A DNA stretch of 64,000 nucleotides, from assembly GCA_964187785.1 (NCBI GenBank), contig OZ076409.1, positions 9,612,001-9,676,000 on the forward strand, in the 5' to 3' direction. A model generated the notes under the pieces. The model saw nothing but the letters and a program-made list of their open reading frames with translations, did no database searches and was not told the DNA's origin. Position numbers and translations under genes: made by a program. The DNA comes from Amphiscolops sp. MND2022 (taxonomy: Eukaryota). Each line of letters opens with the position of its first letter. Positions within the stretch are counted from its first letter, which is position 1. Positions 1-64,000 of the stretch are shown here, piece by piece.

Positions 1-416
1 TGACTGGTGAGCCGCCTGGTATCGCTGTTCAGCTAGCGCGGTGTATTTGCACTAATCGCTGATTGGTCCGATGAAAATGGAATGATATTATTCTGCTAAA
101 GCTCCGTTGTTATTGTAGCGGTAAATTGATTAGCGTGCTGGCCGAGTTAATTTCGGTCGGTATGCTGTTCGTTTTACTGTAAACAAATTGCACTGAAAGC
201 ACTTTAATATTATTTAAGTATTTACATATTTATGTATTTTAGGTACTGCGCTGAATTAACAATGTTTGTTGGATGGTTTAATAGGATTGTTTGTTAATCG
301 TTTCTTTCAGGTTCAGTGATGTTCTTATTCGGTCCTTTTCTGGGTGATTTCTCCATTCCCTTCCTTTGGCGTTCTCCCTGTATTCAGTATTTCGCTGCTC
401 TCTGAGGGCTGCGACA
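1..416 (-). repeat. Visible part (U3 end) of the Gypsy-A 3' LTR
   Basis: Matches 13667-14082. Begins TGTCGCAG on the minus strand directly after a purine tract. Confidence 0.95.
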
Positions 417-957
417 GTCCCCCGCTTTGGTGAGGGACGTCCACTATGGGAGGTAATGGAGAAATTGGCCTGAAAGGTGACGATATTGGCGGATGAAATA
501 CAGATTGTATCATTGAATCGTAGGATAGCCAGGATGAGTCAGTTGTCCAGTCACTGCCCGAGAAAAAACCAATTGAGCTGGTATCAGATATTGGGCTCAT
601 TGTCCCGTCGTTGGGACTGTATAACCAGCTGTTCATGTTGTCGTAATTTCTCGGTGGGCTCATGAATATGTCATCTGGTATAATCGGGTTGACGTTGGTA
701 AATCTTCTGACGGGGAGTGTATCCTCTTGTGCCGTGGAGAGTATTGAAGATGGGGCTGTTTCGTGATAAAGTACGATGTGTTCTCCCCCAGTGTTTATAA
801 TTTCATAAACATCTTGGATAATGGGTGATTGTTCCGCCGCGTGGGGGTTATACAGTGTCTTGGGTGTTGATTGCGCCGCTGGGTTTTTCAAGTAAGCAGC
901 TTGGTCGCGTTCCAAAATAAAACTATCGTTGGATAAATTGAAATCAAAAGATGCCAT
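325..957 (-). CDS. Accessory sense ORF (210 aa, Ser/Pro-rich) reading through the PPT into the 3' LTR
   Basis: ATG-initiated open frame inside the element. No recognisable domain. Confidence 0.5.
   Translation of the reverse strand: MASFDFNLSNDSFILERDQAAYLKNPAAQSTPKTLYNPHAAEQSPIIQDVYEIINTGGEHIVLYHETAPSSILSTAQEDTLPVRRFTNVNPIIPDDIFMSPPRNYDNMNSWLYSPNDGTMSPISDTSSIGFFSGSDWTTDSSWLSYDSMIQSVFHPPISSPFRPISPLPPIVDVPHQSGGLSQPSESSEILNTGRTPKEGNGEITQKRTE
417..428 (-). promoter_or_regulatory. Polypurine tract of Gypsy-A
   Basis: Minus strand AAAGCGGGGGAC abuts the TG start of the 3' LTR. Confidence 0.75.
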
Positions 958-1237
958 TGTATTACTGATGCGAGTAATCGGTTAATGTAATAAGGATGCT
1001 GATTGCGAATGAATGCTGAGCGACCGTCTCAGGAATAGCTGAATAATTGAATGATAATTATATTCTTTAGAGTTGTTCACGCCGCTTGCGTAGTTGGGAA
1101 AGTTTTCAGCTGGCAGACTGATTGACTTCCATTACGTCATATTAATAGATTATGATAATAATATTAGCGTTGGTTTTACGCAACGTCTTCGACTTTTGGT
1201 ATCAGGTTTGAGTTTATTTCAGATTTGAGTGTTTATT

Positions 1238-4200
1238 ATGTCGCATTCGACTGATGAAGATGACCAGCGGATTTTGCGGTCTGGAAAAATTGGAGTTGTG
1301 GAGAGCGAGGGAGAAGGTATTTTGCTACATGAGGCAGGTCAAGAGAGTCATGAGGGAGAGAGTGAAATGACGGGCGTTCTGCTGCAAGAGGCAGGTCAAG
1401 AAAGTCATGAGGAAGAAAGTGCTGCTGAGTCCCGATTGGTTATTGCTGAGTCAAGTGGTGAAGAAGAAGTTATGGAGTCGTTGGCTGGGTTGGAGTCCCA
1501 GTGTGCTAAACGTGGTAGTGGGTTCGGGGAGATTGATAATGATGACTGTTCCGATGACACGGGTTCTGAGAGTGCAAGTAACAATGGCAGTTCGGATAGT
1601 GACGATGCTGGTTCGATGCACTCGACAGGAAGTGATGCACGCCACAATTTGGACTATTTATGTGATTTAGAGGGTAAGTTGCTTAGCGAAATGTTAGTGG
1701 CCAGCTAACTTTTCATGCTAGTATGCAGACGCGTCATTTCATCCACCTTTCTTGCTGTTTTAGGATTGTCCGACGATTCTCGTGATGATGATTATGTCCC
1801 TGGGTCTCACTCTGCTGTGGCATCTGTTAGTGGTGCTAGTCCATCTGAGCAAGGCCGTTGGTCTCAATCTGGAGGGTGTGCTGGGATGACCACTAGATCA
1901 GCGGCGTCGCCTATTGCAGGTTTTGAAGGTGGGTATTTCTTTCTTCCTCTAGCATTATATAAATACCTTGGCTGTGCTCGTTCGAATGATTGTTTCTGCT
2001 TATTGATGGGTACGAGCTGATTTCAGTTGGTTCTTCTTAAGTCCATGGAGAATCTTCTATGGGAGTGGATTCGTCGTCTTCCGATGCAATGGTTGTTCCC
2101 ACTGTGGCCGAAGAGGCTGTGTCGAGTGGTGGTGGTGATGCGGGTTTCCGACCAAAGCGTGAGCGTACACAGCATTCACGACCAGTAGAGGGGTTGGAGC
2201 GGTCGGTCATCCACAATGAGTGGGCAAAAGGTTATTATCGTCTTCAATTATCCGTATCGTGTGTCTTTTGGTTGGTGCCTTATTGTGGGGGGGGGCGTCG
2301 TGTTTGTGCGTTGATTGTTCTTATGAATTCATTGTCTTTTAGCTGGACTAAAGGATGTGCCGGAGGGAGCGGTGTGCTTATCTGCTTCGCAAGTGTTGGC
2401 TTTCGGCCAGGCAGCTGTTCGCTTGGAGCGAACTCATAGTCGAGCAGAAGGACGTTCTCTTTCTCGTCGTAAGTTGTATATGCCTGTTGTTTGCTTGTTC
2501 GCAGTTGTGTCATGATCCCACCTATAGATGTTTAGGGGTACCATATGTCTTCAGGGTTGTCTGGGGGTGGGTTTATGTCGAAGTAGTGTTATCGGGATGT
2601 AATTATCTCTTTGTGTTGTAGAGTTGGACAAAATCATGCAGCTTCTCAAACAGAAGGGGATTCAGTTGGATCGGGCTCTTGGTCATTTGGACGCTGAGGA
2701 GGTGACTAAGAGCAGACTGCTTGCCAAATACGAGAGAAGGAAGAAACGGCAGACCGAGCGTCAGGTTCTTCGAAGAAGCATGGCAATTCACCCTATTTCT
2801 CGTCTGTTCGTTAGCCAGAGGGCGGACAAGAATCCAAACGGGTTCAACTGTGCCATATGTCGGAAGGACATTTCATTTTTGTGGCGGGGTGAACTCGAGA
2901 TCTGGCGGCACTTTGACTGTAAAACTCATTTTGCCAAAGATCAGCGTTATCGTCTCGATCATGAGGATACCGTGTATACCGCCGGGTTTGATGAGATTGC
3001 TGTTGCCACTATTCCTCCTGAGTTGCGTGCAGAAATTGAAAAGACGCCGCCAGTAGTCCTTGGTAAGAAAAATGCCTTCGTGGAGGATGAAGTGGATGCT
3101 CTCGTTGGAGTAGTCTCGAACGTTCCCTCTTCGACGCTTGTGGGTGGTCGGTTTGAGTTGTTGCGGAGCGGGGGATCTCACAGCTTCCTTAGAAGACTCT
3201 GGAGCCAGTTCAGGACAACGATTCCAGTTGAGACTAGCTATGCCCAGGCCACCTGGAGTAAGACTGAATCGTTTGTGGTATTGAGTCAGACTCTGTATCC
3301 GTGTATTCTACGTCGAGTTCAATCTGGCTGCAACAACTCCGAATTCAGTTTGACATTTCGCGAGGATGACACTGGGTTGCGCTGTTTCGTCTGTTTCTTT
3401 GCTGATGATATTATCCGTGAAGTATGTGTTCTCTGGGAGGAGTCTTCTGCGGGTTTGTGTGATGCTGAGATCAAGTGTTTGTCTCGAATTCTTGCCGTTC
3501 TTCCTGCTGGGCAGTCTCCTGTTGCAGTTCGTGGTTGTTCCTCCACATTATTCAATGTCTTCTCGAGCTGGTGCAAAACTGGAAGTCGTCCTGTGCCGTT
3601 GCCTGTCTTGGAGTATACGTCTGACACGTTCCGGGATCATGTTCGGGAAGCTGGGCTGGTTGGAACAAATTTGCTGGATCCTTTTGCCATATTGGATTAT
3701 TTGTTATTGCGCTTGGTTAAAGCTGTTCGTCAACCATGGCTGATGGGTTTATCTGAGTTTCACAGGTGCGTTCGCCAGCGTCAAGTTCCTTTTGCTTCTT
3801 TGTGCGCCGTTATTTCCGAGTTGATCCATCATTGGGACGACGTGAGGTTGTTCCTGAAGGAGACTGGGACTGTGATGCCTCCCAAAAGTAAACCTCCTCT
3901 TGACATAGCGCAGATGATACTTGCGGATACTCTGGTTTTGCCTCGGCTGAGTGTCCTGCATGTGCTCGTATCCTGTTTCCAGGCCAGCTTTGAGAAGCAG
4001 TTTGCAACTGAAGTCACCGATTACACGTGCCGTAATTATGCTGATTTCTGTTATTTTTATTGGGCGTTGCTTGGGAAAGTGAAGAAGTTGAGTGCGTTGC
4101 CTGAGATTGAAGCATGGAGCCAGTATATCGGTCTACCTTTGACGACATGGGCCAACATTGCATATACGGAGTGTCTTCGAGGTGAGCCCCTTGTGACTGT

Positions 4201-5221
4201 GGCTTTGTCGTCCTGCAGTGATGCTTTCCGGCGCACTTTCCTTCGTGAGTGTCAGGGTTTCCTGTTGGAATTCCTGAAGGTGCTCAATCAGTCTGCTTAT
4301 GCGAAGTCGGGTTTGGCATCTAGTCTGAGTTGCTTCTCTCCAGATATGATGTTACTGGGCGATGAGTCATATGCTGTTGTTCTGTTCAAGGATCTGACCA
4401 CCTATTTTTTGGACTGTGGGCGACTAACCTCGTTGGATTGCGAGGCGGCTGCTAACGAGTTTAAATCTTTGCTCATTGAATTGCGCCGTTGGAACAAACG
4501 GGTGGTTTCTTCTATCACCAACAGTTTCATTTTCTTGCGTGATTCCGGGCTACTGGATTGTCGTCTGAATTTGGATCGGGTTGTGCAGTTAGCTGCTATG
4601 GCTGTGGTTCCGCGTGAGGTCTGTTATCCTGTCGTCGACATGTCACTGAGTGGATCCAAGGTTCCGAAGAAGGTGCTCTTGTCCTCGATCTTCGCTTGTC
4701 AGTCGTATGTTTCATTCGATAAATTCGTTTCCGGAGAATTGTTGACAAAGGATTGTCTTGAGGAATTGAAGTACAACTTGCCAAACGGGAAGAATTTTAT
4801 GGATAACGCGTCTTTCTCACCGTGGGGTAATTTGTATATGCATGCCCGAGGTGACCTCTATCGCGAATTGCGTGATGCATTTGATTCATATTATCTGGCC
4901 CAGGTGGCAGACTGGCGCCGGCGAGCTGGTCTGGGTTTGTACTCTGCGTCCTCGTCTCCGGACAAGTTACAGCCTGTGTTGGATTCTCAACAAGTGGATG
5001 CCGTAGTTGGGCCTTCTTCCGGGAAGAGTTCTAAGGTTCCGTCAGTTGTCGCTATCCCACCAACAAAGATGTCTACTGTGTCAGTTTCGCAGTCCTGTGG
5101 GTCCAGCAGTGTAGCGGAAAAGGTGAGGGAGAAGAAGAACCAGCGTCTTGGGAGTGTGCCCAGTTGTTCATCCAGTAAAGAAGCTTCCGGTGTGTCCAGG
5201 AAGCGTAATTCCCAGAATTGA
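1238..5221 (+). CDS. Antisense 5-exon accessory gene of Gypsy-A (~1170 aa); zinc-finger protein, probably hAT-transposase-derived
   Basis: Predicted exons are 1238-1673, 1764-1928, 2042-2230 (alternative acceptor 2027), 2343-2468 and 2622-5221. Four phase-1 GT-AG introns join them in frame. The last exon is the 865-codon ORF with CAIC-x16-H-x5-H. Confidence 0.8.
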
Positions 5222-5668
5222 GTCGTGTGTTCGGCTTGTTGCAGATATACTTGATCGGACTTTAGTCTTTGTTTGTATTAGCAGTTTATATTTTATAGCT
5301 GATTATTGTGTATTTTGTGGCTGGCCCACGTGGTCTGATTGTGTTGTATTTGGCATTTAATGGAGAGGATAGAGAATAGAAGAAAGAAAAGAAAATTGCA
5401 TCGCCATTGTTAGAAAATGAGAGAATTGGTGTGGCGAGTTCTGGCATGAAAAGAGGGATGTCAGTTGGGGGTTTTCGATAATTCACTCTTCTGCTCCTCG
5501 AATTCGTTTTCTGTTGAGTTTGTAGATGAGTAGTAGGGATTTGAGTCAGTCGTAGGCTATCAGTTGCGTAAGTAGAGTATGTACCGTACAAATATTTCAT
5601 GAATTCGTTTTGAGAGTTTATTCGTTTGAGCTAATTACCACTGGGTCGTAGTAAGCGTAATCTCTTTT

Positions 5669-8600
5669 TCAATTTGAAGGGGGATTGCTACGAAGGTTGT
5701 ATTTTCCTTTCCGGGGGGAACTAGGTTCTGGGTTAGGGCCGGGTTCGGGTTGGGTTTCCGGTTGATCGGAATGGTTTTCTGGAAGGGCGTCTGGGTCAGC
5801 GTCCTGGGTACTCATTTGTAGGTTGTCTTCGATGACTTTAGATATGATAGTAGGTTCGCTATGCGTATTGTGTTCGGGTGTCATCACGAAGTGTTCAAAA
5901 CCAGACTGCCATGCTAGGGCGTATAAATCATCGTGTAAGATTTCGACTTCGTTATGTGGTTGGAAATCCTTTGTTTGAACCTGGATGTCTGGCAGGCGGC
6001 CTTTGGTAGGGCATGGTTTCAGTCGGATCCTGTGTAGGATTTGTGTTTTGTTTGTTTGTAATTTGCGAATTAGGTAGTTATTGTTGGGGAGAGTTTTGAC
6101 TATTACGAATGGTCCTGTCCATAAGAACTCCCGGAAAGGTAATTTCGATCCCTGAGTGTTTGCCTGGGGGTGTAATGCGTAACAGTAATCGTTTGTTACT
6201 AGTGGGTGGGCTGCTGCTTTCTTGTCATAGTACTGTTTGTACCGTATGTATGAGTGGAGGAGGTGTTTACTCACTGATTCGTGTATCATTCGGGTCTTTT
6301 GGACGACTTCTTCGCCTATGTCTGTTGTTGGATTTGGTTGCTGGTTCTGTTTAAGGCCAAATTTGAGGTCGAGAACATTATATGGTATTCTACCATGAAA
6401 CACCCGGCTGGGTTCGCAGCCAATTGCCGAATGATACGTTGTGTTATAATTTAGCGTGGCTATTGGTACAAATTGGTGCCACATTGTTCGTCTTTCTCCC
6501 GTTGAGATTTTCAGAGCTTCTTTGAGGGATGCGTGGCAACGTTCCAGGATGCCTATCGTTTGGGCGTGCTTTGTTGTGGCGTGACGTAGTTGGATACCCA
6601 GTACACGTGTGGTGTCTGCTACTACTTCTGACATGAATTGTGTTCCTTTGTCGGTTATTATTGTTGTAGGTAGGTAGGCATGCCGTGTCATAATGTCTAC
6701 CAGTACTCTCGCGATTGTCTTTGCGTCTATTTTGGTGACGCAGTATGTGAACAGGTAGCGTGAGAATATGTCCATGGCTGTGACTATCGCTGTGAATCCG
6801 TTCGATGGTTCATCAAACGGGACGATGTCCATTTGTAGGGCGTCTTCTGGTCCCAATGCCAGTTTGGATGTATCAATCATTGGTGGGGTGAGGAGACGGT
6901 TGTCCGTCCGTTTTGTTTGCATGCATTTCATGCATTGATTGATGTGTTTGGCTATTTTTGCTGCAAGATCTGGGTAATAATATTTTTCTATACACTGTTG
7001 TATCACCTTTGTTATCCCAGGATGTTTGTCGTGCGATCCGTGGTGGGCCTCTATAAATGAGTCGACTAGTTGTTCTGGTAGTAAGACCTGCAAGTATTTG
7101 ACTGCCCCGGTCTCTCCGAAATACTGCCGGTATAGCAGTCCGTCTTTGAGTATGATCCAGGATTCTTGGGCGGTGTATTGGAGTGCTCTGTGGTCTGTAG
7201 CCATTAGGTGTTCATCGTATGGTTCTTTGAGTAGGCGTAATTTATAATTTCGGAGGACTTTGTCTCGGTCCTGTTGGTGTCTCATGTCACGGGGGAGGGG
7301 TTTTTCGTTCTCTTCAGAGTTTTGTGTGCGTCTGGTTATTTCCGTTTGAAATACGACAGTGGCTTCTTCAGCGTGGGTTGTGTTGTTGTTTGTTTCTTCT
7401 CCTGGCGTTTGTGTGGTGTCGTTCTCCTGTATCTTTTTGCGGGCTCTCTGCTTCCTCTCCCAAATTTGCTCCTCTGTTTCGATGTCGTCTTCGGGGAGGA
7501 AGTAGAATTGTTCTTCTTCGGCTACGTTGGAAGACTGAATGTGCACCTCTATTGGGGTAGTTTGAATGTCGTCTCTTATGAGTAGTTGGACTTTCTCTTT
7601 TGGATCTAGGTCGAGTCGTGAGAGGAAGTCTGCGGCAGTATTCATCCTTCCCGGAACGTGGGCGATTGTGAAATTAAACTGTAGGACGAAATGGCAGGCG
7701 TTCCACAACGCTGGTGGTATTATTTTGGTCTGGAAAAATCGTGTAACAGATTTGTTGTCTGTTAGGACGATGACCGGTTTGGTCGATCCCCACAAGATGT
7801 GGCTGTATTCCATGAAGGCAAAATATATAGCCAGGAATTCCTTGGCATATATCGACATTTTGATTTGTGACGGCGAGAATGTTTTGGATCCAAACGCAAC
7901 TGGTGCGTATGTCTTTTTGACCGAGGTCAGCTTTTCATCTGCGTTTTCTTCGATCATGAGGGCGTAGCCGGCATTCTTGAAGTTCGCGTCGGTCATGAGG
8001 ACATATTGCTTGTTGGGTAAGGGTTGTTTCAGCCATAGTCCACAGGCATTGTCTAGGGCTTTGTTGATGTTTTCGAATGTCTGCATGATCTCGTTTGTGA
8101 TCTTGATTGGTTTGTCTGCCTTGACTAACTCGTGGAATGGTGCGATTTTTTCAGAAAGGCGAGGTATGTAGTTTCGATAATAGTTAACGAAGCCGATGTA
8201 TCTCTGTAGGCCCTTTTTGGTTTTCGGGAACGACAGTTTTTGTAGGTAGTTTTTAATCTTGTGAGGTTTTGGGGCAATGCCTTCGGGTGAGACTGTTCGT
8301 CCAAGGAATTCGACTTCCTTGGCACCGAACTGACATTTAGCCATTGTCAGACGCAGACTTGCTTCCCTAATGCACTGGAAGACCTCACGCAGGTTGTTCT
8401 TCAGCTCCTCGGTAGTATGGGTAGCTATCCCGATGTCGTCAACGTACTGGGCACACTTGTCAGCTTTTATGACTCGATCGAGGTACTCCCGCATAAAGCT
8501 CGAGAAGGAAGAGAGGGATCTGCTGAGCCCTTGTGCGAGTCGCAGGTAGGCGAATGTCCGACTGGCAAAGTTGAACGCCAGGAGTTCCACTGATTTCTGG

Positions 8601-9525
8601 TCCGCCATTTGCAGGACATGGTAGGCTTGCGAGCAGTCAAGCTTGCAGAACAGTTTCTTTCCGGCTAGGTGCTGCGCGGCGTCCGAGAGGGTGCTCACCG
8701 GGTGGTTGTTGTTTATATAGTCGTCAGAGATGAGGTTGTTAATCTTTCTCAGATCAACAAGAAGGCGAAGACGTCCGTTAGCTTTTCTTTGCGCAAAAAT
8801 TGGGCTTGCGTACTTACTGAAGGGGAGTGTCGTAATGATGCCGTAATAGTGCATCAGTGCTAACTCAACTGTCAAATCCTCCTTCAAGTTGACTGGGCAT
8901 GGTAAACTTTGTGTGTATGCAGGTTGGTCTGATTTGGGGGTGAGTTTTATTTTGAAGTCGTTGTTGATTCCAATGTCGAGGCAGTGCCTTGCAAAGATGT
9001 CGTTGTATTCGACAAGAATCTCTTCTATGGCTTTCTTATCTTCGTCGCCGAGTTGGGAATCAGTCCACTTGAAGTTGGCTAAGAATGTGGCTCTATCTTC
9101 GGGGCTGTTGTGTGGGTTGAGTTTCTGGATGTTTTCCAGTTCTTCTATCTTTCTGAGGATTCTGCTTTGGATGGGAGTGTGTGTTGATGGGTCTCCTGGG
9201 TTATCTAGTGTGGGGAACCAGAAATTCTGTGTTGTTTGGGGTTTTTCGGACGATTTCAGGAGTTCATTGACGTATTCGAGAGCCTGTTCCGTATTGTCTT
9301 CTGCTAAGACCTTGAGGGCTGCCGAATTGAGTGGATGAAGTTGTTTAGCTTCCTGGGGTGACAGTATAGTGAATTCTGCGACGTTTGCGTTCTTTTTGAG
9401 GGTGAAAGGGTTTGGTGATGTGTTGGTGACCCGTATTTCGATTTTTGAGTTTGAGACCGTGGATAGAGAGCTGGCCACTACTAGTTGGTGTTCTCCTGAG
9501 TATTGTTCAGTGGGGTGGATAACTC
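5669..9525 (-). CDS. pol: Gypsy-A pol: reverse transcriptase, RNase H, integrase
   Basis: RT motifs YASPIF, LRLLVDLRKIN, KLDCSQAYH, YVDD. RNase H motifs LMTDAN, EFLAI, VLTDNK, ADFLSR. Integrase HHCC (H..HPG..CMKC), QMDIV / TDKGTQF / ERCH, and WTGPF (GPY/F). Confidence 0.97.
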
Positions 9526-10992
9526 TGTGGTGTTTGTTATGGTACGCAGGTTAATGCCCGCTTCAATTGTTATGCATTGGTCGGGCATGATGGTGAGTTG
9601 GTTTTTGATGGTCCCCTTGTGGTGTCTTGACACTCTTTCGTTGTCTTCTGCAGCGATTGCGTAGGTCAGGTGTGGGAAGTGCAGCAGGGCCTGGCTTACG
9701 TCTAGGATGGCGCTGTTATTCTTCAGGAATGATAGCCCAAGGATAGGACCTGTCATCTTTGTAGCTACAATAAATGTCTCTTTAAACGTCCAATCCCCTA
9801 ATTCGAATTGGAGTTGGACGGTTTTCGTTGGTGTTTCTATGTCGCCGTTTGCGACCTGTAGCTTGAAGGCGGGTGGGTCCATTTCTTTGAGTATGTTGTC
9901 TGGGCTGACTGTTTTGATTTTCTGGTACTCACTTTCTGGTAGGCAGTTGACTAGTGCTCCTGAATCAACTAGTGCGTCTACTGATAGATTGTTGAAATCC
10001 ATTGGGGCGAAAAGCATCTTCCGCTTCTTTTTCAGGTTGATGGCTGAGAAAATTGGTATGCATTTCTCGCTTGTGTCTGGATCTGTGATAACGATTTCGT
10101 TTAGTTGTTTGTTGGTGTGGATCCAGTCTTCGTCTTGTTCTGGGATGTGTAGTTGTCTGGTTGGGCTCTGCGTGCCGGTAGGTGATCCGTCTATCACTGG
10201 GTTAGTTTTTGCCCTTTGGTTGAATTCGTTGGTGAGTGTTCGTTTCACACGGCGGGTTCGGGGTTTTGCTGTTAATGTGGTTGCCTCTGTGGGGTCCCCT
10301 GCTTCTTTTTTGTTGGCTGAGTATTCGTGGGTAGAATATTGGTGTTCAGGGCTCTGTGGACTAGAGGGGGACGACGTCATAGCTGCCCGTATTTCGTTGG
10401 AGGTGGCTGGGAGTTTCTTGGGTGACTCATGGTCAACCGGTGGTGGCTGGTTCTTATGTTTGAGTATCGACTTAAGGGAAGTGGTTGGTGGCGTTACGAT
10501 CACTGTAATTTCTGTGTCGTGTTCTTCTTCAGCCTGTAGTTCGGGAGTATGACTTGTGTCGTCCTTCCTCTTTTGGGTTGTCGAAATGTCCATGTTGGTT
10601 CTGGTTATGAATTCATGAAACGGTACGTTGATGGATTGTTTGGAGACAAGTTTTTCGGTGTCGTATAGGGTTTCGTTGTAGTACGGGTCACAATGAAAGT
10701 CTGGGTCATAGATGTAAGTTTCGGGTGTGGAGCTTGGGAGTAGTGGTCTACGGGTGGAGTTGTAGTGGGTAGGGTTTTGGGTGTACCAGTCGGGGTAGGG
10801 GAGTTTGTCAAGGGTGTTCTTGTTAAATTTAATGAGACGCCGGATGAGCCATCGTTGCTGCCAGTCGATCGATGATTCTCCAGAGCATTCCATAAACAAT
10901 TCTTTATCGAAGTCCTTCGGGGGTTCAGAGATGGTATAGTATCTGAAATCGGTGTAGTCCCCGAAGCGAAGACGTGGCTTTAATAGTTTTTT
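9481..10992 (-). CDS. Gypsy-A pro region: long low-complexity spacer plus aspartic protease; separated from the RT frame by an apparent 1-nt deletion near 9525
   Basis: Retropepsin motifs ALVDSGA and ILGLSFL. The frame is open from the gag slippery site. Adding one G at ~9525 gives continuous ...NTTGVIHPTEQYSGEHQLVVASSL. Confidence 0.88.
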   Translation of the reverse strand, partial: KKLLKPRLRFGDYTDFRYYTISEPPKDFDKELFMECSGESSIDWQQRWLIRRLIKFNKNTLDKLPYPDWYTQNPTHYNSTRRPLLPSSTPETYIYDPDFHCDPYYNETLYDTEKLVSKQSINVPFHEFITRTNMDISTTQKRKDDTSHTPELQAEEEHDTEITVIVTPPTTSLKSILKHKNQPPPVDHESPKKLPATSNEIRAAMTSSPSSPQSPEHQYSTHEYSANKKEAGDPTEATTLTAKPRTRRVKRTLTNEFNQRAKTNPVIDGSPTGTQSPTRQLHIPEQDEDWIHTNKQLNEIVITDPDTSEKCIPIFSAINLKKKRKMLFAPMDFNNLSVDALVDSGALVNCLPESEYQKIKTVSPDNILKEMDPPAFKLQVANGDIETPTKTVQLQFELGDWTFKETFIVATKMTGPILGLSFLKNNSAILDVSQALLHFPHLTYAIAAEDNERVSRHHKGTIKNQLTIMPDQCITIEAGINLRTITNTTELSTPLNNTQENTN

Positions 10993-12398
10993 GGCTGGGT
11001 AGGATGTTGTATCGCGGCTGGTGGTTGTTGGTTTGCTTGGGGTTGTTGCATAATTTCGGGTGTGTTTGATGGAGGTAGAGGTATGTTGTTCGAGCCGGTT
11101 GTTTTAGGTGTCTTCCACCATGTGGGGCGGTTTGCCCAGTTCGCACCCGAGTAGCAATCCTTGGTTTCGTGACTCAGTTTACCACAAGTTTCGCAGGGGT
11201 TGGTGTTATTTGTGTTGGGGGTTCTTTGGCTTCGTTTATCTCGGTTCGTCTTCCTGCAGTTGCGGAGGTGGTGGCCCTGATGTCCGCAACCGAAACATGT
11301 ACTCGCGGTTTTCGGTGGTTTTTCTTGGTTGGGGTTGTTGGTGGGTTCTACGTTATGTATGCCTGTAAATGTCGTGGATTCTGGATTTGCCAGTCCGTTG
11401 AGCTCCATCTCCCGCTCTAAGTGCTGCACCATTGTCTCGTATGACGCTGTTTCGAGGCGAGCTTGGTTTAGCACTCTTTTGAGGTGGGCGAGCATTTTTG
11501 CATAAAACGAGGTTTCTATAAACCTGGGCGCGTCGTCCGCGTATGCCTCTTGTGCCAGCTTCTGATAGATTTCTAAGAAATCTCGGAAAGTTTGGTTCGC
11601 CGGATCGAATGTGAGGTTCTCCCACTTGCACCTGGCGGTAGCCACTGATTGCGTTTTTACGTATCGTCTTCTGAACCCGGCAATTATGTCGGTTATGTTT
11701 GTTTTGGTTGTCTCGGTCATATTCCGGAAGGTTTGCAAGGCGTCTCCTCGCAGCAGTGAGTGAAAATAGTGTATTTTTTCTTGCTCTATTATTTGTGGAT
11801 GGACTTTCAAGCTAGTTTGAAACAAGTCTTCGAATAGCTCGAATTTTTCTGTCTTACCGTCATACATTGGCATCGTTGTTGATAGGGCTTTTGGTAAGCG
11901 AGGGATATTTGGTGTTTGTTTATGGGTTGCATAGAGAGATTCCAGTAATTTGTCGATAATCTCATCTGAGTGCCTCTGGTTTGGAGGTGGCAGGCTTGAT
12001 GATCGGGCTTGGGTGTTATTGCTGGTCGTTGGTTCGTTAATGACTCCTGTCACCATGTTGGAGTATTCACTTCTACTGAAGTCAATTTCTTCTACTTCAT
12101 CAGCGGAGTTTCCGTTATTTGCGACTCTATTGGTCAAACAACCACGTTTTGAACTAGTGCTAGACAAGTTGTCCACTTTTGATGACAAGTTCTCAATCAG
12201 TTTTAGAATTTCCCGCTGGTTCAATTCAGTATCTCTAAGACGTTTTGAAATTTTATTTTCGATTTTATTGGAAATGTCCTCAAAGTCTCTATCAGACAGT
12301 AGGGTGTTTTCGTCATTAGTTGAACTCGCTACCTCTTCGTCCACCTGGCCAGTTGACTGGTCACTTCTGAGTTTTCGTTTCTGAGACCTTTCCGGCAT
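10980..12398 (-). CDS. gag: Gypsy-A gag (472 aa)
   Basis: Capsid-like segment (MYDGKTEKFELFEDLF...LLRGDALQTF) and two CX2CX4HX4C knuckles (CFGCGHQGHHLRNC, CETCGKLSHETKDC). Confidence 0.95.
   Translation of the reverse strand: MPERSQKRKLRSDQSTGQVDEEVASSTNDENTLLSDRDFEDISNKIENKISKRLRDTELNQREILKLIENLSSKVDNLSSTSSKRGCLTNRVANNGNSADEVEEIDFSRSEYSNMVTGVINEPTTSNNTQARSSSLPPPNQRHSDEIIDKLLESLYATHKQTPNIPRLPKALSTTMPMYDGKTEKFELFEDLFQTSLKVHPQIIEQEKIHYFHSLLRGDALQTFRNMTETTKTNITDIIAGFRRRYVKTQSVATARCKWENLTFDPANQTFRDFLEIYQKLAQEAYADDAPRFIETSFYAKMLAHLKRVLNQARLETASYETMVQHLEREMELNGLANPESTTFTGIHNVEPTNNPNQEKPPKTASTCFGCGHQGHHLRNCRKTNRDKRSQRTPNTNNTNPCETCGKLSHETKDCYSGANWANRPTWWKTPKTTGSNNIPLPPSNTPEIMQQPQANQQPPAAIQHPTQPKNY
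10986..10992 (-). promoter_or_regulatory. -1 ribosomal frameshift slippery heptamer A AAA AAC (gag to pro-pol)
   Basis: In gag frame CCA AAA AAC TAT TAA. The -1 frame is open into the protease ORF (LLKPRLRFGDY...ELFMEC). A stem CTTCGGGG/CCCCGAAG lies downstream. Confidence 0.8.
12043..12055 (-). promoter_or_regulatory. Primer binding site TGGTGACAGGAGT (tRNA-Leu-like)
   Basis: TGG directly follows ...CCAACA. It matches the complement of the metazoan tRNA-Leu(CAG) 3' end (TGGTGTCAGGAGT, from memory) at 12/13 positions. Confidence 0.7.
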
Positions 12399-14082
12399 AA
12401 TTTTAAAAATACCAGTTGAGAATACTCAATTGAATTGGATGACAATATTAGTAACCGAGGTTGGTCGGTCAGCTGGTCAATCAACCAAAATCAAATACAA
12501 TTAGTATCAAACACGTGGAGGGTCCGCAAAATTCAAGATTAAAATTGAATACAATTTCAAAGAACGAATAACAAACGATTACAAAGTTGAAAAATAATAT
12601 CTGTCCTTTCCTAATCCCGCTTCAGGTATATATACTTTACGCTAGACACGCGGGGAAAACCCCGCGCGTGAATTCACACCTCGTTCAACTCGGCGTGTTT
12701 TCCAAGAAGAGAAAATCCAAATAAGGTAGGCTTCCTCGGGATTCGGCATTCGGCTTCATCCTGCTTTCAAGTGAAAGCGGGAATCACTTCCTGCCGCTTC
12801 CCAATTCCGCGTCCCTTTCTTCTTCATTTCCCGCCTTTTCAAGACGCCGAGTCAAAGTTGGCACTGAAAATTCATGAACCTAGCTACTGAGGCGGGAAAA
12901 GGAACTGATTTTACATCGAAGAAATTAGTACTAACTGAAATAAATTGCACTAAATTGGAAAATGGATTTCAGGCAATATTAATCTCACAAAGTGATCAAT
13001 TTTATGGAGTAATCCACTGATTAAAATTCTGGTCGAATACCAGGACGACCTATCAGCTTGGATTTCCGGAACACATGACCGGACATTGAACACCATAAAC
13101 TAGCACAGGGAGGGGGGTTTAACACAACTTTAATGGCTACAGAAAGTATTATTCCGCCATTATTATTATGCCATTCAAACAATAATAGATCAGAACAAAT
13201 TGATAATTAACACTTATCACAACTTGGTTAATCTTTTACTCGTACTCAACCAAAACGGTTGCCCTGGTGGTCGTCCTGGGGTGGAGTATTAGCAACACGG
13301 TAATATTTGAACAAAACACTGCACGATGAACGAAATAATGCTTTGGTGGGAGAATTAGACCAAGTTTGTTATATTAATTAGGTTACACTAATGATTAATG
13401 CACATTAATATTGGTTATATTAGATAGGTTATCCCGGTGGTTGTCCCATTTTGGGAAGTAGATTTGGACGGCCAGGCGGTTGACCTGAACAATAAATCAA
13501 ATACTTTCATCGTTTAGGTACTTCAACATTTCCATCGGTTATTTATTGGTGGTTAGAGCTTCTTTTAAGTTCCGTGTTCATATTGAAATGGTACAGCATT
13601 TATGTAGTAATAATACTGCTTCGGTTATTTGAAGCGTGCGGCCAGGCGTGCGTCCCAGCACTCGATTGACTGGTGAGCCGCCTGGTATCGCTGTTCAGCT
13701 AGCGCGGTGTATTTGCGCTAATCGCTGATTGGTCCGATGAAATTGGAATGATATTATTCTGCTTTAGCTCCGTTGTTATTGTAGCGGTAAATTGAATAGC
13801 GTGCTGGCCGAGTTAACTTCGGTCGGTATGCTGTTCCTTTTACTGTAAACAAATTGCACTGAAAGCACTTTAATATTATTTAAGTATTTACATATTTATG
13901 TATTTTAGGTACTGCGCTGAATTAACAATGTTTGTTGGATGGTTTAATAGGATTGTTTGTTAATCGTTTCTTTCAGGTTCAGTGATGTTCTTATTCGGTA
14001 CTTTTCTGGGTGATTTCTCCATTCCCTTCCTTTGGCGTTCTCCCTGTATTCAGTATTTCGCTGCTCTCTGAGGGCTGCGACA
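12056..14082 (-). repeat. Gypsy-A 5' LTR (~2.03 kb, TGT...ACA)
   Basis: The outer end is fixed by the match to 1-416. The inner end is inferred from AACA followed by the PBS. Confidence 0.75.
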
Positions 14083-14097
14083 CTTTTTGATCCTAAG

Positions 14098-14921
14098 TGT
14101 TAGGACTACTGTCTCTAGGTGTTCTAAGGTCACCAGTAGACCGTGAGTCCTTTTTCGTAATTTTATTTCTAAGCCCATTGTTCATTTCAGCGTCTTCCTG
14201 GCTATTAGGGGACGAACCGGCCTCAGTGTCTCGGTTCCCTCAGGATGAAATTGAGCTCACTATATTTTGAATTTCTGGAATTTCTCTTTCGGTTATCGCT
14301 GTGCTAATCGCCCTGTTTATCTGGCTATGCATTAATGACATCATAGAATCCGTTTCTTGCGAAAGTCTCATGTTAAATTCGCTAGTGAAAATTTCTAGTG
14401 TTTCTTGAAACTTATCCTGCCTGGGAATTGCCTTTTCATGAGCATAATGTCCGAATTCATTTTCATGAGTCTCATACCGCGAAGATTGGGGATTGGACTC
14501 AATGTCTTGATCGTTTGTCACATTTCCAATCATTTTTGAAAGTTTGCGTTCGATAGGATTGGTGTTTTTATTCCCAATCATTACATCCATATTTTCAAAA
14601 TCAGACATCATGTCCATTTCCCTTGAAATTCTAGCTTTCGCCTTTTGTTTTCTTGTGAAAGGCATAAGAGACAACTGCAAGAGGTAAAAATTGATTATAT
14701 GTAGGCTTGCAAACAGAACAAGATCAATTGATAGGCTGCGTATATTATCAAATTGTGTCCCCGGTCCAAGAGTCCCGGTTATATATATCAGACAAATTGC
14801 ATGACTATCGAAAAAATAACTGTCATGTTCTAAAAATAGATAAGTACTAATCTAAAGATAGCATCAATTATTTATAGGTTACATGACGTAATGTCCTAAT
14901 GGCCACATCAAAGGCGTTACA
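14098..14921 (-). repeat. Gypsy-B 3' LTR (824 bp, TGTAA...TAACA) containing the gag N-terminal coding sequence (ATG at 14665)
   Basis: Begins TGTAAC directly after a purine tract and ends CCTAACA. Duplicated at 29155-29770. Contains a TATA-like run at ~14780. Confidence 0.75.
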
Positions 14922-14936
14922 CCGCCTCGTTCATCT
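14922..14936 (-). promoter_or_regulatory. Polypurine tract of Gypsy-B
   Basis: Minus strand AGATGAACGAGGCGG abuts TGTAAC. Confidence 0.6.
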
Positions 14937-15594
14937 GTTTCAACTAACGCCCTCAAGGGACAATTGTTTTTTTTATGATTATGATAGCAACACTACATGT
15001 AACATTCAAGCAATAATTACATGTTTTGATCACACTCGTATGTACTTTAGACAGGAGAGTTTGGACTTTGGCCAAATACGGCCTTTGAGCCAAAGAGAGG
15101 GTATCAGATGTAGCACCTTTATTTGTAAGAACGTAATTGCACGCAATACTTTTCTTCAAATTAAATCTCTTACCACAATCATGAAAGCACCGGTCAAATT
15201 GGACTCAGTGTCCCATTGCCTTAACGAGTATATCAATATTTGAGAATAAACGGCGCGTGGCCATAATGTCCACTTTTAATAGCACTGTATTAGAGTGCTC
15301 AGCTGAATACTGAGATGTGATTGGTTGGAATTAATTTGGACTGCTTGTCCACAGTGACCAGATAGGAAACACTTTGAACGCGTTTTCTCTACCTGTACGC
15401 TTTGGTGTCCAATTCATAGCACATCTAATTACATTTACATGTTTTAAAATGCAACTAACAAGCAATACTGCATCTCACTGTATGTAACTACATGTTATAA
15501 CAAAAACCAGTAAAACAAAACAGTTTTATCGTAAAGTTTTAATTATGTTCGCCTTGGACTTCTTGGACTTCTTGGCTCAACTGTTGGTAATTCC

Positions 15595-15864
15595 TCAATC
15601 TAGCGGAATTGTTCCTGGTAGGGCCCTGCAATAACCATATGCGACCGTGTACCAGTTACCATCGCAGGCGGCCACCTGCGACACTCCCCTTGGCATGAGT
15701 AGAAACGTGCCAGCGGTGATTCCGTAAAGGAAAGCTCTCTTTCTTCTTTCGGTTTCAGCTAACGTCTCACCTAGCCCAACCGTTTTGTCGATATAGTCAT
15801 TGACTGCTTCATCTTGTATTTGTTGAACTGACTTCCCACAAATCACGCAGTCTGAACAACCCAC
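15595..15864 (-). CDS. Small Cys-containing accessory ORF or fragment (CxxCxxC) in the Gypsy-B 3' region
   Basis: 89 open codons with CSDCVIC and protein-like composition. It starts at GTG, so the true 5' part is probably broken. Confidence 0.4.
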   Translation of the reverse strand: MGCSDCVICGKSVQQIQDEAVNDYIDKTVGLGETLAETERRKRAFLYGITAGTFLLMPRGVSQVAACDGNWYTVAYGYCRALPGTIPLD

Positions 15865-17401
15865 CAGGCCAGCGTTTCAAGCCACTGTCATGTCATTGAA
15901 GTGGTTTGCACTAGTCTCAACTGAAGTTGTGCTTGTCGAATAAGAGCAACTCGGTGTATCTTGTTCTTAGGCTGGTCCTCTATCTTCTGGTGGTGGCGAC
16001 ATTGGGGTTTTAAAATTCGGACGTAGATCTCTACAAATATTAATGGGATGATTGGTTCTGATTCGGTCATCCCGTCCGATAGGCCCATTGCCCATACCAG
16101 GTTGAAAACCTGTTGTGTAATTGTAGGGAAGGGCGACAAGTCTGAGTCAGCTGATTTGGACGGTTGAAATTGTATGAATGGCGATCTTTCTCCTCATTGC
16201 CTCGCGGGATTTTCAACAAATCACGGGTTTTCTTTTCCCGGGTTTTCTGTTTCCTTTCCCGTCTGGTAAGTTTTCAAAAACAAAATTTCTCTTCTCAAAA
16301 CCTTTCATCAAGCCGCCAAGTCGCTTTATATCTGCCGACAATTACTTTGTTGATTATCATCAGTTATGCTAGCACTCTCAAGTTAGGAGTGTTACCGCAA
16401 GTGTTTATTAATACTCATCAGGTACTTGAGAGTTTCAAGTAGGTGAAGATATGGCGACCGGCCACGCCGTCCTCCATCAATCTGATCATCCAATAGGAAT
16501 GCAGCAAAATTTCTCCTAAGTTAATATGGCTTCTCAAGGCCGTAAATCCATATAAGGAATGATATAAAATGACCTTGAAACTAAATAAAATAATGATTAA
16601 ATCATGAAATAATTCCCAAAAATAACAAAATTTTCTAGATAAATCAATTGATGTAGATACCGCTGGCAGTCTTCACCCACATAATGCCGTATATTGTGAA
16701 CAACAACAAATTTGACACCAAACTGTATAGCCACAAACTCCAGTTTTGACATCTTGTCAGATTGCTGATTCAATTTCCAATTCCTTATCCTCAATTCTCT
16801 CATTTTCTTCTTCACTTGTATTACCCAGTATTCAATCCTTGTCATTTACAGTATTTAGCCGATAGTTAGTCAATTAATTTCTAATTGTAGTTATCATAAT
16901 GATAGATAACTATAATGATTTGTACTCCTCTTCAACATAGTCTTCCTCTTGGGACTCAGTGTCCAATCGCCCATTCTCTTGTTGATTTTTCGGATTTCCC
17001 CGGACAATCGACTTCCAGTTCCCTTCTTGGCATCTCCCTAGCACGATTTCTGGTTTCCTCTCAGATTTGAACTTCTCCACGCAGTGTCGTCTTTTTCAAT
17101 TACCTTGAGCTACAGCCTTGTCGGATTGCTTCAGATTTCATCAACAATTCAGTTGACAGTCCAACCTGCCCTTTCTATCACGCGACTTCAATCCTACAAC
17201 TTCAAAGTAAGTTGCCTTCCTGTTCTATTCTGAACGAAGTTAGGTTTGATCAGGACTCTAATTCAGTTCATGTACTTCCTGTCCAATAACACAAGTTTTC
17301 ACGAGTGTTCACTTTTATCTACTTCCGGAAGATTTTCAAATGCGGTAAATGGATTCTTATTCAGGAAGCTTTCCGCTTGACTTTGTTGTTACTATTTAAG
17401 A

Positions 17402-20400
17402 ATGACAACCGGAGCTGAGGATACGGCTAACATCTTGCTAGACAGAAACCGCCGGTAGTAGAAGGGGCCAATCCCCCTACTGAGACCCGTCCACTCTCCA
17501 ATTTTTCCTCTTCGAGTTGAGCCACAGAGGAGAGCCTCGCTGCGTATGCCGAACGCACTTTGCACAAACTTGGGGCAGTTGACGGTAACCTAGACGTCTC
17601 CTTCCTAGATGCCCCAAACAGGACGCCCAAGCCAAGGCCTCTGTGTCAGACGCGATCGAGCGCGATTAAATTCCACAGACTCAAACAAAGGATGATGATC
17701 CAGCGAATGTCCTTGATTCAGCCAATAGGCCTACACGGGATATTGTCCATTCCGACTTCTTTGCAAACGACACGAGCGAAGTGGAGGATCTGATTGACAG
17801 CGAAGGGGTGTTAGGAGTCCCTAATTGGGCAGCTTCCAGTATCGTCGGTTCTGAGAATTTCACTACGCAAGATGAGGGAAATTTTGCCATTGAAGGACTT
17901 CCAGTTGAGCCCCAACCCAGTACTTCTTACGCTGGAACAAAAATTCCAGAACAGCTTTCAGCTAACGGGAGGGCCGTCCTGCGTATGTTTTTTGCAAAGG
18001 CCGAACCAGTCACCATTCCTATTTGACATCCTACCGTCGCATTTAATGAACCCCAACTTCATGCCATCTTGCGCACTATTTCTTCTGAAACAGTCCAGTC
18101 TTCCGTGCATGTTATGTAGGCCTTATTAATGCACGCAGCTCAAGGAGGAATCCAGAAGCTCAGTAATTTCCGAAAGACTGTACAACGGACAACATCTGCT
18201 TCTCAACGCATGTCTGATAGTTCAGACGGGGGGACAGACACTGAAGGGTATTCCACAGATGGTTATACGAGTGGCGCCTTACCCTCCGATGAAGAAATTG
18301 CCACTTTCGATGTGAGCCGTAACACTCACTTTGCCTCGACCTTCGGTGCAACGGATCCTCAGGGATCTGAAAACCCTGATAAAACTGCCCTCAGTCCATC
18401 CCAGTTCGGGATCCCAAGCCCAGGATTCAGTGCAGGAGATTATGCTCCCCTATCATCCATTAGGGCCTCACCGACTGCTACTCCAACTGGCCGAAGTCCA
18501 CCCCGTAAAAGACGCAGAATGATTAGCAAGCTTGGGAAGGTAATGAAGCCTGCGTACTTCAAGGGCGTACAGTGGACGAGAATCTTTGTCACCGGGCCAC
18601 TAGACCCTGTACACAATAAATACAATTTTTTTGCCAAATTTGTAAGAGCAACTTGTCGATATTCTCAAAAGGAGCACGCGAATTCATCAGGCACTACCAG
18701 TCGGAAACTCATCCCCGAAAAGATCAGCGCTGGAGATACGAGAACCTGGGAAAGAAACACAAAATAACAGGAGTCACCAAGCATGAATTCCGGGCTAAAG
18801 AAGGCCATATTTCAACATCAATGGAGTTGGCGAAAGAAAAACTTTTTTGAATCTGCTGTTCTCGTCGACATCGGACCCAAATATCCATTCTCTAATGAGT
18901 ATCTGGAAAGAATGGGGTGCAACACTACCCCGGCTGTTGTGCGTCTCGGCACCGAGATTTCCCTATTGGGACTTTTCACCCGACACTGTGGCAACATCTC
19001 CGTGCTCCAATCCCTGTGGACTGAAGTCGGTGCCTTTACGAACCACGAGGATCTCTTCTCGGACATGGACTAGGGGTCGAGCGCACTTACGGTATGTATC
19101 ATCCGGTAGATTGATTTTCCGATTCTAGAGTCAAGTTCTAAAACTAGCACCTTTATTGTGTTCTTTTCAGACCATTTTCCACCACGTCTTTATTCGCGGC
19201 ATAAAAGACATTGGATAACACGTGAATACCAGTGGCTTTTACATACTGGAAATTGAGTACGAAGGCAGTTTCAGCGTGATGTCAATACGACTCTGGAAGA
19301 ACGATTCTTTGACCAAGTGCCAGTTAGCCCTTGATGCATCTGTCTACCTTGATGCACTGTCTACCTTGATGCATCGCAAAGAGGGGACTGTCTTCGGACG
19401 CATCAACTTTCACACTCTGTTGAAGTACCTGGTTGCGTCCCTCAGTGGCTGCCAGTGTGAACCATGGATCGTCAATACTCCTGAGTTGTCCAAGGGGCTC
19501 ATCATCACAGACGATTCCTTCGTTTGCAAGCTAGACTTCTTCGGACGGACGGTCACTGATTGTTAGTATTCTATAATCGTTTCCACATGTTCCCTTTTTC
19601 CGTAAACCTTTAAAGGTCCCTTCAAGGTGGTTACTTCTGTTTGAAATTGCATTACCCGATTCCTTTCTGTCTTAAGAAAACAAGTGTTTCGAGCGGAGCT
19701 TGCAAGGCCGACGCGATTCTGATTTCTTCACTTATGGCCAACTCAACCAACATGTGAGAAAGCTTGGTTACCGTTCCCTGCTTCCAAAATTCGTTCCTCG
19801 AGAGGGAGATTGGACCCGATTAGGAGAATTACAAATTGCGACCATACGTCAGTTGTCCACTGAGGATTTCCTGATTCGCCTCAATCGCAGAACGGATCTG
19901 GACGCTGCCGCCGTGGCGATGGCTGAGAGGGAACTGGGCGAGCACAAACCCACTGAGGCTGCTAAAGCTGAACTTGCTGCAACCTATAAAGAGGAATTTG
20001 CTAGTCGGGCACGAAGTTATTTTTTTACTTGAGGAATGTTTAAACCACATCAGCCTCAATGCCGACATAGTCAAGGGAATGGCCACGTTCGATCCTCACA
20101 TATTACTAGGCCACGTTCGATCCTCACATATTACTGGGCAATTCTATGGAGCAGGCCACGTTGTCGACTTAGTGTTGTTCTTTTACCCGCACAGTCTTAC
20201 TTTACAATGGTGCCTAATGGTATTGCCCACCGCAGGGGTGAAGATTCCTTGGATAAGTTTAAAGAGCTAGAGCAGCAGTTTAACTCTGGTAATGGATCCA
20301 GTGATCCCTGGTCGCATGTGGATTCCCTTGGCCGTGCAAAGTTTCAGAAGGTGCTATCCTCCGTGTACAGAGTGTCTAAGGCTGCTACCTCTAGTCGATC

Positions 20401-20560
20401 CGCTTCTGAGTCAGATTCTGCTTCCTCCACACCTTCTCCTCGTAAGGCTAATCGGAAGGTCGCATTCGGGCCTGAAGTTACCCCCGGAGGCAGCTGCGCA
20501 GGAGAAGGAGTCCGTTTCAGCTCCCCGAAGCCAAATAGTTCTAAAGACTATGTGTACATA
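17402..20560 (+). pseudogene. Decayed antisense accessory gene of Gypsy-B, homologous to 1238-5221
   Basis: Across frameshifts: RIFVTGPLDPVHNKYNFF-CQICKSNLSIFSKGAREFIRHYQSETHPRKDQRWR, VLQSLWTEV, MATFDPHILL, DPWSHVDSLGR and a Ser-rich tail. All are colinear with the Gypsy-A protein. GT-AG intron at 19092-19170. Confidence 0.8.
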
Positions 20561-20794
20561 GTGTACATTTGTTTCAAACTTCTGTCTGTTTGTAATTCTG
20601 TTCATTGTAATTATTGTATTTGTAGTATCACATATTGTTTGTTAATTGCTATCTGTGGTCTTTAGATACTACGCCACTAAGTCGCTTTGTCGACGTGTGT
20701 TTGTTTTCTAAAAACATACAAAGGTCTGAGTAGTCCCAGTTAAAAATGATCATTTGGTCCAAGTGGCCTTTGGGACATTAATTTACATGTCTGA

Positions 20795-23700
20795 CTAGTA
20801 TCTGTATTCATCAGAAAAGTTGGGGTTGGGGCTAGGTCGAAAAGAATTTTTCCCTCCTCTAGGGCTAGAATTCCGGGCACGGTGAAATCTGCGCCTCCAT
20901 TTGGAGCGATTTCCGTGTTGTCTAAATCATTAGAGACGTTATTTTCATTTTCTGTCCGACTAGGCGATTAATCTAGCGGGGACGTCGCGTCTCGGCTGTT
21001 GGTCGGTCTCGGCTTTATTTGATTCTCGTTGACGTCACTTGCAATCGCTTGTTCACCGCTGCGTTTTTCATCTTCATCCGAGCTGCAGCGTTCATCTTCG
21101 GTGACGTAATAGTCCACTGCGCCGCTTGTGGCGTCGTTCGGCAGACGCGTGGCCGTGTCCGGCCAATCATCTTTTCTCGTTTCAAATGAGTCGTAGTCAA
21201 AGTCTACTTCCCATGAAATAGTATACAGATCGTCTTGCGGTATTACTATCTCCTCGTCGGGCTGTAGCTTTTCGCGAGAGTAGTTGTTCTGTAAGGGTGT
21301 ATTATGTACAAATTTTTTCAGTCTAATCCGGTGTAGTATTTGCGTTTTATTAGTATTAACCTGTCGCACGATGTAGTTATCGTTTGTTAGGACTTTTTGA
21401 ATGATGAAACGTCCAATCCATCGGTATTCTCTAAATGGAATTTTTGATGATTGGGTGTCAGCTTTAGGTTGTGATATAAAACAATAATGTTTTTCTTTAA
21501 GCGGAACAGCTTTGGCCTTTCTGTCATAGTAGTCTTTGTATTTCAAATAGGCCTGCATGATAATCTTTTGGTTTGATCTATGAGGACTCGTGTCCTGTTT
21601 TGTACTTCTTCTGCAAATTCTGTAGTTGGCAAGAAATTTTTTGTTGGGATTGTTTCCCAATTTATGATCTAGGACGTTGAAGGGAGTTCGGCCATGAAAG
21701 ACTTTACTTGGCTCGCATCCAATACTAGAATGGTAAGTAGTATTATAGTTGAGCACAGCTAATGGCAGGTATTTATGCCATTATCGTCGATATTCCCCTG
21801 AAGCCAATTTTAAATTTGTTTTAAGTGAGGCATGCGTCCTTTATAGTTTGCCAATGGTCTGCGGATGTTTAGTTGTGGCGCATCTAAGTGTTATGCCCAA
21901 CCAAAATTTTAGTAATTTCTGCTATAATTATGAAGGTAAACGCGGACCCTTTGTCCGTGATGACGGTTGTTGGCAGGTATGAATGTTTTGTCATGATATC
22001 AATTATCACTTTCGCTACATTTGCGGCAGTTGCCTCAATTAGCGGGTAGGCAACTAAGTATCTCGAAAAGACGTCAATCGCTGTTATCACCGTTTGGTAT
22101 CCTCTACTAGCGGGTAAGTTTTGTAGCAAGTCAATTTGCATAGCATCTTCTGGTCCAAGGTCCCATTCGGGCAAATTAGGGAGTTCCGGTGTTATTGCGT
22201 TGTTCGGGACGCGCTTGTCCTTGGCACATATCTCGCATCCTTCAACCCACTTTTGACATGTTTTGCTATCCCTGGGTCAGTAGTATTTTTGTCGTATTTC
22301 CTGTAGCATTTTTGAAATGCCTGGGTGTCGATGTGCCGTGCCGTGTAATGCTTGCAATAGTTCTTTCAGTAAATTTTTTGGCAGTAGAATTTGGTGATAT
22401 TTAACTTGTCCAGTTTCATCATAGTATTGTCGTGTTATAACTTCATCTTTCAGGACTAGACGGTCAAAATTATGGAGGTAATGTTTGTACCAAATATCTT
22501 GTTGAAATATTTCCTCTGAATATCCCTCCTGTTGGGTTTTTGATTTCAGTTGTCGTAGCGTCTGATCTTTAGATTGCTCTAGTATTATTTGGTTTGTTCG
22601 TCGTAGTTTCCGAGTGAAATTGGTGATTTCCTCCACAGAATTTTCCGTAATTGCATCAATGTGGATTATTGGCTCAGAGACCTTGAGTCCCTTTTGGGAT
22701 TGTTTTTTCCGTTCCCAAATCTGTTCTTCCGTTTCATTGTCTTCTTCAGTGAAAAAGACTTGTTCTTCTTCGGACACTCCGATTGGACGTTAACTTCAAT
22801 TGGTTGTGTATCCACGTCCTCACGTATTTTCAGGACTATTTTTTTCGTAGGGTCCATTTCCATGTGGGACAGGTAATCCGCAGCTGTGGTATTATTACCT
22901 GGAATGTGAGCTATTGTGTAGTTGAATTGGATCACAAAATCACAAGCGTTCCAGAGTGGCGGTGGTATTATCTTTGTCTGGACGAACCTTGTGACCGATT
23001 CATTATCCGTGAGGATGATTACTGGTTTGGGTGGTCTCCAGAAGATGTGTCCGAATTCCTTGAACGCGTAATATATTGCTAGGAAATCCTTTGCATGTAT
23101 TGACATTTTGAGCTGAGAAGGTGTGAAAGTTTTTGATCCATAACTATTGGCTTATAGGATTTTTTGACGGACGTGAATTTCTGGTTTGAGTCGTCTTCGG
23201 TCAGAATGGCGTAACCGGCGGCCGTAAAACTTGCATCGGTCATAAGGACCAATTGTTTGTTTGGTAACGGTTGTTTCAGTGCTAATTGACTACACCTGTC
23301 TAGGTCTCTGTTGATCTCATTGAACTGTTCTACTAGTTCTGTTGTCACCAGGACCTTTTCGTCTTTTTTGAGGAGTTGGAAGAATGGAACTAATTTTTCG
23401 GATAATCTCGGTATGTATTTCATATAGTACTTGAGGAAGCCAAGATAACGTTGTAAGGCCTTCTTGGACTTTGGAAATTTCGTTTTTTCCAAGGAATTAG
23501 TAATTCTTTCCTTTTGGGGTTCGACTCCTTCAGGGGTAAATGTTCTTCCTAGGAAGTCAATTTCAGTGGCCCCAAAGTGGCACTTGTGCATGGTTAGTTT
23601 CAATCCCGCTTCTATAATGCATTGGAATGTTGCTCGTAAGTTGGCGATGAGTTGGTTGGCGTCTATTGCCGCAACGCCAATCAATATCGTCTACAAGTTG

Positions 23701-24400
23701 AGCGCATTGGTCGGCTTTTATAACACGATCCAGATATTCTCTCAAAAAACTGGAGAAGGCCGATAGGGCTCGGCTGAGTCCTTGAGCTAATCTCCTGTAT
23801 GCAAATGTCCTGCTGGCGAAGTTAAAAGCTAGCATTTCAATGGATTTCTGGTCCGCCATGGGCAGACAATGGTAAGCTTGTGAACAGTCGAGTTTGCAAA
23901 ATTTTTTTGCCGGCCATGTGTTGCGCATCATCCGTCAAGGTGCTGACTGGGTGGTTGTTATTGACGTAATCATCTGAGATCAGATTATTAATTTTTCTCA
24001 AATCCACCAACACTCTCAGTTTTCCATTGGGTTTTTTCTGCGCAAATATGGGACTGGCATACTTTGAGAATGATAATGTCGTTATAATGCCATATTTGTG
24101 AAGTAGTGCCAGTTCGACCAATATGTCCTCTTTGAGGTTGACCGGAGTAGGTAGGCTCTGACTGTAAGCAGGTGATTCGTCCTTTGGGGTCAATTTGACT
24201 GTAAATTTTTCTTTGACGCCAATGTCAAATCTATGGCGTGCGAAAATATCATGGAATTCTACTAATAGAGTTTCTATTTGTCTGATCTCATGCTGTTGTA
24301 GCATTGAGTCTTTCCAGTCAAAATTGCCGAGGAATTTCCGGCGGGATTCTGCGTCGTCATGCTGTTTGAGTTGTTCTAAATCTTGCAAGTCTCGTAATTC
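20795..24400 (-). pseudogene. pol: Gypsy-B pol (RT, RNase H, integrase), many frameshifts and stops; 5' part missing
   Basis: Fragments ARHRFDIG, YASPIF, KLDCSQAYH, LVDD, LMTDASF, HRHPG, QIDL, TDKGSAF and YRWIG, clearly paralogous to Gypsy-A pol. Confidence 0.95.
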
Positions 24401-24419
24401 TCAAGAAAAGTCTCGTAAT

Positions 24420-27400
24420 TCAAGAAAGGAAGCGGACCGGAAGACCCACAACAGAAGGCGGAGGCGAACTCTGCAGTTTGCCCATTAAAGAGCAGTGGAA
24501 TTCTACCCGTTATACCTGTCATCATCCAAATTGGAAAGAAGCAAGAATCGACCTTGGCGTTGAGTGACTCTGGAGCGAGCCTATCGTTCATAAACAAGAT
24601 GTTAGCTGACAAGTTAAATGCTCACGGGGAATAAAATTGACCTGAGTGTGGCTGGAATACATGGGACAAATGATGTCAATTGTGAACCATTCACTGTGGG
24701 AATTCGTGGCAAGGCAATGAGCGACACACACCAAATGACAGTTTACACTCATCCAAACATAGAATCGGAACAAAGATCTACAACTATCAGGAGCTCAAAC
24801 TTGCCTATCCCCATTTGTCGGTTCTAAGCGAAGGAACATTGAAACTCAAAGATGTAAAAATGATATTGGGACAAAAGTGCTACCATATACATCGGCCTGT
24901 GAATTCAAAAGCTGCGCGCATGGTGAGCCTTGGGCAGTGAAAACGAAACTTGGATAGACTCTCTGAACAGCTCGCGTAACAGCCTCTGAAGATGATGCAC
25001 CGGCAGAACAGATAAAAACGTGGTGGGACATAGAATCCTATGCATCTCGCTGCGATGTGTCTGGAAGGTCCAAGGAAGATGAGAAAGACTTGCAGATGCT
25101 AGAACAAACCACAAAGTTCGATGGTGAAAGATACGAAGTCGGTCTTCTCTTGACCTCTCTTGCCGAACAATTGACCTCTCTTGCCGAGTAATTATTCTTC
25201 TGCATTAAGCCAATTGAAATCGTTGGAGAATAGACTTGAAAAGAAACCGGAGTTGAAGAAACTCTATCAAGACTCTATCAAAATAGATGTTGAAAAGGAA
25301 TTCGTCAGAATCTTAAAGCAGGAAGAAGTAGAAGCTACAAAATTGGAAAGACAGTGGTATGTTCCACATCACCCAGTAGAAAATCCAAACAAACCAGGAA
25401 AAGTGAGGCGAGTGTGCAACGCAGCCTCCAAAATCCGTGGAGTTTCCTTGAACGATAACCTCCTGACGGGGCCGGACCTACATCAGAATCTGATTGGAAT
25501 AATCTTCAGGTTTAGAGAACAAAGGATCGCCATCACTGCCGACATTGAGGCGATGTTCCTCTAAGTGAAAGTACCGCCGGAAGATTGTAAATTGTTGAGA
25601 TTTCTATGGAGAGACAATCCGAATGAACCCGTTAAGGTGTACGAGTATGGAAGACATATCTTCGGAGCCAAAAGTTCGCCAACTTGCGCCAATTATTCTC
25701 TGCAACAAGTTGCAAGAGAGAACGCACAGAAGTCCCCACAAATTACTAAACTAATGCGAAACTTCTATATGGATGACTTTGTCAAGTCTGTTCCCAGCGC
25801 TGAGCAAGCTATTGAAATCTACAAACTGTTGCGAGCAATGTTGACAAAGAGAGGCTTTCAGTTGACAAAATGGATTAGCAACTGCGAACAGAATAGAATA
25901 TGACATCTATCGACCAAGAAGCCAAGTCACTGTCCTCTAGTACAACCTTCGAGGCTGAACAGACTTCTCCATCCATCTTGGGACTGCAATGGAACGTTGA
26001 TAGAGATAATTTGGAAGTCTGCAGAGGCATGCAGAAGGAGATACCGGTGAAGATAACTCAACGAGCGGTGTTATCCCATGATTCAGCTGTGTTCGACTCT
26101 CTGGGAATAGTGTCTCCTTTTACTATCAGAACGCGACTGCTACTAAAATCAATATGGAAGGAGAACGGACAGTCAAGGGATAAAGAACTGAATGAAGAAA
26201 ATCGACATGCATTCAAGAAATGGGCATCAGAGATGATTCAGGTGAATCAATTGGTCCTTAAAAGAACATACTTCGAGTCTGGAGTGAACAAAGTTGATCT
26301 ACATATCTTCTCAGACGCTTCGTTGGAAGCAATGTGTATGGTTGCTTATTTGAGAAAGCAAGACAATGGCGAAGTGACCTTTGTCATAGGAAAATGTAGA
26401 GTAGCTCCAACTAGGAACAAGACAGTGGCCAAGTTGGAGATGCAGGCAGCAGTCTTTGGAGTAAGACTGCGTGAATTCATTTTAGATGAACAGGATATTG
26501 AAGTAGACCGAAACGTACACTGGACAGATTCAACAACGGTCCTACAATGGCTTCACGCAAGCAACAACAAGCAAACTGTGTTTGTAGCGAACAGAGTCGC
26601 AGAGATCCTTGAAAACTCAACTATAGACCAATGGCGACATGTGAAAGGAAAAATAAATCCTGCTGACATTGGAACTCGAGGAATGACAATTGAAGCCCCG
26701 AACGAGAGTGAGTGGCTCACAGGGCCGGCGTGGCTCACCGAGACAGAGGACGCTTGGCCTAAGGCGCCTGACAAATAGCAATTCAACATTCAAGAAGAGC
26801 AAGAACCAGTCATGGAAGCTGCGGTAATGGAACCAGCATTCAAATGGGAAAGATTTGGGTCTTTCAAGAAAATGATTCGAGTGCTGTCATACTGCCTTAG
26901 ATGGAGGAAAAAGAAATCCGAAGGAATTCTGACAGTTGAAGAACTCAATGCGGCAAAGCTGGCAATTTTGAAACGTTGTCAGAATGAAAGTTTTCATGAT
27001 GCCTACGAGAAGATCTGTAAAGGGCAGCCGTTACCGGCATCAGATCAATTGAATAAAATATCTCCGTTTCTCGATGAAAACGGATTGCTGCGACTATAAG
27101 GCCGACTGCAGCATTCAAGATCAAGTTATGAGGTCAAACACCCAATCTTGTGGTCAGCAAAGCACTATGTAGTCATCAAGTTGATCATCATGTAGTCAAT
27201 GATTGAAGATGATCATCGAGCGACTTTTCATGAAGGCACAGAATACGTCAGAAGTGTTCTGAGGCAAGAATACTGGATTATTGGTTTGCGTAACGCTCTT
27301 AGGAGTGTCAAAGCGAAATGCGTTAAATGTAGAAAGCAACGAACGGGAGTGTCTCAACCATTCATGGCTGACTTACCACGAGAGAGGTTGCAGGAACAAG

Positions 27401-28321
27401 TGTTCACCTTTACCAACATTGGAGTTGATTGTTTTGGTCCGTTTGAAGTGATGTTCATGCGCAAGAATATGAAAAGATGGTGCTGTCTCTTCACCTGTAT
27501 GACGACTGGAGCAGAACACATCGAAGTTGTTCCATCTTTGGAAGCAGAATCCTGCTTAACTGCTATCACACGGTTTATTGCCCGGAGAGGCAAACCTGCT
27601 AAAATTCTGAGCAATAATGGGACGAACGTCGTGGGCGCAGCCAAAAAACGAGAGATTGTATAAATGCATGGAATCAGTCAGACATTGAGACGTCGCTGCT
27701 CAAAAGGACATCAAGTGGAAATTCAACCCTCCAGGAGCCCCTCATTTTGGAGGAATCTGGGAACGATTGGTTCGAAGTTGTAAAAAAGCGATGATAGCTG
27801 TAGTGGATGGACGATCCATGACAGACGACGTTCTCGTAACAACTATGTGCCTAGCAGAGCAAACGTTGAATGCTAGACCACTGACAAGTGTTAGTGATGA
27901 TCCCGAGGACTTGGAAGCTTTGACTCCAAATCATTTCTTACTGGGAAGGGCAAATTTAGCGACCCCTTTCCTACCAAACGCTCGACGTTACACTGATTTG
28001 AGACGAGTTTTTCGAGTGTCGCAAGCTTATTCAGATATGATCTGGACCACAGGGACTACAGAATATCTGCCGGAATGGAATGTGCGTAAGAAATGGAACA
28101 AAGATGACGTGAGACAGCGCTGAAAGTCAACGATTTTGTTTGGGTCGTGGAAGAAACGTTGAAGCGGTCCAACTACAAGATGGCGAGAGTATTGGAAATG
28201 CAAGAAGGAAGCGACGGCAGAGTTAGGTCTGCGACAGTGGTGACGAACCCAAAAGACCAGTAGTGAAACTGGTACACCCGTTCTATGAAAGTGTTTTTCG
28301 GTAGAAAAACAGGGCCGGCAA
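24420..28321 (+). mobile_element. BEL/Pao LTR retrotransposon remnant (protease, RT, RNase H, integrase), decayed, 5'-truncated
   Basis: Pao-type motifs LSDSGAS, WYVPHHPV..NKPGKVRRV, LNDNLLTGPDL, FYMDD, LHIFSDAS, WTDS, NPADIGTRG, GVDCFGP and LTPNHFLLG. Confidence 0.93.
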
Positions 28322-29154
28322 TGTTGGCTCCAGTCATGAGAAGGCAGAGAAAGTCAATTTGGAACATCGTGGTTACGAAACAAGACTTAAACTTACATGA
28401 AAAATTGAAGAAAATCCAATCGTCACAAATCTTTTTACCCCCCAAATGGGTTTTCTCAAAGTCATAGAGCCTTGAAACTTGGCACACATATGCAGATACC
28501 TAACACTAACACACCAGTTAAGTTTCAAGGTCATCCGCCCATAATATTCCCCTTTACCCCTCACATGTGTAGTGTTCTTAGAGCCGAAAATGTAAACTTT
28601 ATTATTTACTCTTATGACCCACTTAGAATGTAACTCTGTTGCATTTGATGATATTTACACTGTGTAAACATACCTTCTAACTCACCTAACAACCATGCCA
28701 GAACCACCACATTGTTTGTTTACTGAGCCAATAACTTCATATTATGCTTTAAATGTCATTTATTTATACTTCATATTTCAACTCATATTTACCGAATGTT
28801 TGTAAACGAGATGTATACCATTGTTAGATAGGCACAAATGTTTGGAAAGCTGTATTAAAGTCGGGTCTCAGGACCACACATATTCTCAATTCTCAATATA
28901 TATACACCTCTTTTCGACTTTCCGCCAAAGACTTAGGGCGATTAAGTTAGTTACTCTCAACTTGTGGAGAGAGAGTTGGACGTGTTAAGAGACAAGGGAG
29001 AAGTGCAATTCGGGATCATTGAATCCTACTAAGTCAAGATACAGTCCTTTTAATCTAAGAAGCAAGCACTGTTCGGTAACGATCCGCAGTGGCGAGCACC
29101 GAGTTCAGGGCGGCGTAAAGTTTGGTCAAGTGAATCGATCAAGCAGCCGTTACA
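28322..29154. repeat. LTR-like segment: BEL 3' LTR and/or a separate solo LTR at 28568-29154
   Basis: TGT follows the purine-rich AGAAAAACAGGG..GGCAA. The segment ends TTACA exactly where Gypsy-B LTR homology resumes. There is no second copy in the window to confirm it. Confidence 0.4.
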
Positions 29155-29770
29155 ATTTCTAAACCCATTGTTCATTTCAGCGTCTTCCTGGCTATTAGGA
29201 GACGAACCGGCCTCAGTGTCTCGGTTCCTTGAGGATGAAATTAAGCTCACTATATTTTGAATTTCTGGAATTACTCTTTCGGTTGTCGCTATGCTAATCG
29301 CCCTGTTTATCTGGCTATGCATTAATGACATCGTAGAATCCATTTTTTGCAAAAGTCTCATGTTAAATTCGCTAGTGAACGTTTCTAATATTTCTTGAAC
29401 CTTATCATGCCTGGGAATTGCATTTTCATGAGCATAATGTCCAAATTCATTTTCATGAGTCTCATACCGCAAAGATTGGAAATTGGACTCACTGTCTTGA
29501 TCGTTTGTCACAGTTCCAATCATGTTTGAAAGTTCGCGTTCGATAGGATTGGTGTTTTCATTCCCAATCATTACATCCATATCAAAATCAGACATCATGT
29601 CCATTTCCTTTGACTTTCTAGCTTTGGCCTTTTGTTTTCTTGTGGAAGGCATTAAAGACAATTGCAAGAGGTAAGAATTGATTATCTTTAGGCTTGCAAA
29701 CAGAACAAGATCAATTGAAAGGCTGCATATATTATCAAATTGTGTCCCCCGGTCCAAGAATCCGGTATAT
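29155..29770 (-). repeat. Gypsy-B 5' LTR (partial) with gag start (ATG at 29652, MPSTRKQKAKARK)
   Basis: Direct repeat of ~14165-14785. Confidence 0.8.
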
Positions 29771-29970
29771 NNNNNNNNNNNNNNNNNNNNNNNNNNNNNN
29801 NNNNNNNNNNNNNNNNNNNNNNNNNNNNNNNNNNNNNNNNNNNNNNNNNNNNNNNNNNNNNNNNNNNNNNNNNNNNNNNNNNNNNNNNNNNNNNNNNNNN
29901 NNNNNNNNNNNNNNNNNNNNNNNNNNNNNNNNNNNNNNNNNNNNNNNNNNNNNNNNNNNNNNNNNNNNNN
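29771..29970. other. Assembly gap (200 N)
   Basis: Run of n. Confidence 1.
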
Positions 29971-30069
29971 GTAGCTGGTGTTGGAGGGGAACCTGAAATG
30001 CAAGTTCATGCCATCTAAGCTGGATCGTTTAGATTTCTGCTTTACTACTGAATTCAACAAAAACATCTT

Positions 30070-30233
30070 TTCAAAAATGTCGGGCTTTTGTTAATGTTGT
30101 GATCAGAAATCACAACATATAGTCACGCTAGCCCAGTATTCTGTGATTTTAAAGAGGCTCTCAGTTAGGGGATCACATAGTGTCGCCCATAACAAGACCC
30201 ACGCCGAGAACGTGGCCTCTGAAGGGTCTCAAA
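30070..30233 (+). repeat. ~160-bp dispersed repeat; other copies at ~50297-50462 (+) and ~38590-38695 (-)
   Basis: Shared core GAGGCTCTCAGTTAGGGGATCACATAGTGTCGCCCATAACAAGACCCAC...GGTCTCAAA. Confidence 0.9.
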
Positions 30234-30405
30234 CAGTGGTTTTAAAATCGATTAGTTGCCAACTTTTACAATTATTTTTCACAATATAAACGTATGAATA
30301 ATCACAGTTATCTCGAAGACGGCAAGGCCCGTGAAAATGGTAGACGCAAATTTGTATGTACATTTGTTGTGAAAACTGCTGATACATGTAAAATGGGACG
30401 CTCAA

Positions 30406-30714
30406 CAGGGGTTGTCAAAAATTAATTTTTGGGATACAATCAATTATCAAAGATTGCAATCAATTAATTTAATTTTAGAAAAAATAAATCCTTTAGTTGC
30501 AATTAATTGCAATTAATCGTTGTTATGCACAGCATTTTGAAACAAGTTCTTCGTCCCAAAATTTTTGTTTGTTTTCAAGAACAGCTACCTTTCTCAGTTC
30601 ATAGGTGTCATATTTTGGCGGAAATTAATTGCAATTGCTGGAAGTCTGCAATCAATTAAATGATTGCAATTATATGCATTTGATTTTTCTCCAATTAATT
30701 TTTGACAGCCCCTG
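30406..30714. mobile_element. hAT-type MITE
   Basis: TIRs CAGGGGTTGTCAAAAATTAATT / AATTAATTTTTGACAGCCCCTG. 8-bp TSD ACGCTCAA/ACGCTGAA. Confidence 0.9.
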
Positions 30715-31102
30715 ACGCTGAATTCTTTTATTCACACTCACTGTTCAATTCTGTTATTAATTCTGTTCATTATGAAAATGCAAATTCAGCAAAAATGGGG
30801 AAGGGTAAAAGTCCGAACAAATCGCAACATCCCTCATTAACTGGAAAACATTTCGTTTGTATTTGCATCTGATTGGCCCATGTTATAACAATTTTTTTAT
30901 AATATGTTTGTTATAACATGTTTCAATTTCATTTCAATTTTTTTAAAACTTGTAACACAAAAAATTTTTGCTCACATTTGATTGGCTGTCGCATTCGCCA
31001 ATGAGTATTTTCGTTAAAATGAGATAATTTTTTTTCTTTTAACACCACTGTCCGTAAACGAATTAGTACAATGAATTTACAAAATCTACAAAATTTACAG
31101 AA

Positions 31103-31312
31103 CTAAGAATATAAAACATTATCTACATGTAATCTACATAAAGGACATTTAAGTACATTTACAAAACTAACTAAAAGGGTATCTAAACAGTCTCTACATA
31201 CTAAATGTAATCTATGTTTTTCATGCAAACTCTGTAATTCTACTGATCTATATTCATCTAAGCAAATTAAACAACTACTGTAATTCTTCTGGGGCGTTCG
31301 CTTGACCCTCAT
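31103..31312 (-). CDS. 69-aa RING-finger micro-protein (copy 1)
   Basis: CLIC...H..H..HLVCRDC...KCPLCR. Paralog at 50839-51048 keeps all putative Zn ligands. Confidence 0.7.
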   Translation of the reverse strand: MRVKRTPQKNYSSCLICLDEYRSVELQSLHEKHRLHLVCRDCLDTLLVSFVNVLKCPLCRLHVDNVLYS

Positions 31313-33360
31313 GCTCTTGACTCCTGAAACCTCGTGAAAAAATTAGTTGAGCACTCTGTATCGAACATCCGTTTTTTATACTTATAGTATATGTTTATAA
31401 ATATTTCTTCCTAAAAAATAATATTTATTAAATTATTAAATATTTTTTATTCTTAGATAATATAATAGTATTATTACTATTTCTTAGATTATATTTTAAT
31501 GATAATACTACTTTAATTATATATTATATGTTTTGTTGCTTTAGCTAATATCACTAATGTAGTAGTATTCAATTCGTCGACGTATCTTGATATATTGGTA
31601 ATATATTGATCGAAGTATCTTAAAATATTGAAATTCAAGTAGTAGTTACTTGAAATTAATTTTCCTGTAACGTTTATCGCCCTCTTACCCCTACCGATTA
31701 TTCCCCACCCCGGAAATCTTCGACAATACAATTTTCAACAATTGCAACATCTTTATCACAGTTACCATTTTAACGTTCTTACCTGTTGAACAGAATATCA
31801 ACAGAATAAAATTCAATATAACCAAGTAAATAAAATTTCAGAAACGCAATTCTGACTGGTTATTCTGATAAGAATTGAAAAAATTCTGTTTCACGCAAAT
31901 GTAGACCAAATAACATAAGGGCAATTCATAATTTAATTTAATGACAAGATTTAAAGACTTTTCATTTAATGACATTCATTTTATGACAGTTTCCTTGACG
32001 AATGACAATGGATTTCATTTTCAAATGACATTTCATTTAATGACAAATTCATTGACAAATGACAGTTGATTTCATCTTCAAAGGACTTTTCATTTAAGGA
32101 CAAGTTAATTTTTAGGATCTGTGAAACTCTTTTCAGAAAACCAATATTTTATAAAACTAAATTCGTTTCGGAATTGTGAATTTGTTTCAATTAACTGAAA
32201 TGAGTTTCACAAAACCTGAGATTTAAACTTGTTCACTGAATTGTGTTCGCTTTTGCTATTTGGTCATCATAGAAAAAGTAGATAATTCAATAGTGGAGAT
32301 AATTTTAAATTCGAATTGGTGTTTGCTTTGAAGGTGTTTGCTATTTGCTATTCAGACAATTGCAAGGCGAACGAAGAAATTGGAAATCCGTTTACGAACC
32401 ATGCCGGGACTGAACGAAATATTCACAATTTTTGTACGCGCTGTGATTAACGTAGAAAATTGAAATTGAGTACTTGTTTGCTCCTAATTAGTTGGTTTCT
32501 CTATGTTTCTGAAGTATCCCTATTGTCTAAAATAATAAAATTGAAAATTGTAGATTCACAAATAACTTGAGAGCAATGGTCATACTTTTAAAATTGGTGT
32601 GAATATTCAAATTCAAAAATTTCTCATTTTTCAAAATAACTCAAAATTTCCACAAATTTTAAACCAAAGCGGCAATTTAGAATCTTGACAAGCAAATCTT
32701 TTCCAAGCATCAGAATGGAAAATGCTCAGCATTTCGTTTTAATGAAAATAACATTTAAAAAAAATGCAAGTCTAGTGTCACATAAATTTACCATCATTTG
32801 ATTTGGGGTATTAGTGGAAGGGATGTAAAAACGTAGTTCATGGCAAAATAACTGCCCTCTCAAAGACATCTCTCTATGGCTATTAAATCCCCGAAAATAT
32901 AAATAGAAACAATCCTTTCCAAGTGTTTTTGATTCAAACTTGCAATTAATCTGCAAAAAATTCAAACAATTAGCAATAGCGATCAAAATGAAAATGCAAA
33001 CGAAGATATTAGACGCCCCCCGTTCAGAATTGTACCCTTAAAAGTACCAAAAGGTCCCCTTTCTAGGTTTTCACCCATGTTTGCCCGCATGTTTTTAGCC
33101 ATGTTTTTAACGACCCCCCCTGTTAAGAAACTCCGCCTCCCCGTTGAGAAAAAATTTTGCATTTTTTATTGCTGTAGAAATTGTATATCAGTTTATATGT
33201 AGTTTCAGTCAGAATTCAAAATGCAAGTCTTTTTTCTTTCCATATGTTCTGGGAAATATTACAAAGAATGAAAGTAAAACTTTTTTTTATACAATAACAA
33301 AATATATACAATTGAAAAATAAATAAAATTTGTTCATTTGAAAAAGTTTTATAGGGTCTT

Positions 33361-33450
33361 CTGCAGGTGGATCGAGCTCTCATTTCTGCAGGTCGATCGA
33401 GCTCTCATTTCTGCAGGTCGATCAGGCTCTCAAATCTGCAGGTCGATCAC
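33361..33450. repeat. Short tandem repeat (~25-bp unit CTGCAGGTCGATCGAGCTCTCATTT, ~3.5 copies)
   Basis: Directly visible. Confidence 0.85.
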
Positions 33451-35664
33451 GCTTGATCAAGCTTTCAGTAGGGATTCTTTCCTACACAGAGGGCACTTCA
33501 CCCAAATGATGCTGTCAGTGGTCGTTTGCCTGTAACTCACAATATGGATGATTTTTGAATATCATGAATAAGTTTGTTTTATATCAAGCTTCTAGTTCCG
33601 TTTTCCTCATTGTTGGTTTTTTCTGAAAACGAAGCCAATGTGCCAGTATTAAGCACTCGGTCGAACTTTAGCCACTTTCAGTCACTTTTGACTACGCCTC
33701 ATAGGAGGTCCCACCTTTTATGTCCCACCTAATGCCCGTCCCTTCAAGGCAGAGTGAAAAAGAGGGGTCTGAGTCCCACTAAGTCCCACTAAGAAAAACA
33801 GAAGAGTAATAGTTTCATAGCATCAAAAAACAAATCGGTGAAATGTCGGGTTCTTTTCGATATTCGTCAGTGATAATATGGGAAAATTTTGAAGTGAAAA
33901 AAACTGTCATCTTCAACTACAAATTTCAAAATCAGAAAAGTTGTGAAACTTGCCTCTCGAGGACTTTGATCCAAGCATCGCGGCACTCACTGCAGATCGC
34001 GTGGTTCTCATCAAGCGACCAAATGAAGTTGTACAGTTCCTCCCCACAAACGGCGCAGATCAGCATTCTGAGACTTCGTATGGTATTGCGTTAAGGTATT
34101 CTGATGTTCAGGTATATTTTTGATAGTGTATTGCGTTTTGAAAGTCTGATTGTCAGTGTTTTGAAGGAAGCGATCGTTTTAGTGTTTGGAGATTGAATGA
34201 TCAATGGAGCCAGATCATTGACAAAACACATCGTTACTTTACTCTGTCTTTTACTCGTAACTTGCTTTGTTTTCAGAAGTTTGTTTTGTCCTTTCACTCA
34301 AGTAACCAACTAATTAAATAATTGAAATAACGTCTTGCACTTGACCAATTAACCTTACTTTTAAATAAACTAAGTCAGTAATAACAATTTTCTAAGTTAG
34401 TGATATTAGAGAATCAAGTAAATTACCACCCAGTTTTGAAATAAAAGATGATATGCCAAAACTGCTCTCAATTTAAGTTTCGAAATACAGTGAATAAAGA
34501 ATCACAAGGAAAATACGTATTTTGAAAGAAAATTTAAATGAAAATTTTAGGTTTTAAATCAAAATGGTGTTAAACCACACCGTTCAAACCAGCGCTAATT
34601 ACCAAGCTGATTGGTATTGTTTGATTCACAGCAAGCAGCGATATCACCTGAGAGCTTCTCTTCTGTTTTAAAGTTCTAAACAGTTCTTAAAAACACCTTT
34701 TAAATAAATTTGATTTAAATTGAATTTAATTTTGAACATTTTTTGGATAACTCTGGGCCAAATCGTCCATTTTGTTCCACCGCAGCTCTAAGTGGGGGGG
34801 GGGTAAGACGTCTGGGGTCCACCACAGATTTTTTTAAAGTCGGGAAGATGGTTTAAATCACGAATCCGGATTAAGATATTTTAAATCCTATTTGTCTGTT
34901 TAAAATAAATAAAAATCATAATTTGATCAACCCTGGCACATCTTGATAGTCTATTTTGAACTCTCCAAGGGTAATACTGCAGTACATTACTACTCCAATA
35001 TGTCACCCATTCTCGTACAAAGCTTTGATTTTTCGCCCTACGTCTGGATGACAAAGTGTCACTGAATTCTTCATCGAACCTGGGTATAGGCCCGCTTCTT
35101 CCACCACATTTAAGCAACTTTTAAGCAACCGTTACGTTCAAATCGGCCACTTCAGCTAAGCCACGCTGAGCCTAGAGCCCTATGATTGTTGCTTTCCAAA
35201 AAAACTTGTTGTAATTAAGTTTTAAAGAGGCTCTTGGTTTGGAGGTTCCCAATAATTTATATTGTTGTAGATATGGTTATTTTAAATAAAATCAATATTT
35301 TATATTCCATTCAAATTAAGAATAGAAACGGACATCACCGAATTACTCAATAATATTAATAATAATAGATTAGTCGCATAAAAAACATAAAGAGGAAAGT
35401 TAATTTCATATAACAAAAATATAGCTGAATACCCGATTAAACTTTTGAACTTAAGAGTTTTTCTCTGTAATTTTCATACTTTTCCATTTTTGTTGTTTGA
35501 AAAATATTTACTCTTATGTTATTTGGGAATCCACCATCTAAAAGAAACGCAATGTGATTGGAATTAGATTGGTTTTGGTTCACTAGGAATAAGAGCTGAA
35601 AGAATGTGAATGAACACGGCATGGAGTATTTACATGTTTTGCGTATACTGTATATACTCAAGTT

Positions 35665-35875
35665 AGTTTACCGTATATAGGTGACTATGGCTCAGAGCTT
35701 CAGAATCCGCTTCTTAGATCACCGAGCCTAAACACTCTGACAACTTGAGGCTCCATCGTGACAGAATAGTCTACTTGCTCCATAAAGTCAAGGTTCATGA
35801 GGTAGGTATCTGTTGTGGCCTATCTTTAGATATCTGAGCACCTGTCCCCATTTTGTGAAAGATTGAAACGAAAAA
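35665..35875 (+). repeat. Dispersed repeat with a 5S-rRNA-like segment (candidate SINE3 relic); second copy at ~42801-42980
   Basis: Both copies share ATGGCTCAG...CCGCTT..AGATCACC.A...TAAACACTCTG...GTTCATGAGGTAGGTATCT...TAGATATCTGAGC. The 5S origin is inference. Confidence 0.5.
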
Positions 35876-37559
35876 TTCAACTTTTGAAATTAAATACACT
35901 TTTTTAAAATATGATGTAAAAGTTTATATTGGCTGATGATGTGTACAAAAATCCAATTCGGTTGCCAAAATCTGTATGTCCCACCTAATGCCCGTCCCAC
36001 CAAGGCCTAGTAAAAAGGTGTCTATGTCCCACCAACGCTAGTTGCCTCAACGCCTCAACTCGTATTGAAAAATTGAGAAACTTTCACTTGAATAGTTTTT
36101 AGCAGAAAATAGTTGCGGAGATATCGGTACCTTTTGTTCAGTCCAAATCATTTTCACAATCAGTGGTCCAATTTATTTTTTAGAGTGTGAAAAAAACTGT
36201 TTAATTATGAAATAAGTTTACCTACACGTCAGGTTTTCCTAATACGGTATGGCGAATGTAAGACTGCCTCTATAACATCAGCCATAATAAATTGCAATAA
36301 TTACATTAAAACCCAAATATTGTGGAAATTATGTGAATTATCAATTTCCATATTCTGTCACGTAAATACTTGCCACGAAAAAGATTCAAGTTTCAAAACT
36401 CAATATCATAAAGAAATCTAATCAACATCCCACATTTTGGCTCTTTGCTGTTAAAACCATCCCCCCCCCCACCGCCGATTGTTTTTGAGAAATTAGTAAA
36501 AAATATCACAAAACATAAATTATAAACCATAAACCTTTAATTCTATCTTTATTTCCATGGTGACAGTTTAGAATTAAGATACAATATTGTTGACACTATT
36601 TTGTGCAGTCACAAGAAATTCAACGACTTTCTGTTTTGAGTTGAACTTTCTTCTGTTTTATTTTTCGCGATAAATTTCCCCGAAATTATTTTTTGAATAC
36701 CCCTGCCGGAATATACTGTAAAGTATTTTGTATTTTTAACTTTTTCAAAAAGGGTCGTAGAAATTTCCATTAAACATTTTTGTGAACTAGATCAAATTCT
36801 TAAAAACTTCCATAGCTGACAATTTTTCGTATTTGTGACAGTTTCCAACAAATTTGGATTTGAAATTTGCAATTTTAAGCAGTGGAGTTGCGATATTTTA
36901 GAAAGCTACATTTACTGAATGCTACTATCATATTAATTATGACGTCACAGCAGTCCTGACACTCGGTGAAAATTCCGTTCAGTCTCGGCATGGTTCGTAA
37001 CGGATTTACAAAATTTCAACTTCGTTGACACTTGAGACTTCTCAGATTTCTCAGAATTCTTCTCCAATTAAACTTAATCAGTTTCACTCACATTCATCAT
37101 TTATTCAACACAAAAGTTTTGCAATTATTTATTTTTGAGAATAGAAATAAAATAACTGTATTTTTGGCTAAAATATTATCAAAATAACATTTTCGGTAAC
37201 CCTGATCACACCGCGTTGCTTTTTCATTAAAACTCAAATGCTTAAAATTGCAAATTTCAAATCGAAATTTCTTGAAAACTGTCACAGATACGAAAACGTG
37301 TCAGCTAGAGGAAAGTTTCTTAAAATTTTATCTAGTTTACAAAAATGTTTGTTTGAATTTTCTGCGACAAAAATTTCAAGAATTAGTAATTTGAAATTTT
37401 GACAAAATTCATTCAAGTTTGTACTTTTTCCGGATCTTCACAAAATTGAAAATATATTTTTGAAAAAATTTCAGTCAATCAATTGCCACCAAATCTCCTG
37501 ATAATTGGTTTTGAATTTTGCCATTTTATGCTATGAGGTTGCGATATTTTAGAATTGTA

Positions 37560-37785
37560 CTCCAAAACCACATCGCGATGCTATTTCAAAGAAGGTACTC
37601 GAAAATCACATCGCGTTGCTATTTCACCGAAGTTACTCGAAATCACATCGCGTTGCTATTTCATCGAAGTGCTCGAAATCACATCGCGTTGCTATTTCAG
37701 ATGAAATTACTCAAAATCACATCGCGTTGCTATTTCATCGAAGTACTCAAAATCACATCGCGTTGCTCTTTCATCGAAGTAGTTC
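37560..37785. repeat. ~37-38-bp satellite array (CTCGAAAATCACATCGCGTTGCTATTTCACCGAAGTTA), ~6 units
   Basis: Directly visible. The same unit occurs at 63113-63300 and 63708-64000. Confidence 0.95.
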
Positions 37786-40700
37786 AAGACTCAAGACTTT
37801 TTAACGCAAATGTTCTCACGATTTGTTTAATTTCAATTCCGCAACTTTCTAGGGGCCGTGAACATTGAGGCATGACCATATGGCACCTCGCTCCGCTCCT
37901 GCATTTAGGGCACTAGTAATTATACTAGTAACTGAAAATCAAGATCAGTTATTAGTACCTTTCTCATTTTGAACATTCCTGCCCTCTAATACAAAATTTC
38001 CCCCACTGTAAATGAAGAACGCCGTCGCAAAACCTTTGTATGTCCGTGCACAATGTTTATTAGTTTCGAGTTTCTAGGTAAATACCCGTTAAAAGGTATT
38101 TTGTACAATTAAAATTTTGTAAAAGTGTAGTTATTAGGGCTTCCGCTTGTTTAACAAGTAATTGTGATTTTTTTGCCTGGAATGATGCATTGAAATGTGA
38201 CGCACACTAGAAATTATTAATGAAAAAATGGAAAACACAAAACATGTCTGATTAGTTTGATATTGATTTCATAGTGCCGAACTCTAATTATATGGAAAGG
38301 TTCTTTACTACCGCGGATTAGGCCTTATACGGTTTCAGATAAGTATTTTTCCAATGAACCCTTGAAATTTTTGAAGATGAATAGACTATCTTGGGATGAA
38401 AGTCTTAAGAATATTATTACCGAAAATAATGCTTCAACTATTGCCAATTAAATGATCAAAAGCTTGCAAGTTTCTATTATTCAAATAACTGATTTTGGTT
38501 CAAATTATTTGAATTATTTGATCCCAAATAAAATTTCGGAAGCTCTGGTAGTTAGCATATTTTTGTACTAGAATTTGTAAACTTAGATTTTTGAGACCCT
38601 TCAGAGGCCACGTTCTCGCCGTGGGTCTTGTTATGGGCGACACTATGTGATCCCCTAACTGAGAGCCTCCTTAAAACTAAATTATACTGGGCAAAAATAA
38701 CCGTTGAGATTTGTAATCTCAGCTGTTATTTGTGCCCGACAAAAGATGTTCTCATTCACGTGAAACTTATCTCCAACTGCAACTGAACTTCACATGCCCA
38801 TCACACGGCGCTTGTTTTTCAGAGTTGTGAAGTTGCTTGCTAGCAGCAGGCTCAATAGCATGCTCATCAATGATGAGTCATCCCATTGCCTTTCCTACAG
38901 TAGTGTTTAACGTGCGATGGCCGTGTGATAGCAGCCGAGCATAACGTCACAACTTTTGCTTAAACAAATTCGCACCTTCCCCGAACTGTCAATGACCTTA
39001 GTTGCCACAGTGACTTCTTTAATTAGCACGTTGCGGCTATAATACTGAATTGAGTTAAAATTCAGTTTTGATGAACTTATTTCCGGCATTTGTTATAATT
39101 TTTGTTCTCCCGCATAATTCCTCTGATTTTCAAGCCGTTCTAAGTCCAAGTATCAGTACAAATTACTTTGAAGAGTTTCGAGGATATCTGGAATCACTTT
39201 TATCTTGTTTCTCCAGCTCTCTTTCTTAATATGTCATACAAAGCCTAACCTACAGGTGACCTAAATCGTTTTCTGTTGGTTAGTTAGTTTTTTGATTAAA
39301 ATCTTTCAAATTTCCACAGCACTGTTTGTATTTTTATTTCAAATTATCTGCTGAATTATTTTCTAATTGTCCAAATAAAGGTGGATTTGCAAAGAGCAAA
39401 TAAACAAAGAGAACTAAATTTCAATTAATGTATCTTGTTCCAAGCGTGAATTTATGCTATTTTGGACAATAATATCAAAAAATTATGGATTTTTTACCTG
39501 AAGTGTCCAAACAGTTGTAGAGACAATCCTTTAAGTAAAAGTATAATATTCTCTTATCAGTGAAATATTTTTATTCCAGAAGAAAATGTGCTTTCGTGTT
39601 GGGTGGGAAATTCGTACCAAGGTGTACATGGGGGGGGAGAGATGACATGGTCCGAGTTTATTGTTTCACTAGAATTATGATCTATATAAATGTAAGTCAC
39701 GGTTGTTAAAAATAAAAGGCTAATTTCTTGAAAATTGCCACAAATACAAAAAATGTCAGCAAGGAAAGTTTCTTTGAATTTTATCTAGTCTACAAAATTA
39801 TCTGAATTTTCTGCGAAAAAAAATTTGCAAATTTTTTGTGGATGAATTGCCGCCAAGTATCGTCAGGATGCTGATATAGTTGGATTGAAAAGCTTTTTCG
39901 ATTTCAAATTATAATTGTCAGCTTTCTAAAAACAATTCTTATACCCTATCTTAATACATGTACTTCAGTGCTCATAGACACAAAATATATTGTATTTCGA
40001 AACAAATTCTCGATGAAAACATCAGTAGGTTGGGGAAAATATAGCGAGTGTCCGGATGAAAAAAAGTCTAAAAACTTTGATTCTACGTTACTTAATTTTC
40101 GTGACAGTTTACCAGATATTTGGGTTTGACTTTTGACATTATAAGCATTAAAGTTGCGATATTTTAGAACGTTAGAACGCTACTGTGGAAATATGATCTA
40201 AAAGAAACAATGCAATATGAAGAATATAAACGCAAAATTGCGCACCCCTGATTAGAACTACCACAAAATGCTGTTGGCTGCAGCGTTCTTATATCTTTAT
40301 TATTTCGCAATAAAATTGCTATATGAGCTGCAACACGAGCAGACAATTCAAGGTCTTGTTGGAGTAGTCGGTTGCGCGAAAGATTGCTCTCACACTAGCT
40401 GCATAGTGAAATGGTGGTTCGAACCACGGTAGGAGCAACCGACATGGTTCATGGAATAGATACCACTGTGATTGTTGATGTTTCAATCGCCTCCACAGTA
40501 GAAATAATGCAGCGGTGTTGAGAGCAATGTTCCTTTCCACTTCCTCGCGTAGTATGATTACTCCAACCAGGCTTTTTGGAAGTACAACCTACTCATACAC
40601 TTTCATACCTGAGTCTCATACAGCAGAATTCAAACTACCAACTTTTAGTGCTGTTACAGCCAATATGTATGGAACTTGATTTCTTTGAAGAAAATTTTTC

Positions 40701-42357
40701 CCCAAACAAGAAAACTCATTCATATAAAGGTCCCTTATTGGTCAAGTTATTTGACATAAAAGGGACTATTACATGATTGTAAATCAGGGTTGGATAAAAA
40801 ACGTTTAAAAGTATTTTTATACGCTTCAAACGTTTTAAAACAGTGTTTCAAAACTGTTTCAAAACAGTCTGTTTTAAAACATGCCAACACTGTTGTATAT
40901 ATTTAGTGGATTGTGTTGAGGAAACCAGATTTAGTGGGACATAGACCCTTTTTATTATGCCTTGGTGGGACGGGCATTTGGTGGGACATAAAAGGTGGGA
41001 TCTTGTTTGAGTTAACGTAGAGAGAGAAACGCAATATGATTGAGATTAGAAGTGTATTGTATTGTTTCACTAGACGTATGATCTAAAAGAAACGCAATGT
41101 GATAGATTTGATTTGTATTGTTTCACTAGAACTTCTAGTGAAACAATACAAATCAATTCTCTATCACATTTTCACCTCAAAGAAATTTTTTTAATGACGA
41201 AGTTAATCTAATTTTCACAAAATAAAAATATTGGCACAGAGACGCAACATTTTTGTTATCCCAAAAGTTTGCTTTCGATATCAATCACCTTGCGTTTCTT
41301 TTAGATCATACCGTATATCCCGGCAAATAAGCCCCCCTCGCCAATTGTGAAAGGGAAAATGTTGATCTACGGTATGTTCGTCATATAAGCCCCCCCCCTA
41401 AATCAAGAACAATAAAAGAAAGTATAAGTTCAATAGAAAAGAAACGCAGTGTAGTTGAGGAAAGATAGTTTCAAAAAGAAGCGGAATGTGATAGAAAATA
41501 GATTCGTATTCTGTCCGATAAGCTGATGATTTGCCAATACATGTACAGTATTGTGATTAAGAAATCGTCCCACAAGCGACTTTAGGTTCTGATTTTTCGA
41601 AATTTTGAATTACATCATAAGTGAAAGTTTCTTAGACTTTCATCTAGTTTTTATTAGTGTTTTAAAAATTCTCTGCGACAAAAATTGAGAATTGTTACGA
41701 AAAGAATTTTTCGAACTATTAATCTCGAATCAAATCAGATTGAAATTAGTCCCAATTAGCATTTGGAAAATGAAATTTGATTCAAATAAATATAAACATA
41801 AAAACAAAACTGACTTCCAGGGTAAACAAAGTCCAAAAATTACTATTCGGAAAATTTTTGTTCATGTGAAGATTTTACTTTTCTGTTTAGTTATTTGTGG
41901 TTTGTGTTGACATATAAGTTAGCCCGTAAATCTTAGCCATATTTAATTTAGCCACCTTATATGTTCGCCACATACAAGTTCACCACATTTTCGGCCAATC
42001 AAATTCGATCATTCAAAATTAGGATAACGTAGTCAGATATGTTCACATACCCCTAGTGCCCTAAATGCAGGAGCGAAGCGAAGCGAAGCGGAGCGACGTG
42101 CCAAATGGCTATGCCTCAATGTTGCTACTTGGCGAAGGGAGCGAAGCGACCGAGCCATACAACAAGTATGCTAATCGCCACTAATCATAACCAAATGAAA
42201 ATATTCGCTGATATGGAATTCTTTCATTAGCTGAAATGTGGCGAAAACAAACGTGGCGATCTTATATGGTGGCTAACTTAAATGTGGCTAAATTGTAGGG
42301 GCTAACTTATACGTGGCGAACTTAAATCTGGCGAACTTACAACGGCACCGAAATTTT

Positions 42358-42633
42358 GCCAGCTAGGAAAGTTTGTTAGAATTTTATCTAGTTTACAAAA
42401 ATGTTTGTTTGAAAGGTCTGCGAGAAAAAGTGATCTGAATCTGCAAATGATTGACTGAAAATTTTGCAAAAATATATTTTTAATTTTGTATACAAACTTT
42501 GTACAGAAAAAGTACAAATTTGATTAAATTTTGTCAAAATTTCCATTTTCTAACTTTTGTAATTTTTGTCGCAAAAATTTCAAACAAACTTTTTCGTAAA
42601 CTAGATAAAATTCTAAGAAACTTTCATAGCTGA
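42358..42633. mobile_element. MITE-like element with long inverted arms (CAGCTAGGAAAGTTT..AGAATTTTATCTAGTTTAC family); fragments also near 36780, 37240-37400, 39750, 41620 and 45630
   Basis: Inverted arms visible. Multiple partial copies occur in both orientations. Confidence 0.65.
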
Positions 42634-44104
42634 CACTTTTTCGTATTTGTGACAATTTTCAAGAAATTTCGATTTGAAATTTGCAATTTTAAGCATTGGA
42701 GCTGCGATATTTTAGAACGCTATTGTACTACATCATAGAACACTACTGTACATCATCAATATAACAGTATGGTATGAGCTAAGCTATTAATATCGAATTT
42801 AGTTTACCTTATGTAGGGGAATATGGCTCAGTGCAACAGCTTCCGCTTGTCAGATCACCAAAGTTAAACACTCTGGCAGAATTGTTCAATAAAATCTAAG
42901 TTCATGAGGTAGGTATCTCCTGTCGTCTATCTGTAGATATCTGAGCCAATGTCCCCTTTTGGTATAACATTGAAACAAAAACTTAAAATGTTAAATTTTA
43001 GGACCATGTGTCTTATTCCACCAAATCAGGCGTGTTCAGTTTTAGAAGCAGCTAGACTTTGATGCAACTCGTCAGTTCAAAATTAGAAGTAAATAAATTA
43101 AACAAATAAAACAAGGCAGACACGTTACACGTACGCTAATCACAAAAACATGCTCAATCACATTGCGTTTGTTTTCAGTCGTTCAATCCTCCAGCTTTGC
43201 TACAAGCTAGCTCTAGGTTGAGAATTAATGAAAGAAATTTTCATGCTCAGTCACATGGCGTTTCTTTATCAGTTCAATTCCCATCACAACGAACCAAATT
43301 ATCATTACCGAGTTTCTTTTACCTTTTTCTGCAGTGATTTCGCTGCTTATATTCGAAGAAATACAGTAAGATATGGCTTTTATGATAAACTTTTCATGCT
43401 TAATCAGGGGCTCCGAAAAAATAATGGCCATATTATGGCACTCCAAAAATAAAAAATTTTTATTTCTCGTACAGAAAAATGAATTATTTTGATTTCTCAG
43501 CAATAAAAATAAATAATGGCCATTATGGCAAAAAGCAAAAAATATTTTTTCGACAGTTTGCACATCCCAGAATGATCTATTTACAAATAGAAAAACAGAT
43601 CCTTCAAGATGCATGGGGGTCATGTTTTGTCTCAGATACCCCTGCGTCAGTTTTGATCGGCTGAAAAGTCTTTCGCGCGTTAATTCGTCCTCTTCGCGGT
43701 CACAGACACAATGGCGGCACTCAAATGGCGGTGGTCACAAAAATAATTTTTCAATAATGGATCTGAAAAAAAAATAAATTTTATTTCTAATATCAAAAAA
43801 TAAATAATTTTTATGGAAAAATCAAAAAAATAAAAAATTAATTAAAATAATTTCGATGAGAAATTACTTTTTGGGAGCCCATGTGCTTAATGTGGCTTCT
43901 AATCGAGAAGCGAATGATTTTTATTCCATGATCTCAAAAATAAATTATTGTTATTGCTTGATTGCAGTTATTTTCATTGAAATGATTTTTTCGGTAACCT
44001 TGTATGTTGTTTGGTACGTAATCATTTTTATCAAGTGAACAACTTTAAGACCATGTCATTTATTCCACCCCCCAGGTAAAAAGAATTTGAAAAGAATCTT
44101 TAAC

Positions 44105-44530
44105 CAGGAATTGGAAAATTTTGATTGATGAACAATAAATTGCAATTTTTCAATGAAAATATTTTTATTGGGTAATTTTAAGACGTCAAAGAATTGATTG
44201 GAAAGTAGGCAATGAAAACCAATACATTGCAATTCTCTTAGCCTATTTCTCGGGCATAATTGTATAGCCAAACATAGCTAAATGAATTGAGTGCATACTT
44301 GGCAAATATTAACGTAATTCCAGGCGCTAATTTGTTGCAAATTTCGTAAAAAGCTTATTCCGAACATCATTTTTGATTGTGATAGTATGAATGAAATTTT
44401 AAATGCTTTTCGTTGAAATTAATTGCCAAATAATTGATCAATTGAATTGGAGTTTTTCGAAAAGTGCAATTAATTTTTTGTGCCATTTTTGAATATCAAT
44501 TAAATTGCAATTGATATTTTCCAATTCCTG
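44105..44530. mobile_element. hAT-type MITE
   Basis: TIRs CAGGAATTGGAAAAT / ATTTTCCAATTCCTG. 8-bp TSD TCTTTAAC/TCTTCAAC. Confidence 0.88.
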
Positions 44531-46972
44531 TCTTCAACTGATAAAGTTTGGTACATAGCAATAAATTTAGTAGCCTTGTTTGCTGCTAATGTCAAAAGAG
44601 CTGTAAAGACAACCCTATAGGTTTTTACGTTCATTTAACAGTTGCAATTTGATAGACAATGGCTTTGGGAGAAAATGACGGAAATATCCAAAACAAATTG
44701 ATCGAAACAATGCTCGAATTATCATGGCTGTCATTTCGTACTCGATTATTTGGGTCCCATAGTTTTGCAAAGGTTTGTCGATCTCTGGCACTAAACCACA
44801 AAGTTTTCTTATGCTTCCAGAAGTAGAGGGGTGACTAAAGTGTCCGCCCTTAGGGTTTTTTCAGCACTATGCGCCTTTTTTGGCGCCGACTTTTTACAAG
44901 AAGCGTCTTTTTCTTACATAAAAAAATTCATACTGGAATCGAGAAGGCTCACCTCTTTAAGCAATGGCCCTATATTTTTTTTCAAAAGAAGTGGCCATCC
45001 CACCAAGGCTTTGTAAAAAGGCGGTCTATGTCCCACTAAGTCTGCTTTGTTCAACTTGAGAAATATTTGTGATACTCTCACATTTGAACTACAGTGATAT
45101 ACAAAATATGATTGAACGAATTGGAATTAAGTTGCCGTAGCATATTAGAGTTTACGTACAAATCCAAGTGACCGAGTATTATACCTCCCGCAAAACTGCA
45201 AAAATATTTTGTTCTAGATCATTTCAAAAAGGCCTCAATATTTTAGCACCAGAGTTTTGGGTGGATCCGGAATTTTCTTGGTCCAGTTAGGGTTAACAAG
45301 CTACAGAAATAGAATTCAAGACATCGATAGATACTTTCAGCTTCTTCATCAGACTCCGAATCTATTGCTCTAACCATTCGGCTTTTAATTCTTATTTGTT
45401 TACTTTAACTCATTCATATGGCGAACCTTTTATGTCCCACCTAATGCATGTCCCACCAAAGCCTAGTAAAAAGGTGTCTATGTCCCACCAACGCTAGTTG
45501 CCTCAACGCCTCAACTCTTATTGAAAAATTGAGAAACTTTCACTTGAATAGCTTTTGGGAGATTTTTGTATAAGATAGAAACGGAATTAGTTCTTTTTTG
45601 AAATGAAATACTCTTTTTAAATTCCAAAACATTTTTGTAAACTAGATAAAATTCTAAGAAATTTTAAGCAAAGGAGTTGCGATATTTTAGAACTAACTGT
45701 ACCCAGGGGTGCAAAATAAATAGTTTATTGATACAAAATTTTCAATAAATACAAAAAAATTATTTATTTTTGCCCAAGGATTAAGTCAACATCCAACCTG
45801 CCTGAGCGACTATTTAGCTCCGTTCGTGCCGTTTTTATTGATTATCGATAATTTTGTCTTATTAGTGAAATTGTTTTATTAGAGAACAAAAAGTGCTTTC
45901 GTGTTGTGGGGGGAACACCAAATGAGATTGCAAATTTCTCAAAAACTGTCGAATTTTCCGAAATATGTTAAAAACAAAAGTTTCTTGGATTTTTGTCTAG
46001 TTTCCACTCGTCTAATAACCGGTAGATAAACAAAAACTAATCAAAACTGTTTGGCAAAAATTAAAAACTTCGGATCTTTTTTGTTCATACCCCCCTTCCC
46101 CCCCCCGCACAGTAAGCGCGGAAACTTTAATTCCCCACCACTATCAGCGATGAGTTTCAGTTGCAGTTAGAGTTATAAAATACTGCAATTTGATTGTTTG
46201 TTACTATTAATTCAATCAAAATTTCATTTGTCCGCTTAACTGGTAGGGAATAAACAGAAAAGGTTCAAAACTTGGTTGAGAAACCAACTTTTACATAGAG
46301 AGGTATTGGGAGCTAGTTTCCCCCAATATTTGCCATAGAAGTTTCAAAAAAACAAATATAAACTAGGTTAAATTTTGAGAAACTTTTATTCGAGACATTT
46401 TTCTTGAATATCAATAGTTTCAGAGATATGGGCAGAAAAATTAGGTGTTCCAAATATTATTACCAATTTGTGGTTCCATTCTTTTATCACAGGACTGTAT
46501 TACCTTGTACATGTAAGCTATAGTTTTAGGAGCAACATGTACATGTAAATTAAATAAACAAAGGCAACTTGGCAGACCCGTTACACGTATGCTCAATCTC
46601 ATTGCGCTTCTTTCCGTCGTTCAATGAACTTCAATTCTCCAGCTATGCAACAAGCTAGCTTGAGAATCAAAATAGGCGTGCTTTTCGTGGTCAATATAAC
46701 ACCTTCTCATGCTCAACCACATTGCGTTTCTTTATAATTTCTTTTCTGGATCTGATTATAACTACCACAAAATGTTGTTTTGCTGCTGCGTTCGGATAGG
46801 GTCCAGTTTTATAGGTAATGGAGGTTCATGAGGTAGGTATATATCTAGTAACCGCATCTCTTTAAAAATTGAATTAAAATTTTTGCGCTTACTATGGGGG
46901 AAGTAACAGAAAAGAACATATTTTGGTTTCAAAACCTAAATTACCTTGGACCATATGGTAGGGTGTCACGAA

Positions 46973-47398
46973 CAGGGATATGCAATAAAATATTGCAATA
47001 CTATTGCTTTTACGCAGCAAAAACTTAATATTTTTTGGCCTGCTGAATAAATTATTACAATTTTTGGTTTTGAAAAATTATTAATTGCAAATTTTTTTTG
47101 TCAAAACGCAATATTCAGAATGTTAATTATCATCAGGAATCAACAAACTTTGAACAGTTTGACTATTTTTTAATGCAGAATAATGAGGTTTGTATATGCA
47201 GTTTTCAACGCCTGTTTACGCATTACTCCACAGAAATATTAATATTAAATAATTTAGAAGTTTGACCCAGTTTTTCCGCAGTTATTTTTATAGCTAACTC
47301 CTGAAAATTAATTTTAAATAATATTTACGTCAAGGAATAAATTATTTTGAAGAAATATTGCAGTTATTTTGCAGTTAATTATTTATTGCGTATCCCTG
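46973..47398. mobile_element. hAT-type MITE
   Basis: TIRs CAGGGATATGCAATAAA / TTTATTGCGTATCCCTG. Perfect 8-bp TSD GTCACGAA. Confidence 0.93.
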
Positions 47399-47738
47399 GT
47401 CACGAAGCAGAATATTCACTAATTCTAAAAATTTCAACGCAAACGATGTCGACATAATGGTATTTGAACCTTGTGTCTTATTTTTCTACAGTTTGGGGGG
47501 GGGATTGATGACATGGTCCATTACCTTGTAATCATGTTTAAATGTCAATATTCAAATAATCAATAACAATTTTTTCAAAAAGTTTCTACTAAAACAGAAA
47601 ATCAACTGAACAAATTTTTGAAACAATTACACAAACAACTATTTTTTTATAAATGAATAGGCTGATACAAATGGAAACAAAAAACACAATAAGTGCGTGC
47701 AATTAGAGTTTTATGTTAAAGAATGATTTGTCCAAAGA

Positions 47739-48080
47739 CTAGTCAAATAGTTTTTCGAAAGAAATCTCCTTGCTGGACATAAAGCACAGCAGTTCTTCCA
47801 GTAGTGGATCCTTGTTGTCCAGAGCATGGTAGCACAGCACTTCGTACAAGTCCTTGAAACTTTTTGACTGAGGGTGAAGGTGTATGTTGAATTTGGTTGG
47901 GGTCTTTTTCACGGGTAGCGGATGAGAGCGGTTGAATTGAATTCCAAAGAAACAAACTCTGATGACTTTTCCTCTGAAGGTCCAATATATTTTTGTGATT
48001 GTAACTACCTCAATATCGAGGTTTTTGAGCTCTTGTGGAACTACCCACTGTAAGTTCAAAAATAGTTTGTGGCAAGGCAT
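47739..48080 (-). CDS. Orphan 113-aa ORF
   Basis: ATG-to-stop frame in a locally GC-richer island. Two CCAAT motifs lie ~300 bp upstream. No recognisable domain. Confidence 0.35.
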   Translation of the reverse strand: MPCHKLFLNLQWVVPQELKNLDIEVVTITKIYWTFRGKVIRVCFFGIQFNRSHPLPVKKTPTKFNIHLHPQSKSFKDLYEVLCYHALDNKDPLLEELLCFMSSKEISFEKLFD

Positions 48081-49576
48081 CAGTAGATTAGGTGTTACAG
48101 ACTAGACTAAACAGACTGAGTTCAAAGAGACTGAGAAAGAACTGGAGTTCCACAGTACCCCTTCCAAAAACGTCCTAGCCATAATTGTCTCAAAATTATT
48201 CGCGAGTAATTATTCGGTGTTCAGTTGTGATATAGTTCAAAGTGAATTACTTTGGTAACCTAACCGGCTATAGATAATCAAGTAATTAGGAACAGCAAAG
48301 TCGGAAACGATTTGAAATCAAAAAATTGTAAGTGGGTCAAAAATTCAAAAAACTAAAACCTGATGTTTTGCACGTTGCTCTCAACCAATGAAATGAGCGC
48401 GTGAGACCTTGATCGGCCAATGAGATTTGTTCATTTGCTTTCTTTCGCGTGCTATGTTGCTTCTTCTAGAATAACTACTGCATATCCCCACCTTATGCTC
48501 CACCAAGTACCATGATTTTAACAGGTTTTTGATCAGGTATGAACCGCATCCTCGGAATGAGACGGAGAAGTCGCTGTTATCGTTGTATGTCCCACTAAGA
48601 AAGGTATATTTCTTTGGTGATTGACCTCGTTTTGTCCATAGTGCGTCATTCTAACATGTTGTTGCTTTTGTTATGAATAATTCTTATAGTGGGTCAATTT
48701 GGTAAAAAGTCTATGTATGTAGTAGAAATAAAGAAGCATGTGTCATGGAAATGTTGTAGAATTGCGTTCTAAAATACGAGTAGAAATTATTTATTAACTA
48801 TTTGTGTTTTTTTTCAAAACTATTTATTCAATTCTACATATATTTTGTTTTAATAAAGCTATTTTAAAATACTGTTATTGATTGATTATAGCATAGACTA
48901 CAATGAATAGACTACACCCAGTTTTTGTAAGATTACCTTAATAAGAACACCAGCCTCAGAAAGTCAAAAAATTAGGAACATTTTAAGGACACCACCGAGG
49001 CCAAACTAGAAAGTGACAGCCCGTTTTTAGAAAAAAAATCGTTGAATCGTCTGTCAATAATGCGGTTGATAAAAACTTTCCAATGCATGTCGAACCCATT
49101 GAGTATTTAAAATACGACGCTCACGCGCAGTGAGAGACTAAGGGTACCACGTGTGTAACAATATAATGAAAAATAAATATAATATATCAGATATTAATAT
49201 AAAGGTTAATTTCAGGATATTTTTTACTTGGCCCTGGTGGGTCTTGGCGTAACAACTGCTGGCTGAGAAACTGTCCTCATTTTGTTCCATTGTAAGAGGC
49301 TATTATGTAAATGTTAAATGAAACGATTTATTTTTAGAACGATGGAATAATATTTTCTTTTCGAATCTCGAAATACAAGTTTTCACCAGCCAAAAACATT
49401 CCGCTATAATGAATTGCGTCGTCAGCCAATTGAATTTTGTCGCAATAAATGCAGTATGGTTTCAAATGCCGGCTATCTTTGTATCGTTTCCTTAGAAAAA
49501 TGTTCTAAAAGAATTACAATGTGATCAGGGTTCCTGAGAAATGTTTTTGAACGAAAACACTATGTGTGAAATGGCG

Positions 49577-49777
49577 TCCCACTTATTATGTCCCACCTTG
49601 TGCCCGTCCCACCAAGGCCTAGTAAAAAGTGGGGTCTATTTCGTACACGACCAATTGAATCTGAGTGAAAATTCTTAGAGGATTGTGTGATTTGAGGAAA
49701 GCAGACTTAGTGGGACATTGACCCCTTTTTAAATAAACTTTGGTGGAACGGGCAAAAGGTGGGACATGAAAGGTGGG
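49577..49777. mobile_element. MITE with GTCCCAC-rich inverted arms; solo arms at ~33708, 35977, 40930 (inverted), 45000, 45430 and 61910
   Basis: Arm ATGTCCCACCT..TGCCCGTCCCACCAAGGCCTAGTAAAAAG and its reverse complement lie within 200 bp. Confidence 0.7.
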
Positions 49778-50462
49778 AACTCCTATGAGACAGTGAAAAT
49801 TGACAAAAATTGGAAAAGGACTGAGCGAAGGAAACGCAATGTGATTGGGTTGAGATTTGATGTGTATTGTTTTGTTAGACATATTACCTAAAAGATTCAA
49901 CCGTGGGGAACCAAGAGGGGCATTTTGTCTGTTCTTCCCAGTTCAAGAGGAGAGGAAACGCGTTAAACATGAAATCATTTATGATTTAAAAAATGAATCA
50001 TTTAAAACTTTACAGAATTGTCTGACGTACATATATTGAAAGTTAATTTTCCGACCCTCAAAAAAAATTCTGAGACCAAGTAAACCAAAAAAAATCTGTA
50101 GAGCATAAAAAGAACTCAAACTCTTTCAGGAAAATGATTAAAAAGTAATTTTCCACAACTTTGAAAGAAAAATGATTTTTCAATTTTTTGCTTCCAAGTT
50201 GCAGATGGTACAACGCCGCGAACCCATAATGCATTCTCAATTGATGTAATATGGTATTTAGATTTCAGCACTGCTACTGATTTTCACAATGACACATTTT
50301 CGAAATGTTGGGCCTTTGTTAATGTTCTGATCAGAAATCACAACATACAATAACACTAGCCCAAAATTTTGTAATTTTAAAGAGGCTCTCAGTTCGGGGA
50401 TCACATAGTGTCACCCTTTAACAAGACCCACGACGAGAACGTGGCCTCTGTAAGGTCTCAAA

Positions 50463-50796
50463 CAGGGGTGTTAAAAATTATCGTTTAGTCAAATGACAAA
50501 ATGAACCAAAATGACAAACCAAAATGACGAACCAAAAATGAACCAAATGACAAAATGAACCAAAAAGAAATGCACTGAAAGATTGAAACCAGATGGGTGA
50601 ATGGACTAAATGGCAGTAATGACTTAAGATTGATTTAAATAACAAAAAAGGGAGACTTTTAACACCACATGCAAAATCCAATGAACCAAAAAGAAATGCA
50701 CTGAAAGATTGAACCCAGATGGGTGAATGGACTAAATGGCAGTAATGACCTAATGTTGTCCTAAATAACAAAAAAGGGAGACTTTTAACACCCCTG
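50463..50796. mobile_element. TIR-bounded segment (CAGGGGTGTTAAAA...TTTTAACACCCCTG) with internal tandem repeats; equivalent segment at 30234-31050
   Basis: Perfect 14-bp inverted repeat. Flanks GTCTCAAA / TCCGTAAA are the same at both loci. No TSD. Confidence 0.65.
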
Positions 50797-50838
50797 TCCG
50801 TAAATTAACTAATAAAATAAACTACAAAATTTACAAAA

Positions 50839-51048
50839 CTAAGAATATACAATGTTATCTACAGGTATTCTACATAATGGACATTTAAATACATCTGAAT
50901 ATACAAAAAGGGAATCTAAACAGTCTCTACATGCTAAATGTAAGGAATGTTTTCTATGAAAGCTCTGTAATTCTACTGATCTAAAGTCCTCTAAACAAAT
51001 AATACATCTACTATAAAGTTTTGTTGGCCTCAAGTTTTTGGGTCTCAT
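50839..51048 (-). CDS. 69-aa RING-finger micro-protein (copy 2)
   Basis: CIIC...H..H..HLACRDC...KCPLCR. ATG at 51048. Confidence 0.7.
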   Translation of the reverse strand: MRPKNLRPTKLYSRCIICLEDFRSVELQSFHRKHSLHLACRDCLDSLFVYSDVFKCPLCRIPVDNIVYS

Positions 51049-51202
51049 CTTGCATCTTGACACCTGGAACCTCGTGAAAAAATTAGTTGACCGCTCTGCA
51101 TCCGTTTTTTAAAAGCAGTTGTGTACCCGTTTTAGTTTCAAAACAAGCTTCAAATTCGAATAATACAAAAATCTCTTGGGAGAATATCAAATGAAAAAAG
51201 TT

Positions 51203-51255
51203 AGGTTGCACCCGGGTTCTAACCAGTGACCGCTTGAGCTGCAGCCGGATGCATT
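51203..51255 (-). pseudogene. 5'-truncated tRNA-Cys(GCA)-like fragment
   Basis: Minus strand GCATCCGGCTGCAGCTCAAGCGGTCACTGGTTAGAACCCGGGTGCAACC resembles the anticodon and T arms of tRNA-Cys. The D arm is missing. Confidence 0.5.
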
Positions 51256-51269
51256 AAATCTAATAATCT

Positions 51270-52002
51270 AATAATATAAATAATCTAATAATAATCTAAG
51301 GACCAGATTTCTTTGCCACCCTTTTTTTCTTCATAAGATATTGCTTTTTTGATGTTCTTTGAAAAAACACGAAAAGTTCTGAATATCTGAATTATTCGTT
51401 ACTATTGCGCTTTCTTATTGGCCGAGAATTCAACCAATTAGGCATCTGAATCAAAAGTACAAAGTTTCACACTTTTGAATGATGATTTAAGTTGATTCAA
51501 ATATTATTTAATTTCACAGTATTATATAATTATTATATAACAAATATCATTTTAAAATAATTTTAAAAAGTGTGGGGGTAAATTGTTGTTTTTGCAATTA
51601 ATTATAGTAACGGAACTTTGTCCTCCCCCCCCCCCACACTTTTCAAAATGTTGTTTATGCAATTGATTATAGTAACGGAACTTTTTCCTTTCCCCCCACA
51701 CTTTTTAAAAATATTTTAAAATGATATTTGTTATATAATAATTATATAATACTGTGAAAATAAATAATATTTGAATCAACTTAAATCATCATTCAAAAGT
51801 GTGAAACTTTGTACTTTTGATTCAGATGCCTAATTGGTTGAATTCTCGGCCAATAAGAAAGCGCAATAGTAACGAATAATTCAGATATTCAGAACTTTTC
51901 GTGTTTTTTTCAAAGAACATCAAAAAAGCAATATCTTCTGAAGAAAAAAAGGGGGGCAAAGAAATCTGGTCCTTAGATTATTATTAGATTATTTATATTA
52001 TT
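51270..52002. repeat. Long palindrome / foldback element (arms ~51270-51578 and ~51693-52002)
   Basis: Near-perfect reverse-complement arms of ~310 bp around a ~115-bp spacer that contains a tandem duplication. Confidence 0.95.
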
Positions 52003-52135
52003 TTAGTACTGTGACTCTCCTCCCTCCCTTGTTTCCTCAAAAAAAGGACAGTGACTCAGTGTTTCCAGTCAAAAGGGTGTTTCCAGTCAAACACTTAAAA
52101 GATCAAAACAGCAATAAAGATTCGCATTCCAAACC

Positions 52136-52218
52136 CGCCCAGTCTGGGATTCGAACCCCGGTTTGCGATGAACAAGCCCGAACAACCAGCCCACTTAACC
52201 ACTGAACCACCGTCCCCG
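52136..52218 (-). mobile_element. tRNA-derived SINE-like head
   Basis: Pol III A box TGGTTCAGTGG and B box GGTTCGAATCC on the minus strand. No clean cloverleaf. Confidence 0.6.
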
Positions 52219-54705
52219 TTATCATTTCGATTTCAGTTGTTTATATATTTGATCAACTTTGATCGAAGTTTCATTCGTACTTCAATTTTATTTAAATCTA
52301 TTTGATCGAAGTTTCCTCGGAACTTTAATTTAATTTATATCATACTTTAATTCTTATTCTGATGAATAACCAATGGTCATGTTTGATTTTTCTGCATAAA
52401 ATTGTCACAAAGTAATTTACTTCTTGAAAAGTGTCCTCATTATGATTTTATCAATAATTCATTAATTTTTACCTTTTAAACTAATTAAAATAATTAAAAC
52501 TCTAAAAAATTTTGATTTATCTAAGATATTTTGATTTTCATCTCAATCAATAATTCATTAATTTCTGCTTTTTAAACTAATTAAAACTCTAAAATTTAAA
52601 AAAATTAAACTCTAAAAATAAACTTCCTCTACTGAACTTTTAACTAGACTTTTAATAAACAATCATGGAGAGGGGTTGGGGTGATGGGTTGGGCTGATGG
52701 GTTGGGGTGATGGGTTGAGGTGGGGGGATGGGGTTGGCTGCTTATTTTTCTTTCCTCACATTACCTCAGATAATTATCAAAGGTTTAGATGTCTTTCACC
52801 TGTTAGACTCATTTTCACTCATTTAGAATTAACACCTCTCTCTCAACACCTCCTTTCAACCTAAAAACCCCCCATCTTATGACGTTGATGATAGTTGAAT
52901 TCAATGGACAAATTCGAAATAGGAATCCTAATAACTTTCTTCGAATTCTTTAAGTTTATTTCTTCAAAAATTCATAAGTTTGTTCAGTTAATTCTATAAG
53001 TTTTCGAAGAAAATAGCAACACTACCTAAAACTTTTAACCCCGGAGTAACCCTTTAAATGTTCTTACCGTATAAGGAGTAATAGAAGTATAATGGCAAAG
53101 AAGGCAAGTATTAATGGCAAGTATTAAAGAAGTATTAATGGCAATTTAATAATGGTAGAAGTTAATTTGCCAATGAACAATTTTTGCCAATAAACTGCAT
53201 CGAATGTAGACCAAATAACATAAGTGCAAATTTATAATTTAATTTAATGACAGATTCAATGACATTTCATTTAATGACAATTTCCTTGACAAATGACAAT
53301 GGATTTCATTTTCAAATTTTTGTAAGACTATTTTTGTTTCGGTCTTGTGAATTTGATTCATTTAGCTGAACTGAGTTTCACAAATCATACGAAGTAAATA
53401 GCTATTATGTTATTTGGTCATCATAAGAATTGTTTGCTGTTTGCCTTTTGCGATTTACAATGCGAACGTTACAATACAAACGAAGAAATTGGAATTGAAT
53501 TGAAATGAATTCAATTGAACGAAGAAATTGGAAATCCGCTTACGAACCATGCCGGGACTGAACGAAATTTTCACAATTAGTTGGTTTCTCTATTTCTCTA
53601 AAGTATATCTGTTGAATAGCAAATTAGTTGGTTTCTCTATTTCTCTAAAGTATATCTGTTGAATAGCCATTTGATATATGGTTTCTTGAAATATGGAATT
53701 ATTATTACTTGTACTGTTGGCTACAATCCCTAGTAAAGAATATACTATATTCACAACCAGTTAGCTGCTGTTATTGAAGGAAATCTACAGCAAGTTCAAT
53801 TCAGACTAACTGGATCCCAGAATTCAAATAAACATTCGATTGTCTGTTTGTTTGTCAATATACGTTAGGAAAGCATGCTGTTATTCTCAGTGAACGAAAA
53901 AATGGAGGGAAAACCAAAGCATGCCAATATTTTTATTCATTTTTGTAGATCTTTTAAGCAGAGTTGGCTGATTAAAATCAAATGATTATAAAATGTTGAA
54001 TACTGTTGAAAAGTATATCTGTTGTTAAAATTGATGTGATCATTCAAATTCGAAAAATTGTTCAAATTTCAAATCAAAAGTGGCAATCCAGAACCTTGAC
54101 AAACAAATCTTTTTCAAGCATCAGATTGGGTAATGCTCAACGTTTCGTAAAATAAAGGCAAAATAAAGGCCCCTTCAAAGTCATCTCCCTATGGCTACAA
54201 TATCCCAGCTCTCTGCATTTTTCGCATGCAAGATTGAGTTGAAGTTTTTCCAGTATGTGACCAAAGACTTTGTATTCAAATGATTGGTAACTTTATTTAA
54301 AAGCTATGAGAGAATGCATTTTGTCTGGGGGTGCGAGAGGTGCAAGCCCTCGGAGTCAACTCTCCCTATGGCTACAAAATCCTCCCTATGGCTACAAAAA
54401 AACGTACGCCTTCCGATTATCATTTGATTCCTCCTCAGAACCTAATACTATTCATTTCAGTTCATTTCAATACGTTTCGCAGAGAGTTCCGAGTATTCAC
54501 AGTTTTTGCATTGCAAAGTGGTTCTCAGATTTGTGATCTGTATTACTACTTAAAAAATCACATGCTACTTGGACATAGTTTTAGTAGTAAATCTGATACC
54601 ATTTTGCTCTTGGTAGTAGTAGGTGCATTTCGGTCTTGCGATTTTTCGAGGTCATGCAAAGTGGTACACGATTTTGGAATTGTGGTGCAAAATGTCACCG
54701 CGAAC

Positions 54706-57133
<2,428 letters not shown>

Positions 57134-57399
57134 AATAGACTTTAGGGCGTAGCCCTAGGAGGTTTCCCCCTTTATTACAGATTATTGACATCATTTTTCC
57201 GAAATCAAGAAAACGGGAACAAAAATTATTTTAAAATGTGAGCGCAGAACATCCGTTTTCCAATTTTTGTTTGTGGCCACTCTTCTTTCTACCTTTCCAA
57301 GATAGCTTGCTTTTAAAACATGAAATGGAGAATCAGATGAAAAAGGTCAATTGATTTTGAAAAATGTAAACAAAAAACGACAAATAGTAACATGAAATA

Positions 57400-57804
57400 C
57401 TATCTTGTTGTTCGGCAGTTCAATATATAACACGGCTCGTCGTCCAGAGCCCCAGGTTTCCAGTATTCATTGGGTGCATTGAAACATATCACGGACTCCA
57501 TTACTTGTCCATTTGGTAGTATAGCTCTTTCAATGAAAGAGAACTTGACTGTTACTGGTTTTTTGTTCCTTTTTGTATTTTCACTCCGTAGAGAAGAGAT
57601 TAGAGTGAGCGAGGTTGTTGGGGTTGTCTCAGGAATGGGTTTGCTTCTTTTGATCCTCCAAGCTCTCGGATGTGTCGGAGAGGTTTGATTGGTGGTTGAG
57701 TCGGCAAAATGCACGTTTTTTCTGTGTGGTGGTCCATAATTTGAGAGCAGTTCATCTATCGGACGAATACACGACCTGATTGGCATTGCTGAGGGATTGA
57801 ACAT
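57400..57804 (-). CDS. Orphan 134-aa ORF with an RVxF-type motif (RKNVHFAD)
   Basis: ATG-to-stop frame in a GC-richer island. Supported by a short linear motif only. Confidence 0.4.
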   Translation of the reverse strand: MFNPSAMPIRSCIRPIDELLSNYGPPHRKNVHFADSTTNQTSPTHPRAWRIKRSKPIPETTPTTSLTLISSLRSENTKRNKKPVTVKFSFIERAILPNGQVMESVICFNAPNEYWKPGALDDEPCYILNCRTTR

Positions 57805-58100
57805 GATAGGGTTGATGTCAGCTCGGAACTGGGCTTGCTATGTGCTCTTTGACCAGCTGATGAATGTAGACTTCCTTGGAATCCTTTCAGCTCTATGCAG
57901 TATAATCTGCAACGCTAGTGTCGTTTGAACTAGCTATATCAATACTTTTGTGTTGCTATGAACTTATGAATTTGATTGTATTTTGTATGCCTTGGAAATC
58001 TTCTTCCTTCTTAGGCGACAAAACAACGCAATACTAACTCATGGAATGAGAAATGACGTTGAAAAAAAATTGGATAAAAGTTTGAATTTGATTGGTTGTT

Positions 58101-58725
58101 GCACTTGGTGGGACCTGTCACTACTTTACTAAGCATTGATGGGACATTTTAACGCAGTTGTTTGTTTTCATTCACCAAGTAAATCAGTGATTGCTCTCTC
58201 TCTTGATTGCCAGCTTGGATGCCAAGCTTTCAACTTGGTTCATTCACCACCAAACACCTTATGGGACTGGCGGGGTTTCTTGACGCTTCTGTTGTTAATG
58301 TTTGAAAAACAAATAGGACGTTTTCGAAAAAGCACTTGGTGGGACCTGATACTTTAATTTATTAAGCATTGATGGGACTTTTTAACACAGTCGTGTTTGC
58401 TTCCATTTACCATGTAAATTAGTGATTGCTCTCTCTTGATTGCCAGCTTGGATGCCAAGCTCTCAACTTGGTTCATTCACCACCAAACACCTCATGGGGC
58501 TGGCAGGGTTTCTTGACGCTTCTGTTGTTAATGTTTGAAAAACAAATAGGACGTTTTCGAAAATGCACTTGGTGGGACCTGAAACTGTAATTTACTAAGC
58601 ATTGATGGGACTTTTACCGCAATCTTGTTTGTTTCTATTCACCAAGTAAATTAGTGATTGCCCCCTCTTGATTGAATCCAAACCAACAGCTTGTATGTCA
58701 AGCTCTCAACTTGGTTCATTCACCA
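58101..58725. repeat. Tandem repeat, ~232-bp unit, ~2.7 copies
   Basis: GCACTTGGTGGGACCTG recurs at 58101, 58332 and 58565 with colinear downstream sequence. Confidence 0.93.
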
Positions 58726-61269
58726 CCCAAAACCGGGATGACTGACATGGGTGGATGACCGAAGTGGATGACTCTCCTGCTGTAATTGGTAAATTTAAAG
58801 GATTGTCCCACTGCGTCAAAAATTTTTACAATGAATTTTTTATTGAATTTTTTGGAGCATACTTTCGAGAATACTAGTATCATTAAATAATCACATGGTT
58901 AAAAAAACGTTCTTTCTAGAAAAACGTCGTTTTTAATGTTTTTTTTTCAATCAAAATAGCGATTTAAATCGATTTTTTTCCAAAACCGTTTCTCGAAAAT
59001 TTCTTTCAAAACGAGGGATGTTAAATATTTCAACAAAACGCATCAAAAATTTCAATTTTTCAGCCTTTTTTGGCATAAGCTCACGTTTCTGAGCTTTCTC
59101 GTGAGACAATTTGTACAATTCAACACGCGGCCTTCGACAAAAAATATCAATGAAAAAACCGGCGAACTAATTCCCGAATTGAATTGCGATTTAAATTGGT
59201 GCGAATTTTTTGACAACCCTGCATTATCAATCCACCTCATTTGCTCTTGTTATTTGGTAATCCACCAAATGAAACTATAGAATATGGCAAGAGAATAAAA
59301 GATGTGACTGAATAAAAGATGTAAAGAAACGATGTGACTGAGTGTTTGTCCGTTGACGAATCCGCACTCAGCGGGACTTAGACCCCTTTTGTACTATACA
59401 TACTTGGTGAGAATTGAAAAAATACTCTAGCTTGGCCATGGGGGGGCATGGATTTTCTCAGAATCACATTGCGTTGCTTTTTTATTTTACTTCCATAATG
59501 GAAATAAAATAAAAAAAGCAACGCAATGTGATTGTGCGTTGACGACTTGTCAGCGCGCAAATCTCATTGCGTTGCTTTTTTATCTTATTTCCATAATGGA
59601 AGTAAGATAAAAAACAAGCAACGCAATGACGAAGTGGGGGTTCGTCAATGACAAAGTGGTGGTAACAGAGGTGCTCAAAAATTAATGGAAACTATTATTT
59701 TTTAATTGTTCGAAACAGAAAATCCATAAAGTTTACAAATGTTTACATCAATAATGGCCATAATGGCTATTGATGGCTCAAATTTTCTCATGGCGCAAAC
59801 AGCTGGAGTTTACAGGAGTTCTGGTATTTGATTCGTAAAATTAACCTTGATTAACACGAATAACAATTATCCTCTACAATAAATAATCTTGTATTGTATT
59901 CAAATGGAATTTATTGAATTTTATTGATGTCCCTATTTGTTGCGTAGCAAATAAATGAAACTTAAATTGTACATTATTTCAGACACTATAGCCTAATCGG
60001 TACAGTGCTTGAATTATAAACGCAAGGTCAAGGGTTCGAAACTCGGTATTAGTCGATCTTTGCAAAAACACCAATTGGTTATACATGCACTTTTGCAAAC
60101 ATTATTCAAAAGAACACTTCGTTTTCAAAACTTTGTATATAGCTATTTGTTTTTAATAATTAAAGTTGATCTTTTTTTCAGTCGATGTTGCTATGATTTT
60201 GAATATGCTATAATCATTTATTGGGACTAAAAATTGCAAATTACAATACATTCTTGCCCTATCTCCTTTAACCGATCCTCGCGACTGTCAATATCTTTAT
60301 AATATGTGTTTTCAAAATTGAAACCCAGTTCATTCATCAAAACAGCTCAAGAATTGAAATCGTCTTGTATTCATTAGAAGTTTGAATATATCAATGAAAT
60401 ACATTCCCTCAATAAATTATCTTTGAAATCAATTTGAAGTATCATCAAGTAAAAAACGGGAATTATGAGTGTGACAAACATTCTAAGGAATTAAAAGATA
60501 AACCCACCCTCTCTTGGCAAATGATTGAAACTTTTCGCCTGAAAATCTCTCTAACTATTTCAATCCTATGTTTAATCATTGTACTCAGTAAATGATTTTT
60601 GGCTCATAGTCAAATGGGACCATCTGTTTAACTCCGAGGGATGCCAAAAAATATTTCCTATGCACACTGTTCTTCTGGTAAAATTATTTGACACTAAAAA
60701 TAAATTATTTGTATTTTATCAGAGAGAAAGTAAGTTATTTGTATTTTTTTTCGCGTTCCATTAAAATACTTTGATTGTATTTATTGGAATTATTTAGGCA
60801 AAAATTATTTTTAAATCATTATTTTGACAATCAATGTAATGTATACAATTATGTCGACATCAATTGTTTTCTTGATCAAAGTTTCAACGCAAACGATGTC
60901 GACAATGGTATTTGTCTTATCCCCCCTGCGACCGCATGATTCGACAAATGTTTTTCACAAAGTCAATATAAAGTCTTTTTTTCTACAAATCGTCAAATCA
61001 ACTTTTGTAATTTTTACGTTATTATTTGTTCGCCCTGCTCATCAAACACCAGCATACATCATCTTTTTCCAATCTGCCAAATTTCGGCTATTGTGATTGG
61101 TTGATCAACCAAAATCCGGCTAACGTGATTGGTCGATCTTGAGCTGCTGAGACGAAGTCAAGTTACAGTTTCAGGTTCAGTTTGTGTTGAACATTTGTCC
61201 CGTGCAGTAGTAGACATTTGGTAAACTTTCTACCACCTTCAATAAAAGACCTAGATTGCAGATTCCAGA

Positions 61270-61831
61270 ATGACCTTCACTTGTATCCACTGCTTCAAAG
61301 AGTTTGATTCCAACAAGCAATGGTTCTACACGCGTCATCAATCTACATGCCTTGGTGAGTTCAGATATTATGTTGGATTTGAAAAATATTTTCAAAATGA
61401 GAAATTTCGAAATTTTTTTGAAGCCAAGTTTTGGGGAAAAGTTTTAGTTTAAACCCCGAATGAAACAAACAAAAAGAAAACGAATATTTGTTGACTATTG
61501 TTTTCCTTTTTCATGCTATCATAGGTGAGGCCCAAAGTAGTGTTTTCTATGTAACTCATGCTTTGCCATTTAAAATTTGAACTAATTCCATTTTTATGCT
61601 CTTTGATCTTATGTTATTTGAAGATCTAGAGATATTAACTTCATTCTGTTTTAGCTCATCAACAACGGAAAACTTTGAGTATTCATCGCTGTACTTGTCC
61701 TGAATGCGGTCTGATTTGCGCCAGCACTGGAAAACTCAAGCAACACCTGTCAAAAAACACTTGTTTGAGACGTCAGCAAGAAATCAGAGAGCGAGGAATT
61801 GAGGCATCCGACTTGTATTCACCAGAACCCA
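61270..61831 (+). CDS. First two coding exons (61270-61354, 61655-61831) of a C2HC/C2H2-like zinc-finger gene; later exons not identified
   Basis: MTFTCIHC...H...C, then a phase-1 intron (GTGAGT...TTTTAG), then in-frame CPEC...H.....C followed by another GTGAGT donor. Two GATTGG (CCAAT) boxes at ~61096 and ~61127. Confidence 0.72.
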
Positions 61832-63112
61832 GTGAGTTCTTTTCTTGTGAATTCTTGACAATGTAATTTTTACTAGTTTATTTTTTTAACTAGTGACTTT
61901 ACCTTATTTCCGTCCCACCAAGGCCTAGTAAAAAGTGGGGTCTATGTCCCACCAACTCTGGTTTCGTAAACGTTGGGTAAATTAAAATCAGGAGCATTTT
62001 GAGTGAGAAAATAATGTAATATTTGAAAAAGAAAATAAAACATAACAGTATAAAACTGAATGAACTTGGTACTGTCTCACTCAATCAGAATAGGCATCGA
62101 ATACTTTCCTTTCAAGTGAAATATTTCAAGTCAAGTGGTTTATTAACTTGGACGGTGATGTTGCTCGGCGCCGCACTGGTACTATATGAAAACGATATGA
62201 ACACTACAGTATAGCCCCAGTTTTGCACCGAGACGAAATTCGTCGTGTTACAATTGAAGAATTTCTGATTATTGATATAAATTAACGGATCTTGTTTGCT
62301 AATACCCACCCCCACCCCACTCACAGGAAAATTTATCTGTCCCCAGAGTGTTTGCAGAAAATTGCCACCTTCACGGAAATTAATCAATTATTGAATCTAA
62401 GCTTTCGAATGTTTCAAACAAAAACTATGAAGTCAGGTTCGTTCCACGCTTGTGTGAACAAGAAAAGGTGATCATTGATTGGAAAATGAAGGTTGTCACG
62501 CTGCATGAACAACTTGACTTTCACTTCTAAGATCCCGGTCAACACGTAAAATGGCTCTATCCAAAATGAATTTAAGCAAACTCGTGACCATTACCAAAAC
62601 TAAATGGGATACTGTGGCCCTTTATCAGTAAGCTGGGATAATTCCTCTGACAAAACAGTGAAAAAACGACTACGCTGAAAATCCAAAACTTTTAAGTGGG
62701 AAAAGGGAAATAAGTTCGCGGGAGCCATTAGCAAACAATATCCAAATTAAACTTGATTTGACATATTTCGACTAGCACTTTCCTGAGGTTTATATAAAAT
62801 GCAGTACATATAAGACTCATGATAGTGTCTAGATGATCTACGTTGAGCTAAAAATAGTTCCTTTTTCTTCAATATATCTTGTTATCTTGTTAAAATATCG
62901 ATGTTATAAATCAATATAATACAGTACAGTGGCGTCTTTGGTGGCGTCTTTGAACCCTTAAACAACAAAAGACAACACAAAAATGTCTCCCCTTCTAGAT
63001 TATTTCAATCGTATTGCAAACGCAACAATAGTTTTTATATTCATTCCCATCAGGATGCTTCTTTATGCTGCTTTATTTTCTGCTGTATGAATAGGCCCCC
63101 ATTAGAAAAAAC

Positions 63113-64000
63113 TCGAAATCACATCGCGTTGCTATTTCACTTTAATTGACTGAAAATCACGCCGCATTACTATTTCAATGAAATTCACTGGGGAAAACCA
63201 CATCGCGTTGCTATTTCAATGAAGTTACTCGAAAATCACATCGCGTTGCTATTTCACCGAAGTTACTCGAAAATCACATCGCGTTGCTATTTCACCGAAG
63301 TTTGAAATTAGCTATAGGAAAAGCTGCTCTATAGATCGTTTTGAGAGTCAAAAATAGAAGCAGTAAATACTTGATTATTCGAGGCCAAGTTTCGAACCCA
63401 CAATGATGACAAAGCAATCAAATTATTAAATGTAAAGCGGCAAAAAGAACGAAATAAATAAATAATATTTGACAACAATTAATTGCAAACAACAGTAACA
63501 CAAATAGCAAGGCCTTTTCTCGAAGTTATTTTACTGAAATCAAGAAAAATATTTAGATCTTATTTCCGAAATAGGAAATATTTTACCTGTCCGGGAATCG
63601 CACCCAAGACCTTATGGTTCGAAAGCTAGCGCACTAACTATTTGGCCATAGCGCCTTGAAAATGAACAACTAAAATTTGCTTTTAATCTTATTGCTTGTC
63701 AACAAAGTTACTCGAAAATCACATCGCGTTGCTATTTCAATAAGTTACTCGAAAATCACATCGCGTTGCTATTTCACCGAAGGTAGTCGAAAATCACATC
63801 GCGTTGCTATTTCACCGAAGTTACTCGAAAATCACATCGCGTTGCTATTTCACCGAAGTTACTCGAAAATCACACCGCGTTGCTATTTCAGATGAAATTA
63901 CTCAAAATCACACCGCGTTGCTATTTCATAAGAAACTGCTCAAAATCACACTGCGTTGCTATTTCACAAGAAATTACACAAAATCACACCGCGTTGCTAT
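63113..64000. repeat. 38-bp satellite arrays (63113-63300 and 63708-64000, running off the window)
   Basis: Same unit as 37560-37785. Confidence 0.95.
63585..63655 (-). pseudogene. Degenerate tRNA-like / SINE head between the satellite arrays
   Basis: Minus strand GGCGCTATGGCCAAATAGTTAGTGCGCTAGCTTTCGAACCATAAGGTCTTGGGTGCGATTCCC has tRNA-like spacing with decayed A and B boxes. Confidence 0.5.

Follow-up and report, generated by a model that had tools for sequence, protein, structure and literature searches.

How can a gene interrupted by four introns be kept in an element that is copied through RNA? The question is raised by a 64,000-nucleotide stretch of DNA from Amphiscolops sp. MND2022 (assembly GCA_964187785.1, contig OZ076409.1, positions 9,612,001 to 9,676,000 of the forward strand), which is called the window here and to which all coordinates refer. 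A preliminary description of it joined an 865-codon open reading frame (ORF) to short ORFs upstream through four introns and placed the whole inside an LTR retrotransposon in antisense orientation. Sequence comparison among copies and subfamilies of the element indicates that positions 1238-5221 (+) very probably represent a real protein-coding, intron-bearing accessory gene of a Ty3/Gypsy-like family, antisense to gag-pol and predicted to be spliced four times.

The element and its antisense gene

The element is a Ty3/Gypsy-like (Metaviridae-like) LTR retrotransposon of roughly 14 kb. Its minus-strand Pfam domains follow in the order gag (DUF1759, Retrotrans_gag), aspartyl protease, RVT_1, RT_RNaseH, Integrase_H2C2, rve and Integrase_p58_C. 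The parts of the element around the antisense gene are as follows:

1..416, minus strand: inner part of the 3' LTR of the minus-strand element, with its U3 edge at 416; it continues to the left of the window
325..957, minus strand: ORF210, 210 codons, element-sense, its last roughly 30 codons inside the LTR
958..1237, no strand: conserved 280-bp region between two divergent genes, a candidate bidirectional promoter plus 5' UTR
5669..9478, minus strand: pol (RT, RNase H, integrase), with Pfam RVT_1, RT_RNaseH, rve, Integrase_H2C2 and Integrase_p58_C
9481..12398, minus strand: gag (10980-12398; Pfam DUF1759, Retrotrans_gag) and protease ORF (9481-10899; gag-asp_proteas)
13667..14082, minus strand: stretch of the 5' LTR matching 1-416; the outer U3 edge of this LTR is at 14082

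The two LTR stretches (1-416 and 13667-14082) are 98.08% identical. Once the left flank is included, the two regions are homologous over 2027 nt (97.8%), namely window -1595 to 416 and 12056-14082. This repeat extends across the leader and 342 nt into gag, so that the 3' LTR must belong to a second, truncated copy as well. Signs of an animal host were observed as well, namely wnt-family matches (E 3e-45) and a nested Pao-type peptidase, both of which occur in animals only. Sequences resembling pol came from mixed phyla and gave no indication of the host taxon.

The antisense gene (1238-5221, plus strand) is located between the pol stop at 5669 (minus strand) and the LTR edge at 416, which are the position and strand of an antisense additional ORF of the aORF-3R type. 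The C-terminus of pol is convergent with the gene and downstream of it in 30/30 subfamily-A loci. The gene is thereby integral to the LTR retroelement, as was proposed at the outset. In the host genome 53 matches were scored and five subfamilies were distinguished, and the gene is present in most copies of the family. It is composed of the following exons and introns, all on the plus strand:

1238..1673: exon 1, 436 nt, starting with ATG 1238 and encoding an acidic, Ser/Asp/Glu-rich N-terminus
1674-1763: intron 1, 90 nt, phase 1, AGG/GTAAGT..TTTTAG/GAT
1764..1928: exon 2, 165 nt
1929-2041: intron 2, 113 nt, phase 1, AAG/GTGGGT..CTTCTTAAG/TCC; 3' end at 2026 (CAG) or 2041 (AAG)
2042..2230: exon 3, 189 nt; it starts at 2027 with the CAG acceptor
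2231-2342: intron 3, 112 nt, phase 1, AAG/GTTATT..TTTTAG/CTG, with a variable poly-G tract
2343..2468: exon 4, 126 nt, with the conserved motif AGL.(D/E)VP.GA(V/I)C(L/M)S.SQ(V/I)LA(F/Y)G.AAVRLE
2469-2621: intron 4, 153 nt, phase 1, GTC/GTAAGT..TTGTAG/AGT; three in-frame stops if retained
2622..5221: exon 5, 2600 nt, the 865-codon ORF, with the stop at 5219-5221

The four GT..AG intervals were recovered exactly where the preliminary description had put them, all in phase 1, and the joined coding sequence of 3516 nt contains no internal stop. The joined frame is open for 1171 codons plus stop, in agreement with the product of ~1171 aa proposed earlier, but in this copy such a product depends on the AAG acceptor of intron 2. 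It had also been claimed that the upstream exons supply a start codon missing from the long ORF. ATG 1238 is indeed in frame, but the long ORF possesses an ATG of its own at 2636 (fifth codon); this in-frame ATG is not conserved in subfamilies C and D. Neither AATAAA nor ATTAAA occurs within ~480 nt past the stop of this copy; in subfamily B, AATAAA is found ~200 nt past its stop.

Conservation of exons, introns and reading frame

Four introns at matching positions are present in all five subfamilies of the host genome, down to ~48% protein identity (last-exon identity to subfamily A is 77%, 57% and ~48%). For subfamilies C, D and D2 the comparison covers three 3.3-kb upstream pieces. The positions of introns 1, 3 and 4 match exactly, and that of intron 2 only approximately because it falls in a poorly aligned stretch. 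All 20 introns (four introns in five subfamilies) have GT..AG ends and phase 1, and retention of any of them leads to a stop or a frameshift. Their lengths are 89-92, 66-113, 93-113 and 128-162 nt for introns 1 to 4, and vary modulo 3. The exon lengths preserve the frame in every subfamily: exon 1 equals 1 modulo 3 in all five, exon 2 is 165, 195, 195, 192 and 192 nt long (all multiples of 3), and exon 4 is 126 nt in five of five, with a divergence of 1.26% among A copies. Introns contain 42% T against 29% in exons. The intervals have the sequence features of spliceosomal introns, i.e., GT..AG ends, a pyrimidine-rich 3' end and a reading frame restored on removal. Intron 4 of subfamilies A and B is not alignable except at its ends.

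Between subfamilies A and B, dN/dS amounts to 0.18 in exons 1-4 and to 0.055 in exon 5, at a pS of 0.69-0.74, i.e., with saturated synonymous sites. ATG 1238 is kept in 28/31 subfamily-A and intermediate copies (the other three are without that stretch) and in 15/15 B copies. Two expectations of the preliminary description were borne out among the copies. Splice dinucleotides are conserved (243/248 in 31 A and intermediate copies, 119/120 in 15 B copies), and indels are more frequent in introns than in exons of A copies (1.70 versus 0.19 events per kb per copy); of the 23 indel events in introns, 22 fall in intron 3. A copies diverge from one another by 4.68% in introns 2-4 versus 3.17% in exons. 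The spliced coding sequence is intact in 17 of the 29 other A copies and 13 of the 15 B copies, shares that do not represent an unbiased sample, the loci having been chosen by last-exon similarity. An exon 1-exon 2 junction devoid of the intron (gap 0-20 nt) occurs at 0 places in the genome versus 16 with a gap of 80-100 nt, so that no processed copy attests to splicing; with so few copies having exact flanks, this result carries little weight. The dN/dS values and the conserved frame show that the gene family is under purifying selection.

The state of the window copy itself is decided by the acceptor of intron 2. The earlier warning that the CAG acceptor (2024-2026) brings TAA 2038-2040 into frame proved correct. 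This stop is private to the window copy, as a stop at that codon is found in 0/31 other copies. The acceptor of intron 2 in subfamily B (TAG) aligns with 2024-2026, and the 15 nt between the two candidate acceptors are open in 29/29 other A copies, where they encode V-G-S-S, compared to V-V-S-S in B. The intron 2 of the family probably ends at CAG 2026, and the window copy would then probably be a nonsense mutant: a private stop would end its frame five codons into exon 3, making this copy a dead allele in an otherwise live gene family. Alternatively, intron 2 of this copy could end at AAG 2041, in which case the stop at 2038 would be intronic and the 1171-residue protein intact. The joined frame is open under such a model, a T-rich tract precedes AAG, the AG at 2040-2041 is kept in 30/31 other copies, and the acceptors are 15 nt apart, so that either of them keeps the frame in other copies. 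However, the B acceptor aligns with 2026 and the intervening 15 nt encode residues common with B, and A is the least favoured base at acceptor position -3, which counts against AAG 2041. The stop, being private to this copy, cannot be the reason why the family would use AAG. Use of AAG 2041 appears unlikely, though it deserves to be kept in mind, and a nonsense mutation under the CAG acceptor is preferred for the window copy.

The upstream region, intron 1 and the encoded protein

In each of the five subfamilies the antisense gene has ORF210 and the conserved intergenic region as its neighbours. ORF210 has full-length matches (66-80% aa) in subfamilies B, C, D and D2 and 48 unnamed homologs; no Pfam family was found for it. 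The intergenic region is 279-301 nt long in the five subfamilies and contains long invariant blocks. In its right-hand 170 nt, subfamilies share 81-90% identity, compared with 40-60% for their N-terminal proteins. The region includes TTACGTCA at 1132, which we take to be CRE-like, and an acceptor-like YAG/ATT is located 16 nt ahead of ATG 1238.

The core of intron 1, roughly 65 nt long (~1682-1747), is more conserved than the exons. Intron 1 is 93% identical between A and B (82/88) while pS is 0.69, and its divergence among 29 A copies is 0.65% versus 4.68% for introns 2-4. Across subfamilies with N-terminal proteins 40-60% identical, the core is 80-93% identical. The core pattern occurs at 202 places in the genome and at 0 in the reversed control. 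It comprises an invariant TGGCCAG enclosed by a 5-bp hairpin or palindrome (GTTAG..CTAAC), and an 8-bp palindrome, GACGCGTC. One stem pair switches from G..C to A..T, and within the first 100 of 191 genome matches G..T is the single mixed state, counted three times by eye. Folding of intron 1 RNA was no better than that of shuffled sequences (z from -0.39 to +0.64; both strands, three subfamilies), and Rfam yielded no match in 900-2800 at E up to 1, nor in the whole window at gathering scores. Both results count against an RNA structure.

The constraint on this core, stronger than that on the coding exons, indicates that intron 1 is kept for a further reason. Tentatively, the core could be a cis-acting signal needed by the element family and placed where it is free of coding constraint. 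Candidate roles are a site for the zinc-finger protein of the element, an enhancer of both divergent accessory genes or a hairpin in the antisense pre-mRNA.

The protein possesses a zinc-finger-like motif, C-x2-C-x16-H-x5-H, encoded at about 2849-2929 (exon 5) and kept in at least 20 of the 22 family members. Pfam gave no family for the window protein at E up to 10 and nothing meaningful in 22 relatives or 18 distant representatives; neither an RNase-H-like core nor a hAT C-terminal dimerisation domain, by which hAT-derived proteins are recognised in Pfam, was found in any of these sets. A profile search of PDB sequences resulted in a single chance-level match (E 0.089). The profile search of 1.84 billion representatives returned 830 matches, mostly fragments, none of them with a family. 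In a language-model feature search the 865-residue part was nearest to hAT-transposase-derived clusters (scores 0.91-0.94). As in hAT-derived proteins (FAM200, ZBED5, GTF2IRD2, DUF4371; zinc finger of C17orf113), C-x2-C..H-x5-H is located here near the N-terminus of the large domain. A search of the animal's own genome for DUF4371 gave no match, and the control likewise matched nowhere. The relation to hAT may be regarded as a lead and not as membership. From one short motif together with this lead, the most likely role of the protein is to bind nucleic acids in the nucleus and to regulate the element. Among relatives from other genomes, P0009 represents a lineage with no more than 53% identity to any sequence of this genome. 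For relatives, the publicly available gene calls cover the last exon only (861-890 residues), as exemplified by the 861-residue P0001, called from the ATG equivalent to 2636.

Such calls, together with the in-frame ATG 2636, favour a reading in which only the long ORF is a gene, started at ATG 2636 or nearby, and the upstream ORFs are leader or chance with "introns" that are never spliced. This reading appears improbable, since subfamilies C and D do not have that ATG and the dN/dS of exons 1-4 is 0.18 with saturated synonymous sites. Moreover, five subfamilies have retained ATG 1238, the reading frames and the splice sites, with intron lengths that differ modulo 3. Still less probable is a plus-strand unit acting mainly as antisense RNA, a source of dsRNA or small RNA against the element in which coding would be incidental. 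HeT-A, TART and L1 do produce antisense transcripts that are spliced and non-coding, as documented in the available text of PMC2615633, but here dN/dS is 0.055 for the 865 codons and 0.18 for the exons upstream of them, and a frame of 1170 codons is intact in 13/15 B and 17/29 A copies. The gene could also be foreign to the element, i.e., a host gene or a DNA transposon nested between pol and the LTR, and the proximity of the protein to hAT-transposase-derived families in the language-model look-up agrees with that. This is the least probable of the three, as the gene keeps the same place and orientation beside pol in 30/30 A loci, is flanked by the two LTRs and matches no transposase family. 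It is also accompanied by ORF210 and the conserved intergenic region in every one of the five subfamilies. A protein-coding accessory gene of the element, spliced four times, is the preferred reading.

Persistence of antisense introns and known systems

An internal promoter in the 280-bp region, common to the gene and ORF210 in their head-to-head arrangement, probably drives the antisense gene. Splicing would remove four introns from its transcript, and the encoded protein of about 1170 residues would combine an acidic N-terminus and a basic stretch with one C2H2-type zinc-finger-like motif and a large C-terminal domain matching no known family. The genomic RNA would correspond to the minus strand, where the introns read CT..AC and would present nothing for the spliceosome to recognise. 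Reverse transcription would then copy all introns into each new insertion. Introns carried through at least five subfamilies of an RNA-copied element are expected only if the genomic RNA leaves them unspliced, and it would leave them so because they are antisense.

According to the preliminary description, such a gene can keep and gain introns like a host gene. The first half of this statement agrees with the four introns kept in five subfamilies. As for gain, no gain or loss is visible because all five subfamilies have the same four positions. The description further pointed to an intron in Gypsy-B where Gypsy-A has none. The segment 19092-19170 of Gypsy-B is intron-like, with the donor kept in 3/4 copies, the acceptor in 4/4 and a diverged interior. 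However, tblastn aligned the Gypsy-B gene with the Gypsy-A gene over 39 residues only (41% identity, the zinc-finger stretch), and hhalign of the family profile with the Gypsy-B-type fragment covered 15 columns at a probability of 17%. Since the two genes share only this stretch of 39 residues, the comparison is not like-for-like. Homology beyond the zinc finger was not found by tblastn or hhalign, and Gypsy-B was rejected as evidence for intron gain.

The family offers an unusually clean test system, a single animal genome containing numerous young copies as well as five or more diverged subfamilies. It combines a multi-exon gene that is clearly under purifying selection with a sense ORF as its partner, a conserved upstream region shared by the two, and a highly conserved intronic core. 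One testable idea is that the element encodes a DNA-binding regulator that recognises the intron or promoter of the element itself. There is also a lesson for annotation: of such a gene, transposon-masking gene finders and prokaryote-style ORF callers recover no more than the last exon, and a host origin cannot be assumed for intron-containing genes within retroelements.

Antisense ORFs in the interval between pol and the 3' LTR are described for the plant Ty3/Gypsy elements Grande (gene23), RIRE2, Retand and PvRetro13 in the available text of two sources (PMC7264820, Vicient and Casacuberta 2020; PMC4408406, Ustyantsev 2015). They are present in most copies of a family, and a regulatory role is suspected (PMC7264820; PMC4408406); for Grande, an internal promoter of its own and a nuclear protein are mentioned in the review (PMC7264820). 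The word "intron" is absent from the available text of this 2020 review, in which the function of antisense accessory genes of LTR retrotransposons is considered unsolved (PMC7264820). The gene described here occupies the same interval in the same antisense orientation. No sequence relation to the plant ORFs was detected, and it differs from them in its animal host, in the lack of PMD, Transposase_28 or any other Pfam family, and in having four conserved introns, about 1170 codons and a head-to-head sense ORF. Zhao et al. 2011 are said to have presented brtn as an antisense extra gene in Boty-like Gypsy elements of Botrytis. It would likewise be an antisense extra gene of a Ty3/Gypsy element, in a fungal host and not in an animal as here. 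No multi-intron protein-coding antisense gene in an animal LTR retrotransposon was found in the full texts searched, a result on which Zhao 2011 (brtn) and Steinbauerova 2011 may bear.

The persistence of antisense introns has precedents. HeT-A, TART and L1, which are non-LTR elements, produce spliced antisense transcripts that are non-coding and have variable, partly cryptic splice sites, according to the accessible part of Shpiz et al. 2009 (PMC2615633). There, as here, antisense-strand introns persist through retrotransposition; the present gene differs in its fixed splice sites and in a frame under purifying selection. For Penelope-like elements it is stated, in the text available, that antisense introns are not recognised and that an antisense template thus keeps its introns (Arkhipova et al. 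2013, PMC3846280). That case concerns another class of retroelement and host genes mobilised in trans, as opposed to the resident accessory gene considered here.

Coding counterparts are HTLV-1 HBZ and HTLV-2 APH-2, antisense protein-coding genes with a spliced transcript (Barbeau and Mesnard 2011, PMC3185765, in its available text). Both transcription and translation of the major spliced form of HBZ start in the 3' LTR, which contains exon 1 with the initiation codon; the product is a 206-residue bZIP factor of an exogenous retrovirus (PMC3185765). Common to these genes and the one described here is that an antisense coding gene belongs to a reverse-transcribing element; the intron of HBZ and APH-2 survives replication. 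In contrast to HBZ, the present gene has four introns, probably an internal promoter, and an endogenous Gypsy-like element as its carrier. Its ATG lies 822 nt inside the LTR edge, with ORF210 and the conserved intergenic region in between, and no bZIP domain was detected in its product (no Pfam family at E up to 10). The principle of intron retention is already in print (PMC3846280, within the text available), and spliced antisense genes are already known in HTLV (PMC3185765, likewise). Antisense accessory genes and spliced antisense retroviral genes are thus known, and it is the gene family described here that is new.

The antisense gene and its host element

The window element (Gypsy-A) belongs to the Ty3/Gypsy-like LTR elements; it measures about 14 kb and runs from right to left. 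Its LTR pair is represented by window positions 1-416 and 13667-14082, which are 98% identical.

Minus-strand ORFs of Gypsy-A
10980-12398, minus strand: gag (DUF1759, Retrotrans_gag; Pfam)
9481-10899, minus strand: aspartyl protease (Pfam)
5669-9478, minus strand: pol (RVT_1, RT_RNaseH, Integrase_H2C2, rve, Integrase_p58_C; Pfam)
325-957, minus strand: ORF210, sense to the element, on the 3' LTR side of the antisense gene

The gag and protease ORFs overlap in different frames; the protease and pol ORFs share one frame and are parted by two consecutive stop codons at 9479-9484 (minus strand). Homology to the 5' LTR region (12056-14082) extends leftward beyond window 1-416 (loci L051 and L052), 2027 nt in total, and takes in the leader as well as 342 nt from the start of gag; a second, truncated tandem copy must therefore share the left LTR.

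The antisense gene (1238-5221), on the plus strand, occupies the interval bounded by the pol stop at 5669 and the inner 3' LTR edge at 416. The pol C-terminus is convergent with it, downstream of the gene, in 30/30 loci of subfamily A, which includes the window copy. The preliminary description joined short upstream ORFs to the 865-codon ORF of exon 5 through four introns (1674-1763, 1929-2041, 2231-2342 and 2469-2621), and its coordinates and exon arithmetic proved correct. All four intervals start with GT, end with AG and are in phase 1. The exons of 436, 165, 189, 126 and 2600 nt form an open frame of 3516 nt, i.e., 1171 codons and a stop at 5219-5221, with no internal stops. The long ORF does not lack an ATG, as had been supposed: an in-frame ATG is present at 2636, its fifth codon, although this ATG is missing from subfamilies C and D.

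Conservation of introns and exons among subfamilies

The host genome (1.07 Gb; wnt-family genes are present in it, E 3e-45) was searched with the 865-residue ORF, and 53 matches were scored from 11,836 first-look candidates. By amino acid identity the copies comprise a close group A (93-100%), group B (~77%) and two intermediates; further searches revealed the more diverged groups C (57%), D and D2 (~48%). Thirty A loci, 15 B loci and the 2 intermediates were compared, while the upstream 3.3 kb was taken from only one copy each of C, D and D2.

All five subfamilies show the same upstream structure: a start codon (ATG) followed by four introns whose positions correspond. The match is exact for introns 1, 3 and 4, and for intron 2 it is blurred by a low-complexity, poorly aligned stretch. 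Each of the 20 introns (five subfamilies by four) is GT..AG and in phase 1. Exon 1 measures 436, 403, 382, 436 and 517 nt, always 1 modulo 3; the lengths of exons 2 and 3 are divisible by 3 throughout, and exon 4 has 126 nt in 5/5.

Intron lengths (nt) in the five subfamilies
Intron 1: 90/89/92/91/89
Intron 2: 113/66/96/68/70
Intron 3: 112/113/102/93/109
Intron 4: 153/154/162/128/143

These lengths shift modulo 3 between subfamilies, and retention of any intron leads to an in-frame stop or a frameshift (20/20). The A-B comparison shows saturation at synonymous sites (pS 0.69-0.74), dN/dS of 0.18 in exons 1-4 and 0.055 in exon 5, and introns 2-4 that are hardly alignable except at their ends. 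Divergence among A copies is 4.68% in introns 2-4 versus 3.17% in exons. As the preliminary description anticipated, introns 2-4 are also richer in indels (1.70 versus 0.19 events per kb per copy); the poly-G run of intron 3 accounts for most of them. Conservation of GT/AG, likewise anticipated, was observed at 243/248 splice dinucleotides in 31 other A and intermediate copies and 119/120 in the 15 B copies, and the spliced frame is intact in 17/29 A and 13/15 B copies; these shares do not describe an unbiased sample, the loci having been selected by last-exon similarity with upstream exons not used. Judged by this comparison, the family genuinely possesses a five-exon gene with four introns, and the introns are predicted to be spliced.

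The acceptor of intron 2 deserves separate consideration. A CAG acceptor at 2026 does bring a TAA (2038-2040) into frame, as had been pointed out, and for this reason AAG at 2041 had been chosen. That TAA occurs in the window copy alone, a stop at this codon being found in 0/31 other copies. The subfamily B acceptor aligns to 2024-2026, and the 15 nt between the candidate acceptors, encoding V-G-S-S in A (V-V-S-S in the B counterpart), are open in 29/29 other A copies. Together, these three observations make it most likely that intron 2 of the family ends at 2026, giving an intron of 98 nt and an exon 3 of 204 nt. In this case the gene copy in the window would probably be a nonsense mutant or allele. 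The window copy itself may possibly be spliced at AAG 2041, with which its joined frame is open.

Intron 1 contains a core (~1682-1747) whose conservation exceeds that of the coding exons. Over the whole intron, A and B share 93% identity; core identity is 80-93% across all subfamily pairs, and the N-terminal proteins are 40-60% identical. Intron 1 divergence is 0.65% among 29 A copies and 1.36% among B copies, versus ~3.5% for introns 3-4 in the latter. A genome search with a three-motif core pattern gave 202 occurrences, against 0 for its reversed control. The core holds a 5-bp inverted repeat flanking an invariant TGGCCAG, and also the palindrome GACGCGTC. One pair of the inverted repeat alternates between G..C and A..T; among the first 100 of the 191 matches listed, counted by eye, G..T was found 3 times and A..C 0 times. 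On five sequences the helix shows 100% pairing and two double changes, a score reached by 15/500 shuffles. The folding energy of intron 1 on either strand is not better than that of shuffles, and it has no match in Rfam. A protein that recognises the core, as either DNA or RNA, would fit this pattern better than a stable RNA fold.

The upstream region, ORF210 and the protein product

The antisense gene and ORF210 stand head to head across a conserved region (958-1237), which is 279-301 nt long in the five subfamilies, contains long invariant blocks and could serve as a shared internal promoter. The motif TTACGTCA is located at 1132 within this 280-bp region. A splice-acceptor-like, pyrimidine-rich YAG|ATT lies 16 nt before the ATG and may be the end of a 5'-UTR intron. 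ORF210 has 210-219 codons in the five subfamilies, full-length identity of 66-80% to the four other subfamilies and 48 relatives, all unnamed; its end reaches ~90 nt into the LTR, and a Pfam search matched no family. When window 325-1800 was compared with loci L031, L048, L049 and L050, ORF210 and the left intergenic part grouped A with C (80% amino acid identity) and B with D (86%) and D2; the antisense gene, by contrast, groups A with B. Two variants of the pol C-terminus, ~96% and ~85% identical to the window copy, occur among A copies. The family is a mosaic in these respects, and the conflicting groupings and pol variants point to recombination between subfamilies.

Exons 1-3 encode an acidic N-terminus rich in Ser, Asp and Glu, and exon 4 a conserved motif. 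Exon 5 starts with a basic stretch and a C-x2-C-x16-H-x5-H motif, which at least 20/22 relatives retain; in the ~750 residues that follow, numerous Trp, Cys and charged positions are invariant. The protein has no match in Pfam or among PDB sequences. In a language-model look-up the nearest clusters (0.91-0.94) are derived from hAT transposases (FAM200, ZBED5, GTF2IRD2, DUF4371 and C17orf113 zinc finger), a proximity that counts as a lead only. The best guess at the function of the predicted protein, though a rather doubtful one, is that it regulates the element as a nuclear protein binding nucleic acids.

Persistence of introns and known precedents

Other elements and repeats in the window
14165-29770: Gypsy-B, older Gypsy-like element (LTRs 14165-14784 and 29155-29770, 92% identity)
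25175-28123, plus strand: Bel/Pao-type fragment nested in Gypsy-B (Peptidase_A17, E 1e-34; Integrase_H2C2)
54652-54868 and 56897-57173: tandem arrays, 9-nt period
37525-37783 and 63111-64000: tandem arrays, 38-nt period
29771-29970: assembly gap, 200 N

The Pao-type peptidase match covers 25897-26778. Such peptidases and wnt-family genes are restricted to animals, and the host is therefore taken to be an animal. Gypsy-B carries a decayed antisense gene of a different family with a similar zinc-finger motif; by search coordinates, its other copies hold ~297 nt near 19495 without counterpart here. Its interval 19092-19170 shows intron-like conservation in four copies, but it cannot be called an intron where Gypsy-A has none, since similarity between the two genes is limited to 39 residues at the zinc finger and they are not comparable position by position. 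Intron gain, also proposed earlier, is unsupported: the five subfamilies show no difference in intron number or position.

The minus-strand genomic RNA would be the replication intermediate of the element. On it the four intervals would read CT..AC, leaving nothing for the spliceosome to recognise, as the rules of splice-site recognition imply, so that reverse transcription would copy the introns into new insertions. Introns at matching positions in five lineages with saturated synonymous divergence are what antisense retention predicts, and the explanation offered in the preliminary description is sound in this respect.

In sum, a family of Gypsy-like elements in an animal carries a real antisense accessory gene that contains introns and is under selection. 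In the literature searched, the gene family, ORF210, the shared upstream region and the intron 1 core were not found described. Gypsy elements of plants and fungi are known to carry accessory ORFs in antisense orientation, placed after pol and before the 3' LTR (PMC7264820, PMC4408406); the word 'intron' is absent from the 2020 review (PMC7264820). Antisense transcripts of HeT-A, TART and L1 are spliced and non-coding (PMC2615633), and HTLV-1 to -4 have spliced antisense genes (PMC3185765). The antisense-retention principle is not new, the same principle having been published for Penelope elements (PMC3846280).
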